Shown here: positions 1-42,512 of the stretch, one piece after another
Numbering within the stretch: the first letter of the stretch is position 1
Layout of the letters: the number at the start of each line of letters is the position of its first letter
Made by a program: the position numbers and the translations under genes
Notes under the pieces: model-generated
The model's input: the letters and a program-made list of their open reading frames with translations, nothing else
The model's database searches: none
Told to the model about the DNA's origin: nothing
Origin: Candidatus Nomurabacteria bacterium
GTDB lineage: Bacteria; Patescibacteriota; Minisyncoccia; Phycocordibacterales; UBA9973
Length of the DNA stretch: 42,512 nucleotides
Direction of reading: 5' to 3'
Assembly: GCA_963842815.1 (NCBI GenBank)
Contig: CAWJHU010000002.1
Span: 1 to 42,512 of the forward strand

Positions 1-294
1 AAATAGTCACCTAAGACTCCAATTGCCGAGCATTTCAAAAAAAGTCAAATGGATATAGTCACCAACCTCTTCTATATCGCCGGTACGGAGTAGAGTTCAC
101 GTTGGCCAGACGGGCCGCGCGCGATTGCACTCCCCCAACAAATAGGGCACCAATGGGTGCATCCCTGCGGTTGTAAACAAAATGGACGAATCGTTTTCCG
201 GCAGCAAAGAGGCCGAAGGGATTATAGTGTGCCCTTTGGATTTAAAAAAATTCAAATACTTTTCGCGCAATTCCTGCGCGGTAATATTCGGCAT
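1..294 (-). CDS. alaS: Alanine--tRNA ligase, N-terminal part (runs off window start; apparent indels near 25 and 95-125)
   Basis: [15 protein letters not shown]...[17 protein letters not shown] shifted frame continues [25 protein letters not shown], the AlaRS motif. Confidence 0.93.
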
Positions 295-298
295 AAAA

Positions 299-447
299 TT
301 TGAATTTCGAAATATCCGAATATCGAAATACGAGAAACGATATCTAAATTCAAATACTTAATATATAAACAGGAACATCCGGGGTTCGAATTTATTATTT
401 AGATATTGGAGTTTGTTCCGTTTTTCGGATTTCGTGTTTCGTATTTC
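299..447. repeat. Two degenerate 7-bp-period arrays in inverted orientation
   Basis: Left ...cgaaatatccgaatatcgaaatacgagaaacgatatctaaat; right ...gtttttc ggatttc gtgtttc gtatttc. Exact inverted matches ATATCTAAAT 340-349/397-406 and GAAATACGA 325-333/439-447. Confidence 0.75.
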
Positions 448-457
448 TTCAACGATT

Positions 458-766
458 TTACTTCGCAAATTGTTGAAGCGCCGCGTCCATTTGCGTGTCT
501 TTACCAGCGGTGGCGTCGGCGGGGGCCGTAAGCGTAACCGGGATGTCGGGGGTAAGGCCGTTGTGGTTTAAATTAATGCCGTTGGGGGTTATCCACTTGG
601 CCACGGTAACTTTTATGGCTGGGATCTCCGGCTTTTCAAATTTTTGCATCATTTGATTCCAGGTTTTTCCGGATAACGCGCTTACGACATAGGTAGTTTC
701 CCAAAATTTATTTTGTATATTATCATCTTTTATTCCTCCGTCGGTATCTTGATTATTGCCAAATAA
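458..766 (-). pseudogene. Open frame: C-terminal continuation of the upstream prenyltransferase-repeat protein fused to an S41 (CtpA) peptidase C-terminal tail
   Basis: No stop from 766 to 461: NNQDTDGGIKDDNIQNKFWETTYVVSALSGKTWNQMMQKFEKPEIPA, then IKVTVAKWITPNG...GLTPDIPV...DTQMDAA, a typical S41 C-terminus. Confidence 0.7.
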
Positions 767-1977
767 TCAAGTGGAGTATTGCCACTTGTCCCGCCATCAG
801 CGGGATTTTTAACCCAATCTTCCGGTTTTTCATTCAGCGCCAGAATTCCTTCCATGGCCCAGGCGGTGGAAGAAACATTGCCGAAACTGCCATCGTCCTT
901 TTGATTTTGTTTTAAAAATTCTTTTGCTTTTCCCAAAGCATTTTGTATTTCCCCTGACCCAGGGTCAGGGGAGAAGGTTGAAAGTGCTTCTATTCCGGCT
1001 CCAGTCATATCCGCACTTTCATCCCAGGAGCCGTCATTTTTTTGTTTGTCTAAAATAAAATTAATATCCTTATTTATCATTTCGTCGGTTTGGGCAAATC
1101 CGGCATTTTGCAAGACAATCAGGGCAAAAATATCGTCGTTGTCTTCATCCGGATTCCCAAACTGTTTCCCATCAAAATCGGAAACTATTTTTTCTATATA
1201 ATTTTCGCCGTTTGTGCTGTATGGATTAAGACCCAGGGCCATCAGGGCCATGGCATGCCTTTCATAGTCCGTTAAAAGCCCGCCCGGAAGTTTTGATTCA
1301 TTTAAATATTTTGTTAACCCAGCAACTCCTGCTTGAGAATTTTCTGAAGCCAGCGCAAACGCCGCCCAATCCGTATAAAGACTTTCGCCAAAAGAGCCAT
1401 CGTCTTTTTGCTGTGAAATTATAAAATCAAAAGCCTTCTCCACATCAAACTGCGCTTTTACTGCTTTTCCCAGAGGAGCTGTTTCTGCAATAGGAGTGAC
1501 TGTTTCCACTCTGTCTACGTGAGGACCAACAGATCCGTGTGAAATGATTAATGTCGGCGAACCAGGGTCAATAAAATTCAAAGAAATTAAATCGCCGGGT
1601 TGCAATTCGTATTCATTTAATCCGGTCGCTCCCTCTATCTCATTTAAAGACCAGTCCCAATAATGATAAACATCATTACCATCCGTATCCTTGGTTGTAT
1701 AACCGGAAATATTATTTATGGAAGTTACAAAAGCACCCGGAGGCCAGCTCCAATCCCAACTGTTGGGAACCCCCGATTGTAAAATAGCGCAATAAGCAGT
1801 GGCAATATCAGGAGTGTTTATATTATTATCACTGTCACAGGGAGAAACTGTAATATTCTGATTATAAATTGAGTTGGAGGGTGTTTCAATGTCCAGATGG
1901 ATTGTCGTATCGGCAAAAGCGGAAGAGTAAAAAAATAAAATTATAATAACCAATAAAATCTTAGTAATTTTTTTCAT
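730..1977 (-). CDS. Secreted protein with N-terminal DUF4430-like beta domain and prenyltransferase/squalene-cyclase (alpha6/alpha6 barrel) repeats; probable frameshift near 757
   Basis: Signal peptide MKKITKILLVIIILFFYSSAFA (start at 1977). Motif YWDWSLN...GLNEYELQPGD. Repeats QQKDDGSF, QKNDGSW, NQKDDGSF. Confidence 0.8.
   Translation of the reverse strand: MKKITKILLVIIILFFYSSAFADTTIHLDIETPSNSIYNQNITVSPCDSDNNINTPDIATAYCAILQSGVPNSWDWSWPPGAFVTSINNISGYTTKDTDGNDVYHYWDWSLNEIEGATGLNEYELQPGDLISLNFIDPGSPTLIISHGSVGPHVDRVETVTPIAETAPLGKAVKAQFDVEKAFDFIISQQKDDGSFGESLYTDWAAFALASENSQAGVAGLTKYLNESKLPGGLLTDYERHAMALMALGLNPYSTNGENYIEKIVSDFDGKQFGNPDEDNDDIFALIVLQNAGFAQTDEMINKDINFILDKQKNDGSWDESADMTGAGIEALSTFSPDPGSGEIQNALGKAKEFLKQNQKDDGSFGNVSSTAWAMEGILALNEKPEDWVKNPADGGTSGNTPLDYLAIIKIPTEE
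948..975. repeat. In-frame palindromic element, copy 1 (TTTCCCCTGACCCAGGGTCAGGGGAGAA)
   Basis: 23-bp core palindrome 950-972; identical 28-mer at 23745-23772. Confidence 0.9.
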
Positions 1978-2395
1978 ATTTCCAAGAGACCATATTTCCT
2001 TCGTTAATCTTATAATTTGACACTCCAACAGTCGCTTTTTTGCCGTTCACATAATAAATCCAATTTTTATCTCCACTGTTTTTTATTCCATTTATTTCCT
2101 CAATCAGTTTTCCCATGCCGGAATAAGTCTTGTCTTTGAAATTTATTTTTCCTTCTTTCTGCAATTCCAGCATAAAATCATAAACGCTTTCTCCCTTCAC
2201 TATGACTGTTTCTAATTTTTCTCCATTAATTTCCAAGAACGCCTGGGCTTCTTTTTCTGTTTGGGTTGAGGTAAGGGAAAGAGAAGAAATAGAATTCGTG
2301 TTTTTCCCGATATCTTTTGTAAAAACAAAAATTAAAAAGAAAAAAAGCGATAAAGCTAGGCCCAACCATATTATTTTTTTGTTATTTTTTGGCAT
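1961..2395 (-). CDS. DUF4430 domain protein (transcobalamin beta-domain-like), N-terminal membrane anchor
   Basis: SVYDFM...YSGMGKLIEEINGIKNSGDKNWIYYVNGKKATVGVSNYKINEGNMVSWKY; hydrophobic N-terminus. Confidence 0.88.
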   Translation of the reverse strand: MPKNNKKIIWLGLALSLFFFLIFVFTKDIGKNTNSISSLSLTSTQTEKEAQAFLEINGEKLETVIVKGESVYDFMLELQKEGKINFKDKTYSGMGKLIEEINGIKNSGDKNWIYYVNGKKATVGVSNYKINEGNMVSWKYEKNY

Positions 2396-2401
2396 AAAAC
2401 G

Positions 2402-2427
2402 AAAAAAATTCTGCTCAGCAGAATTTT
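2402..2427 (-). terminator. Intrinsic terminator hairpin of the riboswitch expression platform
   Basis: Minus strand AAAATTCTGC-TGA-GCAGAATTTT followed by a T run, just before the DUF4430 ATG. Confidence 0.7.
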
Positions 2428-2475
2428 GGGGCCTTCAAAAAGAAGGCAAAGAAACTTAATCCTGCTCGGGAAAAC

Positions 2476-2571
2476 AAAAATGATTGATAATCGGACTTGT
2501 CCTCGACATAACGCCGAGGCTTACCGTAGCGGCACTGTACTGGAATCTAACCAGTTTCCTCAATCACTTCC
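2476..2571 (-). ncRNA. Cobalamin riboswitch (short, class-II/variant type)
   Basis: Minus strand GTGATTGA-GGAAACTGGTTAGATTCCAGTACAGTGCCGCTACGGTAA-(CCTCGGC..GTCGAGG)-AAGTCCGA-TCAATCAT. Conserved core, B12-box-like AAGTCCGA, closing stem, and position upstream of DUF4430. Confidence 0.82.
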
Positions 2572-2595
2572 TACAATTTTTTAACGAACTCCCTA

Positions 2596-2623
2596 ATTTT
2601 ATGCTTTCTTGATTGTCTGTCAA
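2596..2623 (-). promoter_or_regulatory. sigma70-type promoter for the riboswitch operon
   Basis: TTGACA-16 nt-TAAAAT on the minus strand, about 25 nt upstream of the aptamer. Confidence 0.55.
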
Positions 2624-2740
2624 TCTTTGATGTGGATAACGAGAAATTACCCTTGAAAATGAAGAATAAATGAAGAAGTCTTGCTTTATAAAAAAATATG
2701 AATATAATCTTAATATTATTAGTAATTTTTTTAAAATCAT

Positions 2741-4057
2741 ATGCAAGATTTAGATATTATAAAAATTATTAAGCAAACACTTTTGAATAAAAAATTTATT
2801 TATGTATTTTCAGTCAGCCTAATTTCCCTGGTTATTGTCTCAGCCATTGGCCTGGGGTTCATCTGGTATTTCCGCGCAAATGTTTTTGATTATTTTGCCA
2901 AAGAATATTTGCAGGAGGTGCAGAATCCAAAAAGCAACCTGGGGAATATTGGAAAATCAACGGCTGAACAGATTATAGAAAAACAATCCATTTTTTCTCA
3001 GGATTCTTTCGTTATTGATGCCGTTAAGAAAACCAATCCGTCCGTGGTCTCCATCATCATCAGCAAAAATGTTCCCAAATATGAAGAATACATTGACCCC
3101 AACCAGCAGCAAAATCCATTTGGCGATTTATTCCCCGGTTTTTCTTTTAATATTCCGCAATATCGTCAAAATGGCACCCAAAAACAAGATATTGGCGGCG
3201 GTTCCGGATTTTTTGTATCAAGCGATGGATTAATTGTTACCAATAAGCACGTTGTTGACCAGACGGATGTTGAGTATACGGTTTTTACCAATGATGGAAA
3301 AAAGTATCCGGCAACAGTTGTTGCCCGCGACCCGGTTCTTGATATTGCTTTGATAAAAATTTCTGGCGCCAACTTTACTCCGCTTTCTTTGGGAAACTCT
3401 GATTCTCTACAGGTGGGGCAGAGTGTCATTGCCATTGGCAATGCTTTGGGGGAATTTAGAAATACGGTTTCCGTCGGCGTGGTTTCCGGCCTGGCTCGTT
3501 CCATTACCGCGGGGGATAGTCTTTCCGGCAGTACTGAAACTCTGGACCACGTCATTCAAACGGACGCAGCCATCAATCCCGGGAATTCCGGTGGTCCGTT
3601 GCTTGACCTATCCGGAAATGTAATTGGCGTCAATGTTGCCATTGCAGAAGGCTCCCAAAATGTCGGTTTTGCCCTCCCGATAAATAGCGTTAAAAGCGCG
3701 ATTGAATCGGTCAAAGCTACCGGTAAAATAATAAGGCCGTATTTGGGTATCAGATATGTTGCCATAAATGCGGAAATGAAAGACGCAAATAATTTATCGG
3801 TGGATTATGGCGTATTGGTTAAGGCAGGACAAAATGCAAACGAACTGGCTGTTATTCCGGGTTCTCCTGCCGACAAAGCGGGGATAGTGGAGAATGATAT
3901 TATTTTGGAAGTTGATGGCACAAAGCTGGATGATAAAACTTCCTTGGCTTCTCTCATCAGGGAGAAAAATATTGGCGATGTGATTACCCTAAAAATTCTG
4001 CACAAAGGAACAGAAAAAACCATTCAGGTAACTCTGGAAGCAGCTCCAAATAATTAA
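2741..4057 (+). CDS. htrA: HtrA/DegP-family serine protease with PDZ domain, membrane anchored
   Basis: GGGSGF, TNKHVV (His), DIAL (Asp), TDAAINPGNSGGPL (Ser), C-terminal PDZ. Confidence 0.95.
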   Translation: MQDLDIIKIIKQTLLNKKFIYVFSVSLISLVIVSAIGLGFIWYFRANVFDYFAKEYLQEVQNPKSNLGNIGKSTAEQIIEKQSIFSQDSFVIDAVKKTNPSVVSIIISKNVPKYEEYIDPNQQQNPFGDLFPGFSFNIPQYRQNGTQKQDIGGGSGFFVSSDGLIVTNKHVVDQTDVEYTVFTNDGKKYPATVVARDPVLDIALIKISGANFTPLSLGNSDSLQVGQSVIAIGNALGEFRNTVSVGVVSGLARSITAGDSLSGSTETLDHVIQTDAAINPGNSGGPLLDLSGNVIGVNVAIAEGSQNVGFALPINSVKSAIESVKATGKIIRPYLGIRYVAINAEMKDANNLSVDYGVLVKAGQNANELAVIPGSPADKAGIVENDIILEVDGTKLDDKTSLASLIREKNIGDVITLKILHKGTEKTIQVTLEAAPNN

Positions 4058-4058
4058 T

Positions 4059-5207
4059 TTATTTTACATCCCTGAGTCGCAGAATTATGAAAAATCCAAG
4101 AAGCAAAACTGCACCCAAAACAAAGAAAAGATATTTAAAAGAAGGAGCCAGGAGGAGAATAGGAAAAGCGACGAGGGGAGCAATGATATAAGAAAAAGAA
4201 GGAGCATTTCGGAAAAAACTGATTTCATCGGCATTTTTTTCGGTTATAGTTTTGAAAAAATAACTTTCGTTCATAACTTCTATGATGGCCGCGCCCACGC
4301 GGGTGGCGAAAAGTATCAAAGCCCACAGCCAAAGTATTGATTCCGTAATAAAAGGGATTGCCAGAACAGACAAAATGGTAATAATAAAGCCCCCAAGGAG
4401 CATTTTTTTCTCCCCAATTTTATCCGAAAGCTTGCCCAGAGGAAAATCCACCAAAACGAACGGAATAAGCATTATGGAAAAAATAATGCCGATTCTGTCC
4501 CAGCCGAAATTCATATATTCGTGCAGATATATGGGGGTATAAATTATCATCCAGGCGTAAAAAAATTGCAGAATTAAATTGCTGAGATATATTTTTGAAA
4601 TATTTTTATTTTGAATGAAAGCCCTGATTGTTTTTGTGATGGGAACTTTTTTATATTCCGGGTCTTTGAAATCGCGCAGAAAAAAAATAAAAATAAAAGC
4701 CACCAGAATCATAAACCCGGCGCTGAAAAAATAAATGCCCGAAAAAGAACTTTTTTCTATAATTGACCCGGAGATAAGCTGAGCCACTATCCAGGCCGAA
4801 TTAATTATCATCAAATAAGTTCCCCGAAGCAAGCCGATTTCGGAATTTTTTGAAAAATCTTCCACAAAAATGTCCAATGAGGCAATGATAAAATAAATTG
4901 ACAAGAAATAAAGAATAAAAGCTGGAATCACAACAAAAACACTGCCTCCCAATCCAAGCAAAAGAAGCGAAAAAAATATCAGCAGGCAAGATAGGAAAAT
5001 TACCAGACGATTACCCAAACGAGTCAAAATTTTGGGCATTTTTAATAAACCTATGATAGTTAAAATTGAAGCAATTACGTAAATAATGCCTACATAGTTT
5101 TTACCGACATAAATTTCCAAAAAACTGGAATTTATGTAAGAAGTGATGGCAAATGGGATGGAAAACAAAAAACCCGCCAGGTATATTATTTTTCTATTGT
5201 GTTTCAT
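4059..5207 (-). CDS. MFS transporter
   Basis: About 12 hydrophobic segments; GKLSDKIGEKK motif A. Confidence 0.85.
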   Translation of the reverse strand: MKHNRKIIYLAGFLFSIPFAITSYINSSFLEIYVGKNYVGIIYVIASILTIIGLLKMPKILTRLGNRLVIFLSCLLIFFSLLLLGLGGSVFVVIPAFILYFLSIYFIIASLDIFVEDFSKNSEIGLLRGTYLMIINSAWIVAQLISGSIIEKSSFSGIYFFSAGFMILVAFIFIFFLRDFKDPEYKKVPITKTIRAFIQNKNISKIYLSNLILQFFYAWMIIYTPIYLHEYMNFGWDRIGIIFSIMLIPFVLVDFPLGKLSDKIGEKKMLLGGFIITILSVLAIPFITESILWLWALILFATRVGAAIIEVMNESYFFKTITEKNADEISFFRNAPSFSYIIAPLVAFPILLLAPSFKYLFFVLGAVLLLGFFIILRLRDVK

Positions 5208-7135
5208 ATACTTAATACCACCGGAATAACCAGAGGCCTTTTGGCCGTTTTTTGATACAGAAATTTTGAAACCGTTTCGCCCAAATTAGCCTTGATGTAA
5301 TCAAGGTCAACCAAATTATTTTTTATGGCAACATCTTCCACTCCTTTTTTGATGATAATTCGCACTTGGCGCAGAAGTTCCTGATTTTCTTTTAAATAGA
5401 CAAATCCTCGCGATATTAAATCCGGAGATTTTTTTAATTTTCCGGTTTTTTGGTCTACCAAAGCAATAATAACAAACATTCCGTCCTGGGCCAGCATTTG
5501 ACGGTCCCTGATAACGACATCCTGCACGTCGGAAATAGCCAATCCATCCACCATCATTAATCCGGACGGAGCTTTTTCTTTGCGCACCGTCATTTTTTCT
5601 CCATTGGCCGATATCTCAATAATTGAACCGTTGTCCGGAACCACGATATTTTCTTCGGGCATTCCCATTTCCATGGCCAGCTCCTTATGCAGCTCCAGAT
5701 GATAATGATGTCCGTGGATAGGAATGAAAAACTTCGGGTGCATTTTTTTATGAAGCCATCTTATGTCTTCTTTATTGCCATGGCCGGTGGCGTGGACGAA
5801 ATCTTCTCCGGCGGTGCGATAGCTGATGATGCGTACGCCCTGTCTGGATAAATTATCTTTTATTCTTTGCACCGCCCTTTCATTTCCCGGAACAATGGAG
5901 GCCGAAAGAATAATGGTATCTCCTTTGCTCAACGAAAATTTCGTATGCGATTTATTGGATGCTCGGGAAAGCGCCGCGAATTCTTCTCCCTGGGAGCCGG
6001 TCATCAATATCACCACTTTATTGGGCGGATAATTATTTACTTCCTCTATGGGGATAATAGTGCCTTTTTTGGGCTTGAAATATCCAGCTTCAATGGCCAC
6101 GTCTACGTTGGTTTTCATTGAACGTCCGTCAATGGCGATTTTTTTGCCGAGAGATTCGGCTACTTTTACCACGTGTACCAAACGGGTAATATGGGAAGCA
6201 AAGGCGGCAATAATTATTCTGCCATTTATTTTTTTTATCAGATTTTCTAGTCCCTGATGCACTTTTATTTCGGGTAGAGAAAATCCTTCATTTTCAATAT
6301 TGGTGGAATCGGTCATCAGCAGAAGTATTTTTGCCTTGTCAAAAGTGGAATATTCTTTTTCTTCTTCGGGGGTTACGATTCCGTCCACCTGGTCTAATTT
6401 ATAATCTCCCGGAGTGACAATCCAGCCATTTTTTGTTTCAATAATAATTCCCATTGAATCGGGGATTGTGTGAGTGACGCCAAAAAATCGAACTTTTATT
6501 TTTCCGCAGGTTACTGTTCCATCTTTTTCCACCACTTCCGCCTTCATGGGAGGCAAATGGGGGAATTCCGCCTGGCGTTTCTTCATCAGAAGCACCGAAA
6601 GATTTCTGGAGTATACCGTCGGATTGCCGATGCGCGAGAGAACAATGGGCACGCCTCCAATATGGTCCAAGTGTCCGTGGGTTATAAATAAACCGCGTAT
6701 TTTGTCTTTATGCTCTTCAAGATAAGTGGTATTTGGAATAACATAATCCACTCCGGGCGTTTCTTCATTGGAAAAATGCATACCTGCGTCAATGATTATG
6801 ATGTCATCGCCGATTTCTATGGCGGTCATATTCTTTCCGATTTCTTCCACTCCGCCGAGAGTAATAATGCGAACCACTCCTTCGGCGGGAGGAGGAATTT
6901 TAGTTTCATTTGTATTTTTATATCCGCTTCTGGTTCCGAATGAACGACCGCCGCCCCGGGACTGTTTATAATTTCTTTTGGAGTATTGATAGGTGGAATT
7001 TTTTGCAGGTTTTTTGGATGTTGGGCGTCTGGAATCTTGGCGTCCGGCGTCCGGTTGGGCAGATTTTTTTTCTCCGCTCGTCGGATGAGCGGGTTCCATC
7101 ATAACAGAGCTAAAAGACAATCTAGTTTTTCTCAT
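5204..7135 (-). CDS. rnj: Ribonuclease J
   Basis: LGGVEEIGKNMT, THGHLDHIGG, HTIPDS, TGSQGE, HATGHG, PIHG. Confidence 0.96.
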   Translation of the reverse strand: MRKTRLSFSSVMMEPAHPTSGEKKSAQPDAGRQDSRRPTSKKPAKNSTYQYSKRNYKQSRGGGRSFGTRSGYKNTNETKIPPPAEGVVRIITLGGVEEIGKNMTAIEIGDDIIIIDAGMHFSNEETPGVDYVIPNTTYLEEHKDKIRGLFITHGHLDHIGGVPIVLSRIGNPTVYSRNLSVLLMKKRQAEFPHLPPMKAEVVEKDGTVTCGKIKVRFFGVTHTIPDSMGIIIETKNGWIVTPGDYKLDQVDGIVTPEEEKEYSTFDKAKILLLMTDSTNIENEGFSLPEIKVHQGLENLIKKINGRIIIAAFASHITRLVHVVKVAESLGKKIAIDGRSMKTNVDVAIEAGYFKPKKGTIIPIEEVNNYPPNKVVILMTGSQGEEFAALSRASNKSHTKFSLSKGDTIILSASIVPGNERAVQRIKDNLSRQGVRIISYRTAGEDFVHATGHGNKEDIRWLHKKMHPKFFIPIHGHHYHLELHKELAMEMGMPEENIVVPDNGSIIEISANGEKMTVRKEKAPSGLMMVDGLAISDVQDVVIRDRQMLAQDGMFVIIALVDQKTGKLKKSPDLISRGFVYLKENQELLRQVRIIIKKGVEDVAIKNNLVDLDYIKANLGETVSKFLYQKTAKRPLVIPVVLSI

Positions 7136-7168
7136 TGTTTTTTTGTTTTTTAATAATAAAAGTAGTTT

Positions 7169-8920
7169 TTATTTGGAAAATATTTTCCAAACGTTATCTG
7201 TTTCAGTATACCATAAATATGAATTTAAGAATCTATCTCTGGGGGCAATAAGATGATTTATTGAAAATCCTTGCAGGTTTTTTGACACCACATATATAAA
7301 ATCAGGACTGTACAAAAAGACGGTGGGCATATCTTTTTTAATTTCATTTTCAAATTGGATGTACTTTTGCATCCTTGCGTTTTCATCAATGGTGACAAAG
7401 GCATCTTCCAATATTTTGTCCACTTTGGCGCTGGTGTACATGGCCACATTAAGCCCCGGGTCTTTTATCTGCGAAGAATGCCAAAAAGCGAACAAATCGG
7501 ATTCATTATTGATAATTTCTCCAAAAAGCAAAGTGTCATATTTTCGGGGACGAATAACGCTCTGGTTTAAATTGCCGATTTCAAAAGTTTTCACATCAAC
7601 CTTCATTCCAATATTTTCCAAATCTTGTTTTATCAGTTCGGCTGATTTTGCCAATTCCGGAGCATCCCCCGTGGAAATGGAAAATTGCAAATAGGTTGCG
7701 GTTTTTTTCTTTTTCTTATCAACCATGGTTTTTTGCAAAAATCCATCCGCGCCCTTGGTCCAGCCGTCTTTGCTTAAAATATCCTGCGCCTTTTTAACAT
7801 TATCTTCCTGGGAAGTGGCATTCGCATTATTTAATTTTTGATAATCAAGCATATTGGGCGGTATCGGACTGTCAATAACAACTCCATAGCCCGAGAGGAC
7901 ACTGCGGACAATATTATTTTTATCAACCGCAAGGTCAATGGCCTTGATTATGTTTTTATCGGTGAAAATCTGATTCTGGCTCTGGTTGAAGAAAAGTCCG
8001 AATACCCGGGGAAGGGGCAAAGATTCTACCCGATAATTTTCTTCCTGTAATATTTGCGCATTGGCGGGAGTAATGGAACTTATCTGGTCCACTTCTCCCT
8101 TTTCCAGCGCCGAAATTTGGTCATTTTCATTTTGATAAAAACGCAATGTTATTTTGCTGAGGTATGGCTCGCCCAAATTAAATTTTTTAAAGGGTACCAG
8201 GTCGTAATAATCTATTAATCCTCCGGACTGCTTGCTTACATTTGCGACTTCGTAGGGCCCCGACCCGATTGGCTGTATATTCGCATCATTCAATTCAATG
8301 GGGGTGGTGCTCCATAGAGAGGCCGGCATTATGCCAACAATGGCATTTTCCAAAAAGGAGGCATAGGGTTGTTTTAGAGTGAATTTGATTGTTTTTTCGT
8401 CTATTTTTTCAACGTTTACTCCATCCCAGTTTCCCTTTTTAGGACTTTTTATGACCGGGTCCTTAATTTCATTTATGGTAAAAACCACATCGTCCGCAGT
8501 AACAGGTTTGCCGTCGTGAAAATATATATTATCTCTTAGAGTAAAAGTATATGTTAAACCATCTTTGGACATGTCATATTTAAGGGCCAAATCCGGAGTA
8601 AGCGTACCGTCGGAGTTTTTTCTCATTAGTCCCGAATAAATGAGTGAGACCAAATCTTGGTCCGCATCGGAAAAAGCCAGGACAGGATTTATGAAGCGGG
8701 GAGTACCCACAATGCCTTCGGTAATAGTCCCCCCTTTCATGGCTACTCTTACCATAAAAGATTTATTAATGTTCTCCAGTATCACCAATGTGCTTAGGCA
8801 AAGAACAATAACCAGTCCAAGAAAAACAAAATATTCTCTTTTGGAAAAATGAGAGATGGCTTTTTTTATTTCGTTTTTGGACGGCAATAAATTACGTATG
8901 CGGCTATAAAAATTTTCCAT
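7169..8920 (-). CDS. Peptide/nickel ABC transporter substrate-binding protein (family 5), N-terminal TM
   Basis: INPVLA, LIYSGL, YTFTLRDNIYFHDGKPVTADDVVFT, PIGSGPY. Confidence 0.9.
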   Translation of the reverse strand: MENFYSRIRNLLPSKNEIKKAISHFSKREYFVFLGLVIVLCLSTLVILENINKSFMVRVAMKGGTITEGIVGTPRFINPVLAFSDADQDLVSLIYSGLMRKNSDGTLTPDLALKYDMSKDGLTYTFTLRDNIYFHDGKPVTADDVVFTINEIKDPVIKSPKKGNWDGVNVEKIDEKTIKFTLKQPYASFLENAIVGIMPASLWSTTPIELNDANIQPIGSGPYEVANVSKQSGGLIDYYDLVPFKKFNLGEPYLSKITLRFYQNENDQISALEKGEVDQISSITPANAQILQEENYRVESLPLPRVFGLFFNQSQNQIFTDKNIIKAIDLAVDKNNIVRSVLSGYGVVIDSPIPPNMLDYQKLNNANATSQEDNVKKAQDILSKDGWTKGADGFLQKTMVDKKKKKTATYLQFSISTGDAPELAKSAELIKQDLENIGMKVDVKTFEIGNLNQSVIRPRKYDTLLFGEIINNESDLFAFWHSSQIKDPGLNVAMYTSAKVDKILEDAFVTIDENARMQKYIQFENEIKKDMPTVFLYSPDFIYVVSKNLQGFSINHLIAPRDRFLNSYLWYTETDNVWKIFSK

Positions 8921-8958
8921 AAAACTAAAAATTTAATGCTCTGTTTATTTGGAACAAG

Positions 8959-9201
8959 CTAGCTTCTTGCTTTTATGATAATAGCAAGGACGGCAGATAA
9001 AGTAAAAAGAATTCCACAAACAATGGATAAAATAAAAAGAAAATATTCAAAACCTCGGCGGGTGTGATGAAAGGATTCATTGTTGGTTCCTCCCAGGGCG
9101 CCTCCGGTGTCTGAACCGGATTGCTGAAGCAAAATGGCCGACACTAAAATTACAGAAAGTATTATCTGCGCGTAGGGCAGTATGGTAGCTACTAATTGCA
9201 T
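8959..9201 (-). CDS. secG: Preprotein translocase subunit SecG
   Basis: ILLQQSGSDTGGALGG...HTRRGFE; two TM segments. Confidence 0.9.
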   Translation of the reverse strand: MQLVATILPYAQIILSVILVSAILLQQSGSDTGGALGGTNNESFHHTRRGFEYFLFILSIVCGILFTLSAVLAIIIKARS

Positions 9202-9247
9202 AGAGTTAGTATCTCATAAATAAGCGTAAAAGGCAACTATTTTTTAT

Positions 9248-9889
9248 TTAGCTCAAATCATTCCAGACGATGAGTTTCCATTCGTTTTTTTTGAACCAGT
9301 GAGTAGCATAGGAACAGATGGCCATGCTGGCATTATTAATCGGATTAAAATAACTCAGATTATTATATTGCGAAGCGGAAAGGCTGTCTCCATAAAGCAT
9401 ATAGGAAGCTATCATCTTTAAAAAAATTCCATGGGTAACCACAATAATTCTTTTTTGTCTTCTTCTGCTGATAAAGGCCAGCGCTTTTTTTGCCCTCTTT
9501 TTTAAATCCATAAAATTTTCTTCATCGGAAATCCGCAAATCATCGGCATGATAGCTTTTATCAATGCGGTCGATGATTTGCTTCACTTCTTTTTCTCCGC
9601 CGGAGTGGCCGATAATTTGGGAAGGATTTCTTCTTTCTATCAAAAGATTTGAATATTTGATTCGCAACCCGAGTTCCTTGGCGATAATTTCCGCCGTTTC
9701 TTTGGTGCGCTGAAAAGGACTGGCAATAATAATTTGAGGACGTCCTTTGTGTTTAGGGAATCTCAGAGCGGTGGCCAAAGCCTGGGCTCTGCCTTTTTCG
9801 GTCAAAGAACCTTCCGCCCCCTGTCGGATGTTTTGGGCGTTCAGAATGGTCTCTCCATGTCTTACGAAATATACTAACTTTGTTGCCAT
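9248..9889 (-). CDS. Histidine phosphatase family protein
   Basis: FVRHGET, ASPFQRTKETA, VVTHG. Confidence 0.9.
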   Translation of the reverse strand: MATKLVYFVRHGETILNAQNIRQGAEGSLTEKGRAQALATALRFPKHKGRPQIIIASPFQRTKETAEIIAKELGLRIKYSNLLIERRNPSQIIGHSGGEKEVKQIIDRIDKSYHADDLRISDEENFMDLKKRAKKALAFISRRRQKRIIVVTHGIFLKMIASYMLYGDSLSASQYNNLSYFNPINNASMAICSYATHWFKKNEWKLIVWNDLS

Positions 9890-9917
9890 AGATATATATT
9901 ACAGGGTATTTTTGATA

Positions 9918-9946
9918 TTGACAATGATTTTCCATTAGTATATACT
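9918..9946 (+). promoter_or_regulatory. sigma70-type promoter upstream of the 16S rRNA
   Basis: TTGACA-17 nt-TATACT. Confidence 0.65.
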
Positions 9947-10148
9947 CTTCTAGCGTCTTTCCTCGTATGGAATGACGTTTTAATTTAAACCTCCTTGACA
10001 AATTAATAGTTTTTGAGAACAAGTGCAAGCTTGTTTATTTTTTTTGAATTCCAAGAGCTAGGGCAAAAGTAAAACAAAAATACATTGCTGTTTTTTGTTT
10101 TGTTTCGTTCTAAACCCATACACTTAATTTAAGTGTGTTGGGTAAAAC

Positions 10149-11700
<1,552 letters not shown>

Positions 11701-11870
11701 TTTGAAAATCGTTATAAAGTGCTTTGCATTTTATAGCTTATTGAGTCGGTATTGTGTAGCTCAATTGACTACACAATAGTTTTTATTCAAACTTAAAATG
11801 AGTAAGACTATATGGAAAGACATATAAAATAAAAAAGTTTATATAGAACGAAACAAAACATAGAACAGCA

Positions 11871-11904
11871 AAAAAATACCTCGCGCAAGCGGGGTATTTT
11901 TTTT
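11871..11904 (+). terminator. Intrinsic terminator ending the 16S transcript
   Basis: AAAAAATACCTCGC-GCAA-GCGGGGTATTTTTTTT. Confidence 0.85.
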
Positions 11905-11907
11905 ATT

Positions 11908-12378
11908 CACCTCACCCCGACCCCTCTCCGGAGTACCAGAGAGGGGAGAAATTAGAAGTTCATTTTTTAGACAATTCCTTAATTTTTGTTCTAATTTTAT
12001 TTAAGACGGAATTCAAATTATTTTCTATTTCAGAATTCCAAAATCTTAATTCATAAATATATTTAGATTCCAAATATATTGTCCTTTCTGTGTCGTATTC
12101 TCTGTTTTCTTTTAGATTATGGATAGAACCATCAAGCTCTATGGAAAGTTTTATTTTGGGTACATAAAAATCAAGAATATACATATCAATTGGATATTGT
12201 CTTCTAAATTTTATACCTATGTTGCTATTTCTTAACTCCTGCCAGAGTATTTTTTCTGCTTTTGTTTCTTCTTTTCTCAAATATCTAGCTTTAATTATTG
12301 TTTTAAATTTAGTCACTAAATAATTATATAATAAAATTCCCCTCGCCAGTAATCTGGAGAGGGGGTAGGGGTGAGGTG
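11908..12378. mobile_element. Putative DUF559 cassette bounded by inverted ~41-bp hairpin repeats
   Basis: Left CACCTCACCCCGACCCCTCTCCGGAGTACCAGAGAGGGGA (11908-11947). Right end (12337-12378) reverse-complements to CACCTCACCCCTACCCCCTCTCCAGATTACTGGCGAGGGGAA. Confidence 0.65.
11960..12316 (-). CDS. DUF559 (Vsr-like PD-(D/E)XK) endonuclease domain protein
   Basis: LRKEETKAEKILWQELR...KFRRQYPI..YILDFY...IELDGSIH...D.ERT..L...LRFWN; GTG start. Confidence 0.9.
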   Translation of the reverse strand: MTKFKTIIKARYLRKEETKAEKILWQELRNSNIGIKFRRQYPIDMYILDFYVPKIKLSIELDGSIHNLKENREYDTERTIYLESKYIYELRFWNSEIENNLNSVLNKIRTKIKELSKK

Positions 12379-12393
12379 TGTTATAATAATCAA

Positions 12394-13329
12394 ATGCCAG
12401 AAAAGACTAAAATCAAAGTCGGAATATTGCGGGGTGGGACAGGAAAACATTATGAATCTTCTTTGAAAAGAGGCGGGGAAATTATTTCGCATATTTTGGA
12501 AAATTTGTCTCTTAAATATAAAACAGTTGATATTTTAATTGATAAAAATGGTGTTTGGCATTTAAACGGCATTCCCATAAATTCCTCGGACCTGAATCGT
12601 AAAGTTGATGTAATTTGGAATACTTCAAAACACTCAAGCACAGCTTCTGTTTTGGATAATTTATCTATCCCAAATATAGGGAATGGGTCTTTTTTCGGAG
12701 CTTTGGAAAATAGCAGCGATATGCTAAGAAAACATATGAAAAGTATCGGAGTGCAAATGCCCCAATCCATAATCTTGCCTCTATATCAAAAAGATTTTGA
12801 TGGGCCCAGAGAAAAATATGCCATAAAAAAGGCCAAAGAAGTTTTTGAAAAATTTTCTTCGCCATGGATTGTGAAATCTTTTTCCGATGATTCCAATATG
12901 GGAATACATCTGGCAAAAACATTCGGAGAATTGGCGGAGGCCATAGAAGACGGAGTGGCGCATAAAAAAAGTATTCTAGTGGAAGAATTTATTCCGGGAA
13001 AGGTTGCCTCAATGCATTCGGTGCCGGCATTCCGCGGACAAGACATTTATGTTTTTCCACTTGGAAATACTTTTGGAAATTTTACTCCCGGTGAAAAAGA
13101 AAAATTGATTTCTCTGGTAAAAAATTTACACAACCACATTGGCGCAAAACATTATCTGAAATCAGATTTTATTTTAAATGGGAAAGGCAAAATTTACCTT
13201 TTGGATATTGATGGAATACCGGACCTAAGACCGGATTCGCATTTTTCCCAGGTTTGCGAATCAGTTGGCGCCAAAACGCACCATATAATAGAGCATATTT
13301 TGGAAAAAGCTTTAGAAAAAACGACATAA
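12394..13329 (+). CDS. D-alanine--D-alanine ligase-like ATP-grasp protein with degenerate motifs
   Basis: KVGILRGG N-terminus, PWIVKS, SILVEEFIPG, SDFIL..KIYLLDID.IP. ATG at 12394 preferred over the ORF-track start. Confidence 0.75.
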   Translation: MPEKTKIKVGILRGGTGKHYESSLKRGGEIISHILENLSLKYKTVDILIDKNGVWHLNGIPINSSDLNRKVDVIWNTSKHSSTASVLDNLSIPNIGNGSFFGALENSSDMLRKHMKSIGVQMPQSIILPLYQKDFDGPREKYAIKKAKEVFEKFSSPWIVKSFSDDSNMGIHLAKTFGELAEAIEDGVAHKKSILVEEFIPGKVASMHSVPAFRGQDIYVFPLGNTFGNFTPGEKEKLISLVKNLHNHIGAKHYLKSDFILNGKGKIYLLDIDGIPDLRPDSHFSQVCESVGAKTHHIIEHILEKALEKTT

Positions 13330-13331
13330 AC

Positions 13332-13402
13332 CGGGCCGTAGTATACCGGTCGTACGCATCCTTCGGGAGGATGTAGACTGGGTTCGATTCCCAGCGGCCC
13401 GA
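13332..13402 (+). tRNA. tRNA-Pro (CGG), CCA not encoded
   Basis: CGGGCCG/CGGCCCG acceptor stem; anticodon arm CATCC-TTCGGGA-GGATG; TTCGATT T-loop. Confidence 0.93.
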
Positions 13403-13426
13403 CAATTTGATATAATAAACTCACGA

Positions 13427-13512
13427 AATTATTTTTATCTGTGGCGGGTGATCGCACTCACATAGGCACATATGTTGGAGTTTCGCCATCACCCGCCTCA
13501 AATGAAAATAAT
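13427..13512 (+). ncRNA. Candidate unassigned hairpin RNA
   Basis: GGCGGGTGAT (13443-13452) pairs perfectly with ATCACCCGCC (13488-13497). Outer AATTATTTT/AAAATAATT pairing; TATAAT upstream; terminator downstream. Confidence 0.45.
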
Positions 13513-13516
13513 TCCT

Positions 13517-13544
13517 GCCCCGCCATCGGCGGGGTTTTTATTTT
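13517..13544 (+). terminator. Intrinsic terminator (also member of a short hairpin repeat family)
   Basis: CCCCGCC-ATC-GGCGGGG followed by TTTTTATTTT. Confidence 0.75.
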
Positions 13545-13717
13545 GCAAAGGAAAAGTTATCCACAGTTTTGCTTGGAAACTATTGTATTATCTTCTGATA
13601 TGCGAGATAATTAATATGTTCCCGCAATAATTATTTAAAAATATTTTATTTTTTTATTTGAAATATTTTGAGGTCGTATTATTGCAAACTAAATTAAAAA
13701 GTTAATTTATAAATACT

Positions 13718-13789
13718 ATGGCAAAGAAAAAAAAGGCTGCCAAGAAAGGAAAGAAAAAGGCTGCAAAAAAGGGAAAGAAGCGAGCATAG
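13718..13789 (+). CDS. 23-aa Lys/Ala-rich basic peptide (MAKKKKAAKKGKKKAAKKGKKRA), missed by the ORF track
   Basis: ATG..TAG in an otherwise empty AT-rich gap; internal KKAAKKGKK repeat with synonymous codon variation; own terminator. Confidence 0.7.
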   Translation: MAKKKKAAKKGKKKAAKKGKKRA

Positions 13790-13810
13790 TTTTTTCCCAC
13801 TTCTAAGAGA

Positions 13811-13837
13811 TCTCCCGCCAAAATCGGGGGATTTTTT
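13811..13837 (+). terminator. Intrinsic terminator after the basic peptide ORF
   Basis: TCTCCCG-CCAAAAT-CGGGGGA-TTTTTT. Confidence 0.65.
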
Positions 13838-13862
13838 AGTTTTTTATGCTAATATATTAATT

Positions 13863-16403
13863 ATGGGTTTATATGGCAAAATATTTGGGGATACAAGCTC
13901 CAAATTCATTAAAAATACCAAAAAAACAGTGGTTGAGATAAATGCTCTTGAGGCGGATATTTCAAAGTTGGCTGATGCTGATTTCCCGAAGAAAACACAA
14001 GAATTTAAAGACAGATTAGCTAAAGGCGAGACATTAGACGATATTTTGCCGGAGGCTTTTGCTTTGGTTCGGGAAGCGGCAAAAAGAAATTTAAGTGAAA
14101 GACATTTTGATGTTCAGCTAATAGGAGGCATAGCCCTGCATCAGGGCAGAATTGCCGAAATGAAAACCGGTGAAGGAAAAACTTTGGTGGCCACCCTGCC
14201 ACTTTATTTGAACGCGCTTATGGGAAAGGGTGCCCATCTGGTGACGGTCAATGATTATCTTGCACGTTTAGGCGCAGTGTTGATGGGGCAAGTCTATAAT
14301 TTTTTAGGACTGACTGTCGGCGTTATTAATTCGCAAAATGTTTCTTATTTATACGACCCGAAACATACTGAAGAAGATAAAGAACGCGACACCGTCGGAG
14401 AATTTAAAGTTGTTTATGATTTTTTAAAACCATGTTCGCGCAAGGAAGCCTATGCTGCAGATATTACCTACGGTACGAATCATGAATATGGTTTTGATTA
14501 TTTGCGAGACAATTTAGCCACTTCCATCAATGACCTTGTGCAGAGAGGACATTTTTTTGCCATCGTGGATGAAGTGGACTCCATTTTAATAGATGAGGCG
14601 CGTACTCCGCTCATCATTTCTTCCGCCTCCGGAGACTCCGAAGATTTTTATATTAAATTTTATCAAATTGCCAAACAATTAAAGAGAGACACCGATTACG
14701 AAGTGGATGAAAAGCTGAGAGCCATAACTTTGACGGATGCGGGCATAAGCAAGGCCGAACAGCTCTTGGGGGTGGAAAATATTTACACCGAAAAAGGCAT
14801 TAAATATGTCCATCATTTGGAAACGGCCGTTAAGGCGCAAGCTATTTTTGAAAGGGACAAGGATTATGTGGTAAAGGAAGGAGAGGTGATTATTGTTGAT
14901 CCTTTCACTGGGCGCCTTCAGCCAGGTAGGCGCTGGTCCGAAGGAATTCATCAGGCAATTGAGGCCAAAGAAGGCGTAAAAATTGAAAAAGAAACCCGCT
15001 CCTCCGGCTCTATTACTTTCCAGAATTATTTCAGATTTTATAAAAAACTTTCGGGTATGACAGGTACGGCGGAAACTTCCGCCGAAGAATTTTTGAAAGT
15101 TTATGGCTTGGATGTGATGGTCATACCCACTAATCGTCCGGTCATTCGAGAAGACCACTCGGATTTAATTTTCCAAAGTGAAACCGGTAAATTTAAAGCC
15201 ATCGCTAAAAAAATAAAAGAATTGAATGAAAAAGGCCAGCCGGTTTTAATCGGCACCATTTCCATTGAAAAAAATGAACTCCTTTCTGTTTATCTGAAAC
15301 AAGAGGGCGTGCCCCATGTCATTTTGAATGCCAAAAACCATGAGAAAGAAGGCGAAATAATTGCTCAAGCGGGGAAGAAAGGTGCAGTAACTATCGCCAC
15401 AAATATGGCTGGTCGTGGAATCGACATCAAGCTCGGAGGTAATCCGCACACAGAAGAAGATTATGAATTTGTGAAAAGCGCCGGAGGATTATTTGTGCTC
15501 GGCACTGAACGCCATGAAGCGAGACGCATAGATAATCAATTGCGAGGACGCGCCGGCAGACAGGGAGACCCGGGCGAAACGCAATTTTATGTTTCCCTGG
15601 AAGATGATTTAATGCGTGTTTTTGGTTCGGAGCGAATAAAAACAATGATGGGACGTTTCGGCATTCCGGAAGACCAGCCCATTGAGAATCGTTTTATTTC
15701 CAGGTCTCTTGAAAATGCCCAAGCCAAAATAGAAGGCTTTCATTTTGATGCCCGAAAAAATACGCTTGAATATGATGATGTGATGAACCATCAGCGTAAA
15801 ATTATTTATGAGAGGCGACAAAAAATGATGCTTTTTAACAAAGAAGAAATTGAAAATCTTTTGAAGCAAATTCTAGAAAACAGGAATGAAAAAGAAAAAT
15901 TAGAAAAAATAATTGAAGAAAAAAGAGAAAAACTTGGCGATGAAGGGTTCTTTGAAACAGTCCGCAGAATTGCTCTTTATACTACAGATACCCTTTGGAT
16001 GGAACACTTGGAAGCGATGGATTACCTCCGCTCCTCCGTCAACCTGCGCGCCTATGGCCAACGGGAACCGATTGTGGAGTATAAGAAAGACGGTTTAGCT
16101 ATGTTTAAAGAAATGGAAGAAACCTTTAAAGAACAGGTTTTATCGCTTATTCAAACTATAAATACTGAAAATAGGGTAAATATTCAAGTGGAAGCAAACG
16201 AACCGAAGCAAACCTTGGTTGAAAGCCATAATGAGCCGAAGGAATTTTCTGACACGAAAAAATCCATTGAAAAAAATCTTAATATCGGCCGAAATGATCC
16301 TTGCCCTTGTGGAGCCATTAATCCAGCCACCGGTGAAGTTTTTAAATGGAAAAAATGTGGAATGATCAATGCACCACAGCATCGCAAATCGTTGATTAAT
16401 TAA
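13863..16403 (+). CDS. secA: Preprotein translocase subunit SecA
   Basis: AEMKTGEGKT, DEVDSILIDEARTPLII, ATNMAGRG.DI, RRIDNQLRGRAGRQGDPG, GRNDPCPCG. Confidence 0.98.
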   Translation: MGLYGKIFGDTSSKFIKNTKKTVVEINALEADISKLADADFPKKTQEFKDRLAKGETLDDILPEAFALVREAAKRNLSERHFDVQLIGGIALHQGRIAEMKTGEGKTLVATLPLYLNALMGKGAHLVTVNDYLARLGAVLMGQVYNFLGLTVGVINSQNVSYLYDPKHTEEDKERDTVGEFKVVYDFLKPCSRKEAYAADITYGTNHEYGFDYLRDNLATSINDLVQRGHFFAIVDEVDSILIDEARTPLIISSASGDSEDFYIKFYQIAKQLKRDTDYEVDEKLRAITLTDAGISKAEQLLGVENIYTEKGIKYVHHLETAVKAQAIFERDKDYVVKEGEVIIVDPFTGRLQPGRRWSEGIHQAIEAKEGVKIEKETRSSGSITFQNYFRFYKKLSGMTGTAETSAEEFLKVYGLDVMVIPTNRPVIREDHSDLIFQSETGKFKAIAKKIKELNEKGQPVLIGTISIEKNELLSVYLKQEGVPHVILNAKNHEKEGEIIAQAGKKGAVTIATNMAGRGIDIKLGGNPHTEEDYEFVKSAGGLFVLGTERHEARRIDNQLRGRAGRQGDPGETQFYVSLEDDLMRVFGSERIKTMMGRFGIPEDQPIENRFISRSLENAQAKIEGFHFDARKNTLEYDDVMNHQRKIIYERRQKMMLFNKEEIENLLKQILENRNEKEKLEKIIEEKREKLGDEGFFETVRRIALYTTDTLWMEHLEAMDYLRSSVNLRAYGQREPIVEYKKDGLAMFKEMEETFKEQVLSLIQTINTENRVNIQVEANEPKQTLVESHNEPKEFSDTKKSIEKNLNIGRNDPCPCGAINPATGEVFKWKKCGMINAPQHRKSLIN

Positions 16404-16404
16404 A

Positions 16405-16959
16405 ATGAACATAGAAGTTGAAATAAAAGTAAAAATAGATAATTTTAAAGAAATAAAGAAAAAAGTTTCTTCTTTGGGAAAATTAGTAAAAGCAATAAAT
16501 CAAATTGATGATTACTATATTCCTTCCCAGAGAGATTTTTTTGCTTTTAAGCCTCATCCAGTAGAATGGTTAAGGATAAGAACTAATCCGGATAAAGTTG
16601 TTTTTGAATATACCAGGTCTATAAATCCAAAAGCAGATGGAGATTATGATTATGCGGAAGAATATGAAACCGAAATTTCTAATGTAAAAGAATTTAAGAA
16701 GACTTTAGAATTTTTGGATTTTAAGAAAGTTATAACCATAGAAAAACAAAGAGAATATTGGATGTGTGGAGATATTGAAGTTGCCCTGGATGATGTAAAA
16801 GACCTTGGGTATTTTATAGAAGCGGAAGCGAAGGGGGATTTTAAGGATGAAAAAGAAGCAAAGAAAGAATGCATAAATTTTTTAGAAAAACTTGGTGTTA
16901 AGGATGTTGGGAAAAATTATAACAGGAAAGGATACCCAGAATTGTTTTTGGAAAAATAA
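16405..16959 (+). CDS. CYTH-domain protein (class IV adenylate cyclase/triphosphatase family)
   Basis: EVEIK (ExExK), WLRIR, EEYET, KQREYW, LGYFIEAE, GYPEL. Confidence 0.9.
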   Translation: MNIEVEIKVKIDNFKEIKKKVSSLGKLVKAINQIDDYYIPSQRDFFAFKPHPVEWLRIRTNPDKVVFEYTRSINPKADGDYDYAEEYETEISNVKEFKKTLEFLDFKKVITIEKQREYWMCGDIEVALDDVKDLGYFIEAEAKGDFKDEKEAKKECINFLEKLGVKDVGKNYNRKGYPELFLEK

Positions 16960-16983
16960 TTATTTTAGGAAGATTATAAAAAC

Positions 16984-17568
16984 ATGGAAAATCAGACCAA
17001 TAAAATGCATCCACAGATTTTGGTTATCCCGGGTTCTTTTGTTTTAGTTTCCTCCTATGGAGGAGGATATAACGGCATTGATATTTGGCTAAGAAACGCA
17101 AAGTCATTTGATATAAGCGGAGCGGAATGGATTATAGCCCACAGCGCGGGGGTAAATTATTTATTATCTAAGCCCATCTCAAACAAACAAAAAATTATAT
17201 TGATAAATCCTTTAATAACAAAAAGAAGCCTTTTTAATATATTCATTAGAGATATTCATTTCTTTATAAATGAAGGAATAGATAAAAATATAATTGTTCC
17301 TATTTCCAATTGGCCATTTGCTTTTATGGAAGTTCTAAGGCTATTGAAAATAAATGTTTTAGAAGAGCTCAGAAAAATTCCAAAAGAAAATGTATTTATT
17401 ATAAGGGGTTTGAGAGATAATTATTTCTGCAATAAAGAAAATGCTGACTTGGCGATAAAAGAAGGTTTTACTTTATTTGAAGTGGAGGCTAAACACAATT
17501 GGAATCAAAAAATAGCAGAGAAGGTGAAGGAAATTATAAAAATTTCTGAATTTAAGGAGACTGTTTAA
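16984..17568 (+). CDS. Hypothetical protein, possibly alpha/beta-hydrolase fold
   Basis: IIAHSAG nucleophile-elbow-like motif and late His (AKHNW). Confidence 0.5.
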   Translation: MENQTNKMHPQILVIPGSFVLVSSYGGGYNGIDIWLRNAKSFDISGAEWIIAHSAGVNYLLSKPISNKQKIILINPLITKRSLFNIFIRDIHFFINEGIDKNIIVPISNWPFAFMEVLRLLKINVLEELRKIPKENVFIIRGLRDNYFCNKENADLAIKEGFTLFEVEAKHNWNQKIAEKVKEIIKISEFKETV

Positions 17569-17571
17569 TTT

Positions 17572-18210
17572 ATGAATTCTTTTGACATACAACCGCTCCT
17601 AGATTATCTCGGGCAAATACGGTTATATTCTTTAATTGATATTTTTATTCTTCTCATTGCCACAAAAGCGACCACTTTTGAGTTTATTGGTGCGGTTTTT
17701 TTGCATATTGGATTTTTGGCTTATCTTGAAGCAAGACATAGGCATTCTTATCGTAGAAAAGTTTCAGAATATGAATGGATCGCTCTTTTTATTATTGGTC
17801 TATTGTTTTACGGACATATAGAGGGAATACTATTTATTGTCTGCACTTATATTTATGTATTAAAAACAAAAAAATCTTTTGCTTTGTTTTCTCCGGTTAT
17901 GCGAGGATTCCAATATTTCTTTTTAGTAGCAGGCATAATTGGATATAGTAGTGGACTTGCTTGGATAGCCTTAATTCTCATTACAGTTAGAAATTTTTGT
18001 GGTGATTTGAGAGATATAGTTAAAGATAAAAAAGAAAATTGTAAAACATTACCTGTAATTATGGGGTTAAATAGAGATTTCAAATATATTCACCTTATAG
18101 TTATATTAACTACTACCTTTGTTTGGTTTCAATACACAAATTTGGCATTATGGTTGCTTGCGCCAATTTTCTTGATGCAGATATTAACTTATAATATTAC
18201 GTCTAGATAA
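17572..18210 (+). CDS. Membrane protein, UbiA prenyltransferase-like
   Basis: Multiple TM segments and GDLRDIVKDKKENCKTLPVIMG (UbiA second Asp-rich motif); first motif not evident. Confidence 0.6.
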   Translation: MNSFDIQPLLDYLGQIRLYSLIDIFILLIATKATTFEFIGAVFLHIGFLAYLEARHRHSYRRKVSEYEWIALFIIGLLFYGHIEGILFIVCTYIYVLKTKKSFALFSPVMRGFQYFFLVAGIIGYSSGLAWIALILITVRNFCGDLRDIVKDKKENCKTLPVIMGLNRDFKYIHLIVILTTTFVWFQYTNLALWLLAPIFLMQILTYNITSR

Positions 18211-18252
18211 ACAATAATATATAAAAGGGTAAAGTAAGTTATAATTATAGTT

Positions 18253-19152
18253 ATGTGGTTATTTATAGCATTGTTGGCACCGATATTTTACGGAATCGCT
18301 AACGTTTCTGATAGTTTTCTTGTAAACAAAAATTTCAAAAATCCAATGACGCTTACATTTTACGCGTTTCTTTTTGATATTATTTTTATTCCAATATTGT
18401 TTTTACTTTATCATCCGTCGTTTTCCAATATCTCTATCTCTCTATTGCCGATTTTTATTTTACTCGGAATTATTAATGTTTCATATTTATACCCTTATTA
18501 TAAAGGTCTGCAAAGCGATGATACCTCAACGGCAATGTCTTTTTTTGGATTGGGTAGAATTTTTATCCCTATTTTAGCTTTTTTTATAGTTGGAGAAAAA
18601 CTGTCTTTTGGAGAATATATAGGAATTGCTTTTATTATTATAGGAAGCATACTCTTATCTATGAAAGGTTCTCTGAAAAATATTAAATTCAGTAAAGCTA
18701 TTTTTTACATTTTATTATCTTCATTCATTATTTCATTTGAAGGAGTGTTATTGAAGTATCTTTTTGAACGTGGCGTTTCCGTAAGTACGGGTGTAGCCGG
18801 AGAAATGATATTTTCTTTTCTATTTGTGTTTTTATTTTTATTACGCAAGGAAACGAGATTGGATATTGTGAATAATTTTACAATTTTCAAAAATAAAATT
18901 CCTCTCTTTTTTGTGGAGGAAGGTTCAACTTTTATCGCTTTTGTGTCTGGAAGCTATGCATTAAATATGGCGCCTGTGAGTTTAGTAAAAGGCATCGGAG
19001 CATTAACACCATTTTTTGTTTTAGCATATGCAAAATTATTTGGTAAAAAACTGCCCAATTTATTTAATGAACAAAAAGGAACAGGTATCACATTAAAGAA
19101 AATTATCCTGTTCTCTTTAACTGCGCTAGGGATATTTCTTATAGTAAGATAA
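18253..19152 (+). CDS. EamA/DMT family transporter (two repeats)
   Basis: About 10 TM segments; LYPYYKGL, FFIVGEKLS, APVSLV. Confidence 0.85.
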   Translation: MWLFIALLAPIFYGIANVSDSFLVNKNFKNPMTLTFYAFLFDIIFIPILFLLYHPSFSNISISLLPIFILLGIINVSYLYPYYKGLQSDDTSTAMSFFGLGRIFIPILAFFIVGEKLSFGEYIGIAFIIIGSILLSMKGSLKNIKFSKAIFYILLSSFIISFEGVLLKYLFERGVSVSTGVAGEMIFSFLFVFLFLLRKETRLDIVNNFTIFKNKIPLFFVEEGSTFIAFVSGSYALNMAPVSLVKGIGALTPFFVLAYAKLFGKKLPNLFNEQKGTGITLKKIILFSLTALGIFLIVR

Positions 19153-19176
19153 GATTATTATGTTATTATATTCAAT

Positions 19177-19605
19177 ATGAATATCGGATTTATATATGCC
19201 ATAGGAGCTGCGGTTACTTGGGGATTGGTTTATACGATTGACCAAAGAATTCTCCAAGGAACATCGCCAATGACATTGGTATTCGTAGATTCTTTGATTG
19301 CGGCAATTGTAATGTTGCCAATTGTCTTTTTTGACCATAGTTCAATAAAAACATTACTTTCTTCAGGAAAGACAAATTTATCTCTTATCGTTCTATCCAT
19401 ACTTCTGGCCATTTTCGCAAATTTTTTGATTTTTTCAGCCATAAAATCAGTCGGGGCATCTTCGGCTTCAATCATTGAAATTGCTTATCCGTTTTTTGTG
19501 GTACTTTTTGCCTTTATCTTTTTTAAAATTACACCAAATATTTATTTCTTTATCGGAGGACTACTTATTTTTATAGGCTCAGCTATCATTATGTATTTTC
19601 GTTAA
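19177..19605 (+). CDS. EamA/DMT family transporter (single repeat)
   Basis: AAVTWG, AIKSVGASSASIIEIAYPFF; 5 TM segments. Confidence 0.85.
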   Translation: MNIGFIYAIGAAVTWGLVYTIDQRILQGTSPMTLVFVDSLIAAIVMLPIVFFDHSSIKTLLSSGKTNLSLIVLSILLAIFANFLIFSAIKSVGASSASIIEIAYPFFVVLFAFIFFKITPNIYFFIGGLLIFIGSAIIMYFR

Positions 19606-19610
19606 TAAAT

Positions 19611-19736
19611 ATGAAAAAAGTTATAGCCATAGAAAAGCAAAGAGAATACTAGATGTGTGGAAGTATTGAAGTTGCCCTGGATGTTAGGAAAAATTACAGC
19701 AGGAAAGGATATCCGGAATTGTTTTTGGAAAAATAA
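19611..19736 (+). pseudogene. Internally deleted, decayed copy of the 3' half of the CYTH gene
   Basis: Aligns to about 16723-16791 and 16902-16959; TGG->TAG premature stop at 19650-19652. Confidence 0.85.
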
Positions 19737-19747
19737 AGAAATTTAAT

Positions 19748-20275
19748 ATGAAAATAAAAGTTGGTTCTGTAAATAAAGTAAAAATAGAAGCTCTAAAAGA
19801 AATTCTTTTGGATTATCCGAATTTAAAAAATGCAGAAATTTCTAATATTAATGTGTCTTCAAATATCGCCGACCAGCCGAAATCTTTAGAGGAAACTATA
19901 AATGGAGCCATAAATCGCGCAAAAAATGCTTTTAAGAATTGTACCTATAGCTTTGGAATAGAATCTGGATTGATGGCGGTGCCAAAAACAAAAACGGGAT
20001 TTATGGATGTATGTGCCTGTGCAATTTTTGATGGAAAAGAATATCACCTTGGACTTTCTTCGGCTTGGGAAGTGCCTAAAAAAATTATGTATCATATGCT
20101 TAACGATAGACTTGATATGAATCAAGCAACCTTTAAAGCTGGATTAACAAAAAATCCACAAATTGGTTCCAAAGAAGGCCTAGTTGGCATTTTAACAAAA
20201 GGAAGATTAACCAGAAAAGAATACACAAAAGAAGCCATACGAACAGCTCTTATTCATTTGGAAGAAATGATATAA
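19748..20275 (+). CDS. yjjX: Inosine/xanthosine triphosphatase (YjjX/DUF84 family)
   Basis: GSVNKVK, DQPKSLEETINGAINRA, GIESG, GLVGILTKGRLTRKEYT. Confidence 0.88.
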   Translation: MKIKVGSVNKVKIEALKEILLDYPNLKNAEISNINVSSNIADQPKSLEETINGAINRAKNAFKNCTYSFGIESGLMAVPKTKTGFMDVCACAIFDGKEYHLGLSSAWEVPKKIMYHMLNDRLDMNQATFKAGLTKNPQIGSKEGLVGILTKGRLTRKEYTKEAIRTALIHLEEMI

Positions 20276-20282
20276 TGCCCTC

Positions 20283-21419
20283 ATGGAACCACTGGCAGTC
20301 AGAATCAGACCTAAAAATTTGAAGGAATTTATCGGACAGGAGCATTTAGTGGGCAAAAGCAAGCCTATCGCTATCGCTATTGAAAAAAAACATCTTTTTT
20401 CCTTTATTTTTTGGGGTCCGCCAGGGGTGGGGAAAACTACTCTGGCTAAAATTTATGCCAAAGCACTAAACGCCGACTATCATGAACTTTCCGCTGTTTC
20501 GGCCGGCAAAGACGATATTAAAGAAATTTTACAAAAAGAAGGCACTTTATTGGGTCCGAAAATTCTTTTTCTTGACGAAATACATCGATTCAACAAAGCG
20601 CAACAGGATTTTCTTTTGCCCTATGTGGAATCCGGCAGGCTTACTTTAATCGGAGCGACCACCGAGAATCCGAGTTTTGAAGTCATCCCGGCTCTTCTTT
20701 CTCGTATGCGGGTTTTTGTGATGAATGAACTTTCCGACGAAGAAATGAAAAAAATTATCAAGCGCACCGGTTGTAAAATAAAAAAAGATGCCTTGGATTG
20801 GCTTATCGGAATGTCCGGAGGAGACGCCCGGCAGGCCATTGCCATGATTGAAAATACTATTTCCCTTTATAAAGAAATTACCGTTGAAAATTTAAAAAAT
20901 ACTCTGCAGTCGAAATTTTTGCGCTATGACAAAAAGGGTGAAGAACATTATAATATCATCAGCGCTTTCATAAAAAGCATGCGTGCCTCCCAGCCGGACG
21001 CAGCGCTATACTATATGACAAGAATGCTCCTAGCAGGGGAAGACCCGAAATTTATTGCCCGCCGAATGGTTATTTTCGCTAGTGAAGATATTGGCTTGGC
21101 TCAGCCGACGGCGCTAGTGGTAGCTAATGCAGTCTTTCAAGCAGTGGACACTATAGGGATGCCGGAATGCGGAGAAAATCTGGCCCACGGCGTGGTTTAT
21201 CTGACCCAAGCCAAAAAAGACAGAAGGGCTTATGAAGCCTATTTACTGGCTATGGAAGACGCGAAACAATATGGCAATCTGCCCATACCGATGAATATCC
21301 GGAACGCTCCCACAAAATTAATGAAGGATTTGGGTTATGGAAAAGATTATGAAAAATACACTAAAGAAAGTCTAATGCCGGAAAAATTAAAAAATAAAAA
21401 ATATTTAAAATCAAAATGA
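20283..21419 (+). CDS. rarA: Replication-associated recombination protein A
   Basis: PLAVRIRP, GPPGVGKT, DEIHRFNKAQQD, GATTENPSF, ASEDIGLA. Confidence 0.95.
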   Translation: MEPLAVRIRPKNLKEFIGQEHLVGKSKPIAIAIEKKHLFSFIFWGPPGVGKTTLAKIYAKALNADYHELSAVSAGKDDIKEILQKEGTLLGPKILFLDEIHRFNKAQQDFLLPYVESGRLTLIGATTENPSFEVIPALLSRMRVFVMNELSDEEMKKIIKRTGCKIKKDALDWLIGMSGGDARQAIAMIENTISLYKEITVENLKNTLQSKFLRYDKKGEEHYNIISAFIKSMRASQPDAALYYMTRMLLAGEDPKFIARRMVIFASEDIGLAQPTALVVANAVFQAVDTIGMPECGENLAHGVVYLTQAKKDRRAYEAYLLAMEDAKQYGNLPIPMNIRNAPTKLMKDLGYGKDYEKYTKESLMPEKLKNKKYLKSK

Positions 21420-22654
21420 AAAAATTAATCAAAAAACTTAAAACAATCTGGTGGAGAATCAAATCAGTGGGAGCGAGATATTATTATGGCAATTCGGCTG
21501 CTAAGTTGAAAATTATCGGAATAACCGGTACTAATGGAAAAACCACAACGGCGACGCTTCTTTATAAAGTATCCACTGCTCTGGGCCATAGAGCAGGGCT
21601 TATCGGCACGGTGGAAAATATTATTGTGGGTGAAAAAAGGGGAGCCACTCACACCACCCCCGATTCTATTTCTCTGACTAAACTTTTTAAAGAAATGGTG
21701 GCAGAAAAATGCGAATATGTTTTCATGGAAGTTTCTTCGCATGCCCTAGACCAAAACAGAGTTGCTGGAATAAAATTTGCCGGCGGGATTTTTACCAATT
21801 TGACCCACGACCATCTGGATTACCATAAAGATTTTGAAAATTATTTTAAGGCCAAAAAGAAACTTTTTGAAATGCTTCCGAAAAATTCTTTTGCCCTTTC
21901 CAATATAGATGACGAGCATGGTTTGGCAATGATTGAAGATATTGAAGCGAAAAAGTATTTTTACGGCTTCGGGGAAGAAACAGAATTTTTGGATTTTTAC
22001 GGAAAAATTTTGAAATTGGATTTTTCAGGACTGGAACTTGATTTTAATGGAGAAAAAGTCCATTCAAAACTTCTGGGCAAATTCAATGCTTATAATTTGT
22101 TGGCAGTTTGGAGCACTTGCAAATTGCTAGGTTTTGATATGAAAAAGGTAAATAAAATTTTAGAAGATATCAAGCCTCCTAGAGGGAGATTTGAACATTT
22201 TATGTCTCCGGATGGGGTTCTTATTATTATAGATTATGCGCACACACCGGATGCCTTGGAAAAAGTTCTTTTGACAATAAAAGAAATAAAATCTGAAAAT
22301 GGCCGAATAATTTCTGTTTTTGGTTGCGGAGGAGATCGCGATCCTATGAAGCGTTCCAAAATGGGAAAAATCGGAGCGGATTTATCCGACATTGCCATTT
22401 TTACTTCCGATAATCCCAGAGGTGAAGACCCAGATAAAATTATTGACCAGATGAAAGACAACTTATCTCATGAAGAATCCGAAAAAGTGATAACCATAAC
22501 TGACCGCTGTTTGGCCATAGAAGAAACTGTAGAAATGGCGAAAAAAGGAGACATTATTCTCTGCGCCGGCAAAGGGCATGAGAATTATCAGGAAATCAAA
22601 GGTGTAAAACATCATTTCAATGATTTGGAGGAATTCAAGAGGATACTGGCTTAA
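21416..22654 (+). CDS. murE: UDP-N-acetylmuramoyl-dipeptide--amino acid ligase
   Basis: GITGTNGKTT, HTTPD, MEVSSH, TNLTHDHLDYH, DYAHTPDAL, SDNPR. Confidence 0.95.
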   Translation: MKKLIKKLKTIWWRIKSVGARYYYGNSAAKLKIIGITGTNGKTTTATLLYKVSTALGHRAGLIGTVENIIVGEKRGATHTTPDSISLTKLFKEMVAEKCEYVFMEVSSHALDQNRVAGIKFAGGIFTNLTHDHLDYHKDFENYFKAKKKLFEMLPKNSFALSNIDDEHGLAMIEDIEAKKYFYGFGEETEFLDFYGKILKLDFSGLELDFNGEKVHSKLLGKFNAYNLLAVWSTCKLLGFDMKKVNKILEDIKPPRGRFEHFMSPDGVLIIIDYAHTPDALEKVLLTIKEIKSENGRIISVFGCGGDRDPMKRSKMGKIGADLSDIAIFTSDNPRGEDPDKIIDQMKDNLSHEESEKVITITDRCLAIEETVEMAKKGDIILCAGKGHENYQEIKGVKHHFNDLEEFKRILA

Positions 22655-22655
22655 A

Positions 22656-22745
22656 TTTCGACAAAATTGATAATTTTTCAGGTCCTCGGATCTCCGGGGC
22701 TCCGATCCCCGGCCAGACCATTCAAAATTATCAATTTTGCCGAAA
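22656..22745. repeat. 90-bp intergenic element with 22-bp terminal inverted repeats (MITE/REPIN-like)
   Basis: TTTCGACAAAATTGATAATTTT (22656-22677) vs AAAATTATCAATTTTGCCGAAA (22724-22745), 21/22 match, around a GC-rich core. Confidence 0.75.
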
Positions 22746-22765
22746 ATCTGTGCTAATATGGATTT

Positions 22766-24085
22766 ATGAACGATTTTCGGTCATTTTTCAAAAATAAAAA
22801 GATAACCATAATGGGTTTGGGTATTTTGGGGCGGGGATTGGGATATACCAAATTCTTGGCTGAATGCGGGGCAGATTTGATAGTGACGGACCTGAAAACG
22901 AAAAAACAATTGGCGACTTCAGTAAAAGCTTTAAAAAAGTTTGGAAACATTAAATTTATACTTGGCAAACACAGATTGGAAGATTTTAGGAATAGAGATA
23001 TGGTAATTAAATCTGCCGGCGTGTCGATTGATTCTTTTTATATAAAAGAAGCCAAAAAAAATAAAATTCCGATTGAAATGGATGTATCTTTGTTTGCAAA
23101 ATGTGCGCCCAAGGTCATGATAATCGGTGTAACCGGAACAAAAGGCAAATCCATGACCACTATACTTATTTATGAAATTCTAAAACAAAATGAAAAATTC
23201 CTAAAACGAAAAATTTACATTGGGGGAAATATTCGCGGAGTAGCCACGCTTCCGCTCCTTAAAAAAGTAAAAGCAGGGGATATTTTGGTGTGTGAACTTG
23301 ATTCTTGGCAATTGCAAGGATTTGGCGATGCAAAACTATCTCCACATATTTCCGTTTTCACTTCCTTCATGCCTGACCACATGGGTTATTATAAAAATTC
23401 CATGAAAGATTATTTTAATGACAAAGCAAATATTTTTAAGTATCAAAAGAAGGGCGATATTCTGATTGTCCGTCCGGATGTGAAAAAATTGATTCCCAAG
23501 AACGGGAAGAGAAAATTAATGGTAGTAAAACCAGGCAATTTCCAAGAAGAAAACAGAACTTGTGCCTTAGAAGTGGCAAAACTTTTTAAAATTCCAGATA
23601 AGAATATTAGAAAGACTCTGAAAAATTTCAAGGGCCTGGAGGGAAGACTTCAATATGTAAAAACAATTAAGGGCGTCAAAATATATAACGACAATAATGC
23701 CACAATGCCGGAGGCCACCATGGCTGGCATAAAAGCCCTGTCAGTTTCCCCTGACCCAGGGTCAGGGGAGAAAAGAATTATTTTAATCTGCGGGGGAACA
23801 GACAAGGGACTTAAATTGGCTTCTTTTGTAAAAGTTATAAATAAATATTGCAAAGCGGTTGTGCTTATTCCAGGAACCGGCACGGAAAAATTGTTGAAAA
23901 ATCATAAATTACAAATTCCGAATGAAATAGGAAAAGATTTTAAAGATGTTATGAAAAAAGCAATGAGATATGCAAAAAAGGGCGACGCAATTCTTTTTTC
24001 TCCAGCATTTACTTCTTTTGGAATGTTTAATAATGAGTATGAAAGGGGAGGTTTGTTTATGAAAATTATAAAGAATCTAAAATAA
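22766..24085 (+). CDS. murD: UDP-N-acetylmuramoyl-L-alanine--D-glutamate ligase
   Basis: MGLGILG, GVTGTKGKSMTT, ELDSWQL, PDHM, GLEGRLQ, ILICGG.DK, LFSPAFTSFGMFNNEYERG. Confidence 0.93.
   Translation: MNDFRSFFKNKKITIMGLGILGRGLGYTKFLAECGADLIVTDLKTKKQLATSVKALKKFGNIKFILGKHRLEDFRNRDMVIKSAGVSIDSFYIKEAKKNKIPIEMDVSLFAKCAPKVMIIGVTGTKGKSMTTILIYEILKQNEKFLKRKIYIGGNIRGVATLPLLKKVKAGDILVCELDSWQLQGFGDAKLSPHISVFTSFMPDHMGYYKNSMKDYFNDKANIFKYQKKGDILIVRPDVKKLIPKNGKRKLMVVKPGNFQEENRTCALEVAKLFKIPDKNIRKTLKNFKGLEGRLQYVKTIKGVKIYNDNNATMPEATMAGIKALSVSPDPGSGEKRIILICGGTDKGLKLASFVKVINKYCKAVVLIPGTGTEKLLKNHKLQIPNEIGKDFKDVMKKAMRYAKKGDAILFSPAFTSFGMFNNEYERGGLFMKIIKNLK
23745..23772. repeat. In-frame palindromic element, copy 2 (inside murD)
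   Basis: Identical to 948-975; encodes SPDPGSGE. Confidence 0.9.
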
Positions 24086-25335
24086 TGCAAAATCCAGATT
24101 TATCAAAAATCAAAAAAATGTTTTTTATCGGAATTGGAGGGATTGGTATTTCGGCCTTGGCGAAAATGGCGCTTTCGAGAGAGATGGAGGTTTCCGGAGT
24201 AAATGATGATGAAAGTCCAAAGACCCTAGAGCCGTTAAAAGAAGCAGGAGTACAAATAATTTTTCAAAAAGATTTTAAGGAATTACCAAAGGCAGATTTG
24301 TATGTTTATAGCGATGCTTGGCTATATCGGGGCCCGGAAATTATTGAAAAAGCTAAGACAACAGGCAAATCGGCCTTAAGTTATTTTGAAGCGCTGGGAA
24401 TTTTTGCCAAAGAATATAAAGTTATCGCCATTGCCGGTACCCACGGGAAAACTACCACCACAGCCATGGTTGCAGAAATTTTAACAGACGCAGGTTTGGA
24501 CCCGACAGTTATCGTCGGTTCTTTTGTTAAAAAATTTAATTCCAATTTTAGAAAAGGCAATAGCAAATATTTTGTTGTGGAAGCTGATGAATATAATAGA
24601 CATTTTCTAAACTTCCATCCATTTATTACTGTAGTTACAAATGTTGAAGCAGACCATTTGGATTGCTACAAAGAATTGAAAGACATACAAGAAGCTTTTG
24701 ATAAATTATTATCGCAAAGTGAAAATAAAATTATAGATTATACAAAATATTTAACGGAAGTGCCGAAGCTTTCTATCCCCGGAGAACACAATAGAATGAA
24801 TGCAGCGGCAGCACTTGCCGTGGCGGATATGTTGAATATAAAAAAAGAAGACGCAAAAAAATCATTGGCGCAATTTTCCGGTACTTGGCGCAGATTAGAA
24901 AAAAGAGGAGAGACAAAAGAGGGAACGATAATATACGACGATTATGCTCATCATCCGACAGAGATAAAAGCGAGCTTGGAAGCCTTGCGTGAGCTTTATC
25001 CAGTCGGAGAAAAGAAAATCACGGTTGTCTTTCAGCCCCACCTCTATAGTCGAACTAAAGCTCTGTTCGGCGACTTTACTAAGAGCTTCAAAGGAGCAGA
25101 CAATATTTTCCTACTTCCTATCTTTTTTGCCAGAGAAGCCAAGGATGAAAGTGTCTCCAGCGAGAAACTGGCTTCGGCCATTATCTTGACCGGGGATAAA
25201 GCTAAAGCCTTTCCGGATTTTGAATCGGCTGAAAACTTCATTAAAGATCTAAATTTAGGGAAAAACGATGTATTTGTAACAATGGGAGCCGGAGAAGCCT
25301 ACAAAATAGCCGACAATGTCTTCAATTTGACATAA
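24085..25335 (+). CDS. murC: UDP-N-acetylmuramate--L-alanine ligase
   Basis: FIGIGGIGIS, AGTHGKTTT, VEADE, DDYAHHPTEI, FQPHLYSRT, MGAG. Confidence 0.96.
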   Translation: MQNPDLSKIKKMFFIGIGGIGISALAKMALSREMEVSGVNDDESPKTLEPLKEAGVQIIFQKDFKELPKADLYVYSDAWLYRGPEIIEKAKTTGKSALSYFEALGIFAKEYKVIAIAGTHGKTTTTAMVAEILTDAGLDPTVIVGSFVKKFNSNFRKGNSKYFVVEADEYNRHFLNFHPFITVVTNVEADHLDCYKELKDIQEAFDKLLSQSENKIIDYTKYLTEVPKLSIPGEHNRMNAAAALAVADMLNIKKEDAKKSLAQFSGTWRRLEKRGETKEGTIIYDDYAHHPTEIKASLEALRELYPVGEKKITVVFQPHLYSRTKALFGDFTKSFKGADNIFLLPIFFAREAKDESVSSEKLASAIILTGDKAKAFPDFESAENFIKDLNLGKNDVFVTMGAGEAYKIADNVFNLT

Positions 25336-25356
25336 TACTAAACCAGTGTTTAACTA

Positions 25357-25385
25357 TTGACTTTTAATGTCTAATATGCTAGTAT
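25357..25385 (+). promoter_or_regulatory. sigma70-type promoter
   Basis: TTGACT-17 nt-TAGTAT with extended TG. Confidence 0.5.
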
Positions 25386-25487
25386 ATATGAATGCCCTTA
25401 TTTTAGGTTAAAACCCTTTAAATAAAGGCTATTTCAGTAAAAGCTGAATAACCTATACGAAGTTGGCGGAGCATAGACCGCTCTAAT

Positions 25488-26120
25488 ATGAATAAAAACA
25501 ACTTAATACGATTTGCTCAATCTCTTATGCTTTTGCCCTTTGTAACCGGGACAACAGTACCCTTAGGAAGTATCCTAATTGACACGACAAAAGAGCCTGT
25601 TCAAACCGTATTAATCCAAAAACAAAATATTGAAGCCGATGGAGTATTAGCTTTTAACCAAGTTATAGATCCAAAAGCTTTAGCGGAACTAAAAGCTCAA
25701 AAAGCCAAGGCGGATGCCATTGATAGTTATTTCAAGGCGCATGATATGCCGCTTTCAGGAACAGGCATGAAAATGGTGGAAGAGGCCGAGAAAAATAATA
25801 TTGACTGGCGTCTTCTGCCGGCAATAGCTATTCGAGAATCTACCGGTGGGAAACATGACTGTATAAAAGCGGACAACAATCCGTTCGGCTGGGGTTCTTG
25901 CAAAATTAGCTTCAATTCTACCGAAGAGGCCATTGAAACCGTGGCCAAGAACTTGGGGGGTAATAATCCTAAAACCGAAAGTCATTATGATAACAAAACT
26001 ACTAAACAAATCCTGCACGCTTATAATCCACCTTCGGTGGTACCTCGTTATGCAAACCAAGTGATGTCCATCATGGATGCCATTGGAGATGAAAACTTAG
26101 GGACCGAAACTAACGCATAA
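25488..26120 (+). CDS. Secreted lysozyme-like/glucosaminidase-type peptidoglycan hydrolase
   Basis: N-terminal signal/anchor; AEKNNIDWRLLPAIAIRESTGG, NNPFGWG, AYNPP..YA..V. Confidence 0.7.
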   Translation: MNKNNLIRFAQSLMLLPFVTGTTVPLGSILIDTTKEPVQTVLIQKQNIEADGVLAFNQVIDPKALAELKAQKAKADAIDSYFKAHDMPLSGTGMKMVEEAEKNNIDWRLLPAIAIRESTGGKHDCIKADNNPFGWGSCKISFNSTEEAIETVAKNLGGNNPKTESHYDNKTTKQILHAYNPPSVVPRYANQVMSIMDAIGDENLGTETNA

Positions 26121-26135
26121 AAAATAAAAATCTCA

Positions 26136-26173
26136 AAAGGGCCGGCCTTCGCAGATGCGAAGGCCGGCCCTTT
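26136..26173. terminator. Bidirectional terminator, 18-bp perfect stem
   Basis: AAAGGGCCGGCCTTCGCA-GA-TGCGAAGGCCGGCCCTTT between convergent genes. Confidence 0.85.
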
Positions 26174-26204
26174 GTTTTTTAAAAATCTTTTCTTGATATT
26201 TTTT

Positions 26205-27296
26205 TTACTCCAAATACACTAACGTCATTTTATGTTCTTTGGGTTCAAACAAAGTGATCTGGAAATTGTAATTCTTGCCGAGTTCCAATTTCTCGCGGAG
26301 TTTTGTTTCCGAGCCGAAAGTTGAATTGTGCACCAATCCGGCTACGCCTTCTTTGATGGAAACGAGAGCGCCATGCTTGTTGTATTTTATGACTACGCCT
26401 TTGATGATGTCGCCTTTTTTCAATTTTCCTTCAAATTCAGTCCAAGGATTTTCCTTCAGCGCTTTAATGGAAAGGGAAATTTTGCCGTCTTTTATTTCAA
26501 TTACTTTGGCGCGAACTTTGTCGTCCACCTTAAACATAGTGCGCGGGTCTTCCACCAGACCCCAGTCCAGTTCGGAAATATGCACCAAGCCTTCCAATCC
26601 GTCTTCCAGTTTCAAAAATACTCCGAAGTCCACAATTCCGGCAACGGTACAATCCACTTCATCTCCGACATTATATTTGCTTAGAATTTCTTTTTTTTCT
26701 TCAGGGTTATTATCTTTTTCGGAGAAAATCAGTTTGCCTTCTTTGGGAAGAGTAGAAATAATCATCACTGAAATTTTTTCTCCCACCAGTTTTTTTAATT
26801 CTTTCAAAATCTTATCTTTGTCCGAATCCAAAACACGGGGATAATGTTCGGCCTTAAGCTGGGAAGCGGGCAAGAATCCTTGAATACCTTGCCATTCCAA
26901 AATCAATCCGCCCTTATTTGCATCTTTTATTTCCAATTCCAGAACAGTTTTTGCTTTGATGGCCTTTTCAGCTTCGCTCCAGGTAAGTGCCTGCTTGGCT
27001 TCCTTGAGAGAGAGTTCCGTATATCCATTTTCATTTTCCACCTCAACGACTTTCGCTTTGATGATGTCGCCCAAACTTATTTTCTTGATTATGTCCTTGG
27101 CATTAATAAATTCACGGCCGTAAATAATACCTGTGCCGAAAGGGGACAAATCAACAAAAACGGATGATTTTTCAACTAAAATTACCGGGCCTTCCACCAG
27201 AGAGTCAACCTCCGGTCTGTCCTTGCTTCGGTCAACGATAGATTTCAGCAACAAGTTTTCTTTTAAATTTTCTTCTGCTATCTCTTCTTTCTTCAT
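26205..27296 (-). CDS. rpsA: Ribosomal protein S1 (short, about four S1 domains)
   Basis: Repeated S1 motifs: GIQGFLPASQ, DFGVF...GLVHISEL, HGALV...GLVHNS. Confidence 0.9.
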   Translation of the reverse strand: MKKEEIAEENLKENLLLKSIVDRSKDRPEVDSLVEGPVILVEKSSVFVDLSPFGTGIIYGREFINAKDIIKKISLGDIIKAKVVEVENENGYTELSLKEAKQALTWSEAEKAIKAKTVLELEIKDANKGGLILEWQGIQGFLPASQLKAEHYPRVLDSDKDKILKELKKLVGEKISVMIISTLPKEGKLIFSEKDNNPEEKKEILSKYNVGDEVDCTVAGIVDFGVFLKLEDGLEGLVHISELDWGLVEDPRTMFKVDDKVRAKVIEIKDGKISLSIKALKENPWTEFEGKLKKGDIIKGVVIKYNKHGALVSIKEGVAGLVHNSTFGSETKLREKLELGKNYNFQITLFEPKEHKMTLVYLE

Positions 27297-27508
27297 AATA
27301 TTTATCCTAAAATTAAAACATCCGCTCTAAAGCGGATATAAGGTTTAGGTTCTAAATCGACAACTTGTCTCCTTAGGGTTACCCCAAATCCTGCTTTTAA
27401 TATATTAGAAATAATCCTACTACAATTACAAAAAAAAGCAAGTGATTTGGGCCTAAAAAAGACATTTTTGGGTTTGTTTTTATTCGGTAATTTGCTATAA
27501 TATATGGA

Positions 27509-28153
27509 ATGATTATCACGTATTTCGGAGAACAATTTTTCAAGATTGCCCAGGGAGACATGGTTCTGGCTTTCAACCCTGTCAGTAAAAGTGCCAAATC
27601 AGACATTTCGGCGCACTTCGGTGCGGACATCGCTTTTGTCACCACCAATCATTCTTTTTATAACGGAGTGGAGCAACTTTCTCACGGCGAGCGCATGCCT
27701 TTTGTTATTAGCGGTCCCGGAGATTATGAAGTGAAAGAAGTTTTTATAAAAGGTTTAACATCGGATGTTTTAATTTCCGATAAAAAATATATTAATACGA
27801 TTTATTCTTTTTCATTGGACAATATCAACATTGCTTTTTTGGGCGCTTTGGGAAATCCGGAAATTTCAAAGGAAGCCCACGAAGCCATTGATAGTCCGGA
27901 CATTCTTTTTATTCCCATCGGCGGGAAAACTTCAGCCAAAGAAATAAATTTACTGGACGCCAAAACGGCAGCCAAGCTTGCCTTGGAACTTGAACCAAAA
28001 TTAATTATACCGATGAGTTATGATGATAGCGCTTTAAAAATATTTTTGAAAGAAATTGGGGAAGAAAAAGCCGAAGTGGTGGATAAATTAACATTAAAAT
28101 CAAAAGATTTGGAGGGCAAAGAAGGGGAAGTGATTATATTAAAAGCTATTTAA
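27509..28153 (+). CDS. MBL-fold metallo-hydrolase-like protein
   Basis: MIITYFG, GPGDYEVKEVFIKG, DILFIPIGG, PKLIIPM. Confidence 0.8.
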   Translation: MIITYFGEQFFKIAQGDMVLAFNPVSKSAKSDISAHFGADIAFVTTNHSFYNGVEQLSHGERMPFVISGPGDYEVKEVFIKGLTSDVLISDKKYINTIYSFSLDNINIAFLGALGNPEISKEAHEAIDSPDILFIPIGGKTSAKEINLLDAKTAAKLALELEPKLIIPMSYDDSALKIFLKEIGEEKAEVVDKLTLKSKDLEGKEGEVIILKAI

Positions 28154-28179
28154 ATTTTTTCCGCCGGAGGCGGACAAGT

Positions 28180-28414
28180 ATGAAAAAAATAATTCACAAT
28201 TTAAGAAGACAGCCGGAGGAAGTTCGCAGACATATTTTACACATCATTATATTTGCCTTGGCCATTATTATGATAATACTTTGGATTTATCAGTTTGGGA
28301 AAAAATCTATCAAATCCCGATACCCAAATAAAAATGAAGCAAGATTTGCAGCCTTTTTCCGCATTAAAAGATAATTTAGTTGGCGGAAGCACTGATACCA
28401 ATTCAAATAATTAA
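28180..28414 (+). CDS. Small single-TM hypothetical protein (apparent +1 indel near 28293)
   Basis: [13 protein letters not shown] + TM helix; the other frame continues [28 protein letters not shown]. Confidence 0.6.
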
Positions 28415-28419
28415 TATTT

Positions 28420-30881
28420 ATGGCAAAAAAATCTGGCGAACCAATTGAAATACGCACAGACGAAATTCTCCCAGTGGATATGGTGAAAGAAATGAAAGAA
28501 TCTTATTTGGCTTATGCCATGTCGGTTATTACTGCGCGCGCCTTGCCGGATGTCAGAGACGGATTGAAACCGGTGCACCGCAGAATTCTGTTTGCCATGA
28601 ACGAAATGGGGCTCACTTCCACTGCCCGTTTCAGAAAATCTGCCGCCGTGGTCGGAGACGTGCTTGGGAAATATCATCCGCACGGGGATGTGGCTGTTTA
28701 TGATTCAATGGTAGGAATGGCTCAGGAATTTTCTTATCGTTATCCTCTTGTTTTAGGACAAGGAAACTTCGGTTCCATTGATGGAGACAATGCCGCTGCT
28801 ATGCGTTATACGGAAGCAAAAATGTCCAAAATTTCAAACGAACTTTTGCGCGACTTAGAAAAAGAAACAGTTGATTTTCGTCCAAATTATGACCAGACCC
28901 GCAAAGAACCAGTGGTTTTTCCGTCGGCTGTTCCGGCGCTTCTTCTGAACGGAACTCTTGGTATTGCCGTCGGTATGGCGACGAATATTCCTCCGCATAA
29001 TTTGGCGGAAGTGGTAGACGCCACAATTTATTTGATTGAAAATGGAGACAGCACCACCGAAGATTTGATGCAATTTATAAAAGGACCGGATTTTCCGACC
29101 GGAGGGATTGCTTACGATTACAAAGATATGCTTCATGCCTATGGTACCGGACGGGGCGGGGTGGTTTGTCGGGGCGAGGCGGAAATAGTAGAGCAAAAAG
29201 GTGGGAATTTTCCAAATTATCATCACTTCCATTCCTTATCGCGTGAATAAATCAAATTTAATAATGTCTATTGCCGAGTTGGTGCAGGAAAAAAAGTTGG
29301 ATGGCATGAAAGGACTTCGGGACGAATCGACCAAAGACATCAGAATTGTGATTGATTTGAAAAATAGCGCGCATCCGGAAAAAGTTCTGAATTATATTTA
29401 CAAAAATACTCAACTGGAATCAAATTTCAATTTTAATATCGTGGCCCTGGTGGATGGCGTGCCGCAAACCCTTTCTCTCAAATCAATTCTCTCTGAATTT
29501 ATTTCTCACAGAAAAGAAGTGGTAAAAAGAAGAGGCAGAATATGATTTGCGCAAAGCGGAAGAACGAGAGCATATTTTACTCGGTTTGAAAAAAGCGCTG
29601 GATAAAATTGACCGGGTCATTACGGTTATCCGCGGGTCCAAAGATGGACAGATTGCCAAATTTAATTTGATGAAAGAATTCAAATTTTCGGAACTGCAAA
29701 CAATGGCCATTTTGGAAATGAAATTGCAAAAATTGGCCGGACTGGAAAGAAAAGCCGTGGAAAATGAGCTTGAAGAAAAACAGAAATTTATCAAGGAAAT
29801 AAAGGATCTTTTAGCCAGTCCGAAAAAAATTCTCGAAGTTATTTCTCGAGAATTGAAAGAAATTCGCGAGAAATATGCGGATGAACGCAGGACAAAAATA
29901 GTGAAAGGCGGGAGTAAAGAAATTTCCGATGAAGATTTGATTCCGGAAAAAGAAACAATGCTTGTTTTTACCGCCGGCGGATATGTCAAACGTACCGACC
30001 CTTCCGAATATCGTTCTCAAAAACGAGGGGGAGTGGGGGTGGTTGATTTGGAAACAAAAGAAGAAGATTTTGTGACCATGCTGGTGTCCGGTTCCACCCA
30101 TAGCGATTTGCTTTTCTTTACCAATTTGGGCAAGGCCTATCAGATGAAAATGTATGATATTCCGGAAGGCCGTCGGGCAACTCGCGGGAAATCTATTATG
30201 AATTTTCTCCAGCTCGGGAATGATGAAAAAGTCAATTCTATTTTACCGATGCCGAAAGAATTTGAAAAAAACGGCTACCTCGCTGATGCTGGTAACGAAA
30301 AATGGCACCGCTAAAAAAATGTCCAGCGAGAGTTTCAAAGATGTGCGCCGAAGCGGAATTATTGCTATTCGTTTGGACAAAGGAGACCAGCTTGTTTCCG
30401 CCTTGCTGACGGAAAAAGGGGATGAAGTGATGGTGGCCACTTCCGGAGGGCAATCCATCAGATTTAAAGAATCCGACATGAGAGAAATGGGTAGAACAGC
30501 CGGAGGAGTGCGTGGAATAAAACTTGGAAAAGGTGACGAAGTTATCGGCGTGGATGTTATGAAAAAAGATAATAAAGCTGGAGCATTTCTGACCATGAGC
30601 GCCAATGGTTTTGGCAAGAAAACTTCTCTGAAAGAATATAAAGTTCAAAAGACGGGGAGGTTCTGGCATTAAAACCGCCAAAGTAACGCCTAAAACCGGA
30701 AAGCTTATCGTGGCGAAAGTTTTGACCGGAGAGCGAAGAAGAATTGATAGCCATGTCCAAAAAAGGCCAAGTCATCAGAACAGCCCTGAAAGATATTTCT
30801 TCTCTGGGTCGCCAAACCCAAGGCGTGACCATTATGCGTCTGCGCGCTGGGGACGGTATTGCTTCTCTTGTTTGTGCGTAA
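28420..30881 (+). CDS. gyrA: DNA gyrase subunit A, split by about five single-base insertions (near 29210, 29533, 30262, 30650, 30731)
   Basis: [31 protein letters not shown], and beta-pinwheel repeats incl. QKRGGVG. Removing one base at each site restores a continuous GyrA. Confidence 0.95.
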
Positions 30882-30902
30882 AATGCTACAATTAAAATAT
30901 AT

Positions 30903-31427
30903 ATGTTTACCGACCGGTAAAAAATTTAAAACAGTTCGGCCTGAGAGAGAACATGATTGTGGCGGATTTGGGTGCGGGTTCCGGTTTTTATACTATCCCC
31001 GCAGCGGAAATGGCTTCCACGGGGAAAGTTTATGCCATTGAAATTCAAAAAGATTTTTTAATAACCATCAAAAATAAAGCCCTGGAAGCCCATCTCAATA
31101 ATGTAGAATGTCTTTTGGGGGATGTTGAAAAAATAGGCGGGACCAAGATAAAAGATAAAATTGTGGATGCCGTAATTGCTTCTAATATACTTTTTCAAGT
31201 GGAAGACAAAGATAAATTTATAGAAGAGACAAAAAGAATTTTAAAACCCGGCGGCAAACTTTTGCTGATGGATTGGTCCGATAATTCATCCTCCATTGGT
31301 TCCGGTTTTAGCAAAATTATTCCCAAAAATAAGGCTCGGGAAATGTTCGAAGAAAAAGGTTTTGTCTGGCAATCGCGATATAAATGCGGGAATGCATCAT
31401 TATGGTATAATATTTAAGAACCAATGA
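30903..31427 (+). CDS. Class I SAM-dependent methyltransferase (indels near both ends)
   Basis: VADLGAGSG, VYAIEIQ, LKPGGKLLLMDW. The true N-terminus MFTDPVKNLKQFG needs one base; C-terminus HHYGIIF lies in a shifted frame. Confidence 0.85.
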
Positions 31428-32717
31428 AAGGAAATTTTCAAATCATAATTTTAATTGTATTCATTGTGGCCGCTATTTTTGGTGTTTTGGTTTTTTCCGG
31501 CGCCATACCTCTGGGCAATTCTTCCGGGAGCACCACCCAGGGGACCGTTGTTCTGTGGGGTACGGTAAATGCCAGCATTGTCTCGCCCTTGCTTGATGAT
31601 TTTAATCGCGCCAATCACCACCTTTGTCACAAAATATGTGGAAAAATCTCCGGACACTTTTGACCATGATTTACTGGAAGCATTGGCTGCGGGAACGGGA
31701 CCGGATATGTTTTTTATTTCCGATGATTTGGCTTACAAATACAGCAATAAAATTTTTACCATTCCCTATACAAGTTTCCCGATTAATACTTTTAAAAGTA
31801 ATTATGTCGGAGCGGGAGAAGTGTTTTTAACCTCAAAGGGAGTTTTGGCTTTTCCTCTGACCGTTGATCCCTTGATGATGTATTACAACCGAAGCATGCT
31901 GGATGCAAATGGAATTGTTTATCCTCCGTCCTATTGGGATGAATTTGGCAATCTCGTTCCGCTTTTAACTAAAAAAGACAGCAAAGGAATGATTACAAAA
32001 AGCGCGGTTGCTCTGGGACAATTTTCAAATGTTCTCATGCCAAAGATATACTGGCCACTCTTTTTATGCAGGCAGGAAATCCGATTGTAGCCGAGAAAGA
32101 TGGGTCTTTTATTTCTGCTTTAAGTGAAAATAATGGGGCAATATGATTTAGGTTCAATTTTGAAGTTTTATACGGATTTTGCTGATCCATTGAAAAGTGT
32201 TTATTCTTGGAATAAATCTTTTTCCAGTTCGGAGGATGTTTTCAGCGCGGAAAATTTGGCATTTTATTTCGGTTATGCCAGCGAACTTCAGTCTTTGGTT
32301 AATAAAAACCCCAATGAAAATTTTTTGGTTACACCTATACCCCAGATTAGAAATAGCAGTTTCAAGCTCACTGGAGCTCACGTAACGGGCATTGCCATTT
32401 CTTCTTTTTCCAAAAATTTTAATACCGCTTTTACCGCAGCCGGTCTTATGGCAAACGGGAGTTTTGCTTCTAGACTTGCCAATGCGTTAGGCATTGCCCC
32501 GGCTCGTCGGGATTTGCTTAACATCAAACCAACGGACGCATATCTTCCGATTTTCTATAATTCCGCGTTTTATCGCTAGAAGCTGGCTTGACCCATCGCC
32601 CGCGGATACCGATACTATTTTCAGGGGATGGTTGAAAAAGTGCTTTCCGGCAGTATGTCCACAACAGATGCGGTGAGCGACGCTGGCGCCAAACTTGGTT
32701 TATTATTAGTCAAATAA
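31424..32717 (+). CDS. Extracellular solute-binding protein (sugar ABC type), fragmented by several indels
   Basis: N-terminal TM, VVLWG, AAGTGPD, FPLTVDPLMMYYNRSML, FYFGYASEL, APARRDLL across successive frames. Confidence 0.8.
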
Positions 32718-32722
32718 TTTTT

Positions 32723-33133
32723 ATGAAAAAAATAAATTTAAAATTATTTCTAATCACTACATTTATTTTAGTTGCAGCCTCTTCGTTGTTTTTTGTTTCC
32801 GGTTCCATGGTTTTTGCCCAAGATTCCGGCACAGGGCTGATTCCTTGTGTGAATAATTGCGGTTTTGCTGATATAATGAAATTAATCAATGGAGTGGTGG
32901 GGTTTATTTTTAAAGATTTGGTTATACCTATTTCCGCCATAATGTTCGCCTATGCGGGATTTGAGTTGGTGACTTCCGGCGGTTCGACTGAGAAAAAATC
33001 CCAGGCAAAGAAAATATTTTTGAATGTAGCCATTGGCCTGGCCTTTGCAGCTGGCGCTTATCTTATAGTACATGCGATATTGGGGATAGTGGGGGTTAAT
33101 ACCGGGAACGGCTGGAACTGGTTTGGATTTTAG
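32723..33133 (+). CDS. TrbC/VirB2-like (T4SS-type) pilin
   Basis: Signal peptide, GLIPC..NC, two hydrophobic helices separated by TSGGSTEKKSQAKK. Confidence 0.8.
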   Translation: MKKINLKLFLITTFILVAASSLFFVSGSMVFAQDSGTGLIPCVNNCGFADIMKLINGVVGFIFKDLVIPISAIMFAYAGFELVTSGGSTEKKSQAKKIFLNVAIGLAFAAGAYLIVHAILGIVGVNTGNGWNWFGF

Positions 33134-33157
33134 GATTATAAAGAATATAATTAAAAT

Positions 33158-33535
33158 ATGAAAAATATTAAGAAAAATTTGGATAAAATCATTTTAGCAA
33201 CTTTTGTATTTGCTTGGCCAGTTGTTTCTTTAGCTACTTGTATTAGCGGTGATCTTAGCAATCCAGACTGCAATAAAATTGACAACCCTTTAAAAAGTAC
33301 CTCCACACTACCTGACTTTATTCACAATATTTTAACCGGAGTAATCAAGATTGGCTCGCCTATCATTGTTTTAGCTGTGGTTTACTGCGGTTTTCTTTTT
33401 GTTTCTGCGCAAGGCAATCCGGAAAAAATAAGCGAAGCCAAACGTGCCCTGCTTTATACTTTAATTGGCGCAGCCATACTCCTGGGGTCGTGGGGTATCG
33501 CAACGCTTATAACCAGTACTGTCACAGCCTTATAA
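33158..33535 (+). CDS. TrbC/VirB2-like pilin
   Basis: NPL...GFLFVSAQGNPEKISEAKRALLYTLIG. Confidence 0.82.
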   Translation: MKNIKKNLDKIILATFVFAWPVVSLATCISGDLSNPDCNKIDNPLKSTSTLPDFIHNILTGVIKIGSPIIVLAVVYCGFLFVSAQGNPEKISEAKRALLYTLIGAAILLGSWGIATLITSTVTAL

Positions 33536-33560
33536 ATAATGTTTTTCAGTATTAAATAAA

Positions 33561-34184
33561 ATGGGAAATTTCGTATGTAATGGAACGGTTACAAATATAG
33601 GAGACGTCCTGTGTAAAGTCGGCTCTCTTTTGAGTTTAATTATTCCGATTCTGATTACTCTAGGTGTTGTTTACTTTATATGGGGGGTTGTCACTTATTT
33701 TATTGGTGGCGACGAAGAAGCAAAGAAAAAAGGGAGAAGCAGGATTATTTATGGTCTTATCGGTTTTGTGATTATTGCCGGGCTGGATGGTCTTGTCTAT
33801 ATTGTTATAAGAACTTTTGGACTTGACCAGGGTTCTCAACTTGTTTCCAATTTGGTTCAAAATAATATTTCCGTTATAAATTCCGGTTCTGCCTTTTGCA
33901 GTCTTGCCGATAACCCGACCTTGGCAAGCCTATTGAATTTTGGAACCTGTATCATTAATAATTCAGTCATTCCTCTGATTATTGCCCTGGCCGTAGCTAT
34001 GTTTATTTGGGGAGTAGTCCAATATGTAATAAATAGCGACGAGGAAGCAAAAAAAGAGAAAGGCAAGCAATTTATGATTTGGGGAATTATCGGTTTGGCA
34101 GTTATGGTCGGCGTGTGGGGCTTAGTACACATACTGGGGTCTACTTTCAATATTAATTATGCCATTCCACAAGTAAAACCATAA
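33561..34184 (+). CDS. Tandem two-domain TrbC/VirB2-like pilin
   Basis: Two copies of FIWGVV.Y...DEEAKK.G...I..G.IG. Confidence 0.8.
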   Translation: MGNFVCNGTVTNIGDVLCKVGSLLSLIIPILITLGVVYFIWGVVTYFIGGDEEAKKKGRSRIIYGLIGFVIIAGLDGLVYIVIRTFGLDQGSQLVSNLVQNNISVINSGSAFCSLADNPTLASLLNFGTCIINNSVIPLIIALAVAMFIWGVVQYVINSDEEAKKEKGKQFMIWGIIGLAVMVGVWGLVHILGSTFNINYAIPQVKP

Positions 34185-34277
34185 AGTTGCGCTGGTCTTG
34201 TTTATTTTATGATATAATAGGTAGATTATTATTAGTATTATAAGGTCGCTTTATTATTAGTATTATTATAAGAATTT

Positions 34278-34655
34278 ATGAAGAAAAAATTAAGTATATT
34301 GTCGGGGATTGTTTTGGGTTCTATGCCTCTTATGGCTTTAGCGCAAAATGCAACAGGCTGCGCAAGCGTAACGTTGGGGACAATTCAAAGCATAATTTGC
34401 AAAATCGGGAATATCTTGGATACTGTTATCCCGATACTTGTAGTTTTGGGAGTAGTTTACTTTGTCTGGGGAGTAGTTCAATTTGTTATTTCCACCGACG
34501 AAGAGGCTAAAGCAAAAGGGAGAAGCCATATGATTTATGGCATCATCGGTTTGGTAGTTATTGTGGCTATGTGGGGACTTGTCGGCATTGTCACCAAGAC
34601 TTTTGATTTGAATGGTTCTGCCAATGTTACTATTCCGACGGTTCCTATAAATTAA
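34278..34655 (+). CDS. TrbC/VirB2-like pilin
   Basis: Signal peptide MPLMALA; FVWGVVQFVISTDEEAKAKGRSHMIYGIIG. Confidence 0.82.
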   Translation: MKKKLSILSGIVLGSMPLMALAQNATGCASVTLGTIQSIICKIGNILDTVIPILVVLGVVYFVWGVVQFVISTDEEAKAKGRSHMIYGIIGLVVIVAMWGLVGIVTKTFDLNGSANVTIPTVPIN

Positions 34656-34657
34656 TC

Positions 34658-34948
34658 ATGACTGAAAGTGTTGATACTTTTATTTCGAATGTGGATAAGC
34701 TCATTGTAAACCCGCTTATCATATTTCTTTTTGCTTTGGCAGTGGTGTACTTTTTGTATGGCGTATTTCAGTTTATTTCAAATTCGGAAAGCGAAGAAGC
34801 CAAAACAAAAGGCAAGAGCCATATGATCTGGGGAATTATCGGAATTGTCATAATGATGGGAGTGTTTACCATCCTGAATATGATTATGCGCACTTTCAAC
34901 ATACAAGGAATAAATCCGGAACAGGGGACTGTGGAAATAAATCCATAA
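34658..34948 (+). CDS. TrbC/VirB2-like pilin
   Basis: NPLIIFLFALA..YFLYGVFQFI..SEEAKTKGKSHMIWGIIG. Confidence 0.8.
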   Translation: MTESVDTFISNVDKLIVNPLIIFLFALAVVYFLYGVFQFISNSESEEAKTKGKSHMIWGIIGIVIMMGVFTILNMIMRTFNIQGINPEQGTVEINP

Positions 34949-34972
34949 TATTAAATAAAAATTTGGCAATAA

Positions 34973-35002
34973 AAAAAGGCGATTCATTTGAACCGCCTTT
35001 TT
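34973..35002. terminator. Bidirectional terminator
   Basis: AAAAAGGCG-ATTCATTTGAAC-CGCCTTTTT between convergent genes. Confidence 0.7.
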
Positions 35003-35028
35003 GTGTTGTGTCCTTTCTGGCCACAACA

Positions 35029-35460
35029 TTATATTTTTACTTTTGCTACTTTAAACAATTCAACACGAAACTTTTGCGTCTCTCCTTTGCCGGTTGTAAC
35101 TTTTACTGAGCCGGGTTTAGCGTCCGAGGGCATATTAAAATCTCCCTCTTTTGGATATGAAACTGGTTTTAACCAAGTTCCATTTTCTCCGCTGAAACTA
35201 AGATTAACAGCGTGACCCTCGGTTCGGAGTTCGAATTTATAATCAATCCTTCCTGTAACAATTGTGTCACCTGGATTAATATAAAATTCTTGTATTAATA
35301 TCAAAGCATCGGTATTAATCCCAGAGTTCGAACTATTGGAATTGCTGTTGCTATTGTTTGTGGTTGGAGGGGGTGGTTTGTAAGTTGCGTAATGTATAAT
35401 AATTACAACAACAATTGTTACCACTATAATTACACCTCCTAAAATCCCTTTTGCACTCAT
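35029..35460 (-). CDS. Hypothetical membrane-anchored protein with Pro/Asn/Ser linker
   Basis: N-terminal TM, PPPTTNNSNSNSNSSNSG linker, beta-rich C-terminal domain. Confidence 0.65.
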   Translation of the reverse strand: MSAKGILGGVIIVVTIVVVIIIHYATYKPPPPTTNNSNSNSNSSNSGINTDALILIQEFYINPGDTIVTGRIDYKFELRTEGHAVNLSFSGENGTWLKPVSYPKEGDFNMPSDAKPGSVKVTTGKGETQKFRVELFKVAKVKI

Positions 35461-36374
35461 TTCTTACCTCCCTTCTTTTTATCATCTTTGCCAAGTCCCA
35501 TAAAACTCACATGTTTTAGGTTTTTAAGATCCGGAGCAGCAATGTTAAGATCAAACCTTTCCTCATTGTAATCATTACTTTGATCAAGAATTAAGGCTGC
35601 GCGACGAGCCAGTTCTGGGTCCATGCCTTTAGATGTTAATTTTTCAATAGCCTTGGCAAGTGCTTCTGCTATAGCTGGTGTTTTCTTCAATGCTTTAGTT
35701 GCGTCATCTGGGTTACTGGCACTTAAAACAAAACCTATAGAAATCCCGTAATTTTTTTCCAGCTCTGAGATTCTCTTTATATTGTTCGCAACCTTTAGAA
35801 CAGCATTTTGTATCTTAGTCAGATTCAAGAGAGATTCCATTTCTTTTCTTGCATAATATGTTCCAAACATTTTTTCTGCTTCGGCTTGAACAAGATTAGT
35901 CAATGCACTTTCCGTAATCGAACTAAATTTTATAAGATTTTGTGCAGCCTCTTCAGAAGTGATTTCAAACGTACGTAACCGCATGTGTATCAAGAGTGAT
36001 ACTTTCATGTTTTCTGCTGGATCATCTGTGGGATGATCCTTTTCAACCTTTGAAGAAATTATTCGTCGAAGATCTGTGAAATCTTTCTCGTCAATTTTCT
36101 CGCGAATTTCCCAAGGTAGTTTGAAGCTTAGTCCTGGAAAAATAGCACGTCTGGTTTTAAAGATAGGATCAAAAACCAGTGCTCCATGCCAATCCGGTGT
36201 GTCTGTGGCTATAACTCCAGAAGCCACTAATGCGCCGAGTGTTATGCCCGTAACAAGCAGACTCCAGAGTAAGCCGAAAGGAAAAGAGAGAAGTATCCAT
36301 AGTGCAATAATTAATAGAATATTGCAGTACCACACCGGTTTTGGTGTGATTGTTTTTGGGATTACATTTGCCAT
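35457..36374 (-). CDS. Membrane protein, SPFH/Band-7-like
   Basis: Two N-terminal TMs, then HGALVFD...FPGLSFKLPW and a helical C-terminal region. Confidence 0.55.
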   Translation of the reverse strand: MANVIPKTITPKPVWYCNILLIIALWILLSFPFGLLWSLLVTGITLGALVASGVIATDTPDWHGALVFDPIFKTRRAIFPGLSFKLPWEIREKIDEKDFTDLRRIISSKVEKDHPTDDPAENMKVSLLIHMRLRTFEITSEEAAQNLIKFSSITESALTNLVQAEAEKMFGTYYARKEMESLLNLTKIQNAVLKVANNIKRISELEKNYGISIGFVLSASNPDDATKALKKTPAIAEALAKAIEKLTSKGMDPELARRAALILDQSNDYNEERFDLNIAAPDLKNLKHVSFMGLGKDDKKKGGKK

Positions 36375-36451
36375 TTTATTTGCCCTCCTAAGGCTGTTTT
36401 TATTGAATTTTCAAAGAATTTATTATGCTCAAAGTATATCATACATAACGT

Positions 36452-36481
36452 AAAAAGTCAACCCTTTCAGGTTGACTTTTT
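36452..36481 (-). terminator. Intrinsic terminator
   Basis: AAAAAGTCAACC-loop-GGTTGACTTTTT. Confidence 0.75.
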
Positions 36482-36503
36482 ACTGGCTAGAAAGCTTCTA
36501 TTT

Positions 36504-37076
36504 TTAAGCGTGTTTTAAAGGTTCCGTCATATACTTTTCCTTGGACCCATGGACATATCTCCACAAAAAGACTATTAACAAAATCAGTATTGCGAAAACA
36601 ATCCATTGAATCAAACCGGAAGGCATAAAACTATTTGACCCAAACAAAGCATTAGCTGTAAGACTGCCATAATTAGGATTTACATCACTGGCAGTTGCTA
36701 CAGGTTTGCTTGTGGTTTTTGCAACAGTAGTAGTAGTCTTTCTAACGGCTGTAACAGGGGCTGGTTTAGGAGCCGGAGCTACATAATTTCCCGCACAAGA
36801 TTGACCTGTGATTGTACTGTAACCTGTGTTTCTTCCCTCACATCCCGGTATCACTGTTGGGGTGTTGTAGACGATTGGGGCTGGGGTATAAACGACTGGC
36901 TGTACGTATTGGTACTGCGTAGAATAATCTGGATTAAAAGTTACTCCACTTTGAACCATTCCGCCTCCGGCTGCAAAAGCAGACGAAGCCAAAAAAAGAT
37001 TAAAAATAAAGGCTAAAATGCCCGAAACCAATATTAATTTGTTGTTTATTTTACTCATATAGGTACAGTATAGCAC
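36504..37076 (-). CDS. Hypothetical surface protein (signal peptide, Pro/Thr-rich stalk, C-terminal TM)
   Basis: FLASSAFA signal end; PGCEGRNTGYSTITGQSC; WIVFAILILLIVFLWR. Confidence 0.7.
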   Translation of the reverse strand: MLYCTYMSKINNKLILVSGILAFIFNLFLASSAFAAGGGMVQSGVTFNPDYSTQYQYVQPVVYTPAPIVYNTPTVIPGCEGRNTGYSTITGQSCAGNYVAPAPKPAPVTAVRKTTTTVAKTTSKPVATASDVNPNYGSLTANALFGSNSFMPSGLIQWIVFAILILLIVFLWRYVHGSKEKYMTEPLKHA

Positions 37077-37096
37077 TTATCAATATAAATGTCAAG

Positions 37097-37180
37097 TGCT
37101 GGGAGGGAGACTTGAACTCCCATGAGATTTCTCTCGCTTGCTCCTAAGGCAAGTGCGTCTGCCAATTTCGCCATCCCAGC
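37097..37180 (-). tRNA. tRNA-Leu (TAG)
   Basis: GCTGGGA acceptor; CTTGC-CTTAGGA-GCAAG; long variable arm. Confidence 0.95.
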
Positions 37181-37184
37181 AATG

Positions 37185-37257
37185 TCCGCCCAGAGGGGAT
37201 CGAACCCCCGACCTTATCCTTAAGAGGGATCTGCTCTACCAGCTGAGCTATGGGCGG
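37185..37257 (-). tRNA. tRNA-Lys (CTT)
   Basis: CCGCCCA/TGGGCGG acceptor; anticodon loop CTCTTAA. Confidence 0.93.
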
Positions 37258-37296
37258 ATACAAAAAATTTTTACAAAACATTTAGTTCTTTTAAGG

Positions 37297-37378
37297 TGCC
37301 CGAGGTGGGAATCGAACCCACATCCCTTGCGAGACACGATTTTAAGTCGTGCGCGTATACCAATTCCGCCACTCGGGC
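37297..37378 (-). tRNA. tRNA-Leu (TAA)
   Basis: GCCCGAG acceptor; CACGA-CTTAAAA-TCGTG. Confidence 0.95.
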
Positions 37379-37418
37379 AATGGACTAAATATATATTTTT
37401 ATTTTCAAATTACAATTG

Positions 37419-37490
37419 AGGCCTGGGGCGGAATTGAACCGCCGTATATTCCTTTTGCAGAGGAATGCCTTACCACTTGGCTACCAGGCC
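37419..37490 (-). tRNA. tRNA-Cys (GCA)
   Basis: GGCCTGG acceptor; TTCCT-CTGCAAA-AGGAA. Confidence 0.95.
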
Positions 37491-37502
37491 ATTAACTAGA
37501 TA

Positions 37503-37824
37503 TTACTTTTCTCGAAGCAGTTCGTCAATTTTTTGCCTGTTTTTTTCTCCGCGATCTATTTGGATATCAAGAAAAGGAATTATTTTTATTTTTAATTTTT
37601 CTTTAAAAATTCCCGCAATTCTTTGCGTTTTCTTTTTACGAATTCCAAAGCGCCGGTTTCTTTTTCATCGGCAATACGGTTATAAAAATAGTTGCTCGTT
37701 TTAAGTCGGGGGAGACGGTGCAGGAGGTGACAGTAATCAGCGAAGTCCCATTGATTTTCCGTTCCAAAAATTGAGCTCGCCAGCTCTTTAATAAGATTCG
37801 CCAACTTTTTCATTTCTTTGCCAT
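37503..37824 (-). CDS. rbfA: Ribosome-binding factor A, fragmented by indels
   Basis: Across frames: NLIKELA...TSLITVT.CTVSPDLKRATIFITV..DEKETGALEFVKRKRKELREFL...IPFLDIQID. Directly downstream of infB. Confidence 0.85.
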
Positions 37825-37827
37825 GTC

Positions 37828-39358
37828 TTATTTTTGAGTTATGGTAAACGATTCAATAATATCTCCCTCCACAATTTCTATTTTTGATTCAATCATCATT
37901 CCGAACTCGGCGCCCTCTTCCACTTCTCTGATTTTTGTTTTGCTTTTTTCCAAATTGACGATTTTTCCGCGGCCGATTTCAAATTCTCGGCGCATAATTT
38001 TCACTATTTTATCTAAAATTATTCGTCCTTCAAAACTTTGCCTCCCACTATTTGGCGTTCTTTGGTGCGACTGAAAGCCTTGATAATTTTCGCGCGGCCG
38101 GTTGTTTCTATGGTTTCAATTTTAGGCCTTCTGTTTTCCATTTCAATTTCCAAGCCATTCGGTCATTTTATAAATAATATCAAAAAAAGAAATGGTTATT
38201 CCTCGCTTTTCGGCCAGTTCGGTGGCGCTCTTATCTAGCTTTCACATTAAACCCGATGACCAGGACGTTTTCACTTCCGCTGATTGCCTTTTATGTCCGA
38301 TTCCGAAATGGGCCCGACTCCTTTTCTGTATAATTTTGAATTCAGCATTTTCGTTTGTTATTTTTTTTATTTCTTTTTCAATGGCTTCCAGGGAACCCGA
38401 AACATCGGCTTTTAAAATAATTGGAATTATTTTTTTGTTCCCGCCTGCATCAGCTATGCCCGAAGCATTGCGGGCAGATGCTTTTTTTTTGGGGAGATTC
38501 GATTTTAAAGAATCCACATATTTTTCCGCCTCCTTTTTTTTTTAAAAGATTTGAATTCCGCTCCTATCTGGGGCATTTTACAAAAACCAACAAGACGAAT
38601 AGGGGAGGAAAAAGTCGCTTCACCTATGGTTTGTCCCAAGAAAATTTTCCATAATATTTGTAGAACAAACGCTGTCTCCCACTGCCACCAGCATTCCTTT
38701 TTTAAGAAAACCATTTTTTATAATAAGCGTTGCCTGAATTCCGCGTTTGGAGTCAAGATTTGCTTCAAGCACAAAACCGGAAGCATTTTCATTTTCGTTG
38801 CCGCTGAAATTTTCCATTTCGGCCACAAGATTAATCAGCGATAATAAATCATCTATGCCGATGCCGATTTTTGCCGAAATTTCAACAAAAGGAATCTTAC
38901 CGCCATAATCTTTCAAGATAAATTTCATTTTCCGCCAATTCTGTTTTTGTTTTTTCTATGTTTGCATTTGGCTTATCTATTTTATTTATGGCCACAATGC
39001 AAGGAATTTTATTTTCTGCTATTGTTTTCCAAGCTTCAATTGTTTGCGGTTTTACTCCGTCTTCGGCGGAAACAATTAAAATGGCAATATCGGCAATCTG
39101 GGCGCCACGTTCACGCATTTTTGAAAACGATTCATGCCCGGGTGTGTCAAAAAAAGTTATTTTTTTTTGCTGTCCCTTTTCATCAAGATGCTCTACTTCA
39201 TAGGCAGAAATATTTTGAGTTATGCCACCCACTTCTTTTTCTACCAAATTTGTTTTTCTGATGTAGTCAAGCAAAGTTGATTTACCATGGTCAATATGGC
39301 CCATAATTACGACCACGGGTGGTCTTACTATTCTTTTCTCTTCTTTTTTTGTTTCCAT
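37828..39358 (-). CDS. infB: Translation initiation factor IF-2 (short form without N-terminal extension), fragmented by indels
   Basis: [68 protein letters not shown]. Confidence 0.93.
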
Positions 39359-39363
39359 AGTGT

Positions 39364-39819
39364 TTATACTTTGGCTTTCTCCAAAACTTCTTTTTCCTCA
39401 GTAGTGAGTTCGTATTCCGATTTGCCATTTTTAACAGGCTTGGCAAAGATACTCATTCTTTCACGAGAATAAAGACTTGAAAATACCACGCCATCGCCTT
39501 CTTCATTCAGCATACCGACAGCAAAACTCTGGTTGCTGCCCTGGTCCGGAAAAGGATTGAAACGAATAGTCTCAAGACCCCGTACGCTTTTTTTTAATTT
39601 TTTATTTATTTCAGTCAATTCTTTTTCAATTTTTTCTTTAGCGGACTTCAATTTTGAAATATTTTCTTCCAGGACCAAGATATTTTCTTCCAAATCCTTC
39701 GCTTTTTTGCCGGAGAAAAATCTTTTTAGGCGCTTTTCCGTTCTAATAATCCAAAAAGCGCTGATTAAAATAACAACTCCGATAAAAACAAAAAAAATCG
39801 TCTCAAGCTTTATATTCAT
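39364..39819 (-). CDS. DUF4446 family protein
   Basis: N-terminal TM, coiled coil, [15 protein letters not shown]...[16 protein letters not shown]. Confidence 0.8.
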
Positions 39820-39843
39820 AGGTTTTCAATATATACTATTTTA

Positions 39844-41013
39844 ATGGCAAAATCAAATCATAAAATATATCTGGATTATGCGGCCGGAGTATCGGCCAAC
39901 CCAAGTTCCATACATGAAGAGGGGATTAAAGCTAAAAGAAAACTGCAAAATGCACGCATGGAAGTCGCTACTGTTTTAGGAGCTAGGTCTGATGAAATTA
40001 TTTTTACCAGCGGGGGTACGGAGAGCAATAATCTGGCAATACAAGGAATAATTATCGAGTGTCCAACACCCGACAAGCGAGTGTCCAACACACGACAACC
40101 TCATATCATCACCACCAACATAGAGCATCCTTCGGTTTTGGAAACTTTTAAAATGCTTAAGAAAAGAAAACTAGCGGAGATTTCCATAGTGCCGGTTGAA
40201 AAAAACGGCATAGTTGACCCCAAGAAAATAAAAAAGGAAATAAAGAAAAATACCGTGCTGGTCTCCGTGATGTATGCAAATAATGAAATCGGCACTATTC
40301 AGCCCATTCACGAAATTGCCAAAGAGATAAGATATTATAAAAAACAAAATAAAATAAATAATTTATTTTTTCACACCGACGCTGTGCAGGCAGTGAATTA
40401 TTTAGACTTGAATGTAGAAAAACTTGGAGTGGATTTGCTTTCTCTCTCCGGTTCCAAAATAGAAGGAGCAGGCAGAGTAGGAATTTTATATAAAAGAAAA
40501 TCTGTGTCTCTGACGGCAATATTTGGCGGGGGGGACCAGGAATCAGGACTGCGTCCCGGTACAGAAAATTTGCCGGAGATTTTAAAATTTTCTAGGGCAT
40601 TAAAATTAGCGCAAAAAATTAGAGAAAAAGAAACAAAACGCTTAATAAAATTGCGAGATTATTTTATTAAAAAACTAGAAATTCAAAAACAAAATTTAGT
40701 TTTGGGTTTTCTAGTTAATGGTGATTTAAAAAACAGACTGCCCAATAATATAAATATTACATTTCCCAAAATCCCAAGCGATCTTTTGGTGTTGGAACTT
40801 TCAGCAAAAGGAATAATGGCTTCATCCAAAAGCGCCTGCAAAAGTTCTCGCAAAGAGGGTTCCTATGTCATTCAAGCCATCCGTCCGGAATCAAATATTG
40901 AAATAGGTGGACTCCGTTTTTCTCTGGGCAGACAAACAACCAAAACAGACATTGACTATACAATTAAAATTTTATCTCAAATTTTGCAAAAACTGAAAAA
41001 GTGGTATAATTGA
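39844..41013 (+). CDS. iscS: Cysteine desulfurase (IscS/NifS family)
   Basis: IYLDYAA, FTSGGTESNN, IEHPSV, MYANNEIGTIQP, HTDAVQA, RPGTEN, SSKSAC. Confidence 0.92.
   Translation: MAKSNHKIYLDYAAGVSANPSSIHEEGIKAKRKLQNARMEVATVLGARSDEIIFTSGGTESNNLAIQGIIIECPTPDKRVSNTRQPHIITTNIEHPSVLETFKMLKKRKLAEISIVPVEKNGIVDPKKIKKEIKKNTVLVSVMYANNEIGTIQPIHEIAKEIRYYKKQNKINNLFFHTDAVQAVNYLDLNVEKLGVDLLSLSGSKIEGAGRVGILYKRKSVSLTAIFGGGDQESGLRPGTENLPEILKFSRALKLAQKIREKETKRLIKLRDYFIKKLEIQKQNLVLGFLVNGDLKNRLPNNINITFPKIPSDLLVLELSAKGIMASSKSACKSSRKEGSYVIQAIRPESNIEIGGLRFSLGRQTTKTDIDYTIKILSQILQKLKKWYN
40056..40099 (+). repeat. 22-bp tandem duplication inside iscS
   Basis: CGAGTGTCCAACACCCGACAAG + CGAGTGTCCAACACACGACAAC (20/22). 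Confidence 0.85.
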
Positions 41014-41016
41014 CCT

Positions 41017-41826
41017 ATGGATATAAAAGATTTAAATAAACCTCAGCTCATAATGCTCGCATTATTGCTTTCTTTCGTTACTTCAATCGCGACGGGGATT
41101 ACCACCGTAACTCTCATGCAACAGGCGCCTTCTTCCGTGACTATTCCCATCAACCGCGTTGTTCAACAGACAGTTGAAAAAATACAACAGGTGGAAGGTA
41201 AAACCACAGTACAAACTGTAGTCATTAAAGAAGAAGATTTGGTGGTGGATGCCATTGCCAAAAATAAATCGGCAATTTTTTCCATAACCAAAGAAGCCCA
41301 AGATACGGACGGGGCCACCATTGAAGTTTCAGCCGGACAAGGGTTTGCCATTTCCACGGACGGCATTGTTGTCGCCGATGGTTCGCTTGTTTCCGGTATC
41401 GGCGTTTATTATGTAAAAAATGACAGTGGAAAGTTTCATGCGGATTTCATCACAACGGATAAGAATGGATTTTCACTTCTCAGAATAGGCAAGCCGCTTG
41501 ATGAAAAAAGCAAACTTGCTTTCACTGTGCCCGCCTTCGGAGATTTGAGCAAAATGAAAGAAGGACAGAAAATTTTAGTTTTGGGCAATACCATCTCTTC
41601 CTTTATTTTTGACGGAAATAAGGATATAAAAATGAACATTAACAAATCAAACGCGGGAGAATCGGTGCTTGATTTGGATGGAAATGTATTGGGAATCACT
41701 CTGTCCGGAGATACCGCTTCCTTTGCCTCAATTGATTTAATTTCCGAAGCCCTGAAAGCATTAACTCCAGCCACCACGCCCATTTCAACACCCTCTTCGT
41801 CAACAACTGCCCCCGCAACAAACTGA
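41017..41826 (+). CDS. Trypsin-like (HtrA-related) protein lacking catalytic His and Ser, no PDZ
   Basis: GQGFAISTDGIVVADGS and NINKSNAGESVLDLDGNVLGI align to the htrA motifs TNKH and GNSGG. Confidence 0.75.
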   Translation: MDIKDLNKPQLIMLALLLSFVTSIATGITTVTLMQQAPSSVTIPINRVVQQTVEKIQQVEGKTTVQTVVIKEEDLVVDAIAKNKSAIFSITKEAQDTDGATIEVSAGQGFAISTDGIVVADGSLVSGIGVYYVKNDSGKFHADFITTDKNGFSLLRIGKPLDEKSKLAFTVPAFGDLSKMKEGQKILVLGNTISSFIFDGNKDIKMNINKSNAGESVLDLDGNVLGITLSGDTASFASIDLISEALKALTPATTPISTPSSSTTAPATN

Positions 41827-41902
41827 ATAACCTAATAAAAAAGATTAATTTTTTTATTTTCTAACTTTTACTTTATAAACTTTATATTTTATAAATTGCT
41901 TT

Positions 41903-42512
41903 ATGCCTCCACTTAATAAATTTACAACCAAATCAAAGGATGCAATTAAAAGAGCCCACGAACTGGCCATTGAACGCGGACAAAATCACGTTTCTTCTTT
42001 GCACCTGCTGGCTGCGCTTCTCCTGCAGGAAGAAAGCATGGTGAATTCTATTTTGGATAAATTGGAGGTGGATGTTGTCTTTTTAACAGATTCTATTTTG
42101 GAGACCATTGAATCTCCGGAATCCAATAGCACCCTTTCTCCGGCCTATCAAATTTATCTCAACCCCGATTTGGCCCAGGTCATAGAGCATTCGGTAAAAT
42201 TGGCGGAATATATGAAAGATGATTTTGTTTCAACGGAACATCTTTTCATTGCCATGTTGGAGGTCCCCGGAGAAGCTCGGGAAATTTTGGCGCGATTCAG
42301 GATTTTAAAAGAACCCGTGATGAAAGTTTTAGAAGAACTTCGCAGTCAAAATATTACTGACGCGACGGAACCGAAAAGATTCAGATTGATTTTAAAATAT
42401 ACCCGAAATCTGACTAAATTGGCCAAAGAAGACAAATTGGATCCGGTTATCGGACGGGACAATGAAATAATGCGCATTATTCAAATTCTTTCTCGCCGAA
42501 CCAAGAACAACC
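41903..42512 (+). CDS. clpB: ATP-dependent Clp protease/chaperone ATP-binding subunit (ClpB/ClpC), partial
   Basis: MPPLNKFTTKSKDAI, HLLAALL, STEHLF, YTRNLTKLAKEDKLDPVIGRDNEIMRIIQILSRRTKNN. Confidence 0.9.
   Translation, partial: MPPLNKFTTKSKDAIKRAHELAIERGQNHVSSLHLLAALLLQEESMVNSILDKLEVDVVFLTDSILETIESPESNSTLSPAYQIYLNPDLAQVIEHSVKLAEYMKDDFVSTEHLFIAMLEVPGEAREILARFRILKEPVMKVLEELRSQNITDATEPKRFRLILKYTRNLTKLAKEDKLDPVIGRDNEIMRIIQILSRRTKNN

What the first reader, a model, noticed from the sequence alone, without database searches (positions are those of the whole stretch)
730..2623. Cobalamin riboswitch driving a split transcobalamin-like capture module in a CPR genome
Seen: promoter, B12-riboswitch core and terminator, then a membrane-anchored DUF4430 protein and a secreted protein with a second beta-grasp-like domain plus alpha-barrel repeats. 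Established: animal transcobalamin/intrinsic factor bind B12 between an alpha6/alpha6 barrel and a DUF4430-like beta domain, and DUF4430 genes often sit with ECF CbrT. Inference: a two-part surface B12 scavenger in a metabolically minimal epibiont, with no transporter gene visible here. It may feed a class II RNR or take B12 from the host.
Basis: partly seen in the sequence, partly recalled or inferred. Interest (0 to 1): 0.7.

Follow-up and report, generated by a model that had tools for sequence, protein, structure and literature searches.

The report
B12 riboswitch controlling surface B12-capture proteins
A vitamin-B12-sensing RNA switch in a tiny lake bacterium (Patescibacteria/CPR) controls two surface proteins built from the same two domains as animal transcobalamin; this is a correct reading, but it is a new example of an operon type predicted in 2007, not a new kind of system.

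Summary
On the minus strand lie a conserved sigma-70-type promoter (2623-2596), a cobalamin-riboswitch aptamer (2585-2449), an antiterminator/terminator pair (2466-2401), gene 1 (2395-1961) and gene 2 (from 1977). Gene 1 is a membrane-anchored DUF4430 protein, the transcobalamin beta domain. Gene 2 is a secreted beta domain plus a 12-helix alpha/alpha toroid.

The window's aptamer scores below Rfam's gathering cut-off (44.9 against 50 bits). However, the same leader precedes the gene pair in all 78 related Patescibacteria loci that have upstream sequence. It shows compensatory base changes, and it passes Rfam cut-offs in 8 of 15 loci scanned.

Gene 2 in the window has a 1-nt homopolymer deletion (753-754) and a junction at 613/614 to a peptidase S41 remnant. 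An independent assembly, otherwise identical, encodes an intact 523-aa protein.

The window holds no transporter or B12-dependent enzyme. In 12 related loci the module lies directly downstream of a class II (AdoCbl-dependent) ribonucleotide reductase. An ECF S-component-like gene is also present in 11 of them and a corrinoid adenosyltransferase in at least 7.

The architecture (beta domain fused to toroid, plus a second solo beta-domain protein) was described for Firmicutes in 2007. I rate it a new member of a known kind, of moderate interest.

The parts
2596..2623 (-). Sigma-70-type promoter: -35 TTGACA (2623-2618), 16-nt spacer, -10 TAAAAT (2601-2596)
   Evidence: Consensus scan gives 11 of 12 matches. 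TTGACA and the TAnAnT hexamer are nearly invariant across 55 orthologous leaders.
2449..2585 (-). Cobalamin (AdoCbl-type) riboswitch aptamer
   Evidence: RF01482 at 44.9 bits, E = 4.2e-7, below the gathering score of 50. Orthologues pass the gathering score for RF00174, RF01482 or RF01689 in 8 of 15 loci scanned. In the alignment, 96.9% of cells are paired against 23-49% in slid controls; 13 pairs carry compensatory changes; 0 of 500 shuffles reach the observed values.
2458..2471 (-). Invariant box UCCCGAGCAGGA (2471-2460). Its AGCAGGAUU part (2466-2458) is the antiterminator strand.
   Evidence: The box is invariant in 55 of 55 leaders. It pairs with AAUUCUGCU (2425-2417), the 5' arm of the terminator. 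This helix is the minimum-free-energy fold of the nascent transcript (-16.3 kcal/mol), and is close in energy to the terminator fold in the full leader (-20.1 against -21.1 kcal/mol). The switching role is inferred.
2431..2447 (-). Spacer hairpin GCCUUC-UUUUU-GAAGGC between the antiterminator strand and the terminator
   Evidence: It appears in the minimum-free-energy folds. A hairpin of variable sequence sits at the same place in the orthologues.
2401..2427 (-). Intrinsic terminator: 10-bp stem, 3-nt loop, U-run; it ends 6 nt before the start codon
   Evidence: Terminator scan. The stem is conserved in 55 leaders, with G-U/A-U changes and 99.7% of cells paired.
1961..2395 (-). Gene 1: 144-aa membrane-anchored solo transcobalamin-beta-like (DUF4430/SLBB) protein. 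TM helix at about 2306-2380, disordered linker, beta-grasp domain at about 1970-2245.
   Evidence: Pfam PF14478 at E = 7.5e-12. AlphaFold2 model with mean pLDDT 81.8. The top Foldseek matches are the transcobalamin beta domain (5np4 and 5no0: TM-score 0.80-0.82; 5np4 rmsd 1.4 A), followed by full-length transcobalamin, intrinsic factor and haptocorrin. 440 homologues were found, those with source names being Patescibacteria.
614..1977 (-). Gene 2: secreted beta-domain plus alpha6/alpha6-toroid protein. Signal peptide 1912-1977, beta domain about 1570-1908, linker, toroid about 643-1443. As it stands in the window it stops at 730.
   Evidence: Pfam matches. AlphaFold2 model of the read-through, mean pLDDT 86.5, with 12 helices between residues 179 and 435. 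Foldseek matches class II terpene cyclases (about 1e-6), transcobalamin (1.8e-5), intrinsic factor, haptocorrin, and the transcobalamin beta domain (TM-score 0.70). tblastn with homologues shows two reading frames. The intact 523-aa version is in L081.
753..754 (-). Frameshift site: AAA in the independent contig reads AA here (1-nt deletion), producing the premature stop at 730-732
   Evidence: blastn of L081 against the window gives 1936 nt with 0 mismatches and 1 gap, at this site.
458..613 (-). C-terminal remnant of a peptidase S41 gene joined to gene 2 at 613/614. It replaces the native gene 2 tail (...KEGWLRNLLEKIFSIF) and the convergent downstream gene.
   Evidence: Pfam Peptidase_S41 profile positions 123-165 of 165, E = 7.3e-5. 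Identity with L081 stops at window position 614. A related contig in run X1 matches 524-615 and has further sequence that does not fit the window. No S41 gene lies near the module in 80 relatives.

Best explanation
This is a two-gene operon, repressed by B12, that encodes a cell-surface corrinoid-capture module in a Nomurabacteria-like member of the Patescibacteria.

Switch (inferred). When cobalamin is scarce, the nascent leader forms an antiterminator helix between AGCAGGAUU (2466-2458) and AAUUCUGCU (2425-2417), and RNA polymerase reads through. When the aptamer binds a cobalamin, probably AdoCbl, the invariant UCCCGAGCAGGA box is held by the folded aptamer. The 10-bp terminator then forms directly in front of the start codon and the operon is switched off.

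Proteins. Gene 1 puts a transcobalamin-type beta-grasp domain on the outer face of the membrane, on an N-terminal anchor and a flexible linker. Gene 2 is exported by a signal peptide and carries a second beta domain tethered to a 12-helix alpha/alpha toroid. These are the two domains that sandwich B12 in transcobalamin, here in the order beta then alpha.

Proposed function (inferred). The toroid and a beta domain clamp a corrinoid outside the cell. The ligand is then passed to a membrane importer encoded elsewhere, to supply an AdoCbl-dependent class II ribonucleotide reductase. The candidate importer is the ECF S-component-like protein that sits beside nrdJ in relatives.

Shown: the RNA family and its structure, the operon's conservation, the protein folds, the export signals, and the synteny with nrdJ, the adenosyltransferase and the S-component in relatives.

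Inferred: ligand binding, the hand-off between proteins, the identity of the importer, and the presence of nrdJ in this genome.
For: Riboswitch:
- Rfam AdoCbl hit over the full model length, E = 4.2e-7.
- The leader is conserved in 78 of 78 loci with upstream sequence.
- Covariation in P1, P4 and P6: 13 pairs with compensatory changes, 0 of 500 shuffles as high.
- Orthologues pass Rfam gathering scores, for example L080 at 69 bits and L073 at 60 bits for RF01482.
- The terminator and antiterminator folds are close in energy, and the antiterminator is the preferred fold of the nascent RNA.

Proteins:
- DUF4430 at E = 7.5e-12.
- The best structural matches of gene 1 are transcobalamin beta domains, intrinsic factor and haptocorrin.
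- Gene 2's N-terminal domain also matches the transcobalamin beta domain, and its toroid matches transcobalamin, intrinsic factor and haptocorrin.
- Among 95 family members, 76 match DUF4430 and 37 match Cobalamin_bind PF01122 at E <= 0.01.

Context:
- The gene pair is adjacent in 76 of 76 loci that extend far enough, and in most of them the next gene is convergent.
- In 12 of 80 loci the module follows an AdoCbl-dependent ribonucleotide reductase (TIGR02505, E = 1.5e-89; Pfam RNR-II insertion domain).
- An ECF S-component-like protein (PF07155) is present in 11 of those loci. A PduO-type adenosyltransferase (PF01923, E = 8.8e-45) is present in 6, and a CobA/BtuR-type one in L039.

Precedent: Burroughs et al. 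2007 predicted B12 scavenging for the same architecture in other bacteria (PMC1796856).
Against: - No binding or regulation experiment exists for any member of this family.
- The window's aptamer is below Rfam's gathering score.
- By sequence the toroid looks more like squalene-hopene cyclase repeats than transcobalamin. A family profile finds only terpene cyclases among PDB sequences. PF01122 scores 22.1-22.6 bits against a cut-off of 25. Terpene cyclases also rank above transcobalamin in Foldseek.
- The window contains no B12-dependent enzyme, adenosyltransferase or S-component (tblastn; Pfam).
- I could not show that these genes exist elsewhere in this genome.
- Gene 2 is broken in the window as given.
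- Split transcobalamin-like proteins of L. sakei were proposed to bind heme rather than B12 (preprint 10.1101/864751).
- The contact that sequesters the antiterminator strand (kissing loop or P13) could not be identified, because all the candidate bases are invariant.
Confidence: 0.72

Rival explanations
1. The module binds a corrinoid, but mainly to hoard or withhold it at the cell surface (competition with neighbours or the host, or storage) rather than as the first step of an uptake pathway.
For: There is no transporter in the operon in any of 76 loci. Two extracellular binding proteins give high capacity. Repression by B12 fits any function needed under scarcity.
Against: In 11 loci the module is contiguous with both an S-component-like membrane protein and a B12-using enzyme; 5 of those 11 plus L049 also carry a PduO-type adenosyltransferase, and L039 a CobA/BtuR-type one. 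That points to use, not just sequestration. An organism with a small genome would be unlikely to keep a pure competition device this widely.
Confidence: 0.12
2. The proteins bind a different ligand (heme or another tetrapyrrole, or an isoprenoid or cell-envelope compound). The B12 riboswitch then links their expression to B12 status only indirectly.
For: The toroid is closer in sequence to terpene cyclase and prenyltransferase repeats. It carries a nearly invariant DNDDIFAL motif that resembles the DxDDTA motif of class II cyclases (the resemblance is from my own knowledge). The L. sakei homologues were proposed to scavenge heme.
Against: Riboswitches nearly always control genes for the synthesis, transport or use of their own ligand (established knowledge). 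Both beta domains belong to the transcobalamin clade. A single exported barrel of about 270 aa lacks the two-barrel cavity of class II cyclases, and the NCBIfam cyclase score is far below its cut-off (44 against 323 bits). The synteny is with B12 genes, not heme or isoprenoid genes.
Confidence: 0.08
3. In this particular genome the module is a decaying pseudogene: gene 2 is truly frameshifted and fused to a peptidase remnant, so the system no longer works here.
For: The window has a 1-nt deletion at 753-754 and a junction at 613/614. Other genes in the window are also fragmented.
Against: An independent assembly of run ERR10755942 is identical over 1936 nt except for that one base, and it encodes an intact 523-aa protein with the family's conserved tail. 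The deletion is in a homopolymer. Essential genes (gyrA in four ORFs, alaS, a translational GTPase) are fragmented too. That pattern points to assembly errors rather than biology.
Confidence: 0.08

Closest known systems
Bacterial transcobalamin-like SLBB (soluble-ligand-binding beta-grasp) surface proteins fused to an alpha/alpha toroid, with a second paralogous SLBB protein in the same operon (Burroughs, Balaji, Iyer & Aravind 2007, PMC1796856)
   Same: Same two domains, and the same order (SLBB N-terminal to the toroid) as the Bacillus example in that paper. Both have signal peptides and a second solo SLBB protein in the operon. Both occur in organisms that do not make B12. The predicted role is the same: scavenging B12.
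   Different: Those operons 'generally' also encode CbiO-like ATPase and CbiQ-like membrane components. Here, and in 76 relatives, the operon has only the two binders. The lineage is Patescibacteria, not Firmicutes or archaea. Control by a cobalamin riboswitch is documented here; the paper does not mention riboswitches (0 occurrences).
Animal transcobalamin, intrinsic factor and haptocorrin (PF01122 plus PF14478; PDB 2bb5, 2pmv, 4kki)
   Same: An alpha6/alpha6 barrel plus a beta-grasp domain with the clade-specific hairpin. Gene 1 and the N-terminal domain of gene 2 superpose on the transcobalamin beta domain (TM-score 0.70-0.82), and the toroid aligns with transcobalamin, intrinsic factor and haptocorrin.
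   Different: The domain order is reversed (beta then alpha). There is an extra separate beta-domain protein. Identity is only 11-17%. PF01122 scores below its cut-off in the window protein. The His-Co ligation and the contact residues were not examined.
Lactobacillus sakei Lsa1839/Lsa1840 (preprint 10.1101/864751)
   Same: Transcobalamin beta-like and alpha-like proteins encoded as separate genes in one transcription unit in a bacterium, thought to capture a tetrapyrrole outside the cell.
   Different: They form part of an ECF-like transporter operon and were proposed to bind heme. Here there is no ECF gene in the operon, a B12 riboswitch lies upstream, and the toroid protein keeps its own beta domain.
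Cobalamin riboswitches (Rfam clan CL00101: RF00174, RF01482, RF01689) with transcription-terminator expression platforms
   Same: The match covers the full model. P1, P4 and P6 are supported by covariation. The core around GCCGCUACGGUAAG...AAGUCCG is invariant. An intrinsic terminator competes with an upstream antiterminator strand. The element lies in the 5' leader of B12-related genes.
   Different: The window copy is a compact variant (short P4 and P6) that falls below the gathering scores. The terminator directly abuts the start codon, with no Shine-Dalgarno sequence in between. The tertiary contact that captures the antiterminator strand is not identified.
Bacteroides BtuG/BtuH surface B12-binding lipoproteins (from my own knowledge: Wexler et al. 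2018; Putnam et al. 2022)
   Same: Functional analogy: extracellular high-affinity B12 capture proteins encoded under B12 riboswitch control, feeding a membrane transporter.
   Different: Unrelated folds. They are lipoproteins on a Gram-negative outer membrane and are encoded together with the BtuB transporter.

Membership tests
Cobalamin riboswitch (Rfam clan CL00101) | Covariance-model score at or above the curated gathering score | tested here: not met
   In the window, RF01482 scores 44.9 bits against a gathering score of 50, and nothing was reported in gathering mode. Orthologous leaders do pass: L002, L003, L008, L012 and L039 (RF00174), L080 at 69 bits and L073 at 60.3 bits (RF01482), and L032 (RF01689).
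Cobalamin riboswitch (Rfam clan CL00101) | Conserved multi-helix aptamer fold supported by covariation | tested here: met
   55 orthologues: 96.9% of cells paired against 23-49% when partners are slid; 13 of 36 pairs carry compensatory changes against 5-7 in controls; 0 of 500 shuffles are as high. The RNAalifold consensus agrees.
Cobalamin riboswitch (Rfam clan CL00101) | Expression platform, in the 5' leader of a B12-related gene | tested here: met
   The order is promoter, aptamer, antiterminator/terminator, start codon. The downstream genes carry transcobalamin domains.
Cobalamin riboswitch (Rfam clan CL00101) | Binds a cobalamin and changes gene expression | not testable with these tools
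   This needs in-line probing or transcription assays.
Transcobalamin C-terminal / DUF4430 / SLBB transcobalamin-like clade (PF14478) | HMM score above the cut-off, and a beta-grasp fold with the clade's inserted hairpin | tested here: met
   Gene 1 scores 46 bits against 23.8. Its model matches 5np4 and 5no0 at TM-score 0.80-0.82 (5np4 rmsd 1.4 A). The N-terminal domain of gene 2 scores only 17 bits in the window protein, but 76 of 95 family members match, and Foldseek gives TM-score 0.70 to 5np4.
Eukaryotic cobalamin-binding protein alpha domain (PF01122) | HMM score above the cut-off | tested here: not met
   22.1-22.6 bits against a cut-off of 25. 37 of 95 family members match at E <= 0.01, best 1.1e-7. 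A family profile finds no transcobalamin, intrinsic factor or haptocorrin among PDB sequences.
Eukaryotic cobalamin-binding protein alpha domain (PF01122) | A single alpha6/alpha6 barrel that faces a beta domain | tested here: inconclusive
   There are 12 helices between residues 179 and 435, and the toroid aligns with transcobalamin, intrinsic factor and haptocorrin at TM-scores of 0.40-0.58 normalised to the target. Terpene cyclases score at least as well.
Class II terpene cyclase (squalene-hopene cyclase family) | Two-barrel beta-gamma architecture, family-level HMM score, and a DxDD catalytic acid in a closed cavity | tested here: not met
   Gene 2 has only one barrel of about 270 aa behind a signal peptide. 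The NCBIfam squalene cyclase model scores 44 bits against a cut-off of 322.7. Only the QW-type repeats match (PF13243 at 34 bits). A DNDD motif is present, but its role is unknown.
ECF-linked SLBB scavenging operon (as described by Burroughs et al. 2007) | CbiO-like ATPase and CbiQ-like membrane protein encoded in the same operon | tested here: not met
   The operon has two genes and is followed by a convergent gene in most of the 76 loci. The window has no ECF genes. An S-component-like gene lies nearby in only 11 of 80 loci, and upstream of the riboswitch.

The most novel reading that the evidence does not exclude
Many Patescibacteria may import corrinoids by a relay that has not been described. 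A secreted beta-toroid binder and a membrane-tethered solo beta domain, both made only under B12 scarcity, would hand the cofactor to a small ECF-S-component-like membrane protein. In some of the loci examined that protein's gene overlaps nrdJ by a few bases and lies with a corrinoid adenosyltransferase gene, with no ECF energising module nearby. This would be a minimal capture, import, adenosylation and ribonucleotide-reduction pathway on which DNA synthesis in these reduced genomes depends.
Probability: 0.25. Interest if true: 0.65.

Novelty: new member of a known kind. Interest (0 to 1): 0.45.

Why it matters
Patescibacteria have very small genomes and are thought to depend on other cells for most cofactors, yet little is known about how they obtain them. 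This locus gives a concrete, testable example. It is a B12-sensing switch controlling surface proteins of the transcobalamin type. It is conserved in hundreds of protein clusters, named as Patescibacteria wherever a source gives a name. In some relatives it lies next to the AdoCbl-dependent ribonucleotide reductase that would make DNA synthesis depend on scavenged B12.

It also extends the bacterial relatives of animal B12 carriers to a deep-branching lineage. The compact riboswitch variant, which Rfam's cut-offs miss in about half of the loci scanned, could be used to improve the covariance models. For annotation, the proteins are currently named 'terpene cyclase/mutase' or 'prenyltransferase/squalene oxidase repeat' proteins, which is misleading.

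Tried and rejected
- Rfam in gathering mode on the whole window gave no riboswitch. Only the permissive scan found it.
- phmmer of both proteins, and profiles of both families, against PDB sequences gave no transcobalamin hit. The link to transcobalamin rests on Pfam and on fold comparison.
- Laying four lake-metagenome runs on 300-2700 gave coverage too thin to judge the frameshift at 753-754. It only showed a related contig with sequence that does not fit the window next to position 615.
- I tried to find nrdJ or the S-component on the window's own 126-kb contig. The contig look-ups returned only short Logan contigs. The S-component profile search listed no hit with the contig length of the window or of its closest relatives among the best 120 of 2347 hits. 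Whether this genome has them stays open.
- The conserved MFS transporter at 4059-5207 was considered as the importer and set aside. It shares synteny in 52 of 80 loci, but it sits in a separate transcription unit with RNase J and a peptide-type binding protein. It matches only generic sugar, drug and nucleoside MFS models, and no MFS B12 importer is known (my own knowledge).
- No riboswitch was found in front of the S-component-nrdJ operon.
- Literature searches for DUF4430, Patescibacteria or CPR together with cobalamin or riboswitch found nothing specific.
- The kissing-loop partner of L5 could not be assigned, because every candidate base is invariant.
Full report
**1. What is in the sequence**

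All features lie on the minus strand. A sigma-70-type promoter (TTGACA, 16 nt, TAAAAT; 11 of 12 matches) sits at 2623..2596, and a 10-bp terminator hairpin with a T-run at 2427..2405. The whole-window Rfam scan at gathering thresholds found only the 16S rRNA and five tRNAs. A permissive scan of 2300-2800 gave one significant match: RF01482 (AdoCbl riboswitch aptamer) at 2585..2449, covering model positions 1-149. It scores 44.9 bits against a gathering score of 50, with E = 4.2e-7. The leader folds better than shuffled versions (z = -2.98). Gene 1 starts at ATG 2395, 6 nt after the T-run.

**2. Is the riboswitch real?**

I built a profile of gene 1 homologues and used it to fetch 80 loci from species-representative genomes. 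Nearly all carry Patescibacteria-type names (Nomurabacteria, Paceibacterota, Minisyncoccia and similar); a few titles look like binning noise.

- A single-sequence nhmmer search with the window's leader hit 78 of the 80 loci, always just upstream of the gene and on its strand. The two misses (L030, L075) are cut at the contig end.
- In an alignment of 55 full-length leaders, the promoter hexamers, the aptamer core, a 12-nt box UCCCGAGCAGGA and the terminator arms are invariant or nearly so. P4 and P6 carry insertions of variable length, as is usual for this riboswitch class.
- RNAalifold predicts the expected helices, with 13 pairs showing compensatory changes.
- I counted pairs on a structure that follows Rfam's P5/P6 assignment. 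96.9% of cells are paired, against 23-49% when partners are slid. 13 pairs have double changes, against 5-7 in the controls. None of 500 shuffles reaches any observed measure. Examples are P6 pair 191/220 (CG 28, UA 25) and P1 pair 111/234 (GC 46, AU 8).
- Orthologous leaders pass Rfam's curated cut-offs in 8 of 15 loci scanned: RF00174 in L002, L003, L008, L012 and L039; RF01482 in L080 (69 bits) and L073 (60 bits); RF01689 in L032.

The window copy is therefore a compact, sub-threshold member of the cobalamin riboswitch clan, not a chance match.

**3. Expression platform (inferred)**

AGCAGGAUU (2466-2458), inside the invariant box, is complementary to AAUUCUGCU (2425-2417), the 5' arm of the terminator. 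In the nascent transcript that ends before the terminator's 3' arm, this helix, enclosing a spacer hairpin (2447-2431), is the minimum-free-energy fold (-16.3 kcal/mol). In the full leader the terminator fold (-21.1 kcal/mol) and the antiterminator fold (-20.1 kcal/mol) are nearly equal in energy.

This is the usual logic of an OFF switch: the ligand-bound aptamer captures the antiterminator strand, the terminator forms, and transcription stops. Because the terminator abuts the start codon and there is no Shine-Dalgarno sequence, it may also mask translation initiation. Which tertiary contact captures the box could not be determined, since all candidate bases are invariant.

**4. Gene 1 (2395..1961, 144 aa)**

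- Pfam DUF4430 at 46 bits, E = 7.5e-12.
- The AlphaFold2 model (pLDDT 81.8) has an N-terminal helix at residues 6-30, a disordered linker at 30-47 and a confident beta-grasp domain at 51-142.
- The 19 Foldseek matches with E <= 0.001 are all transcobalamin (full length or isolated beta domain, 5np4 and 5no0, TM-score 0.80-0.82; 5np4 rmsd 1.4 A), intrinsic factor, haptocorrin and one uncharacterised Ruminococcus protein, 3u7z. Ubiquitin-like folds follow about three orders of magnitude behind.
- 440 homologues were found. Where sources name them, the names are Patescibacteria.

**5. Gene 2**

The product starts at ATG 1977, overlapping the stop of gene 1 by 17 nt, with a signal peptide (...SSAFA/DT). 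Homologues are about 500-620 aa, whereas the window ORF gives 415 aa. The missing stretch (...QDTDGGIKDDNIQNKFWETTYVVSALSGKTWNQMMQKFEKPEIPAI) is present in the window in another frame: tblastn gives frame -3 down to 757 and frame -2 over 763-602.

An independent Logan contig of run ERR10755942 (L081, 2378 nt) carries the identical gene 1. It matches window 614..2548 with no mismatch and one gap: AAA where the window has AA, at 753-754. It encodes an intact 523-aa protein ending ...KEGWLRNLLEKIFSIF, followed by the convergent gene that most relatives have at that position.

Beyond 614 the window instead continues into the last roughly 50 codons of a peptidase S41 gene (Pfam profile positions 123-165 of 165, E = 7.3e-5). 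No S41 gene lies near the module in any of the 80 relatives. A related contig in a lake metagenome matches the S41 part and has further sequence that does not fit the window next to 615.

Other genes in the window are fragmented as well: gyrA in four ORFs (28420-30672), alaS (1-294) and a translational GTPase (37592-39358). I conclude that the truncation is most likely an assembly fault, but raw reads are needed to settle it.

**6. Fold of gene 2**

I modelled the read-through sequence against 94 homologues (pLDDT 86.5, pTM 0.62). It shows a signal helix, a beta domain at 24-136, a disordered linker at 142-160, and twelve helices between 179 and 435, that is, one alpha6/alpha6 toroid.

- Foldseek ranks class II terpene cyclases first (about 1e-6), then transcobalamin (1.8e-5), intrinsic factor and haptocorrin. 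The N-terminal domain matches the transcobalamin beta domain at TM-score 0.70.
- By sequence the toroid resembles squalene-hopene cyclase repeats.
- Pfam Cobalamin_bind is just below its cut-off in the window protein, but matches 37 of 95 family members. DUF4430 matches 76 of 95.
- A single exported barrel cannot be a class II cyclase, and the NCBIfam cyclase score is far below its cut-off.

The protein is therefore an SLBB-toroid protein of the transcobalamin-like kind, with reversed domain order. 'Split' is only partly apt, because gene 2 alone has both domains and gene 1 adds a second, membrane-tethered beta domain.

**7. Genomic context**

I clustered ORFs from the 80 loci. The two genes are adjacent in all 76 loci that extend far enough, and the next gene is on the opposite strand in most of them. 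The operon is therefore bicistronic, with no transporter.

Upstream synteny is shared by about 50 loci including the window: a family-5 solute-binding protein, RNase J, an MFS transporter, then HtrA or a cytidylyltransferase-like gene. These form separate transcription units.

In 12 more distant loci the module lies directly downstream of a class II ribonucleotide reductase with an ATP-cone, an RNR-II insertion domain and TIGR02505 (AdoCbl-dependent RTPR) at E = 1.5e-89. Around it:

- 11 loci have a 173-189-aa ECF S-component-like membrane protein (PF07155; 29.3 bits against 26.7 in L080).
- 6 loci have a PduO-type corrinoid adenosyltransferase (PF01923, E = 8.8e-45). L039 has a CobA/BtuR-type one (PF02572, E = 9e-52).

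The trio of S-component, nrdJ and adenosyltransferase also occurs without the module in other Patescibacteria genomes, with the S-component and nrdJ genes overlapping. The S-component family has more than 2300 clusters. No riboswitch precedes that trio.

The window itself has none of these genes (Pfam survey), and I could not reach the rest of its 126-kb contig.

**8. Comparison with what is known**

Burroughs et al. 2007 (PMC1796856) defined the SLBB superfamily. They described bacterial transcobalamin-like SLBB domains fused N- or C-terminally to an alpha/alpha toroid, with signal peptides, often with a second paralogous SLBB protein in the operon, usually together with CbiO/CbiQ-like genes, in organisms that lack B12 synthesis. 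They predicted B12 scavenging. A preprint on L. sakei describes separately encoded transcobalamin alpha- and beta-like proteins in an ECF-like operon, and argues for heme. I found no paper on this module, or on B12 riboswitches, in Patescibacteria.

The locus is therefore a new member of a known kind, with three differences: the lineage, the absence of ECF genes in the operon, and the documented riboswitch control.

**9. Verdict**

- the true extent of gene 2 and its breakage in the window;
- the module is not strictly 'split';
- the architecture is already known in other bacteria.

The best explanation is a B12-repressed surface corrinoid-capture module that serves an AdoCbl-dependent ribonucleotide reductase through an importer encoded elsewhere (confidence about 0.7). 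Ligand binding, the hand-off between proteins and the importer's identity are inferences. Interest is moderate (0.45).

Noticed in passing
window 28420-30672 (gyrA), 1-294 (alaS), 37592-39358 (translational GTPase), 31569-32579 (solute-binding protein): Several genes, some of them essential, are broken into consecutive ORFs. gyrA is in four pieces. alaS stops after 65 codons and appears to continue in another frame. Only the first ~150 aa of a GTPase (GTP_EFTU domain) form an ORF, followed by several short same-strand ORFs. The contig looks indel-prone, which bears on how to read the gene 2 frameshift.
   Followed up: partly
window 458-613 and the junction at 613/614: The last roughly 50 codons of a peptidase S41 gene are joined in frame to the shifted frame of gene 2. 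They replace its native tail and the convergent gene seen in relatives. This is either an assembly chimera or a strain-specific deletion. An independent contig (L081) lacks the junction.
   Followed up: partly
L026, L032, L039, L061, L071, L073, L074, L076, L079, L080, L013, L049; also L083/L084 and L085: A conserved Patescibacteria gene set: an ECF S-component-like membrane protein, an AdoCbl-dependent class II ribonucleotide reductase, and a PduO- or CobA-type corrinoid adenosyltransferase. In several loci the S-component gene overlaps nrdJ by a few bases (e.g. L083/L084, L085). No ECF ATPase or T component lies nearby, and no riboswitch was detected in front. The S-component-like protein is a candidate corrinoid importer.
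   Followed up: partly
L081 572-2143 (intact gene 2) and homologues P0002-P0059: Full-length homologues end in a low-complexity linker followed by a conserved C-terminal amphipathic motif, W[FL]xxxLxxIFxxF (for example KEGWLRNLLEKIFSIF). This may be a membrane or envelope anchor, or a sorting signal. It is missing from the window copy.
   Followed up: no
window about 1120-1143 (gene 2 residues 279-286): A nearly invariant DNDDIFAL motif sits at the start of a toroid helix. It resembles the DxDDTA acid motif of class II terpene cyclases, here in an exported single-barrel protein. It may line the ligand-binding face.
   Followed up: no
window 10150-11702: A complete 16S rRNA gene (1344 bits) has a 35-nt stretch where the model expects 6 nt near its 5' end. 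No 23S gene follows. Instead come a DUF559 endonuclease-like ORF (11960-12316), a D-Ala-D-Ala ligase gene and a tRNA (13332-13402). The rRNA genes therefore appear to be unlinked.
   Followed up: no
window 32723-34655: Four tandem paralogous genes encode small TrbC/VirB2-type (T4SS pilin-like) proteins. One of them has two pilin domains.
   Followed up: no
window 2741-8920 and 80 related loci: The gene order family-5 solute-binding protein, RNase J, MFS transporter, HtrA protease is conserved next to the B12 module in roughly 50 of 80 genomes. The MFS transporter matches only generic models, and its substrate is unknown.
   Followed up: partly
L011 6723-6984; L055, L042, L022, L004, L041 leaders: Some orthologous leaders carry extra hairpins: one between the promoter and P1, or a roughly 35-nt hairpin between P1 and the invariant box. 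About ten have a long P4 extension. The window has the minimal form, which probably explains its sub-threshold Rfam score.
   Followed up: no

Follow-up and report, generated by a model that had tools for sequence, protein, structure and literature searches.

A 28-bp palindrome translated in two genes of a Candidatus Nomurabacteria bacterium as a probable REP-like unit of a RAYT-associated hairpin system in Paceibacteria

Short palindromic repeats associated with a dedicated transposase-like protein are best known from REP/REPIN-RAYT systems, or REPtrons (Nunvar 2010; Bertels & Rainey 2011, PMC3116915; Di Nocera 2013, PMC3733652), with TnpA-REP of E. coli (4ER8) among them. The described REP superfamilies are defined by a GTAG/CGTC tag, RPE-4 and RPE-6 being treated as CGTC REPs; some described REPs, a minority, lie within genes, and two Xanthomonas species carry different REPs at about the same recB site (PMC3733652). 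The mechanism proposed for these systems is the copying of single-stranded DNA (ssDNA) hairpins by RAYT. A literature search returned no report of RAYT or REPIN for the CPR lineage.

Palindromes of other kinds are also found inside genes. Ogata et al. reportedly described, in 2000, Rickettsia palindromic elements (RPE) lying in frame in protein-coding genes; elements of the RPE-1 type measure about 100-150 bp (30-50 residues), have long conserved sequences, are not known to have an associated transposase and are known only from Rickettsia. The small dispersed repeats (SDR) of heterocystous cyanobacteria, reportedly the subject of work by Elhai et al. in 2008, and the GC clusters/double-hairpin elements of fungal mitochondria are GC-rich mobile palindromes of ~20-50 nt in AT-richer genomes, sometimes in frame in genes, and to our knowledge no association with a Y1 transposase has been reported for them. 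The genomes of CPR/Patescibacteria, to which the present locus belongs, are regarded as minimal and repeat-poor.

The window analysed here is a stretch of 42,512 nucleotides (42.5 kb) from a Candidatus Nomurabacteria bacterium, for which the initial annotation had pointed to an identical 28-bp palindrome in two unrelated genes on opposite strands, read as SPDPGSGE in both. Exact matching and ORF translation bear this out: TTTCCCCTGACCCAGGGTCAGGGGAGAA occurs twice, 22.8 kb apart (Table 1), with an expectation by chance of 0 and matches in 0 of 100 dinucleotide-preserving shuffles. The true palindrome comprises 23 nt, with an 11-bp stem and a 1-nt centre, and the two copies share the same plus-strand orientation, because their common ends TT...GAGAA are not palindromic. 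Both are nevertheless stop-free and in frame, and both encode S-P-D-P-G-S-G-E, despite the opposite strands of their host genes. Folding predictions for the hairpin give -11 kcal/mol for the ssDNA form and -19.5 kcal/mol for the RNA form (z ~-3.6 to -4.2).

Table 1. Coordinates of the hairpin copies, their host genes and other features of the window.
Feature	Position	Strand	Description
Hairpin unit			Written TCCCCTGACCCAGGGTCAGGGGA or TCCCCTGACCCWGGGTCAGGGGA
Hairpin copy 1	948..975		Core 950-972; minus-strand reading F-SPDPGSGE-I
Hairpin copy 2	23745..23772		Core 23747-23769; plus-strand reading V-SPDPGSGE-K
Host gene 1	730..2028	(-)	Secreted prenyltransferase/squalene-cyclase-repeat protein, terpene-cyclase-like; weak DUF4430 match
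Host gene 2	22766..24085	(+)	murD (UDP-N-acetylmuramoylalanine--D-glutamate ligase), Pfam
DUF559 gene	11960-12316		Vsr-like endonuclease
Relic of second hairpin family	40059..40100	(+)	In frame in class-V aminotransferase gene 39844-41013

The 42.5-kb window contains no further copy of TTTCCCCTGACCCAGGGTCAGGGGAGAA with up to 3 mismatches, no half-site of the palindrome elsewhere and no inverted doublet. Near copies, which the initial annotation had proposed counting across the genome and related MAGs, were found in relatives: in a scan of a genome collection, a single Paceibacteria MAG (JBBRVK01) gave four matches to the palindrome with a C/G centre, and at least 6 copies or partial copies of this near-identical unit lie within 22 kb of that MAG, intergenic copies among them. 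Two further matches from this collection, in high-GC actinobacterial genomes, were treated as chance, and CCCCTGACCCNGGGTCAGGGG had no match in metagenome contigs and viral contigs. Positions 23709-23918 are matched with 0 differences by a 210-nt contig from an independent public lake-water run (X1; MurD copy only), which disfavours an assembly artefact for that copy. The 50-nt hairpin region, compared with four runs, returned this contig alone and no other insertion context. The copies lack the features of an intrinsic terminator, being located within ORFs and followed by GAGAAGG or GAGAAAAG without a T-run, and no Rfam family was found at the hairpins. Terminator-like hairpins that we judged genuine in related loci are intergenic and have A/T-run flanks.

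Host protein 1 gave Pfam matches of the SQHop_cyclase_C/DUF4430 type and has a signal-peptide-like N-terminus (the ATG in the database protein is at 1977); its hairpin forms a loop between two repeat helices (..GAGIEALSTF-SPDPGSGE-IQNALGKAKEF..). In MurD the hairpin occupies a C-terminal-domain loop that links the helix ..AGIKAL to the strand IILICGG, and the extra residues fall in a gap on alignment to the solved MurD 3LK7. The peptide AGI(E/K)ALS precedes both window sites and is absent before the RAYT and other sites. Alignment of orthologues of MurD and of the secreted protein, a comparison that the initial annotation had proposed, yielded both hairpin-free sites and sites filled by other palindromes. 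Most orthologues of host protein 1 read F-NQNEQ-VKNAL at the site, and hairpin-bearing and hairpin-free versions are frequently equal in length, so that replacement fits better than simple insertion. The SPDEQ of P0143 at this site was considered as a half-deleted element and rejected, its codons (AGC CCA GAT) being unrelated to the hairpin.

The MurD loop is polymorphic throughout the related Paceibacteria: among 63 distinct loops, 31 are short (6-9 aa) and hairpin-free, hairpins are present in 27, and the remaining 5 are long relics, all loops of <=9 aa being without a hairpin, and a neighbour-joining (NJ) tree of 120 MurD proteins implies at least 23 hairpin gains or losses. The inserts differ in sequence yet remain palindromic, with stems of 9-26 bp, present either as single hairpins or as inverted doublets with stems of 22-26 bp. 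One long doublet has a T>G change that abolishes an in-frame TAA and, in the far arm, the complementary change, indicating that the sequence is translated and its stem maintained. Inserts of ~17 aa, at first taken for two tandem hairpins, proved at the DNA level to be one long hairpin of two inverted units, and the MurD of P0051 (FPDPGSGE) was rejected as a copy of the window element, being encoded by a different, imperfect palindrome, TTCCCCGACCCCGGCTCGGGGGAA. Neither a target-site duplication nor an empty site could be defined at nucleotide resolution, because the nearest orthologues are only ~75% identical.

The window element represents a single allele within a large family with the pattern TCCCC-nnn-CCC-n-GGG-nnn-GGGGA, in which the feet, (T)TCCCC...GGGGA(GA), are conserved, across sites with unrelated flanks, and the middle is variable and self-complementary. 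Units measure 23-28 nt (8-9 residues) and doublets 44-53 nt, and some 60 related perfect hairpins lie in frame inside long ORFs. In an alignment of 18 units, double-sided changes were seen at 9 of 9 stem pairs, a figure that is partly circular, as the units were chosen as palindromes. Inverted doublets occur at the MurD loop (L006/L014, L016, L017, L055) and 5' of RAYT (L012, L093), and multi-copy hairpin families in L040, L045 and L071. Peptide alleles such as SPTPGVGE, SPIPGIGE and SPKSDLGE recur across RAYT, MurD and host protein 1.

A candidate mobiliser emerges from the genes around which these hairpins are arranged. In six independent related loci (L004, L012/13, L071, L089, L093, L094) a RAYT-like Y1 gene has its own hairpin both flanking and inside it; in L012/13, L071, L089, L093 and L094 that hairpin is present 5', internally and 3' (the 5' and 3' copies of L071 being mutually inverted), and the internal copy lies in frame directly behind the HUH motif. 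We know of no earlier description of a RAYT gene with its own cognate hairpin in this position. The Y1_Tnp gene of the Paceibacteria MAG with four matches carries SPDPGSGE itself, in frame after HFHLYIT, with a second copy 3' and an imperfect copy 5', in a palindrome that differs from that of the window by its centre base; P0263 is the only other RAYT-like protein with this peptide. Among the 120 closest RAYT-like homologues, nearly all have an in-frame copy right behind HUH and 54 contain SPxPGxG[ED]; x and x' are codon-complementary in 48 of these 54 proteins, against 13.5 expected from shuffling. The closest relative of the window element is the L093 unit, TCCCTTGAACCAGGTACAGGGGAGAAGG, with which it has the GAGAAGG tail in common, and the RAYT-internal unit of L094 shares 25 of 25 bases, mismatch included, with unit 1 of the MurD-loop doublet in L017.

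The best NCBIfam match of the RAYT-like protein is NF047646 REP_Tyr_transpos (E 1e-6 to 5e-18, below the curated cut-off). A single-sequence search against the PDB gave no match; with a profile, the sole sequence match was 4ER8 (TnpA-REP), and Foldseek placed 4er8_A first for the AF2 model, followed by the TnpA proteins of IS608 and ISDra2, the structural match being modest (TM 0.42/0.54). Neither the HUH motif nor the tyrosine motif YIHLNP varies, and a scoring of 8,000 protein-database candidates gave at least 7,486 homologues at E <= 1e-10. The gene lies in conserved synteny, which suggests vertical inheritance. A tblastn search of the 42.5-kb window detected no RAYT-like gene, and we infer that one is encoded in the same genome outside the window. 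L089 belongs to a 598-kb genome in which the RAYT hairpin differs from that of the host protein 1 orthologue and the MurD site is hairpin-free.

Taken together, we consider it probable that the 28-mer is a REP-like unit of a Paceibacteria-wide system of the REP/REPIN-RAYT type that persists mainly as translated loop inserts. The likeness extends to short GC-rich palindromic units (about 20-40 nt) of genome-specific sequence, in several dispersed copies per genome, present as singlets and as inverted doublets that form long hairpins, and to one transposase-like gene of the Y1 HUH type with its own hairpins on either side; both the flanked gene and the REPIN doublets were found in relatives of the window genome. 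There are also differences. The Paceibacteria hairpins have no GTAG/CGTC tag (neither GTAG/CTAC nor CGTC/GACG lies beside the stem in both window copies and 20 related units), their conserved part being the TCCCC/GGGGA foot, within flanks that retain TT-TCCCC and GGGGA-GA; the stem is perfect and free of bulges, with a loop of 1-5 nt; the intragenic copies examined are translated in frame, whereas typical REPs are extragenic; and the RAYT-like gene bears the in-frame copy behind HUH.

The RPEs, to which the initial annotation likened the repeat, are similarly palindromic, in frame, translated and located at tolerated surface positions in a small AT-rich genome, and this in-frame habit is where the analogy holds; it fails for size and sequence conservation, as the present unit is far shorter, widely variable and RAYT-linked. 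Intragenic REPs and RPEs are precedents for the present repeat. SDRs and GC clusters differ in that their sequences and hosts are unrelated to the Paceibacteria hairpins. PATEs/MITEs derived from IS200/IS605 resemble the present system in their dependence on Y1 HUH transposases, which recognise subterminal hairpins in ssDNA, but they have distinct left and right ends with a body in between and integrate on the 3' side of a target of 4-5 nt, while the present unit is a single symmetric hairpin with no definable target motif, none being common to the window, RAYT and other insertion sites compared.

The data support a small dispersed repeat that occupies tolerant protein loops, including those of essential genes. 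The initial annotation had proposed a minimal selfish repeat colonising protein loops in CPR; dispersal, loops and a CPR genome all stand, and "minimal" is too narrow for a large family with REPIN-like doublets. The RAYT-like HUH tyrosine transposase is the likely mobiliser, with presumed transposition activity and ssDNA as its presumed substrate. Hairpin units would be copied or exchanged as ssDNA hairpins by this Y1 protein, encoded by a single gene elsewhere, and, since the host genomes are AT-rich and ~90% coding, most new copies would be expected to fall in genes. Only some would persist, namely copies that are in frame, lack stop codons and fall in permissive surface loops. Read as TCC CCN ... 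GGG GAR, the unit gives a Pro/Gly-rich turn, S-P-x-P-G-x-G-E, that loops of this kind tolerate, so that the element is carried as extra translated residues. Later decay by AT mutation pressure, deletion or replacement by the current hairpin variant of the genome would produce a mix of hairpin-free, perfect-hairpin and relic sites among orthologues.

A more elaborate version of this REP/REPIN-RAYT-type system can be offered only tentatively, and it joins two parts. First, the hairpin kept behind HUH could serve self-recognition or autoregulation, or it could belong to the unit that is mobilised. Second, exchange might be cassette-like and non-random, at fixed landing-pad codons in MurD, other Mur ligases, the secreted cyclase-like protein and the transposase itself, with orthologous loops being rewritten with the current allele of the genome; this would generate steady Pro/Gly-rich loop variation in streamlined proteomes.

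The alternative that fares best, though we regard it as unlikely, is that the hairpins are not selfish and are instead structural signals useful to the host and under selection, with identical copies arising by gene conversion; possible roles are the stabilisation or processing of mRNA, the pausing of ribosomes or RNA polymerase, and the binding of a DNA-structuring protein. Stems kept perfect by compensatory changes (L085 versus L009; long doublets), repeated use of the same codon positions, stable RNA hairpins (-19 to -21 kcal/mol) and the view that REPs in other bacteria act as RNA elements (PMC3733652) would all suit such a role, as would a native Ala-rich motif in MurC-like genes whose coding sequence forms a perfect palindrome that includes a synonymous compensatory pair. 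The hairpin is, however, dispensable, since half of the MurD-site orthologues lack it and several retain decayed relics; its sequence is wholly different between lineages; the elements lie within ORFs, where ribosomes unwind them, with neither T-run nor Rfam family; and the association with a transposase-family gene stays unaccounted for.

That the palindromes were generated on the spot, at fragile loop-coding sites where fold-back synthesis (template switching) or the processing of hairpin ends might produce them, appears very unlikely. It would explain arms that are perfectly complementary whatever their sequence, lineage-specific inserts at one site and the one-for-one replacement of native residues in some versions, but such a process would copy local sequence, and identical units are found in unrelated genes of one genome (window; L045), across genomes (L045 and L050; L094 and L017) and beside RAYT-like genes, with TCCCC/GGGGA feet conserved despite unrelated flanks.

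Hardly any credence can be given to mobilisation by the DUF559 endonuclease of the window, which the initial annotation had put forward on account of similar flanking repeats. The DUF559 cassette is indeed bracketed by GC-rich inverted repeats with C-runs that end in GGGGAGAA, and the L006 DUF559 repeat holds the 11-mer CCCCTGACCCC, which is also found as the arm of the JBBRVK variant. The cassettes (window, L006, L065) nevertheless have their own ~45-nt inverted repeats with a variable middle (CCCCGACCCC, CCCCTACCCCC, CCCCTGACCCC and others; -G-, TA, TG, TT, AA and so on over six copies, the 11-mer being present in 1 of 6), and these differ both from the window palindrome and from the hairpin in MurD at the same locus, as in L006. 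The palindrome does not belong to the DUF559 terminal repeats CACCTCACCCCnnACCCCTCTCC...GGGGAGAA, with which it has only C-runs and the GGGGAGAA end in common. As to the co-occurrence that the initial annotation had suggested testing, DUF559 was seen in 3 of 85 MurD-anchored sources (80 MurD loci, L001-L005 and the window), compared with hairpins in ~45, and TCCCC...GGGGA hairpins flank none of the DUF559 genes observed, as against six RAYT-like genes. We know of no strand-transfer activity in DUF559 proteins.

An assembly or chimera artefact, a chance match or a peptide selected at the protein level can be dismissed, for although palindromes can mislead assemblers and public-run coverage is low, the shuffles gave no match, the MurD copy recurs in an independent run, dozens of independent assemblies have analogous in-frame palindromes at the MurD site, and protein-level selection cannot yield perfect DNA symmetry over 11-26 bp.

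If the hairpins do form a REP/REPIN-RAYT-type system, replicators of this type would persist in CPR too, tied to a vertically inherited Y1 transposase-like gene and, with almost no intergenic space available, surviving by being translated. Such a system would be a concrete source of indels in conserved proteins, affecting marker-gene alignments and phylogenies (MurD, for example), and its hairpins would provide natural strain-typing markers. It may also account for some assembly breaks, because many RAYT-like genes are found on contigs of ~1-2 kb, and would make a tractable case for RAYT-type target choice, because the same codon positions are reused.

A second hairpin family has left a trace in a third gene of the window. 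The relic (Table 1) consists of two tandem half-arms, GTGTCCAACAC(C/A)CGAC, each an arm of GTCGGGTGTTGGACACCCGAC, and is translated as ..ECPTPDKRVSNTRQP..; the GTCGGGTGTTGGACACCCGAC family unit forms hairpins or doublets in L012, L045 (at the MurD loop too) and L050.

The 28-mer TTTCCCCTGACCCAGGGTCAGGGGAGAA occurs exactly twice in the window, at 948-975 and 23745-23772, against a chance expectation of zero matches (100 dinucleotide-preserving shuffles); no further match at three or fewer mismatches and no isolated half-site is present in the window. The true palindrome comprises 23 nt (TCCCCTGACCC-A-GGGTCAGGGGA), with an 11-bp stem and a one-base centre, and the asymmetry of the shared ends (TT and GAGAA) shows that the two copies point the same way on the plus strand. 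In Pfam searches the first host, whose N-terminus resembles a signal peptide, matches squalene-cyclase/prenyltransferase-repeat proteins and, weakly, DUF4430; the second is MurD. ORF translations and Pfam thus confirm the initial annotation's observation of an identical palindrome read in frame as SPDPGSGE in two unrelated genes on opposite strands; frame c of the unit contains a TGA. Homologues of both hosts are labelled Nomurabacteria or Paceibacteria by their sources, so that the CPR assignment also holds. An independent public lake-water run contains a 210-nt contig, spanning 23709-23918, that reproduces the MurD copy without difference; copy 1 was covered by no run.

Alignment of orthologues, as the initial annotation had proposed, revealed hairpin-free and differently filled sites in both hosts. 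For MurD we aligned 120 orthologues and retrieved DNA for 80 loci from metagenomes, examining the loop that joins helix ..AGIEAL to strand KKIILICGG. Among 63 distinct loop sequences, 31 are short (6-9 residues) and lack a hairpin, 27 carry one and the other 5 are long and decayed. All inserts are palindromic, each with a different sequence, and comprise single units (among them TTTCCCCTAAGTtagACTTAGGGGAAA, TGCCCTACCCCgGGGGTAGGGCA and TCCGCTAGGcaagaCCTAGCGGA) and doublets of 44-53 nt, in which two inverted units form perfect stems of 22-26 bp. In doublets, a G in unit 1 versus a T in unit 2 eliminates an in-frame TAA and is matched by a complementary change in the far arm, indicating that the doublet is translated and its long stem maintained. 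Hairpin presence changes at least 23 times among the 120 sequences on a neighbour-joining tree, and alignment to a solved MurD structure (3LK7) places the extra residues in a gap at a helix-strand junction of the C-terminal domain.

At the copy 1 site, host 1 orthologues mostly read F-NQNEQ-VKNAL, and many read SPIPGIGE, SPTPGVGE, SPTRGVGE or similar. Others (other inserts: P0127, P0131, P0138, P0146, P0149, P0154, P0159, P0162 and P0222) hold another GC-rich insert, DPLLTSPLAGGG, whose back-translation gives a CCTCCCC..GGGGAGG hairpin, or one of ~35 residues reading ..GVSQADGPRAS..DSDL.KEEF. The version in database protein P0122 is a perfect palindrome with a 13-bp stem (TTTCCCCTATCCC-C-GGGATAGGGGAAA). 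Hairpin versions often have the same length as hairpin-free ones, as though 24 nt had been replaced, and the window version is 3 codons longer than these.

A scan of genome collections located four exact copies of the palindrome core, with a C/G centre, in a single Paceibacteria MAG (JBBRVK01). At its locus L004, one copy lies in frame within a 226-aa ORF (..MPNHFHLYIT-SPDPGSGE-TRES..), a second just 3′ of this gene inside a 20-bp stem, and a third, with one mismatch, 5′ of it. The ORF encodes a Y1_Tnp protein (Pfam) whose best NCBIfam match is REP_Tyr_transpos, at a score under the curated cut-off. A profile of 46 homologues matches a sole PDB entry, 4ER8, the E. coli REP-associated tyrosine transposase (RAYT), and an AlphaFold model (pLDDT 69) retrieves 4er8_A as top Foldseek match, followed by the IS608 and ISDra2 transposases. 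Neither the HUH motif nor the YIHLNP tyrosine motif varies, and in the model the hairpin-encoded residues form part of a loop, predicted with low confidence, that connects the HUH strand to the following helix. The family has at least 7,486 homologues at E ≤ 1e-10, one of them named 'REP element-mobilizing transposase RayT' by its source. Nearly all of the closest 120 (P0241-P0360) have an S-P-x-P-G-x-G-E-type segment directly after the HUH motif; 54 follow the strict pattern, with codon-complementary variable residues in 48/54, versus 13.5 expected from shuffling.

Five further related loci (L012/13, L071, L089, L093 and L094) share the L004 layout, each with its own hairpin, and the in-frame hairpin after the HUH motif matches those flanking the gene. 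The L093 unit TCCCTTGAACCAGGTACAGGGGAGAAGG is the one most closely related to the window element, with the asymmetric GAGAAGG tail common to both, and the internal L094 unit TTCCCATACCCCAGGGGTACGGGAA equals unit 1 of the L017 MurD-loop doublet at 25/25 bases, mismatch included. Three of the RAYT-like loci have the motif AGTTTTCCAC after their 3′ hairpin. Conserved synteny in four contigs (FtsK ... PG_binding_1 / gene / ... rplJ rplL) suggests a single, vertically inherited locus. The RAYT-like Y1 transposase is the likely mobiliser of the hairpins; a tblastn search detected no such gene within the window.

Surveying GC-rich perfect hairpins in about 1 Mb of related loci, we found two classes: intergenic hairpins, terminator-like and flanked by A/T runs, and intragenic hairpins, in frame inside long ORFs. 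The latter recur at few positions, including the MurD C-domain and N-domain loops, the corresponding loop in a MurC-like ligase and a '..FYGF' loop in the gene upstream of murD. Several units are multi-copy, both within and across loci: GGAAGTCSGACTTCC was found in eight loci and GTCGGGTGTTGGACACCCGAC in L050 and two genes of L045, its arm also occurring in L012. The window holds an in-frame relic of the GTCGGGTGTTGGACACCCGAC family, consisting of two tandem direct half-arms GTGTCCAACAC(C/A)CGAC. Eighteen aligned units show double-sided changes at 9/9 stem pairs and 98.8% pairing, which, the units having been chosen beforehand as palindromes, illustrates diversity and is not proof of selection. 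In the MurC-like ligase, the native motif ..HNKKD-AAAAIAAA(A).. is encoded as a palindrome, GCGGCGGCGGCTATAGCCGCCGCCGC, perfect over 9-13 bp, whose GCG/GCC codons are unusual in an AT-rich genome; L077 shows a synonymous compensatory pair. Since this palindrome is not an insertion, these genomes may favour or generate palindromy as such. The JBBRVK01 MAG also carries, in locus L005, a window-type hairpin within a ~90-nt composite intergenic repeat that is present twice, ordered as hairpin 1, conserved spacer AACCCTTATAATAYAATCTTTATTGCGA and second hairpin CCAGATAGGGC..GCCCTATCTGG.

The reading of the element as a minimal selfish palindrome mobilised by a DUF559 nuclease stands only in part. 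The DUF559 (Vsr-like endonuclease) gene (E 5e-31) lies immediately 3′ of the 16S rRNA gene. With GC-rich inverted repeats of ~45 nt on either side (CACCTCACCCCGACCCCTCTCC..hairpin..GGGGAGAA), it has the look of a small cassette; gene and repeats recur in L006 and L065, and L090 also has a DUF559 gene. The repeat middle varies, however, with CCCCTGACCCC in 1/6 copies, and the L006 MurD hairpin is unrelated to the DUF559 repeats of that locus, so the proposed link is not supported.

Under mobilisation by the RAYT-like enzyme, the latter would recognise the hairpin foot and stem on single-stranded DNA and then copy or exchange hairpin units. In a dense, AT-rich genome, a copy would survive if it is in frame, has no stop codon and lies in a tolerant loop; perfect hairpins would be young, and AT-biased mutation would turn older copies into relics such as FPKDKKFE, where they are not deleted. 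That the same codons are used repeatedly could be due to a filter by selection, to a preferred target or to units being replaced at old sites. Translated copies have precedents in Rickettsia RPEs and intragenic REPs. Hairpins, inverted doublets and a flanked single-copy transposase gene are shared with REP/REPIN-RAYT systems (PMC3116915, PMC3733652); unlike these, the present system has no GTAG or CGTC tag, its examined intragenic copies are translated in frame rather than extragenic, a conserved hairpin lies within the transposase gene, and the host belongs to the CPR. A full-text search found no literature linking RAYT or REPIN to Patescibacteria.

Coordinates of hairpin-associated and other features in the window and in related loci (L-numbers)
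Feature	Locus	Position	Strand	Sequence or remark
Copy 1 host ORF	window	730-2028	minus	SPDPGSGE
Copy 2 host ORF	window	22766-24085	plus	SPDPGSGE
DUF559 cassette	window	11910-12380
DUF559 gene	window	11960-12316	minus
Hairpin relic	window	40059-40100
Class-V aminotransferase gene (relic host)	window	39844-41013
RAYT-like gene	L004	455-1135
RAYT-like gene	L012 (L012/13)	6282-6965		hairpin CAGAAGGAAGCaagGCTTCCTTCTG
RAYT-like gene hairpin	L071			ACTTGGCG..CGCCAAGT; 5′ copy inverted relative to 3′ copy
RAYT-like gene	L089	10001-10700		hairpin TTCCCCTAAGTCGGACTTAGGGGAA
RAYT-like gene	L093	10001-10700
RAYT-like gene	L094	10001-10700
MurC-like palindrome	L020	2668-2689
MurC-like palindrome	L023	8554-8575
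MurC-like palindrome	L053	5928-5953
MurC-like palindrome	L077	14761-14786
Composite repeat	L005	161-250; 491-580
16S rRNA gene	window	10150-11702
16S inverted repeat	window	11279-11348		CCGCCCCCGCCTTAGC...GGCGGGGGAGG
ORF with repeated 3′ end	window	16405-16959		repeated part 16718-16959
Downstream repeat of that end	window	19609-19736
68-nt coding repeats	window	33713-34859
GC-rich stem	window	26136-26173
ORFs flanking stem	window	25488-26120; 26205-27296	plus; minus	convergent

Other features of the window include a 16S rRNA gene with no 23S gene after it within the window, containing an inverted repeat (35+35 nt, A/T-rich centre) that is possibly an expanded helix. The 3′ end of one ORF recurs, stop codon included and 88-91% identical, 2.8 kb downstream, in what looks like a gene-fragment duplication. 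Adjacent small ORFs carry at their 3′ ends a 68-nt coding repeat, present four times (66-75% identical to the reference copy); they look like paralogous small membrane proteins ending ..EEAKxKG..IIGLVVI... Finally, between two convergent ORFs lies a GC-rich perfect stem of 18 bp flanked by A/T, probably a bidirectional terminator and unrelated to the hairpin repeat family.

Follow-up and report, generated by a model that had tools for sequence, protein, structure and literature searches.

The 471-bp segment between positions 11,908 and 12,378 of the window (the whole 42,512-nucleotide stretch of Candidatus Nomurabacteria DNA that was analysed) is best explained as an autonomous copy of a small selfish element. 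Its ends are inverted BoxC/PIT/TM repeats, and its sole gene encodes a DUF559 endonuclease, which would be the cognate nuclease of those ends. The probability of this reading is estimated at about 0.6. Sequence comparison across phyla further suggests that the DUF559 nuclease family is the missing partner of the BoxC/PIT/TM repeats.

Structure of the element and its insertion site

An earlier note on this DNA had described an AT-rich DUF559 gene between two inverted GC-rich repeats, each composed of a tail and an internal hairpin. This arrangement was confirmed at exact coordinates (Table 1). The GC content is 63-67% in the repeats and 24.9% in the DUF559 coding sequence, against 38.5% for the window. 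The two tails are identical and inverted and form perfect 11-bp terminal inverted repeats. The tail was found at only two places in the window, both of them element ends, with 0.33 occurrences expected. Just inside the terminal repeats, the upstream-type (U) hairpin lies on the 5' side of the DUF559 gene and the downstream-type (D) hairpin on the 3' side. Both repeat units fold into hairpins better than shuffled sequences (z -2.6 to -4.8).

Covariation of the inner hairpin pairs had also been claimed. One pair is truly compensatory (G-C vs A-T), whereas the remaining differences are two single mismatches. The mismatch difference between U and D is a conserved type difference that recurs in relatives and not random drift between two copies. 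The 'CA' mismatch at stem position 8 was found in 47/270 units, and the 'TC' mismatch at stem position 6 in 38/270. The U type is located upstream of DUF559 in most CPR loci, and the D type is common to L012, L014, L016, L019, L020, and L024.

The position of the element right after the rRNA terminator, and the abutment of its right end on the TG-n-TATAAT box of the next gene, were likewise as the note had described. The ddl promoter directly follows the right tail, with 6 nt between TATAAT and the ddl ATG, and the same TGnTATAAT-N6-ATG arrangement of ddl is found in the L215 empty site and in L003. The 16S terminator-like hairpin is kept in L213, and equivalent hairpins are present in L215 and L211. 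The insertion between the 16S terminator and the ddl promoter damages neither. The extended -10 boxes and the 16S terminator hairpin were identified by direct reading and conservation; a simple consensus promoter/terminator scan missed them.

Table 1 Features of the element and of its flanks, in window positions.
Feature	Position	Strand	Description
16S rRNA gene	10150-11702		Left of the element
Terminator-like A-run/hairpin/T-run (flank)	11870..11903	.	Closes the 16S trailer; left border of the insertion site; 15-nt arms, 93% complementary
Whole element	11908..12378	.	471 bp, terminal inverted repeat to terminal inverted repeat; missing at the 16S-ddl site of L215/L216, L213, and L211
Left repeat unit	11908-11949	+	CACCTCACCCC-GA-CCCCTCTCCGGAGTACCAGAGAGGGG
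Left terminal inverted repeat (tail; third-strand block of the BoxC/TM unit)	11908..11918	+	CACCTCACCCC; the - strand reads GGGGTGAGGTG
Downstream-type (D) hairpin	11921..11946	+	CCCCTCTCCGGAGTACCAGAGAGGGG; C.A mismatch, conserved, which reads T.G on the sense strand of DUF559
DUF559 gene	11960..12316	-	118 aa, GTG start, PF04480 E 5.2e-31; predicted Vsr/I-Bth0305I-like PD-(D/E)XK endonuclease
TATAAT -10 box of the DUF559 gene	12323..12328	-	6 nt 5' of the GTG; inside the element, downstream of the U hairpin; direct reading
Right repeat unit	12338-12378	read on -	CACCTCACCCC-TA-CCCCCTCTCCAGATTACTGGCGAGGGG
Upstream-type (U) hairpin	12339..12364	+	CCCCTCGCCAGTAATCTGGAGAGGGG; G.A mismatch, conserved, which reads T.C on the opposite strand; as in the E. 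coli 'mm' variant
Right terminal inverted repeat (tail)	12368..12378	+	GGGGTGAGGTG
Extended -10 promoter TG-T-TATAAT (12379-12387) and ddl ATG at 12394 (flank)	12379..12396	+	Right border, left intact

The repeats are BoxC/PIT/TM triplex repeats

The window repeats are the already described BoxC/PIT/TM intrastrand-triplex repeats and not a new motif. BoxC was already recognised in E. coli in the 1990s, and the repeats, also called PIT (potential intrastrand triplex) and TM-ECO, are treated in Bachellier et al. 1999, Hoyne and Maher 2000, 2002, and Holder et al. 2015 (PMC4666352). E. coli K-12 has 23 BoxC sites. The repeats have been described from E. coli and more than 260 genomes without a reported function or mobilising gene, and the authors who described them saw no mobility genes in their vicinity (PMC4666352). 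Both the published and the window repeats consist of a hairpin CCCTC(T/G)CC..GGAGAGGG, a 2-3-nt spacer, and then GGGGTGAGG. Both are intergenic, include a mismatch ('mm') variant, and comprise two types pairing in inverted orientation. The window units match the E. coli TMECO table, whose 'mm' sequences are given in Table 1 of PMC4666352, and the loop and spacer are the only differences between the right unit and E. coli TMECO 'A mm'. As published, the repeats have no associated gene, mobility function, or promoter/terminator activity, whereas the two window units enclose a nuclease gene and travel together with it.

The GC-rich hairpin with arms CCCTCTCC / GGAGAGGG is present at both hairpin positions of Table 1. 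These are the only two BoxC copies in the 42.5 kb, both intergenic, and related CPR loci carry extra solo copies. When units were picked by the tail and 5' arm alone, the 3' arm paired at at least 7/8 positions in 247/299 units, compared with 25/299 for shuffles. The G-rich strand, with hairpin and tail together, carries the sequence pattern of an intrastrand purine-motif triplex. The tail placed antiparallel on the purine arm GGAGAGGGG gives G.G:C, A.A:T, and T.A:T triads only. The third block GGGGTGAGG, which is mirror-symmetric and located 2-3 nt from the purine arm, obeys the triad rule at 9/9 positions in both window units. Across 329 units the rule was obeyed at 87% of positions in register, compared with 41-60% when shifted and 48% when antiparallel. 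The mutual information between tail and arm in 329 units also peaked on the diagonal, as a weak signal in a measure that is biased by the pattern search. The triplex of E. coli TMECO was formed in vitro, and DMS footprinting gave no in vivo support for it (PMC4666352). A search of Rfam at gathering and permissive thresholds returned no family for the repeats, only sub-threshold noise.

The DUF559 gene and its product

The start region 'ttatataattat(t)taGTG' is conserved in L001-L010. Since TATAAT lies just 6 nt before the GTG start, the DUF559 mRNA is probably leaderless. The Pfam matches of the window protein were PF04480 (DUF559), MTES_1575, and PvuRts1I-like only. In the PDB, 3HRL was the only significant sequence match (E 1e-22), with none to I-Bth0305I. 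An AF2 model (pLDDT 84) was compared by Foldseek, which returned 3HRL at 1e-7, the homing endonuclease I-Bth0305I (3R3P) at 6.9e-4 (TM 0.60/0.71, 23% identity), and Vsr at 0.14. Residues D49, E60, H66, R78, R91, and N94 are invariant, as is the D/E/H core, and the dN/dS of the gene is 0.10-0.19, which speaks for an active gene.

PADLOC gave weak nuclease-domain matches only and no defence system, and the sole NCBIfam match, the YcjD equivalog, fell below its cutoff. No methyltransferase is annotated beside the DUF559 gene, whose immediate neighbours are 16S and ddl. The DUF559 family comprises about 35,000 clusters at 50% identity, and a Caulobacter member damages DNA in vivo (PMC12907096).

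Empty sites, horizontal spread, and derivatives

The locus is not invariant among relatives, and empty sites after 16S, which the earlier note had proposed to look for, exist in L215/L216, L213, and L211. The window without positions 11908-12378 aligns colinearly with L215 (81% over 196 nt). The borders of the empty site coincide with the terminal repeats, showing an insertion bounded exactly by them. Comparison of the filled and empty sites revealed no target-site duplication at either junction, which counts against a selfish unit. There is no BoxC at this site in the relatives; the repeats and the DUF559 gene arrived together. A block of 86-94% identity to L003/L001 starts at the ddl start/promoter, within ~20 nt of the right terminal repeat, and this identity step coincides with the element border.

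In the genome pairs compared, the dS of DUF559 is 0.35-0.46 (third-position identity 0.81-0.86), which is far below the dS of ddl (1.1-1.6; 0.53-0.63) and SecA (1.3-2.3; 0.54-0.61) in the same pairs. This indicates that the element is much younger than its neighbours and spread horizontally among Nomurabacteria lineages into the same site. Constraint on the nucleotide sequence could in principle also lower the DUF559 dS. The identity of ddl to the window is 71-73% in DUF559-less relatives, compared with 66% in the DUF559-bearing L003 and 56% in L001, and the element is absent at the site in equally close or closer relatives.

Further signs of mobility were found. L001 has a decayed U-unit remnant beside the intact element, and efp-linked copies are present in both orientations at one promoter-proximal site. 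Gene-less derivatives include U-D doublets, a 72-bp mini-element, and solo units, and they retain fragments of the DUF559 3' end. The L020 array resembles unequal recombination, not insertion, which counts against a selfish unit. DUF559 paralogues within a genome are only 46-76% identical, by which recent intragenomic bursts were rejected. With paralogues this old, and with E. coli ycjD in single copy at one locus (it is missing from 38% of strains, with 3,378 ycjD+ and 2,048 ycjD- genomes), movement appears to be rare. The element is not phage-borne, since 2.9 million viral contigs gave just 8 weak DUF559 matches. None of the sequencing runs searched holds the locus; matches covered at most 11% of the sampled words and probably came from the query's 16S portion.

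Association of DUF559 with BoxC across phyla

The full motif was matched 159 times in 448 kb around 80 DUF559 loci from at least 6 phyla, compared with 3 times in shuffled DNA. With a strict pattern, the motif lies within 150 nt of the gene and in the window's orientation at 48/80 loci, and on both sides at 20. A relaxed pattern was present at 59/78 loci, and at 51/78 a flanking inverted repeat scored above the 99th percentile of shuffles. The motif flanks ~60-75% of DUF559 genes, in CPR, Bacteroidota, Chloroflexota, Verrucomicrobiota, and Proteobacteria. One of these genes is E. coli ycjD: TMECO #9 lies in the D orientation ~170 nt to its 3' side, and a degenerate hairpin covers the ycjD stop codon. 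In the replacement of ycjD by eefRABCD in E. coli, the fabI-side breakpoint lies 41 nt from BoxC #9 and not at it, so this event is only suggestive.

Similarly, BoxC-encoded peptide tails were found in 41/150 diverse DUF559 representatives, compared with 4/150 shuffled sequences and 1/120 ddl controls. The proposed pairing of DUF559 with BoxC also accounts for the frequent mis-annotated 'PSP...GEG' extensions on DUF559 ORFs. The motif variants co-diverge with the DUF559 protein (Mantel r 0.37, 0/999 permutations).

Metagenome DNA anchored on the motif itself (120 loci, 738 kb) contained 149 full motifs and 4 DUF559 genes. All 4 genes adjoin motif copies, and 3/4 are bracketed on both sides. 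About 96% of the motif copies in these loci are far from any DUF559 gene and also lie between ordinary genes, and solo repeats are abundant. When other small gene families bracketed by the motif were considered, the ORFs were ordinary host genes (deaminase, P-loop kinase-like, NUDIX, ABC ATPase) or had no Pfam match, and no gene family other than DUF559 was seen repeatedly between motif pairs. Four-helix-bundle/23S-IVS and GxxExxY genes may have similar flanks. The literature mentioning DUF559 or ycjD contained no link to repeats, and the follow-up literature on triplex repeats named no nuclease.

Alternative explanations

The alternative that survives best, although we consider it unlikely, is that the DUF559 gene is a passenger or secondary invader. 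The BoxC/TM units would then be unstable, recombinogenic, or moved by another enzyme, small horizontally acquired genes would be captured at BoxC-marked hot spots, and the nuclease would have another job. This agrees with the excess of solo motifs flanking ordinary genes, with the other small ORFs at the 16S-ddl site of L213 and L211, and with published work that ties TM sites to rearrangement nearby and involves no nuclease (Holder et al. 2015, PMC4666352). A 'tails-out' layout in CPR and Bacteroidota and a 'tails-in' layout in Verrucomicrobiota and some metagenome loci both occur, so a single defined transposon end is not obvious. E. coli lacking ycjD gives extra short matches to a BoxC-containing query, and these apparent BoxC-like copies also count against a selfish unit. 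However, the association is specific, since DUF559 alone is repeatedly bracketed and the other bracketed ORFs are unrelated host genes. The conserved U/D layout across phyla, the co-divergence of protein and motif, the joint arrival of repeats and gene at a site without BoxC in relatives, and the DUF559 3'-end fragments in gene-less derivatives all argue against capture of a passenger.

A still more doubtful explanation, and a very unlikely one, is a host DNA-repair gene, in which a solitary Vsr-like very-short-patch mismatch endonuclease is flanked by hairpins that are regulatory, terminators, or neutral. The protein shares with Vsr the PD-(D/E)XK variant fold and the D...E.D..H core, the gene is under strong purifying selection, and the D hairpin would be placed in the 3' UTR. 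In Caulobacter, the DUF559 protein VsrA has a functional connection with a cytosine methyltransferase (PMC12907096). As an observation only, the T.G mismatch of the D hairpin lies in a CTGG/CCGG context on the sense strand that is reminiscent of the Vsr substrate. However, the window protein matches PF04480, the Vsr model PF03852 is not among its Pfam matches at E <= 0.01, and the gene is mobile and repeat-bracketed. Presence or absence at one site, the discordant dS, and the anomalous GC content do not fit a vertically inherited housekeeping gene. A regulatory role of the hairpins also fits poorly: the U unit precedes the -10 box of the gene and so is not in the mRNA, purine-motif triplexes are not formed by RNA (PMC4666352), and PIT elements in E. 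coli were without promoter or terminator activity, as Hoyne and Maher 2002 is cited in PMC4666352. Nor would conservation of a 35-40-nt motif all the way from E. coli to CPR be expected of a local regulator.

The window holds just two motif copies, but chance resemblance or an assembly artefact has a negligible probability and is already refuted by the same architecture in independent assemblies from many samples and phyla and by motif statistics far above shuffles.

Comparison with known systems

The earlier note had placed the element beside REP/RAYT systems. This likeness holds by analogy in the layout and the solo repeats, and fails in the enzyme. REPs are lineage-specific and carry a conserved 5' GTAG tetranucleotide next to the hairpin. 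RAYTs are HUH/Y1 (IS200/IS605 TnpA-like) enzymes, described as vertically inherited. In both REP/REPIN-RAYT systems (Nunvar 2010; Bertels and Rainey 2011) and the present element, a single small gene of nuclease type lies between inverted palindromic repeats, the repeats are otherwise dispersed without the gene as singlets and doublets, and the genes are long-lived and low in copy number. In contrast to RAYT, the enzyme of the element belongs to the PD-(D/E)XK (Vsr-like) type and the element shows horizontal transfer. BoxC occurs across phyla with a triplex-type third block, unlike REPs, and the GTAG head of REP is not in the window units, which have a CCTCACCCC tail instead.

Among characterised proteins, the closest match in structure is the homing endonuclease I-Bth0305I (EDxHD family, PDB 3R3P; Foldseek E 7e-4). 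Homing endonuclease genes share with the element presence or absence at one precise site, an age younger than the flanks, and a site filled in diverged lineages, and a decayed remnant beside an intact copy is the expected pattern of a homing cycle. They differ in that the window element is outside any intron or intein, has its own inverted repeat ends, and is accompanied by dispersed gene-less repeats. IS200/IS605 elements also have subterminal imperfect hairpins that are unlike at the two ends and no target duplication, and MITEs also have terminal inverted repeats and internally deleted non-autonomous derivatives. Unlike IS200/IS605 and MITE-type elements, the 471-bp element encodes only a 118-aa nuclease, with no Y1 or DDE transposase domain.

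Proposed propagation and implications

We propose that the selfish element propagates through its own nuclease, as the cognate enzyme of the BoxC units. The DUF559 protein may recognise the unit as duplex, extruded hairpin, or folded triplex and nick or cut there. Host repair or replication would then copy the nuclease-plus-ends unit, or the ends alone, into the broken site, in a homing-like or REPIN/RAYT-like manner. A 118-aa nuclease cannot alone carry out strand transfer, which counts against a selfish element. Such propagation would explain why BoxC is widespread and intergenic, why it goes with rearrangement nearby, and why no mobilising gene had been known for it. The selfish unit of nuclease and cognate repeats that the earlier note had put forward is supported by analogy, with an action of the nuclease on the repeats as its conjectural step.

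The wider proposal is tentative, and we rate it slightly below an even chance: BoxC/PIT/TM repeats may be the non-autonomous progeny of an unrecognised class of prokaryotic mobile element, with a ~115-aa DUF559 nuclease as its sole protein and triplex/hairpin-forming ends, which would give DUF559 a first function. If this is true, two orphans explain each other. BoxC/PIT/TM repeats, whose conservation extends from E. coli to CPR, are tied to local genome instability and have so far been assigned no origin, function, or mobilising enzyme. DUF559 is a very large nuclease family without an assigned role, represented by YcjD in E. coli K-12 and by the structure PDB 3HRL. If DUF559 is the cognate enzyme, a REPIN/RAYT-like or homing-like selfish system would operate on a different enzyme fold and with non-B-DNA ends, and the 471-bp element would be among the smallest autonomous elements known.

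Anatomy of the element and identity of its repeats

The earlier note had described a DUF559 gene between two inverted GC-rich repeats, set behind the rRNA terminator and against the TG-n-TATAAT box of the next gene. The unit at 11908-12378 was found exactly as described, with the 16S rRNA gene and an A-run/hairpin/T-run on its left and TG-T-TATAAT on its right (see the feature table). No third site of the tail CACCTCACCCC was found anywhere in the 42.5-kb window. Both hairpins fold better than shuffled sequence, and the GC content is 24.9% in the DUF559 gene, 38.5% in the window and 63-67% in the repeats. Since the gene has its own TATAAT just before its GTG, its mRNA looks leaderless and the upstream hairpin would lie outside the mRNA. 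The -10 boxes of DUF559 and ddl lie 6-7 nt before the starts, without a Shine-Dalgarno sequence; the same is seen before efp in locus L014 and relatives. From this, leaderless mRNAs seem common in the lineage.

Positions of features in the window and in the comparison loci (L-numbers)
Feature	Locus	Position	Strand	Remark
16S rRNA gene	window	10150-11702		uninterrupted; trailer of ~200 nt; no 23S gene after it within the window
A-run/hairpin/T-run	window	11870-11903		left of element
Tail CACCTCACCCC, left unit	window	11908-11918	+	terminal repeat
Downstream-type hairpin	window	11921-11946	-	imperfect, 26 nt; 2-3-nt spacer to tail
DUF559 gene	window	11960-12316	-	118 aa, GTG start; PF04480, E 5.2e-31
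TATAAT of DUF559	window	12328-12323	-	6 nt before GTG
Upstream-type hairpin	window	12339-12364		imperfect, 26 nt; 2-3-nt spacer to tail
Tail CACCTCACCCC, right unit	window	12368-12378	other strand	terminal repeat
TG-T-TATAAT	window	12379-12387	+	directly adjoins right tail; TATAAT 12382-12387, 6 nt before ddl ATG
ddl start codon ATG	window	12394	+	ORF-finder start, GTG at 12376, lies within repeat
tRNA-Pro (cgg)	window	13332-13403		immediately after ddl
tRNA cluster, four genes	window	37096-37490	-	Leu-tag, Lys-ctt, Leu-taa, Cys-gca
Decayed upstream BoxC unit	L001	3880-3940		with DUF559 promoter region
72-bp mini-element	L003	4361-4435
72-bp mini-element	L029	2919-2990
72-bp mini-element	L030, L031
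72-bp mini-element	L101	147-227
Interrupted 16S	L003	5074-7566
Interrupted 16S	L001	5118-6735
Interrupted 16S	L215	1131-2781
113-aa ORF	L213	1458-1799		between terminator and ddl; no Pfam match
Short Cys-rich ORF	L211	2730-2925		in 16S-ddl interval
LAGLIDADG-like and serine-recombinase genes	L215	4283-6552		directly after ddl
Tandem array, Pedobacter	L080	2383-3897
Tandem array, Pedobacter	L067	2065-3750
fabI-ycjD-sapF region, E. coli	NC_000913.3	1351039-1351828		L217 1541-2340; BoxC/TMECO #9, degenerate hairpin, ycjD 3' fragment

The identity of the repeats was traced by full-text literature search with motif strings, which pointed to Holder et al. 2015 (PMC4666352). Judged by their sequence, the window units belong to the BoxC/PIT/TM family. 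In E. coli, the BoxC repeat was found again as the PIT element and later named TM-ECO (PMC4666352). It is composed of a hairpin, CCCTC(T/G)CC..GGAGAGGG, followed by GGGTTA/CCG-GGGTGAGGG, forms an intrastrand purine-motif triplex in vitro, and is present in 23 copies in E. coli K-12, with the motif in >260 genomes (PMC4666352). When the tail of a window unit is laid antiparallel on the purine arm, every position gives G.G:C, A.A:T or T.A:T and no other triad. Over 329 units, 87% of positions follow this rule in register versus 41-60% when shifted, a measure biased by the method by which the units were discovered. A G.A/T.C mismatch is common to the window upstream hairpin and the E. coli 'mm' variants. 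Read on the DUF559 sense strand, the downstream hairpin contains a T.G mismatch set in CTGG/CCGG, which is conserved in the downstream units of L012, L014, L016, L019, L020 and L024. It is suggestive in recalling the Vsr T:G substrate context and might mark a nicking site.

Association of BoxC units with DUF559 genes

Eighty DUF559 loci were sampled, one genome per species, from CPR, Bacteroidota, Chloroflexota, Verrucomicrobiota, Planctomycetota, Proteobacteria and others. The strict fuzzy pattern (tail plus hairpin) gave 159 matches in 448 kb of these loci versus 3 in shuffled DNA. At 48 of the 80 loci the motif, in the window orientation, is no more than 150 nt away from the gene (both sides in 20); with a relaxed pattern it is present at 59/78. 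In a motif-blind test, the flanking inverted repeat exceeded the 99th percentile of shuffles at 51/78 loci, and lineage variants with the same repeat design are present at several motif-'negative' loci.

For the reverse search, metagenome contigs were scanned for the half-motif alone, giving 120 loci (738 kb). The 149 full motifs in them compare with 4 DUF559 genes, each of which adjoins motif copies, three being bracketed on both sides. This indicates that most repeats are solo and that DUF559 genes nearly always stand with repeats, as is the case for REPs and RAYTs. BoxC-encoded peptide tails (PSP..GEG and similar) were found at the protein ends of 41/150 diverse representatives of the family (34,662 clusters at 50% identity), versus 4/150 after shuffling and 1/120 ddl controls. 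Motif variants correlate with protein divergence (Mantel r 0.37, 0/999 permutations), a correlation confounded by host phylogeny.

The sole DUF559 gene of E. coli K-12 is ycjD. TMECO #9 lies ~170 nt 3' of it, oriented like the window downstream unit; a degenerate hairpin spans the stop codon, and a 3'-end fragment is duplicated. Of 5,426 complete E. coli genomes, 3,378 (62%) have the gene, as a single copy at one locus. Genomes without it carry the eefRABCD efflux operon at this site, with the fabI-side breakpoint 41 nt from BoxC #9, and at least two independent ycjD/eefRABCD replacements have been deduced (PMC12817139). Tandem arrays are seen in Pedobacter; in L080, one BoxC variant follows each of three consecutive DUF559 genes, with a spacing of ~561 nt.

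Insertion, age and gene-less derivatives

The element lies beside ddl at the same place in the close relatives L001-L012 (DUF559 protein 86-92% identical). The same synteny, His_Phos - 16S - ddl, is found without DUF559 and without the motif in L215/L216, L213 and L211. Once 11908-12378 is taken out, the window can be aligned colinearly with L215 (81% over 196 nt). The position of the empty-site junction, TTTTTTTTATT^TGTTATAAT, indicates that the insertion begins and ends precisely with the 11-bp terminal repeats; no target duplication was found in this comparison.

Pairwise among the window, L003 and L001, dS is 0.35-0.46 for DUF559, 1.1-1.6 for ddl and 1.3-2.3 for SecA; third-position identity at conserved residues is 0.81-0.86, 0.53-0.63 and 0.54-0.61, respectively. 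Its neighbour genes are much older than the element. On the ddl side, the step in identity coincides with the element border. The ddl genes of DUF559-less relatives are 71-73% identical to that of the window, those of DUF559-bearing L003 and L001 66% and 56%. In L001, the decayed unit (CACAGCTCAGC-ATTCTCCAGATTAC...) separates the ddl promoter from the intact element, the pattern expected from re-invasion or tandem replacement. Other CPR lineages have the element immediately before the efp promoter, in either orientation. Synteny, empty sites, low dS, border step, carrier distribution, the L001 remnant and the efp-linked copies together indicate horizontal spread of the element into a fixed site, with turnover. 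Two findings argue against a fast transposon: same-genome DUF559 paralogues are old (46-76% identical), and ycjD is single-copy at one locus.

The 16S-ddl neighbourhood is a variable spot in L213, L211 and L215. The 16S gene is interrupted in close relatives, where the BLAST match is split into blocks; a LAGLIDADG ORF accompanies it in L003-L005.

Gene-less derivatives were also found. Beside a full element, L020 has an internally deleted copy in which the two ends and the final 35 nt of the gene region are retained. L022 has a doublet of an upstream and a downstream unit 8 nt apart; the doublets of L115 and L125 enclose a short AT-rich filler. A 72-bp mini-element (tail, hairpin, the conserved 16-nt spacer TGGATGCGAAGCAGAC, inverted tail) recurs across different genomes. 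It lies 3' of DUF559 in L001 and L003 and is absent there in the window, replaces the upstream unit in L029-L031, and is found alone, upstream of pth, in L101. Some copies are directly followed by a TATAAT box, which would be read outward.

The DUF559 protein and the explanation of the element

The protein is under purifying selection (dN/dS 0.10-0.19), with an invariant core of D49/E60/H66/R78/R91/N94. Its sole solved relative by sequence is 3HRL, a structural-genomics entry. The predicted AlphaFold structure (pLDDT 84) matches 3HRL best, followed by I-Bth0305I, a homing endonuclease (E 7e-4), and by Vsr (E 0.14); the TnsA match is at noise level, and the element encodes no transposase. Caulobacter VsrA, a DUF559 protein, triggers an SOS response on deletion of a cytosine methyltransferase (PMC12907096), which indicates that family members are active nucleases in vivo.

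The best explanation joins the observed anatomy, insertion polymorphism, horizontal transfer, purifying selection, cross-phylum association and gene-less derivatives with cutting of BoxC by the nuclease; as a whole, it is given a probability of about 60%. The nuclease would recognise and cut BoxC, and repair or replication would then copy the whole unit, or the ends alone. That DUF559 is a passenger in unstable hot spots marked by BoxC is unlikely. Still more doubtful is a Vsr-type nuclease serving host repair, its hairpins being incidental or regulatory, and an artefact is scarcely credible.

The earlier note had proposed to examine the flanks of other DUF559 genes, to count solo repeats and to look for empty sites after 16S. 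The flanking motifs and the empty sites were found, solo repeats predominate, and the locus is not invariant among relatives. The note's reading as a REP/RAYT-like selfish unit holds by analogy: the element would work like a REPIN-RAYT system, but it is not a member, the enzyme not being HUH/Y1. Similarly, it is likened in working to a homing endonuclease gene, but it is without intron or intein and is not a member. Within the searchable literature, no paper linking DUF559 or YcjD to BoxC/PIT/TM repeats was found. The kind of system, a selfish nuclease with cognate palindromic repeats, is known already, and the window element is rated as a variant of it. With substantial probability, it represents a new class of element, which would provide the two orphans, the repeats and DUF559, with a function.

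Follow-up and report, generated by a model that had tools for sequence, protein, structure and literature searches.

Immediately upstream of secA in a Candidatus Nomurabacteria bacterium (645 kb, 38% G+C, three-contig assembly) lies a 23-codon open reading frame in which 14 codons specify lysine. Is such a frame a by-product of the spacer, a leader of secA or a gene in its own right, and if it is a gene, what could a peptide of this kind do? We considered these questions using the first 42,512 nucleotides of contig CAWJHU010000002.1 (assembly GCA_963842815.1), referred to here as the window, together with the rest of the genome and the genomes of related bacteria.

The micro-ORF and its transcription signals

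The micro-ORF extends from an ATG at 13718 to a TAG at 13787-13789, and its product consists of 14 Lys, 1 Arg, 5 Ala and 2 Gly in addition to Met. Fifteen of the 23 residues (~65%) are K or R, and the charge of the peptide is about +15. The preliminary description of this DNA had reported a stand-alone gene with 14 Lys and 1 Arg at this position, and translation bears out both the coordinates and the composition. Within the ORF, positions 13726-13779 form a 24-nt (8-codon) tandem repeat of 2.3 copies. When all 11,729 small ORFs of 12-80 aa in the whole 645-kb genome were screened, this was the sole one of at least 20 aa with at least 55% K+R. The ORF is located 2 kb from the 16S gene, adjoins a tRNA, and is flanked by the following features:

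13332-13403: tRNA-Pro, upstream of the micro-ORF
13427-13540: rod-like hairpin RNA of ~87 nt with its own -10 and terminator (z = -7.4)
13557-13565, + strand: TTATCCACA box, an exact match to the DnaA-box consensus; 17-18 nt separate it from the -35
2631-2639, 13557-13565 and 34690-34698: the TTATCCACA boxes in the window
13583-13611, + strand: predicted promoter, with -35 TTGTAT (13583-13588), a 17-nt spacer and -10 GATAAT (13606-13611)
13624-13685, + strand: 5'-terminal leader hairpin, with arms 13624-13631 and 13678-13685, beginning 12 nt after the -10
13718-13789, + strand: polylysine micro-ORF, 23 codons and TAG
13796-13804, + strand: pyrimidine motif CCCACTTCT, between stop codon and terminator
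13803-13845, + strand: intrinsic terminator, with a 15-pair stem (13803-13839) and a T-run (13840-13845)
13847-13855, + strand: extended -10 promoter of secA, TGCTAATAT, 7 nt before the secA ATG at 13863, present in all genus loci
13863-16403: secA, downstream of the micro-ORF

The promoter has the hallmarks of a sigma-70-type promoter, and alignment blocks ATTGT ... GATAATTA are conserved across it; its spacing would place the transcription start near 13618-13620. The TTATCCACA box, a putative DnaA-binding site, is near-invariant in 19 loci of the genus and keeps equal spacing in other families of the order. There are 24 perfect boxes genome-wide, compared with ~8 roughly estimated from base composition, and many of them lie just upstream of promoters; DnaA or another factor may be a general promoter-proximal regulator. 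An origin of replication in the window was considered and rejected, as DnaA boxes with at most one mismatch number 16 against 11.8 expected and do not cluster.

The leader hairpin is preserved as a structure. An invariant GGTCG (13672-13676) stands directly before its 3' arm, and across 19 sequences the eight pairs of the helix core are 84-100% paired, six of them at 100%, with compensatory double changes at four pairs. The covariation score of the helix is 0.254 compared with 0.150 in shuffles, of which 0 of 500 reach the observed value, and slid controls give at most 0.115. Behind the stop codon, CCCACTTCT recurs in many loci of several families. A hairpin with T-run follows 30 of the 38 orthologues described below under a strict perfect-stem rule, and the remaining eight have an imperfect hairpin and T-run, as read by eye; the stem sequences are unrelated between loci. 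The conserved -35/-10 upstream and the hairpin with T-run behind thus agree with the earlier proposal of a stand-alone unit having its own promoter and terminator.

The signals of secA itself are of a type common in this genome. A TGnTAnnnT motif precedes the ATG of an ORF of at least 100 aa by 6, 7 or 8 nt in 77, 24 and 16 cases, respectively, whereas other distances account for 11 or fewer cases each, mostly 1-6; the 6-8-nt spacing therefore marks 117 gene starts. Because the spacing peaks in this manner, leaderless starts appear to be the norm in the genome, and the start of secA is probably leaderless as well. The 3' end of the 16S rRNA (window 11640-11702) reads ...GGAAGCTGCTCGTGGAATAATTCAA and is missing the canonical CCUCC anti-Shine-Dalgarno, so that a Shine-Dalgarno sequence would not be expected before the micro-gene either.

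Conservation and coding character in related genomes

To follow the micro-ORF beyond this genome, we located secA in 40 relatives and read the DNA upstream. Among 30 related loci, drawn from the genus itself and from further families in the order, 25 carry an ORF on the secA strand that begins MA[A/K]KKK and consists almost wholly of K, A, R, T and V, at 61-452 nt from secA. The micro-ORF likewise precedes secA in eight further families of the order. An order-wide pattern search of 151 genomes returned 78 matches, compared with ~21 in a reversed control; of 30 loci fetched from this search, 14 hold K/R-rich micro-ORFs of the same type, and secA lies within 1.5 kb downstream in 11 of the 14 (three of the 11 being loci already known). 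At the level of the order, 33 of 36 orthologues share the strand of secA and lie a short way upstream of it. Other copies within the order stand alone and away from secA (L031, L034, L039), and stand-alone look-alikes with terminators, also away from secA, were found in other classes (L130, 34 aa; L144, 24 aa). Conservation of the ORF upstream of secA, on which the preliminary description had staked its proposal, is therefore borne out, with synteny and frame kept in more than 30 genomes.

As a control, we examined 60 regions upstream of secA outside the order, drawn from different orders within the class and from further classes within the phylum, and found an oligo-Lys ORF in only one of them (L096, genome G280 of another class), which is 10 aa long and has a strong Shine-Dalgarno sequence and a different flanking structure. 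This frequency argues that the micro-ORF is no by-product of AT-rich spacers and that it is a syntenic gene in the order. Among the five related loci with no ORF, the contig of L005 starts just behind the position of the ORF, and in L006, from a congener (G013), the upstream hairpin RNA is followed directly by secA. A pattern search of G013, which is 94% complete, gave no copy elsewhere, and in some families of the order the micro-ORF was not found by pattern; the gene may therefore be dispensable or its N-terminus variable.

In total, 38 orthologues were gathered, of 13-46 aa and 22 distinct lengths, with 14-37 aa occurring within a single genus. Their pooled composition is K 50%, A 23%, R 8%, T 7% and V 5%, and it is this composition that is conserved, while sequence and length are free to vary. 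Length changes arise via 8-codon tandem repeats. With a repeat unit of 24 nt, lengths that are always multiples of three are weaker evidence for translation than they might seem.

Other properties of the frame are more telling. Over 938 body codons from the 38 orthologues, frame 0 contains no Asp or Glu codon and no stop, whereas acidic codons number 60 in frame 1 and 230 in frame 2, and stops 26 and 28, respectively; the only hydrophobic residues encoded are V and a single I. C falls at codon position 2 in 316 instances, compared with 75 and 41 elsewhere, and G at positions 1 and 3. The start ATGGCN is invariant, and an in-frame stop stands immediately behind the basic tract in all 38. The 21 peptides that end in KKRA encode Ala as GCA, GCT or GCG and Arg as CGA, CGC or AGA, differences that are synonymous variation.

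Codon choice for lysine points in the same direction. AAG makes up 64% of Lys codons in the micro-ORFs, compared with 27% in the adjacent secA genes, and the longest A-run is at most 8 bases in every orthologue, whereas in simulations that redraw the Lys codons with the frequencies of secA the longest A-run averages 9.6 and ~9 ORFs have a run of at least 11. Because iterated AAA causes ribosomes to slide (PMC4363877), a bias to AAG and short A-runs are what would be expected of a translated polylysine gene. On this sequence evidence we regard the ORF as a real gene rather than a chance frame, and one that is very probably translated, in which case it would be among the shortest conserved bacterial proteins.

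The micro-gene has never been annotated. It had been described as lying below the cut-off of ORF callers, and gene callers did miss it; an exact look-up of ten orthologues in a collection of 15 billion proteins found none of them, although the gene is conserved across an order. The window peptide matched no Pfam or NCBIfam family and no PDB chain in a profile search (both at E up to 10), and a profile of 17 orthologues retrieved nothing from 5.8 billion protein clusters at E up to 0.01, searches that the low complexity of the peptide may blunt. No sequence membership in the Hc1/H1, bS22, bL37 or Thx families was found, nor did the searchable literature yield a description of such a CPR peptide.

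Candidate roles of the peptide

We give about even chances to the reading in which the peptide is a disordered polycation that coats nucleic acid, most likely for charge neutralisation or compaction of the nucleoid. The monocistronic micro-gene would be transcribed from its own promoter, ended by the intrinsic terminator and translated, and removal of Met1 before Ala2 would leave a 22-residue Lys/Ala peptide of about +15 and without a fold. Such a peptide could bind nucleic acids irrespective of their sequence, through the phosphate backbone, each copy neutralising ~15 phosphates (7-8 bp). Where cells are ultra-small and ribosomes few, DNA would presumably be the dominant polyanion, which would make neutralisation or compaction of the nucleoid the most likely role and RNA binding a secondary one, much as for a lysine protamine or a histone-H1 tail that stands alone. 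The leader hairpin, because it lies at the predicted 5' end of the short mRNA, would probably serve to stabilise it, and, given the TTATCCACA box, DnaA or another factor may activate the promoter.

The preliminary description had suggested two roles, a nucleoid-condensing peptide of the H1-tail type or an analogue of a small ribosomal protein, and both are still candidates. The pattern of variation is what leads us to prefer a non-specific polycation: since length ranges over 13-46 aa and composition is kept while sequence is not, we distinctly favour a free DNA- or RNA-coating peptide over a subunit in a fixed ribosomal slot. H1 tails and protamines evolve in the same manner, with composition kept and sequence and length free. 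Lys/Ala extensions beginning MA[AT]KKK also occur at the N-termini of RpoD (L044, L059, L145), a SWIB protein (L050) and HisRS (L147) in relatives, and the tract is therefore a putative general nucleic-acid-binding appendage. Several observations count against the polycation reading. A nucleoid protein, HU, is already present in the genome; the tight adjacency to secA across the order, which recurs in one genome of another class (G280), is not explained by a role in the nucleoid; and the mRNA has a leader of ~100 nt without Shine-Dalgarno in a genome dominated by leaderless starts.

Among characterised proteins, the C-terminal tail of H1, Chlamydia Hc1/Hc2 and Pseudomonas AlgP share with the peptide Lys/Ala(/Thr/Pro)-rich repeats as well as a history of repeat gain and loss with composition kept, and the same type of tail is the one fused to RpoD and SWIB in relatives. 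Hc1/Hc2, AlgP and H1-type proteins are at least 100 aa long, often have a second domain, and have demonstrated DNA condensation. The peptide differs in being a free tail of 13-46 aa, with neither a domain nor homology or a profile match, and is known here from its sequence. Protamines and the adenovirus mu core peptide are closer in format, being free, 19-50 aa long and more than 50% basic; they compact a genome to a very small size, and protamine sequences evolve fast. Unlike these Arg-rich, eukaryotic or viral, stage-restricted peptides, the micro-peptide is Lys-rich and bacterial.

A bolder version of this reading, which we consider doubtful, would make the peptide a "lysine protamine" that serves ultra-small CPR cells as their main genome condenser and neutraliser, at tens of thousands of copies, as a partial stand-in for polyamines and with a tie to replication through DnaA. 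Under it, two distant CPR classes would keep the micro-gene before secA because of a second function or a regulatory tie to SecA. No spermidine synthase was found in the genome, and a decarboxylase of the Orn/Arg/DAP type is present.

A ribosomal role is comparably unlikely but deserves serious weighing. The peptide could be a tiny polybasic ribosomal protein, analogous to bS22/eL41, Thx or bL37, that fills a pocket of the rRNA. These proteins are, like the peptide, 23-33 aa long with ~60% Lys+Arg, and like the micro-gene they are usually missed by annotation (PMC10618245). The bS22 of Borrelia, encoded by a 93-nt gene from start to stop, was unannotated and found by cryo-EM only, and its discoverers predicted that it would occur in other bacteria (PMC10618245); at 23 aa and ~65% K+R, the peptide fits its ~30 aa and 61% K/R in size and charge. 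The gene's location 2 kb from 16S and beside a tRNA would suit such a role. A search of the whole genome for PF08213, the family of bS22 (mycobacteria, Bacteroidota, Borrelia), gave no match at E up to 1, and bS21 (PF01165) was not found in it. Across the order bS21 exceeds the cut-off in 2 of 61 genomes, compared with 94 of 151 in a sample of the phylum, indicating that it is either divergent or lost, and a 16S 3' end without CCUCC suggests an unusual platform region.

No clean pattern of replacement emerges for bS21, since the micro-gene and bS21 occur together in three genomes (G198, G288, G280) and bS21 accompanies similar micro-genes in other classes, and the apparent absence of the micro-gene from G013 is likewise awkward for a ribosomal protein. 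Known micro ribosomal proteins are of fixed length and near-invariant, Borrelia bS22 having one substitution across the genus (PMC10618245), in contrast to the range of 14-37 aa seen here within one genus. The peptide is instead low-complexity Lys/Ala, is missing hydrophobic or aromatic anchor residues, and with the E-value limit relaxed to 10 still matches no profile of Pfam, NCBIfam or PDB.

Another possibility is a link to export or the membrane, in which the peptide would bind acidic phospholipids or SecA/SecYEG, or a highly transcribed unit would set the promoter context of secA. We judge this improbable. It would account for the gene's place beside secA at 33 of the 36 loci in the order, it agrees with the distant L096, which keeps an oligo-Lys ORF before secA despite different signals and a strong Shine-Dalgarno sequence, and the T-run of the terminator abuts the secA -10. 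A signal peptide or hydrophobic segment is missing, though, stand-alone copies exist away from secA (the five loci named above), and across most of the phylum secA lacks a neighbour of this kind.

Less probable still is a non-coding small RNA whose purine-rich segment happens to be open. The structured 5' hairpin, the terminator and the lack of a Shine-Dalgarno sequence would be in keeping with an sRNA, purine-rich tracts can be open in several frames from composition alone, and 24-nt repeats underlie the length changes. Such an RNA would not be expected to avoid acidic codons and stops in frame 0 only, to keep C and G in strict phase, to vary its Arg and Ala codons synonymously, or to place an invariant ATGGCN and an in-frame stop around the basic tract in 38 of 38 cases.

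The least credible proposal is that read-through into secA is controlled in cis by the micro-ORF, acting as a leader-peptide attenuator or as an arrest peptide like SecM. As in SecM-secA and leader attenuators, a small ORF sits directly upstream of secA with a terminator hairpin between them, and the KKRA ending in the genus recalls the RA of the RAGP/RAPP arrest motifs (PMC12992588). We discard attenuation because secA has its own promoter, a conserved extended -10 at the standard leaderless distance behind a full terminator, because MFE and centroid folds keep that terminator intact and the ORF weakly paired with no competing structure, because the ORF lacks a signal sequence or membrane-spanning segment through which force could be sensed, and because its codons steer clear of slippery or stalling A-runs. 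Nor is an arrest motif conserved, as KKRA is not kept outside the genus and other families end in RRR, RKR or KKK, and the distance between ORF and secA varies from 61 to 452 nt.

CPR/Patescibacteria comprise a large share of bacterial diversity, and the volume of their ultra-small cells is ~0.01 cubic micrometre. If the micro-gene is translated, the favoured polycation would be a candidate answer to how DNA is packed and neutralised in cells of this size; alternatively, the peptide would count as a new component of ribosomes in a lineage without an anti-Shine-Dalgarno and with mostly leaderless mRNAs. Either way, small ORFs in these genomes call for searches that take composition into account.

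Neighbouring RNA and related small units

The hairpin RNA between tRNA-Pro and the micro-gene is conserved in the genus, and it stands directly before secA both in L006, where the micro-gene is missing, and in L026, from another family. Rfam has no match to it, and nothing significant was obtained for 13380-13870. SRP RNA (RF00169) was not found anywhere in the genome, and the hairpin RNA may be a divergent SRP RNA.

The GGUCG hairpin behind promoters with a TTATCCACA box is shared more widely. At least four genes have it in their leaders (among them G000 C1:266700, C1:282203 and C2:13557), and a pattern search gave five matches compared with none in the control; it may be an uncatalogued 5'-UTR motif. 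The same design of TTATCCACA box, promoter, GGTCG hairpin and terminator surrounds a 44-aa hyper-acidic micro-ORF (G000 C1:160522-160656; locus L151, C1:160395-160700) upstream of a class A PBP-like gene. This ORF has no Pfam match and is present in only 3 of 41 relatives, and the idea that it encodes a conserved acidic partner was dropped. Outside the window, at G000 C2:93773-93832, is another very small basic ORF, which is 19 aa long and starts MAKGDGHRKEKKK.
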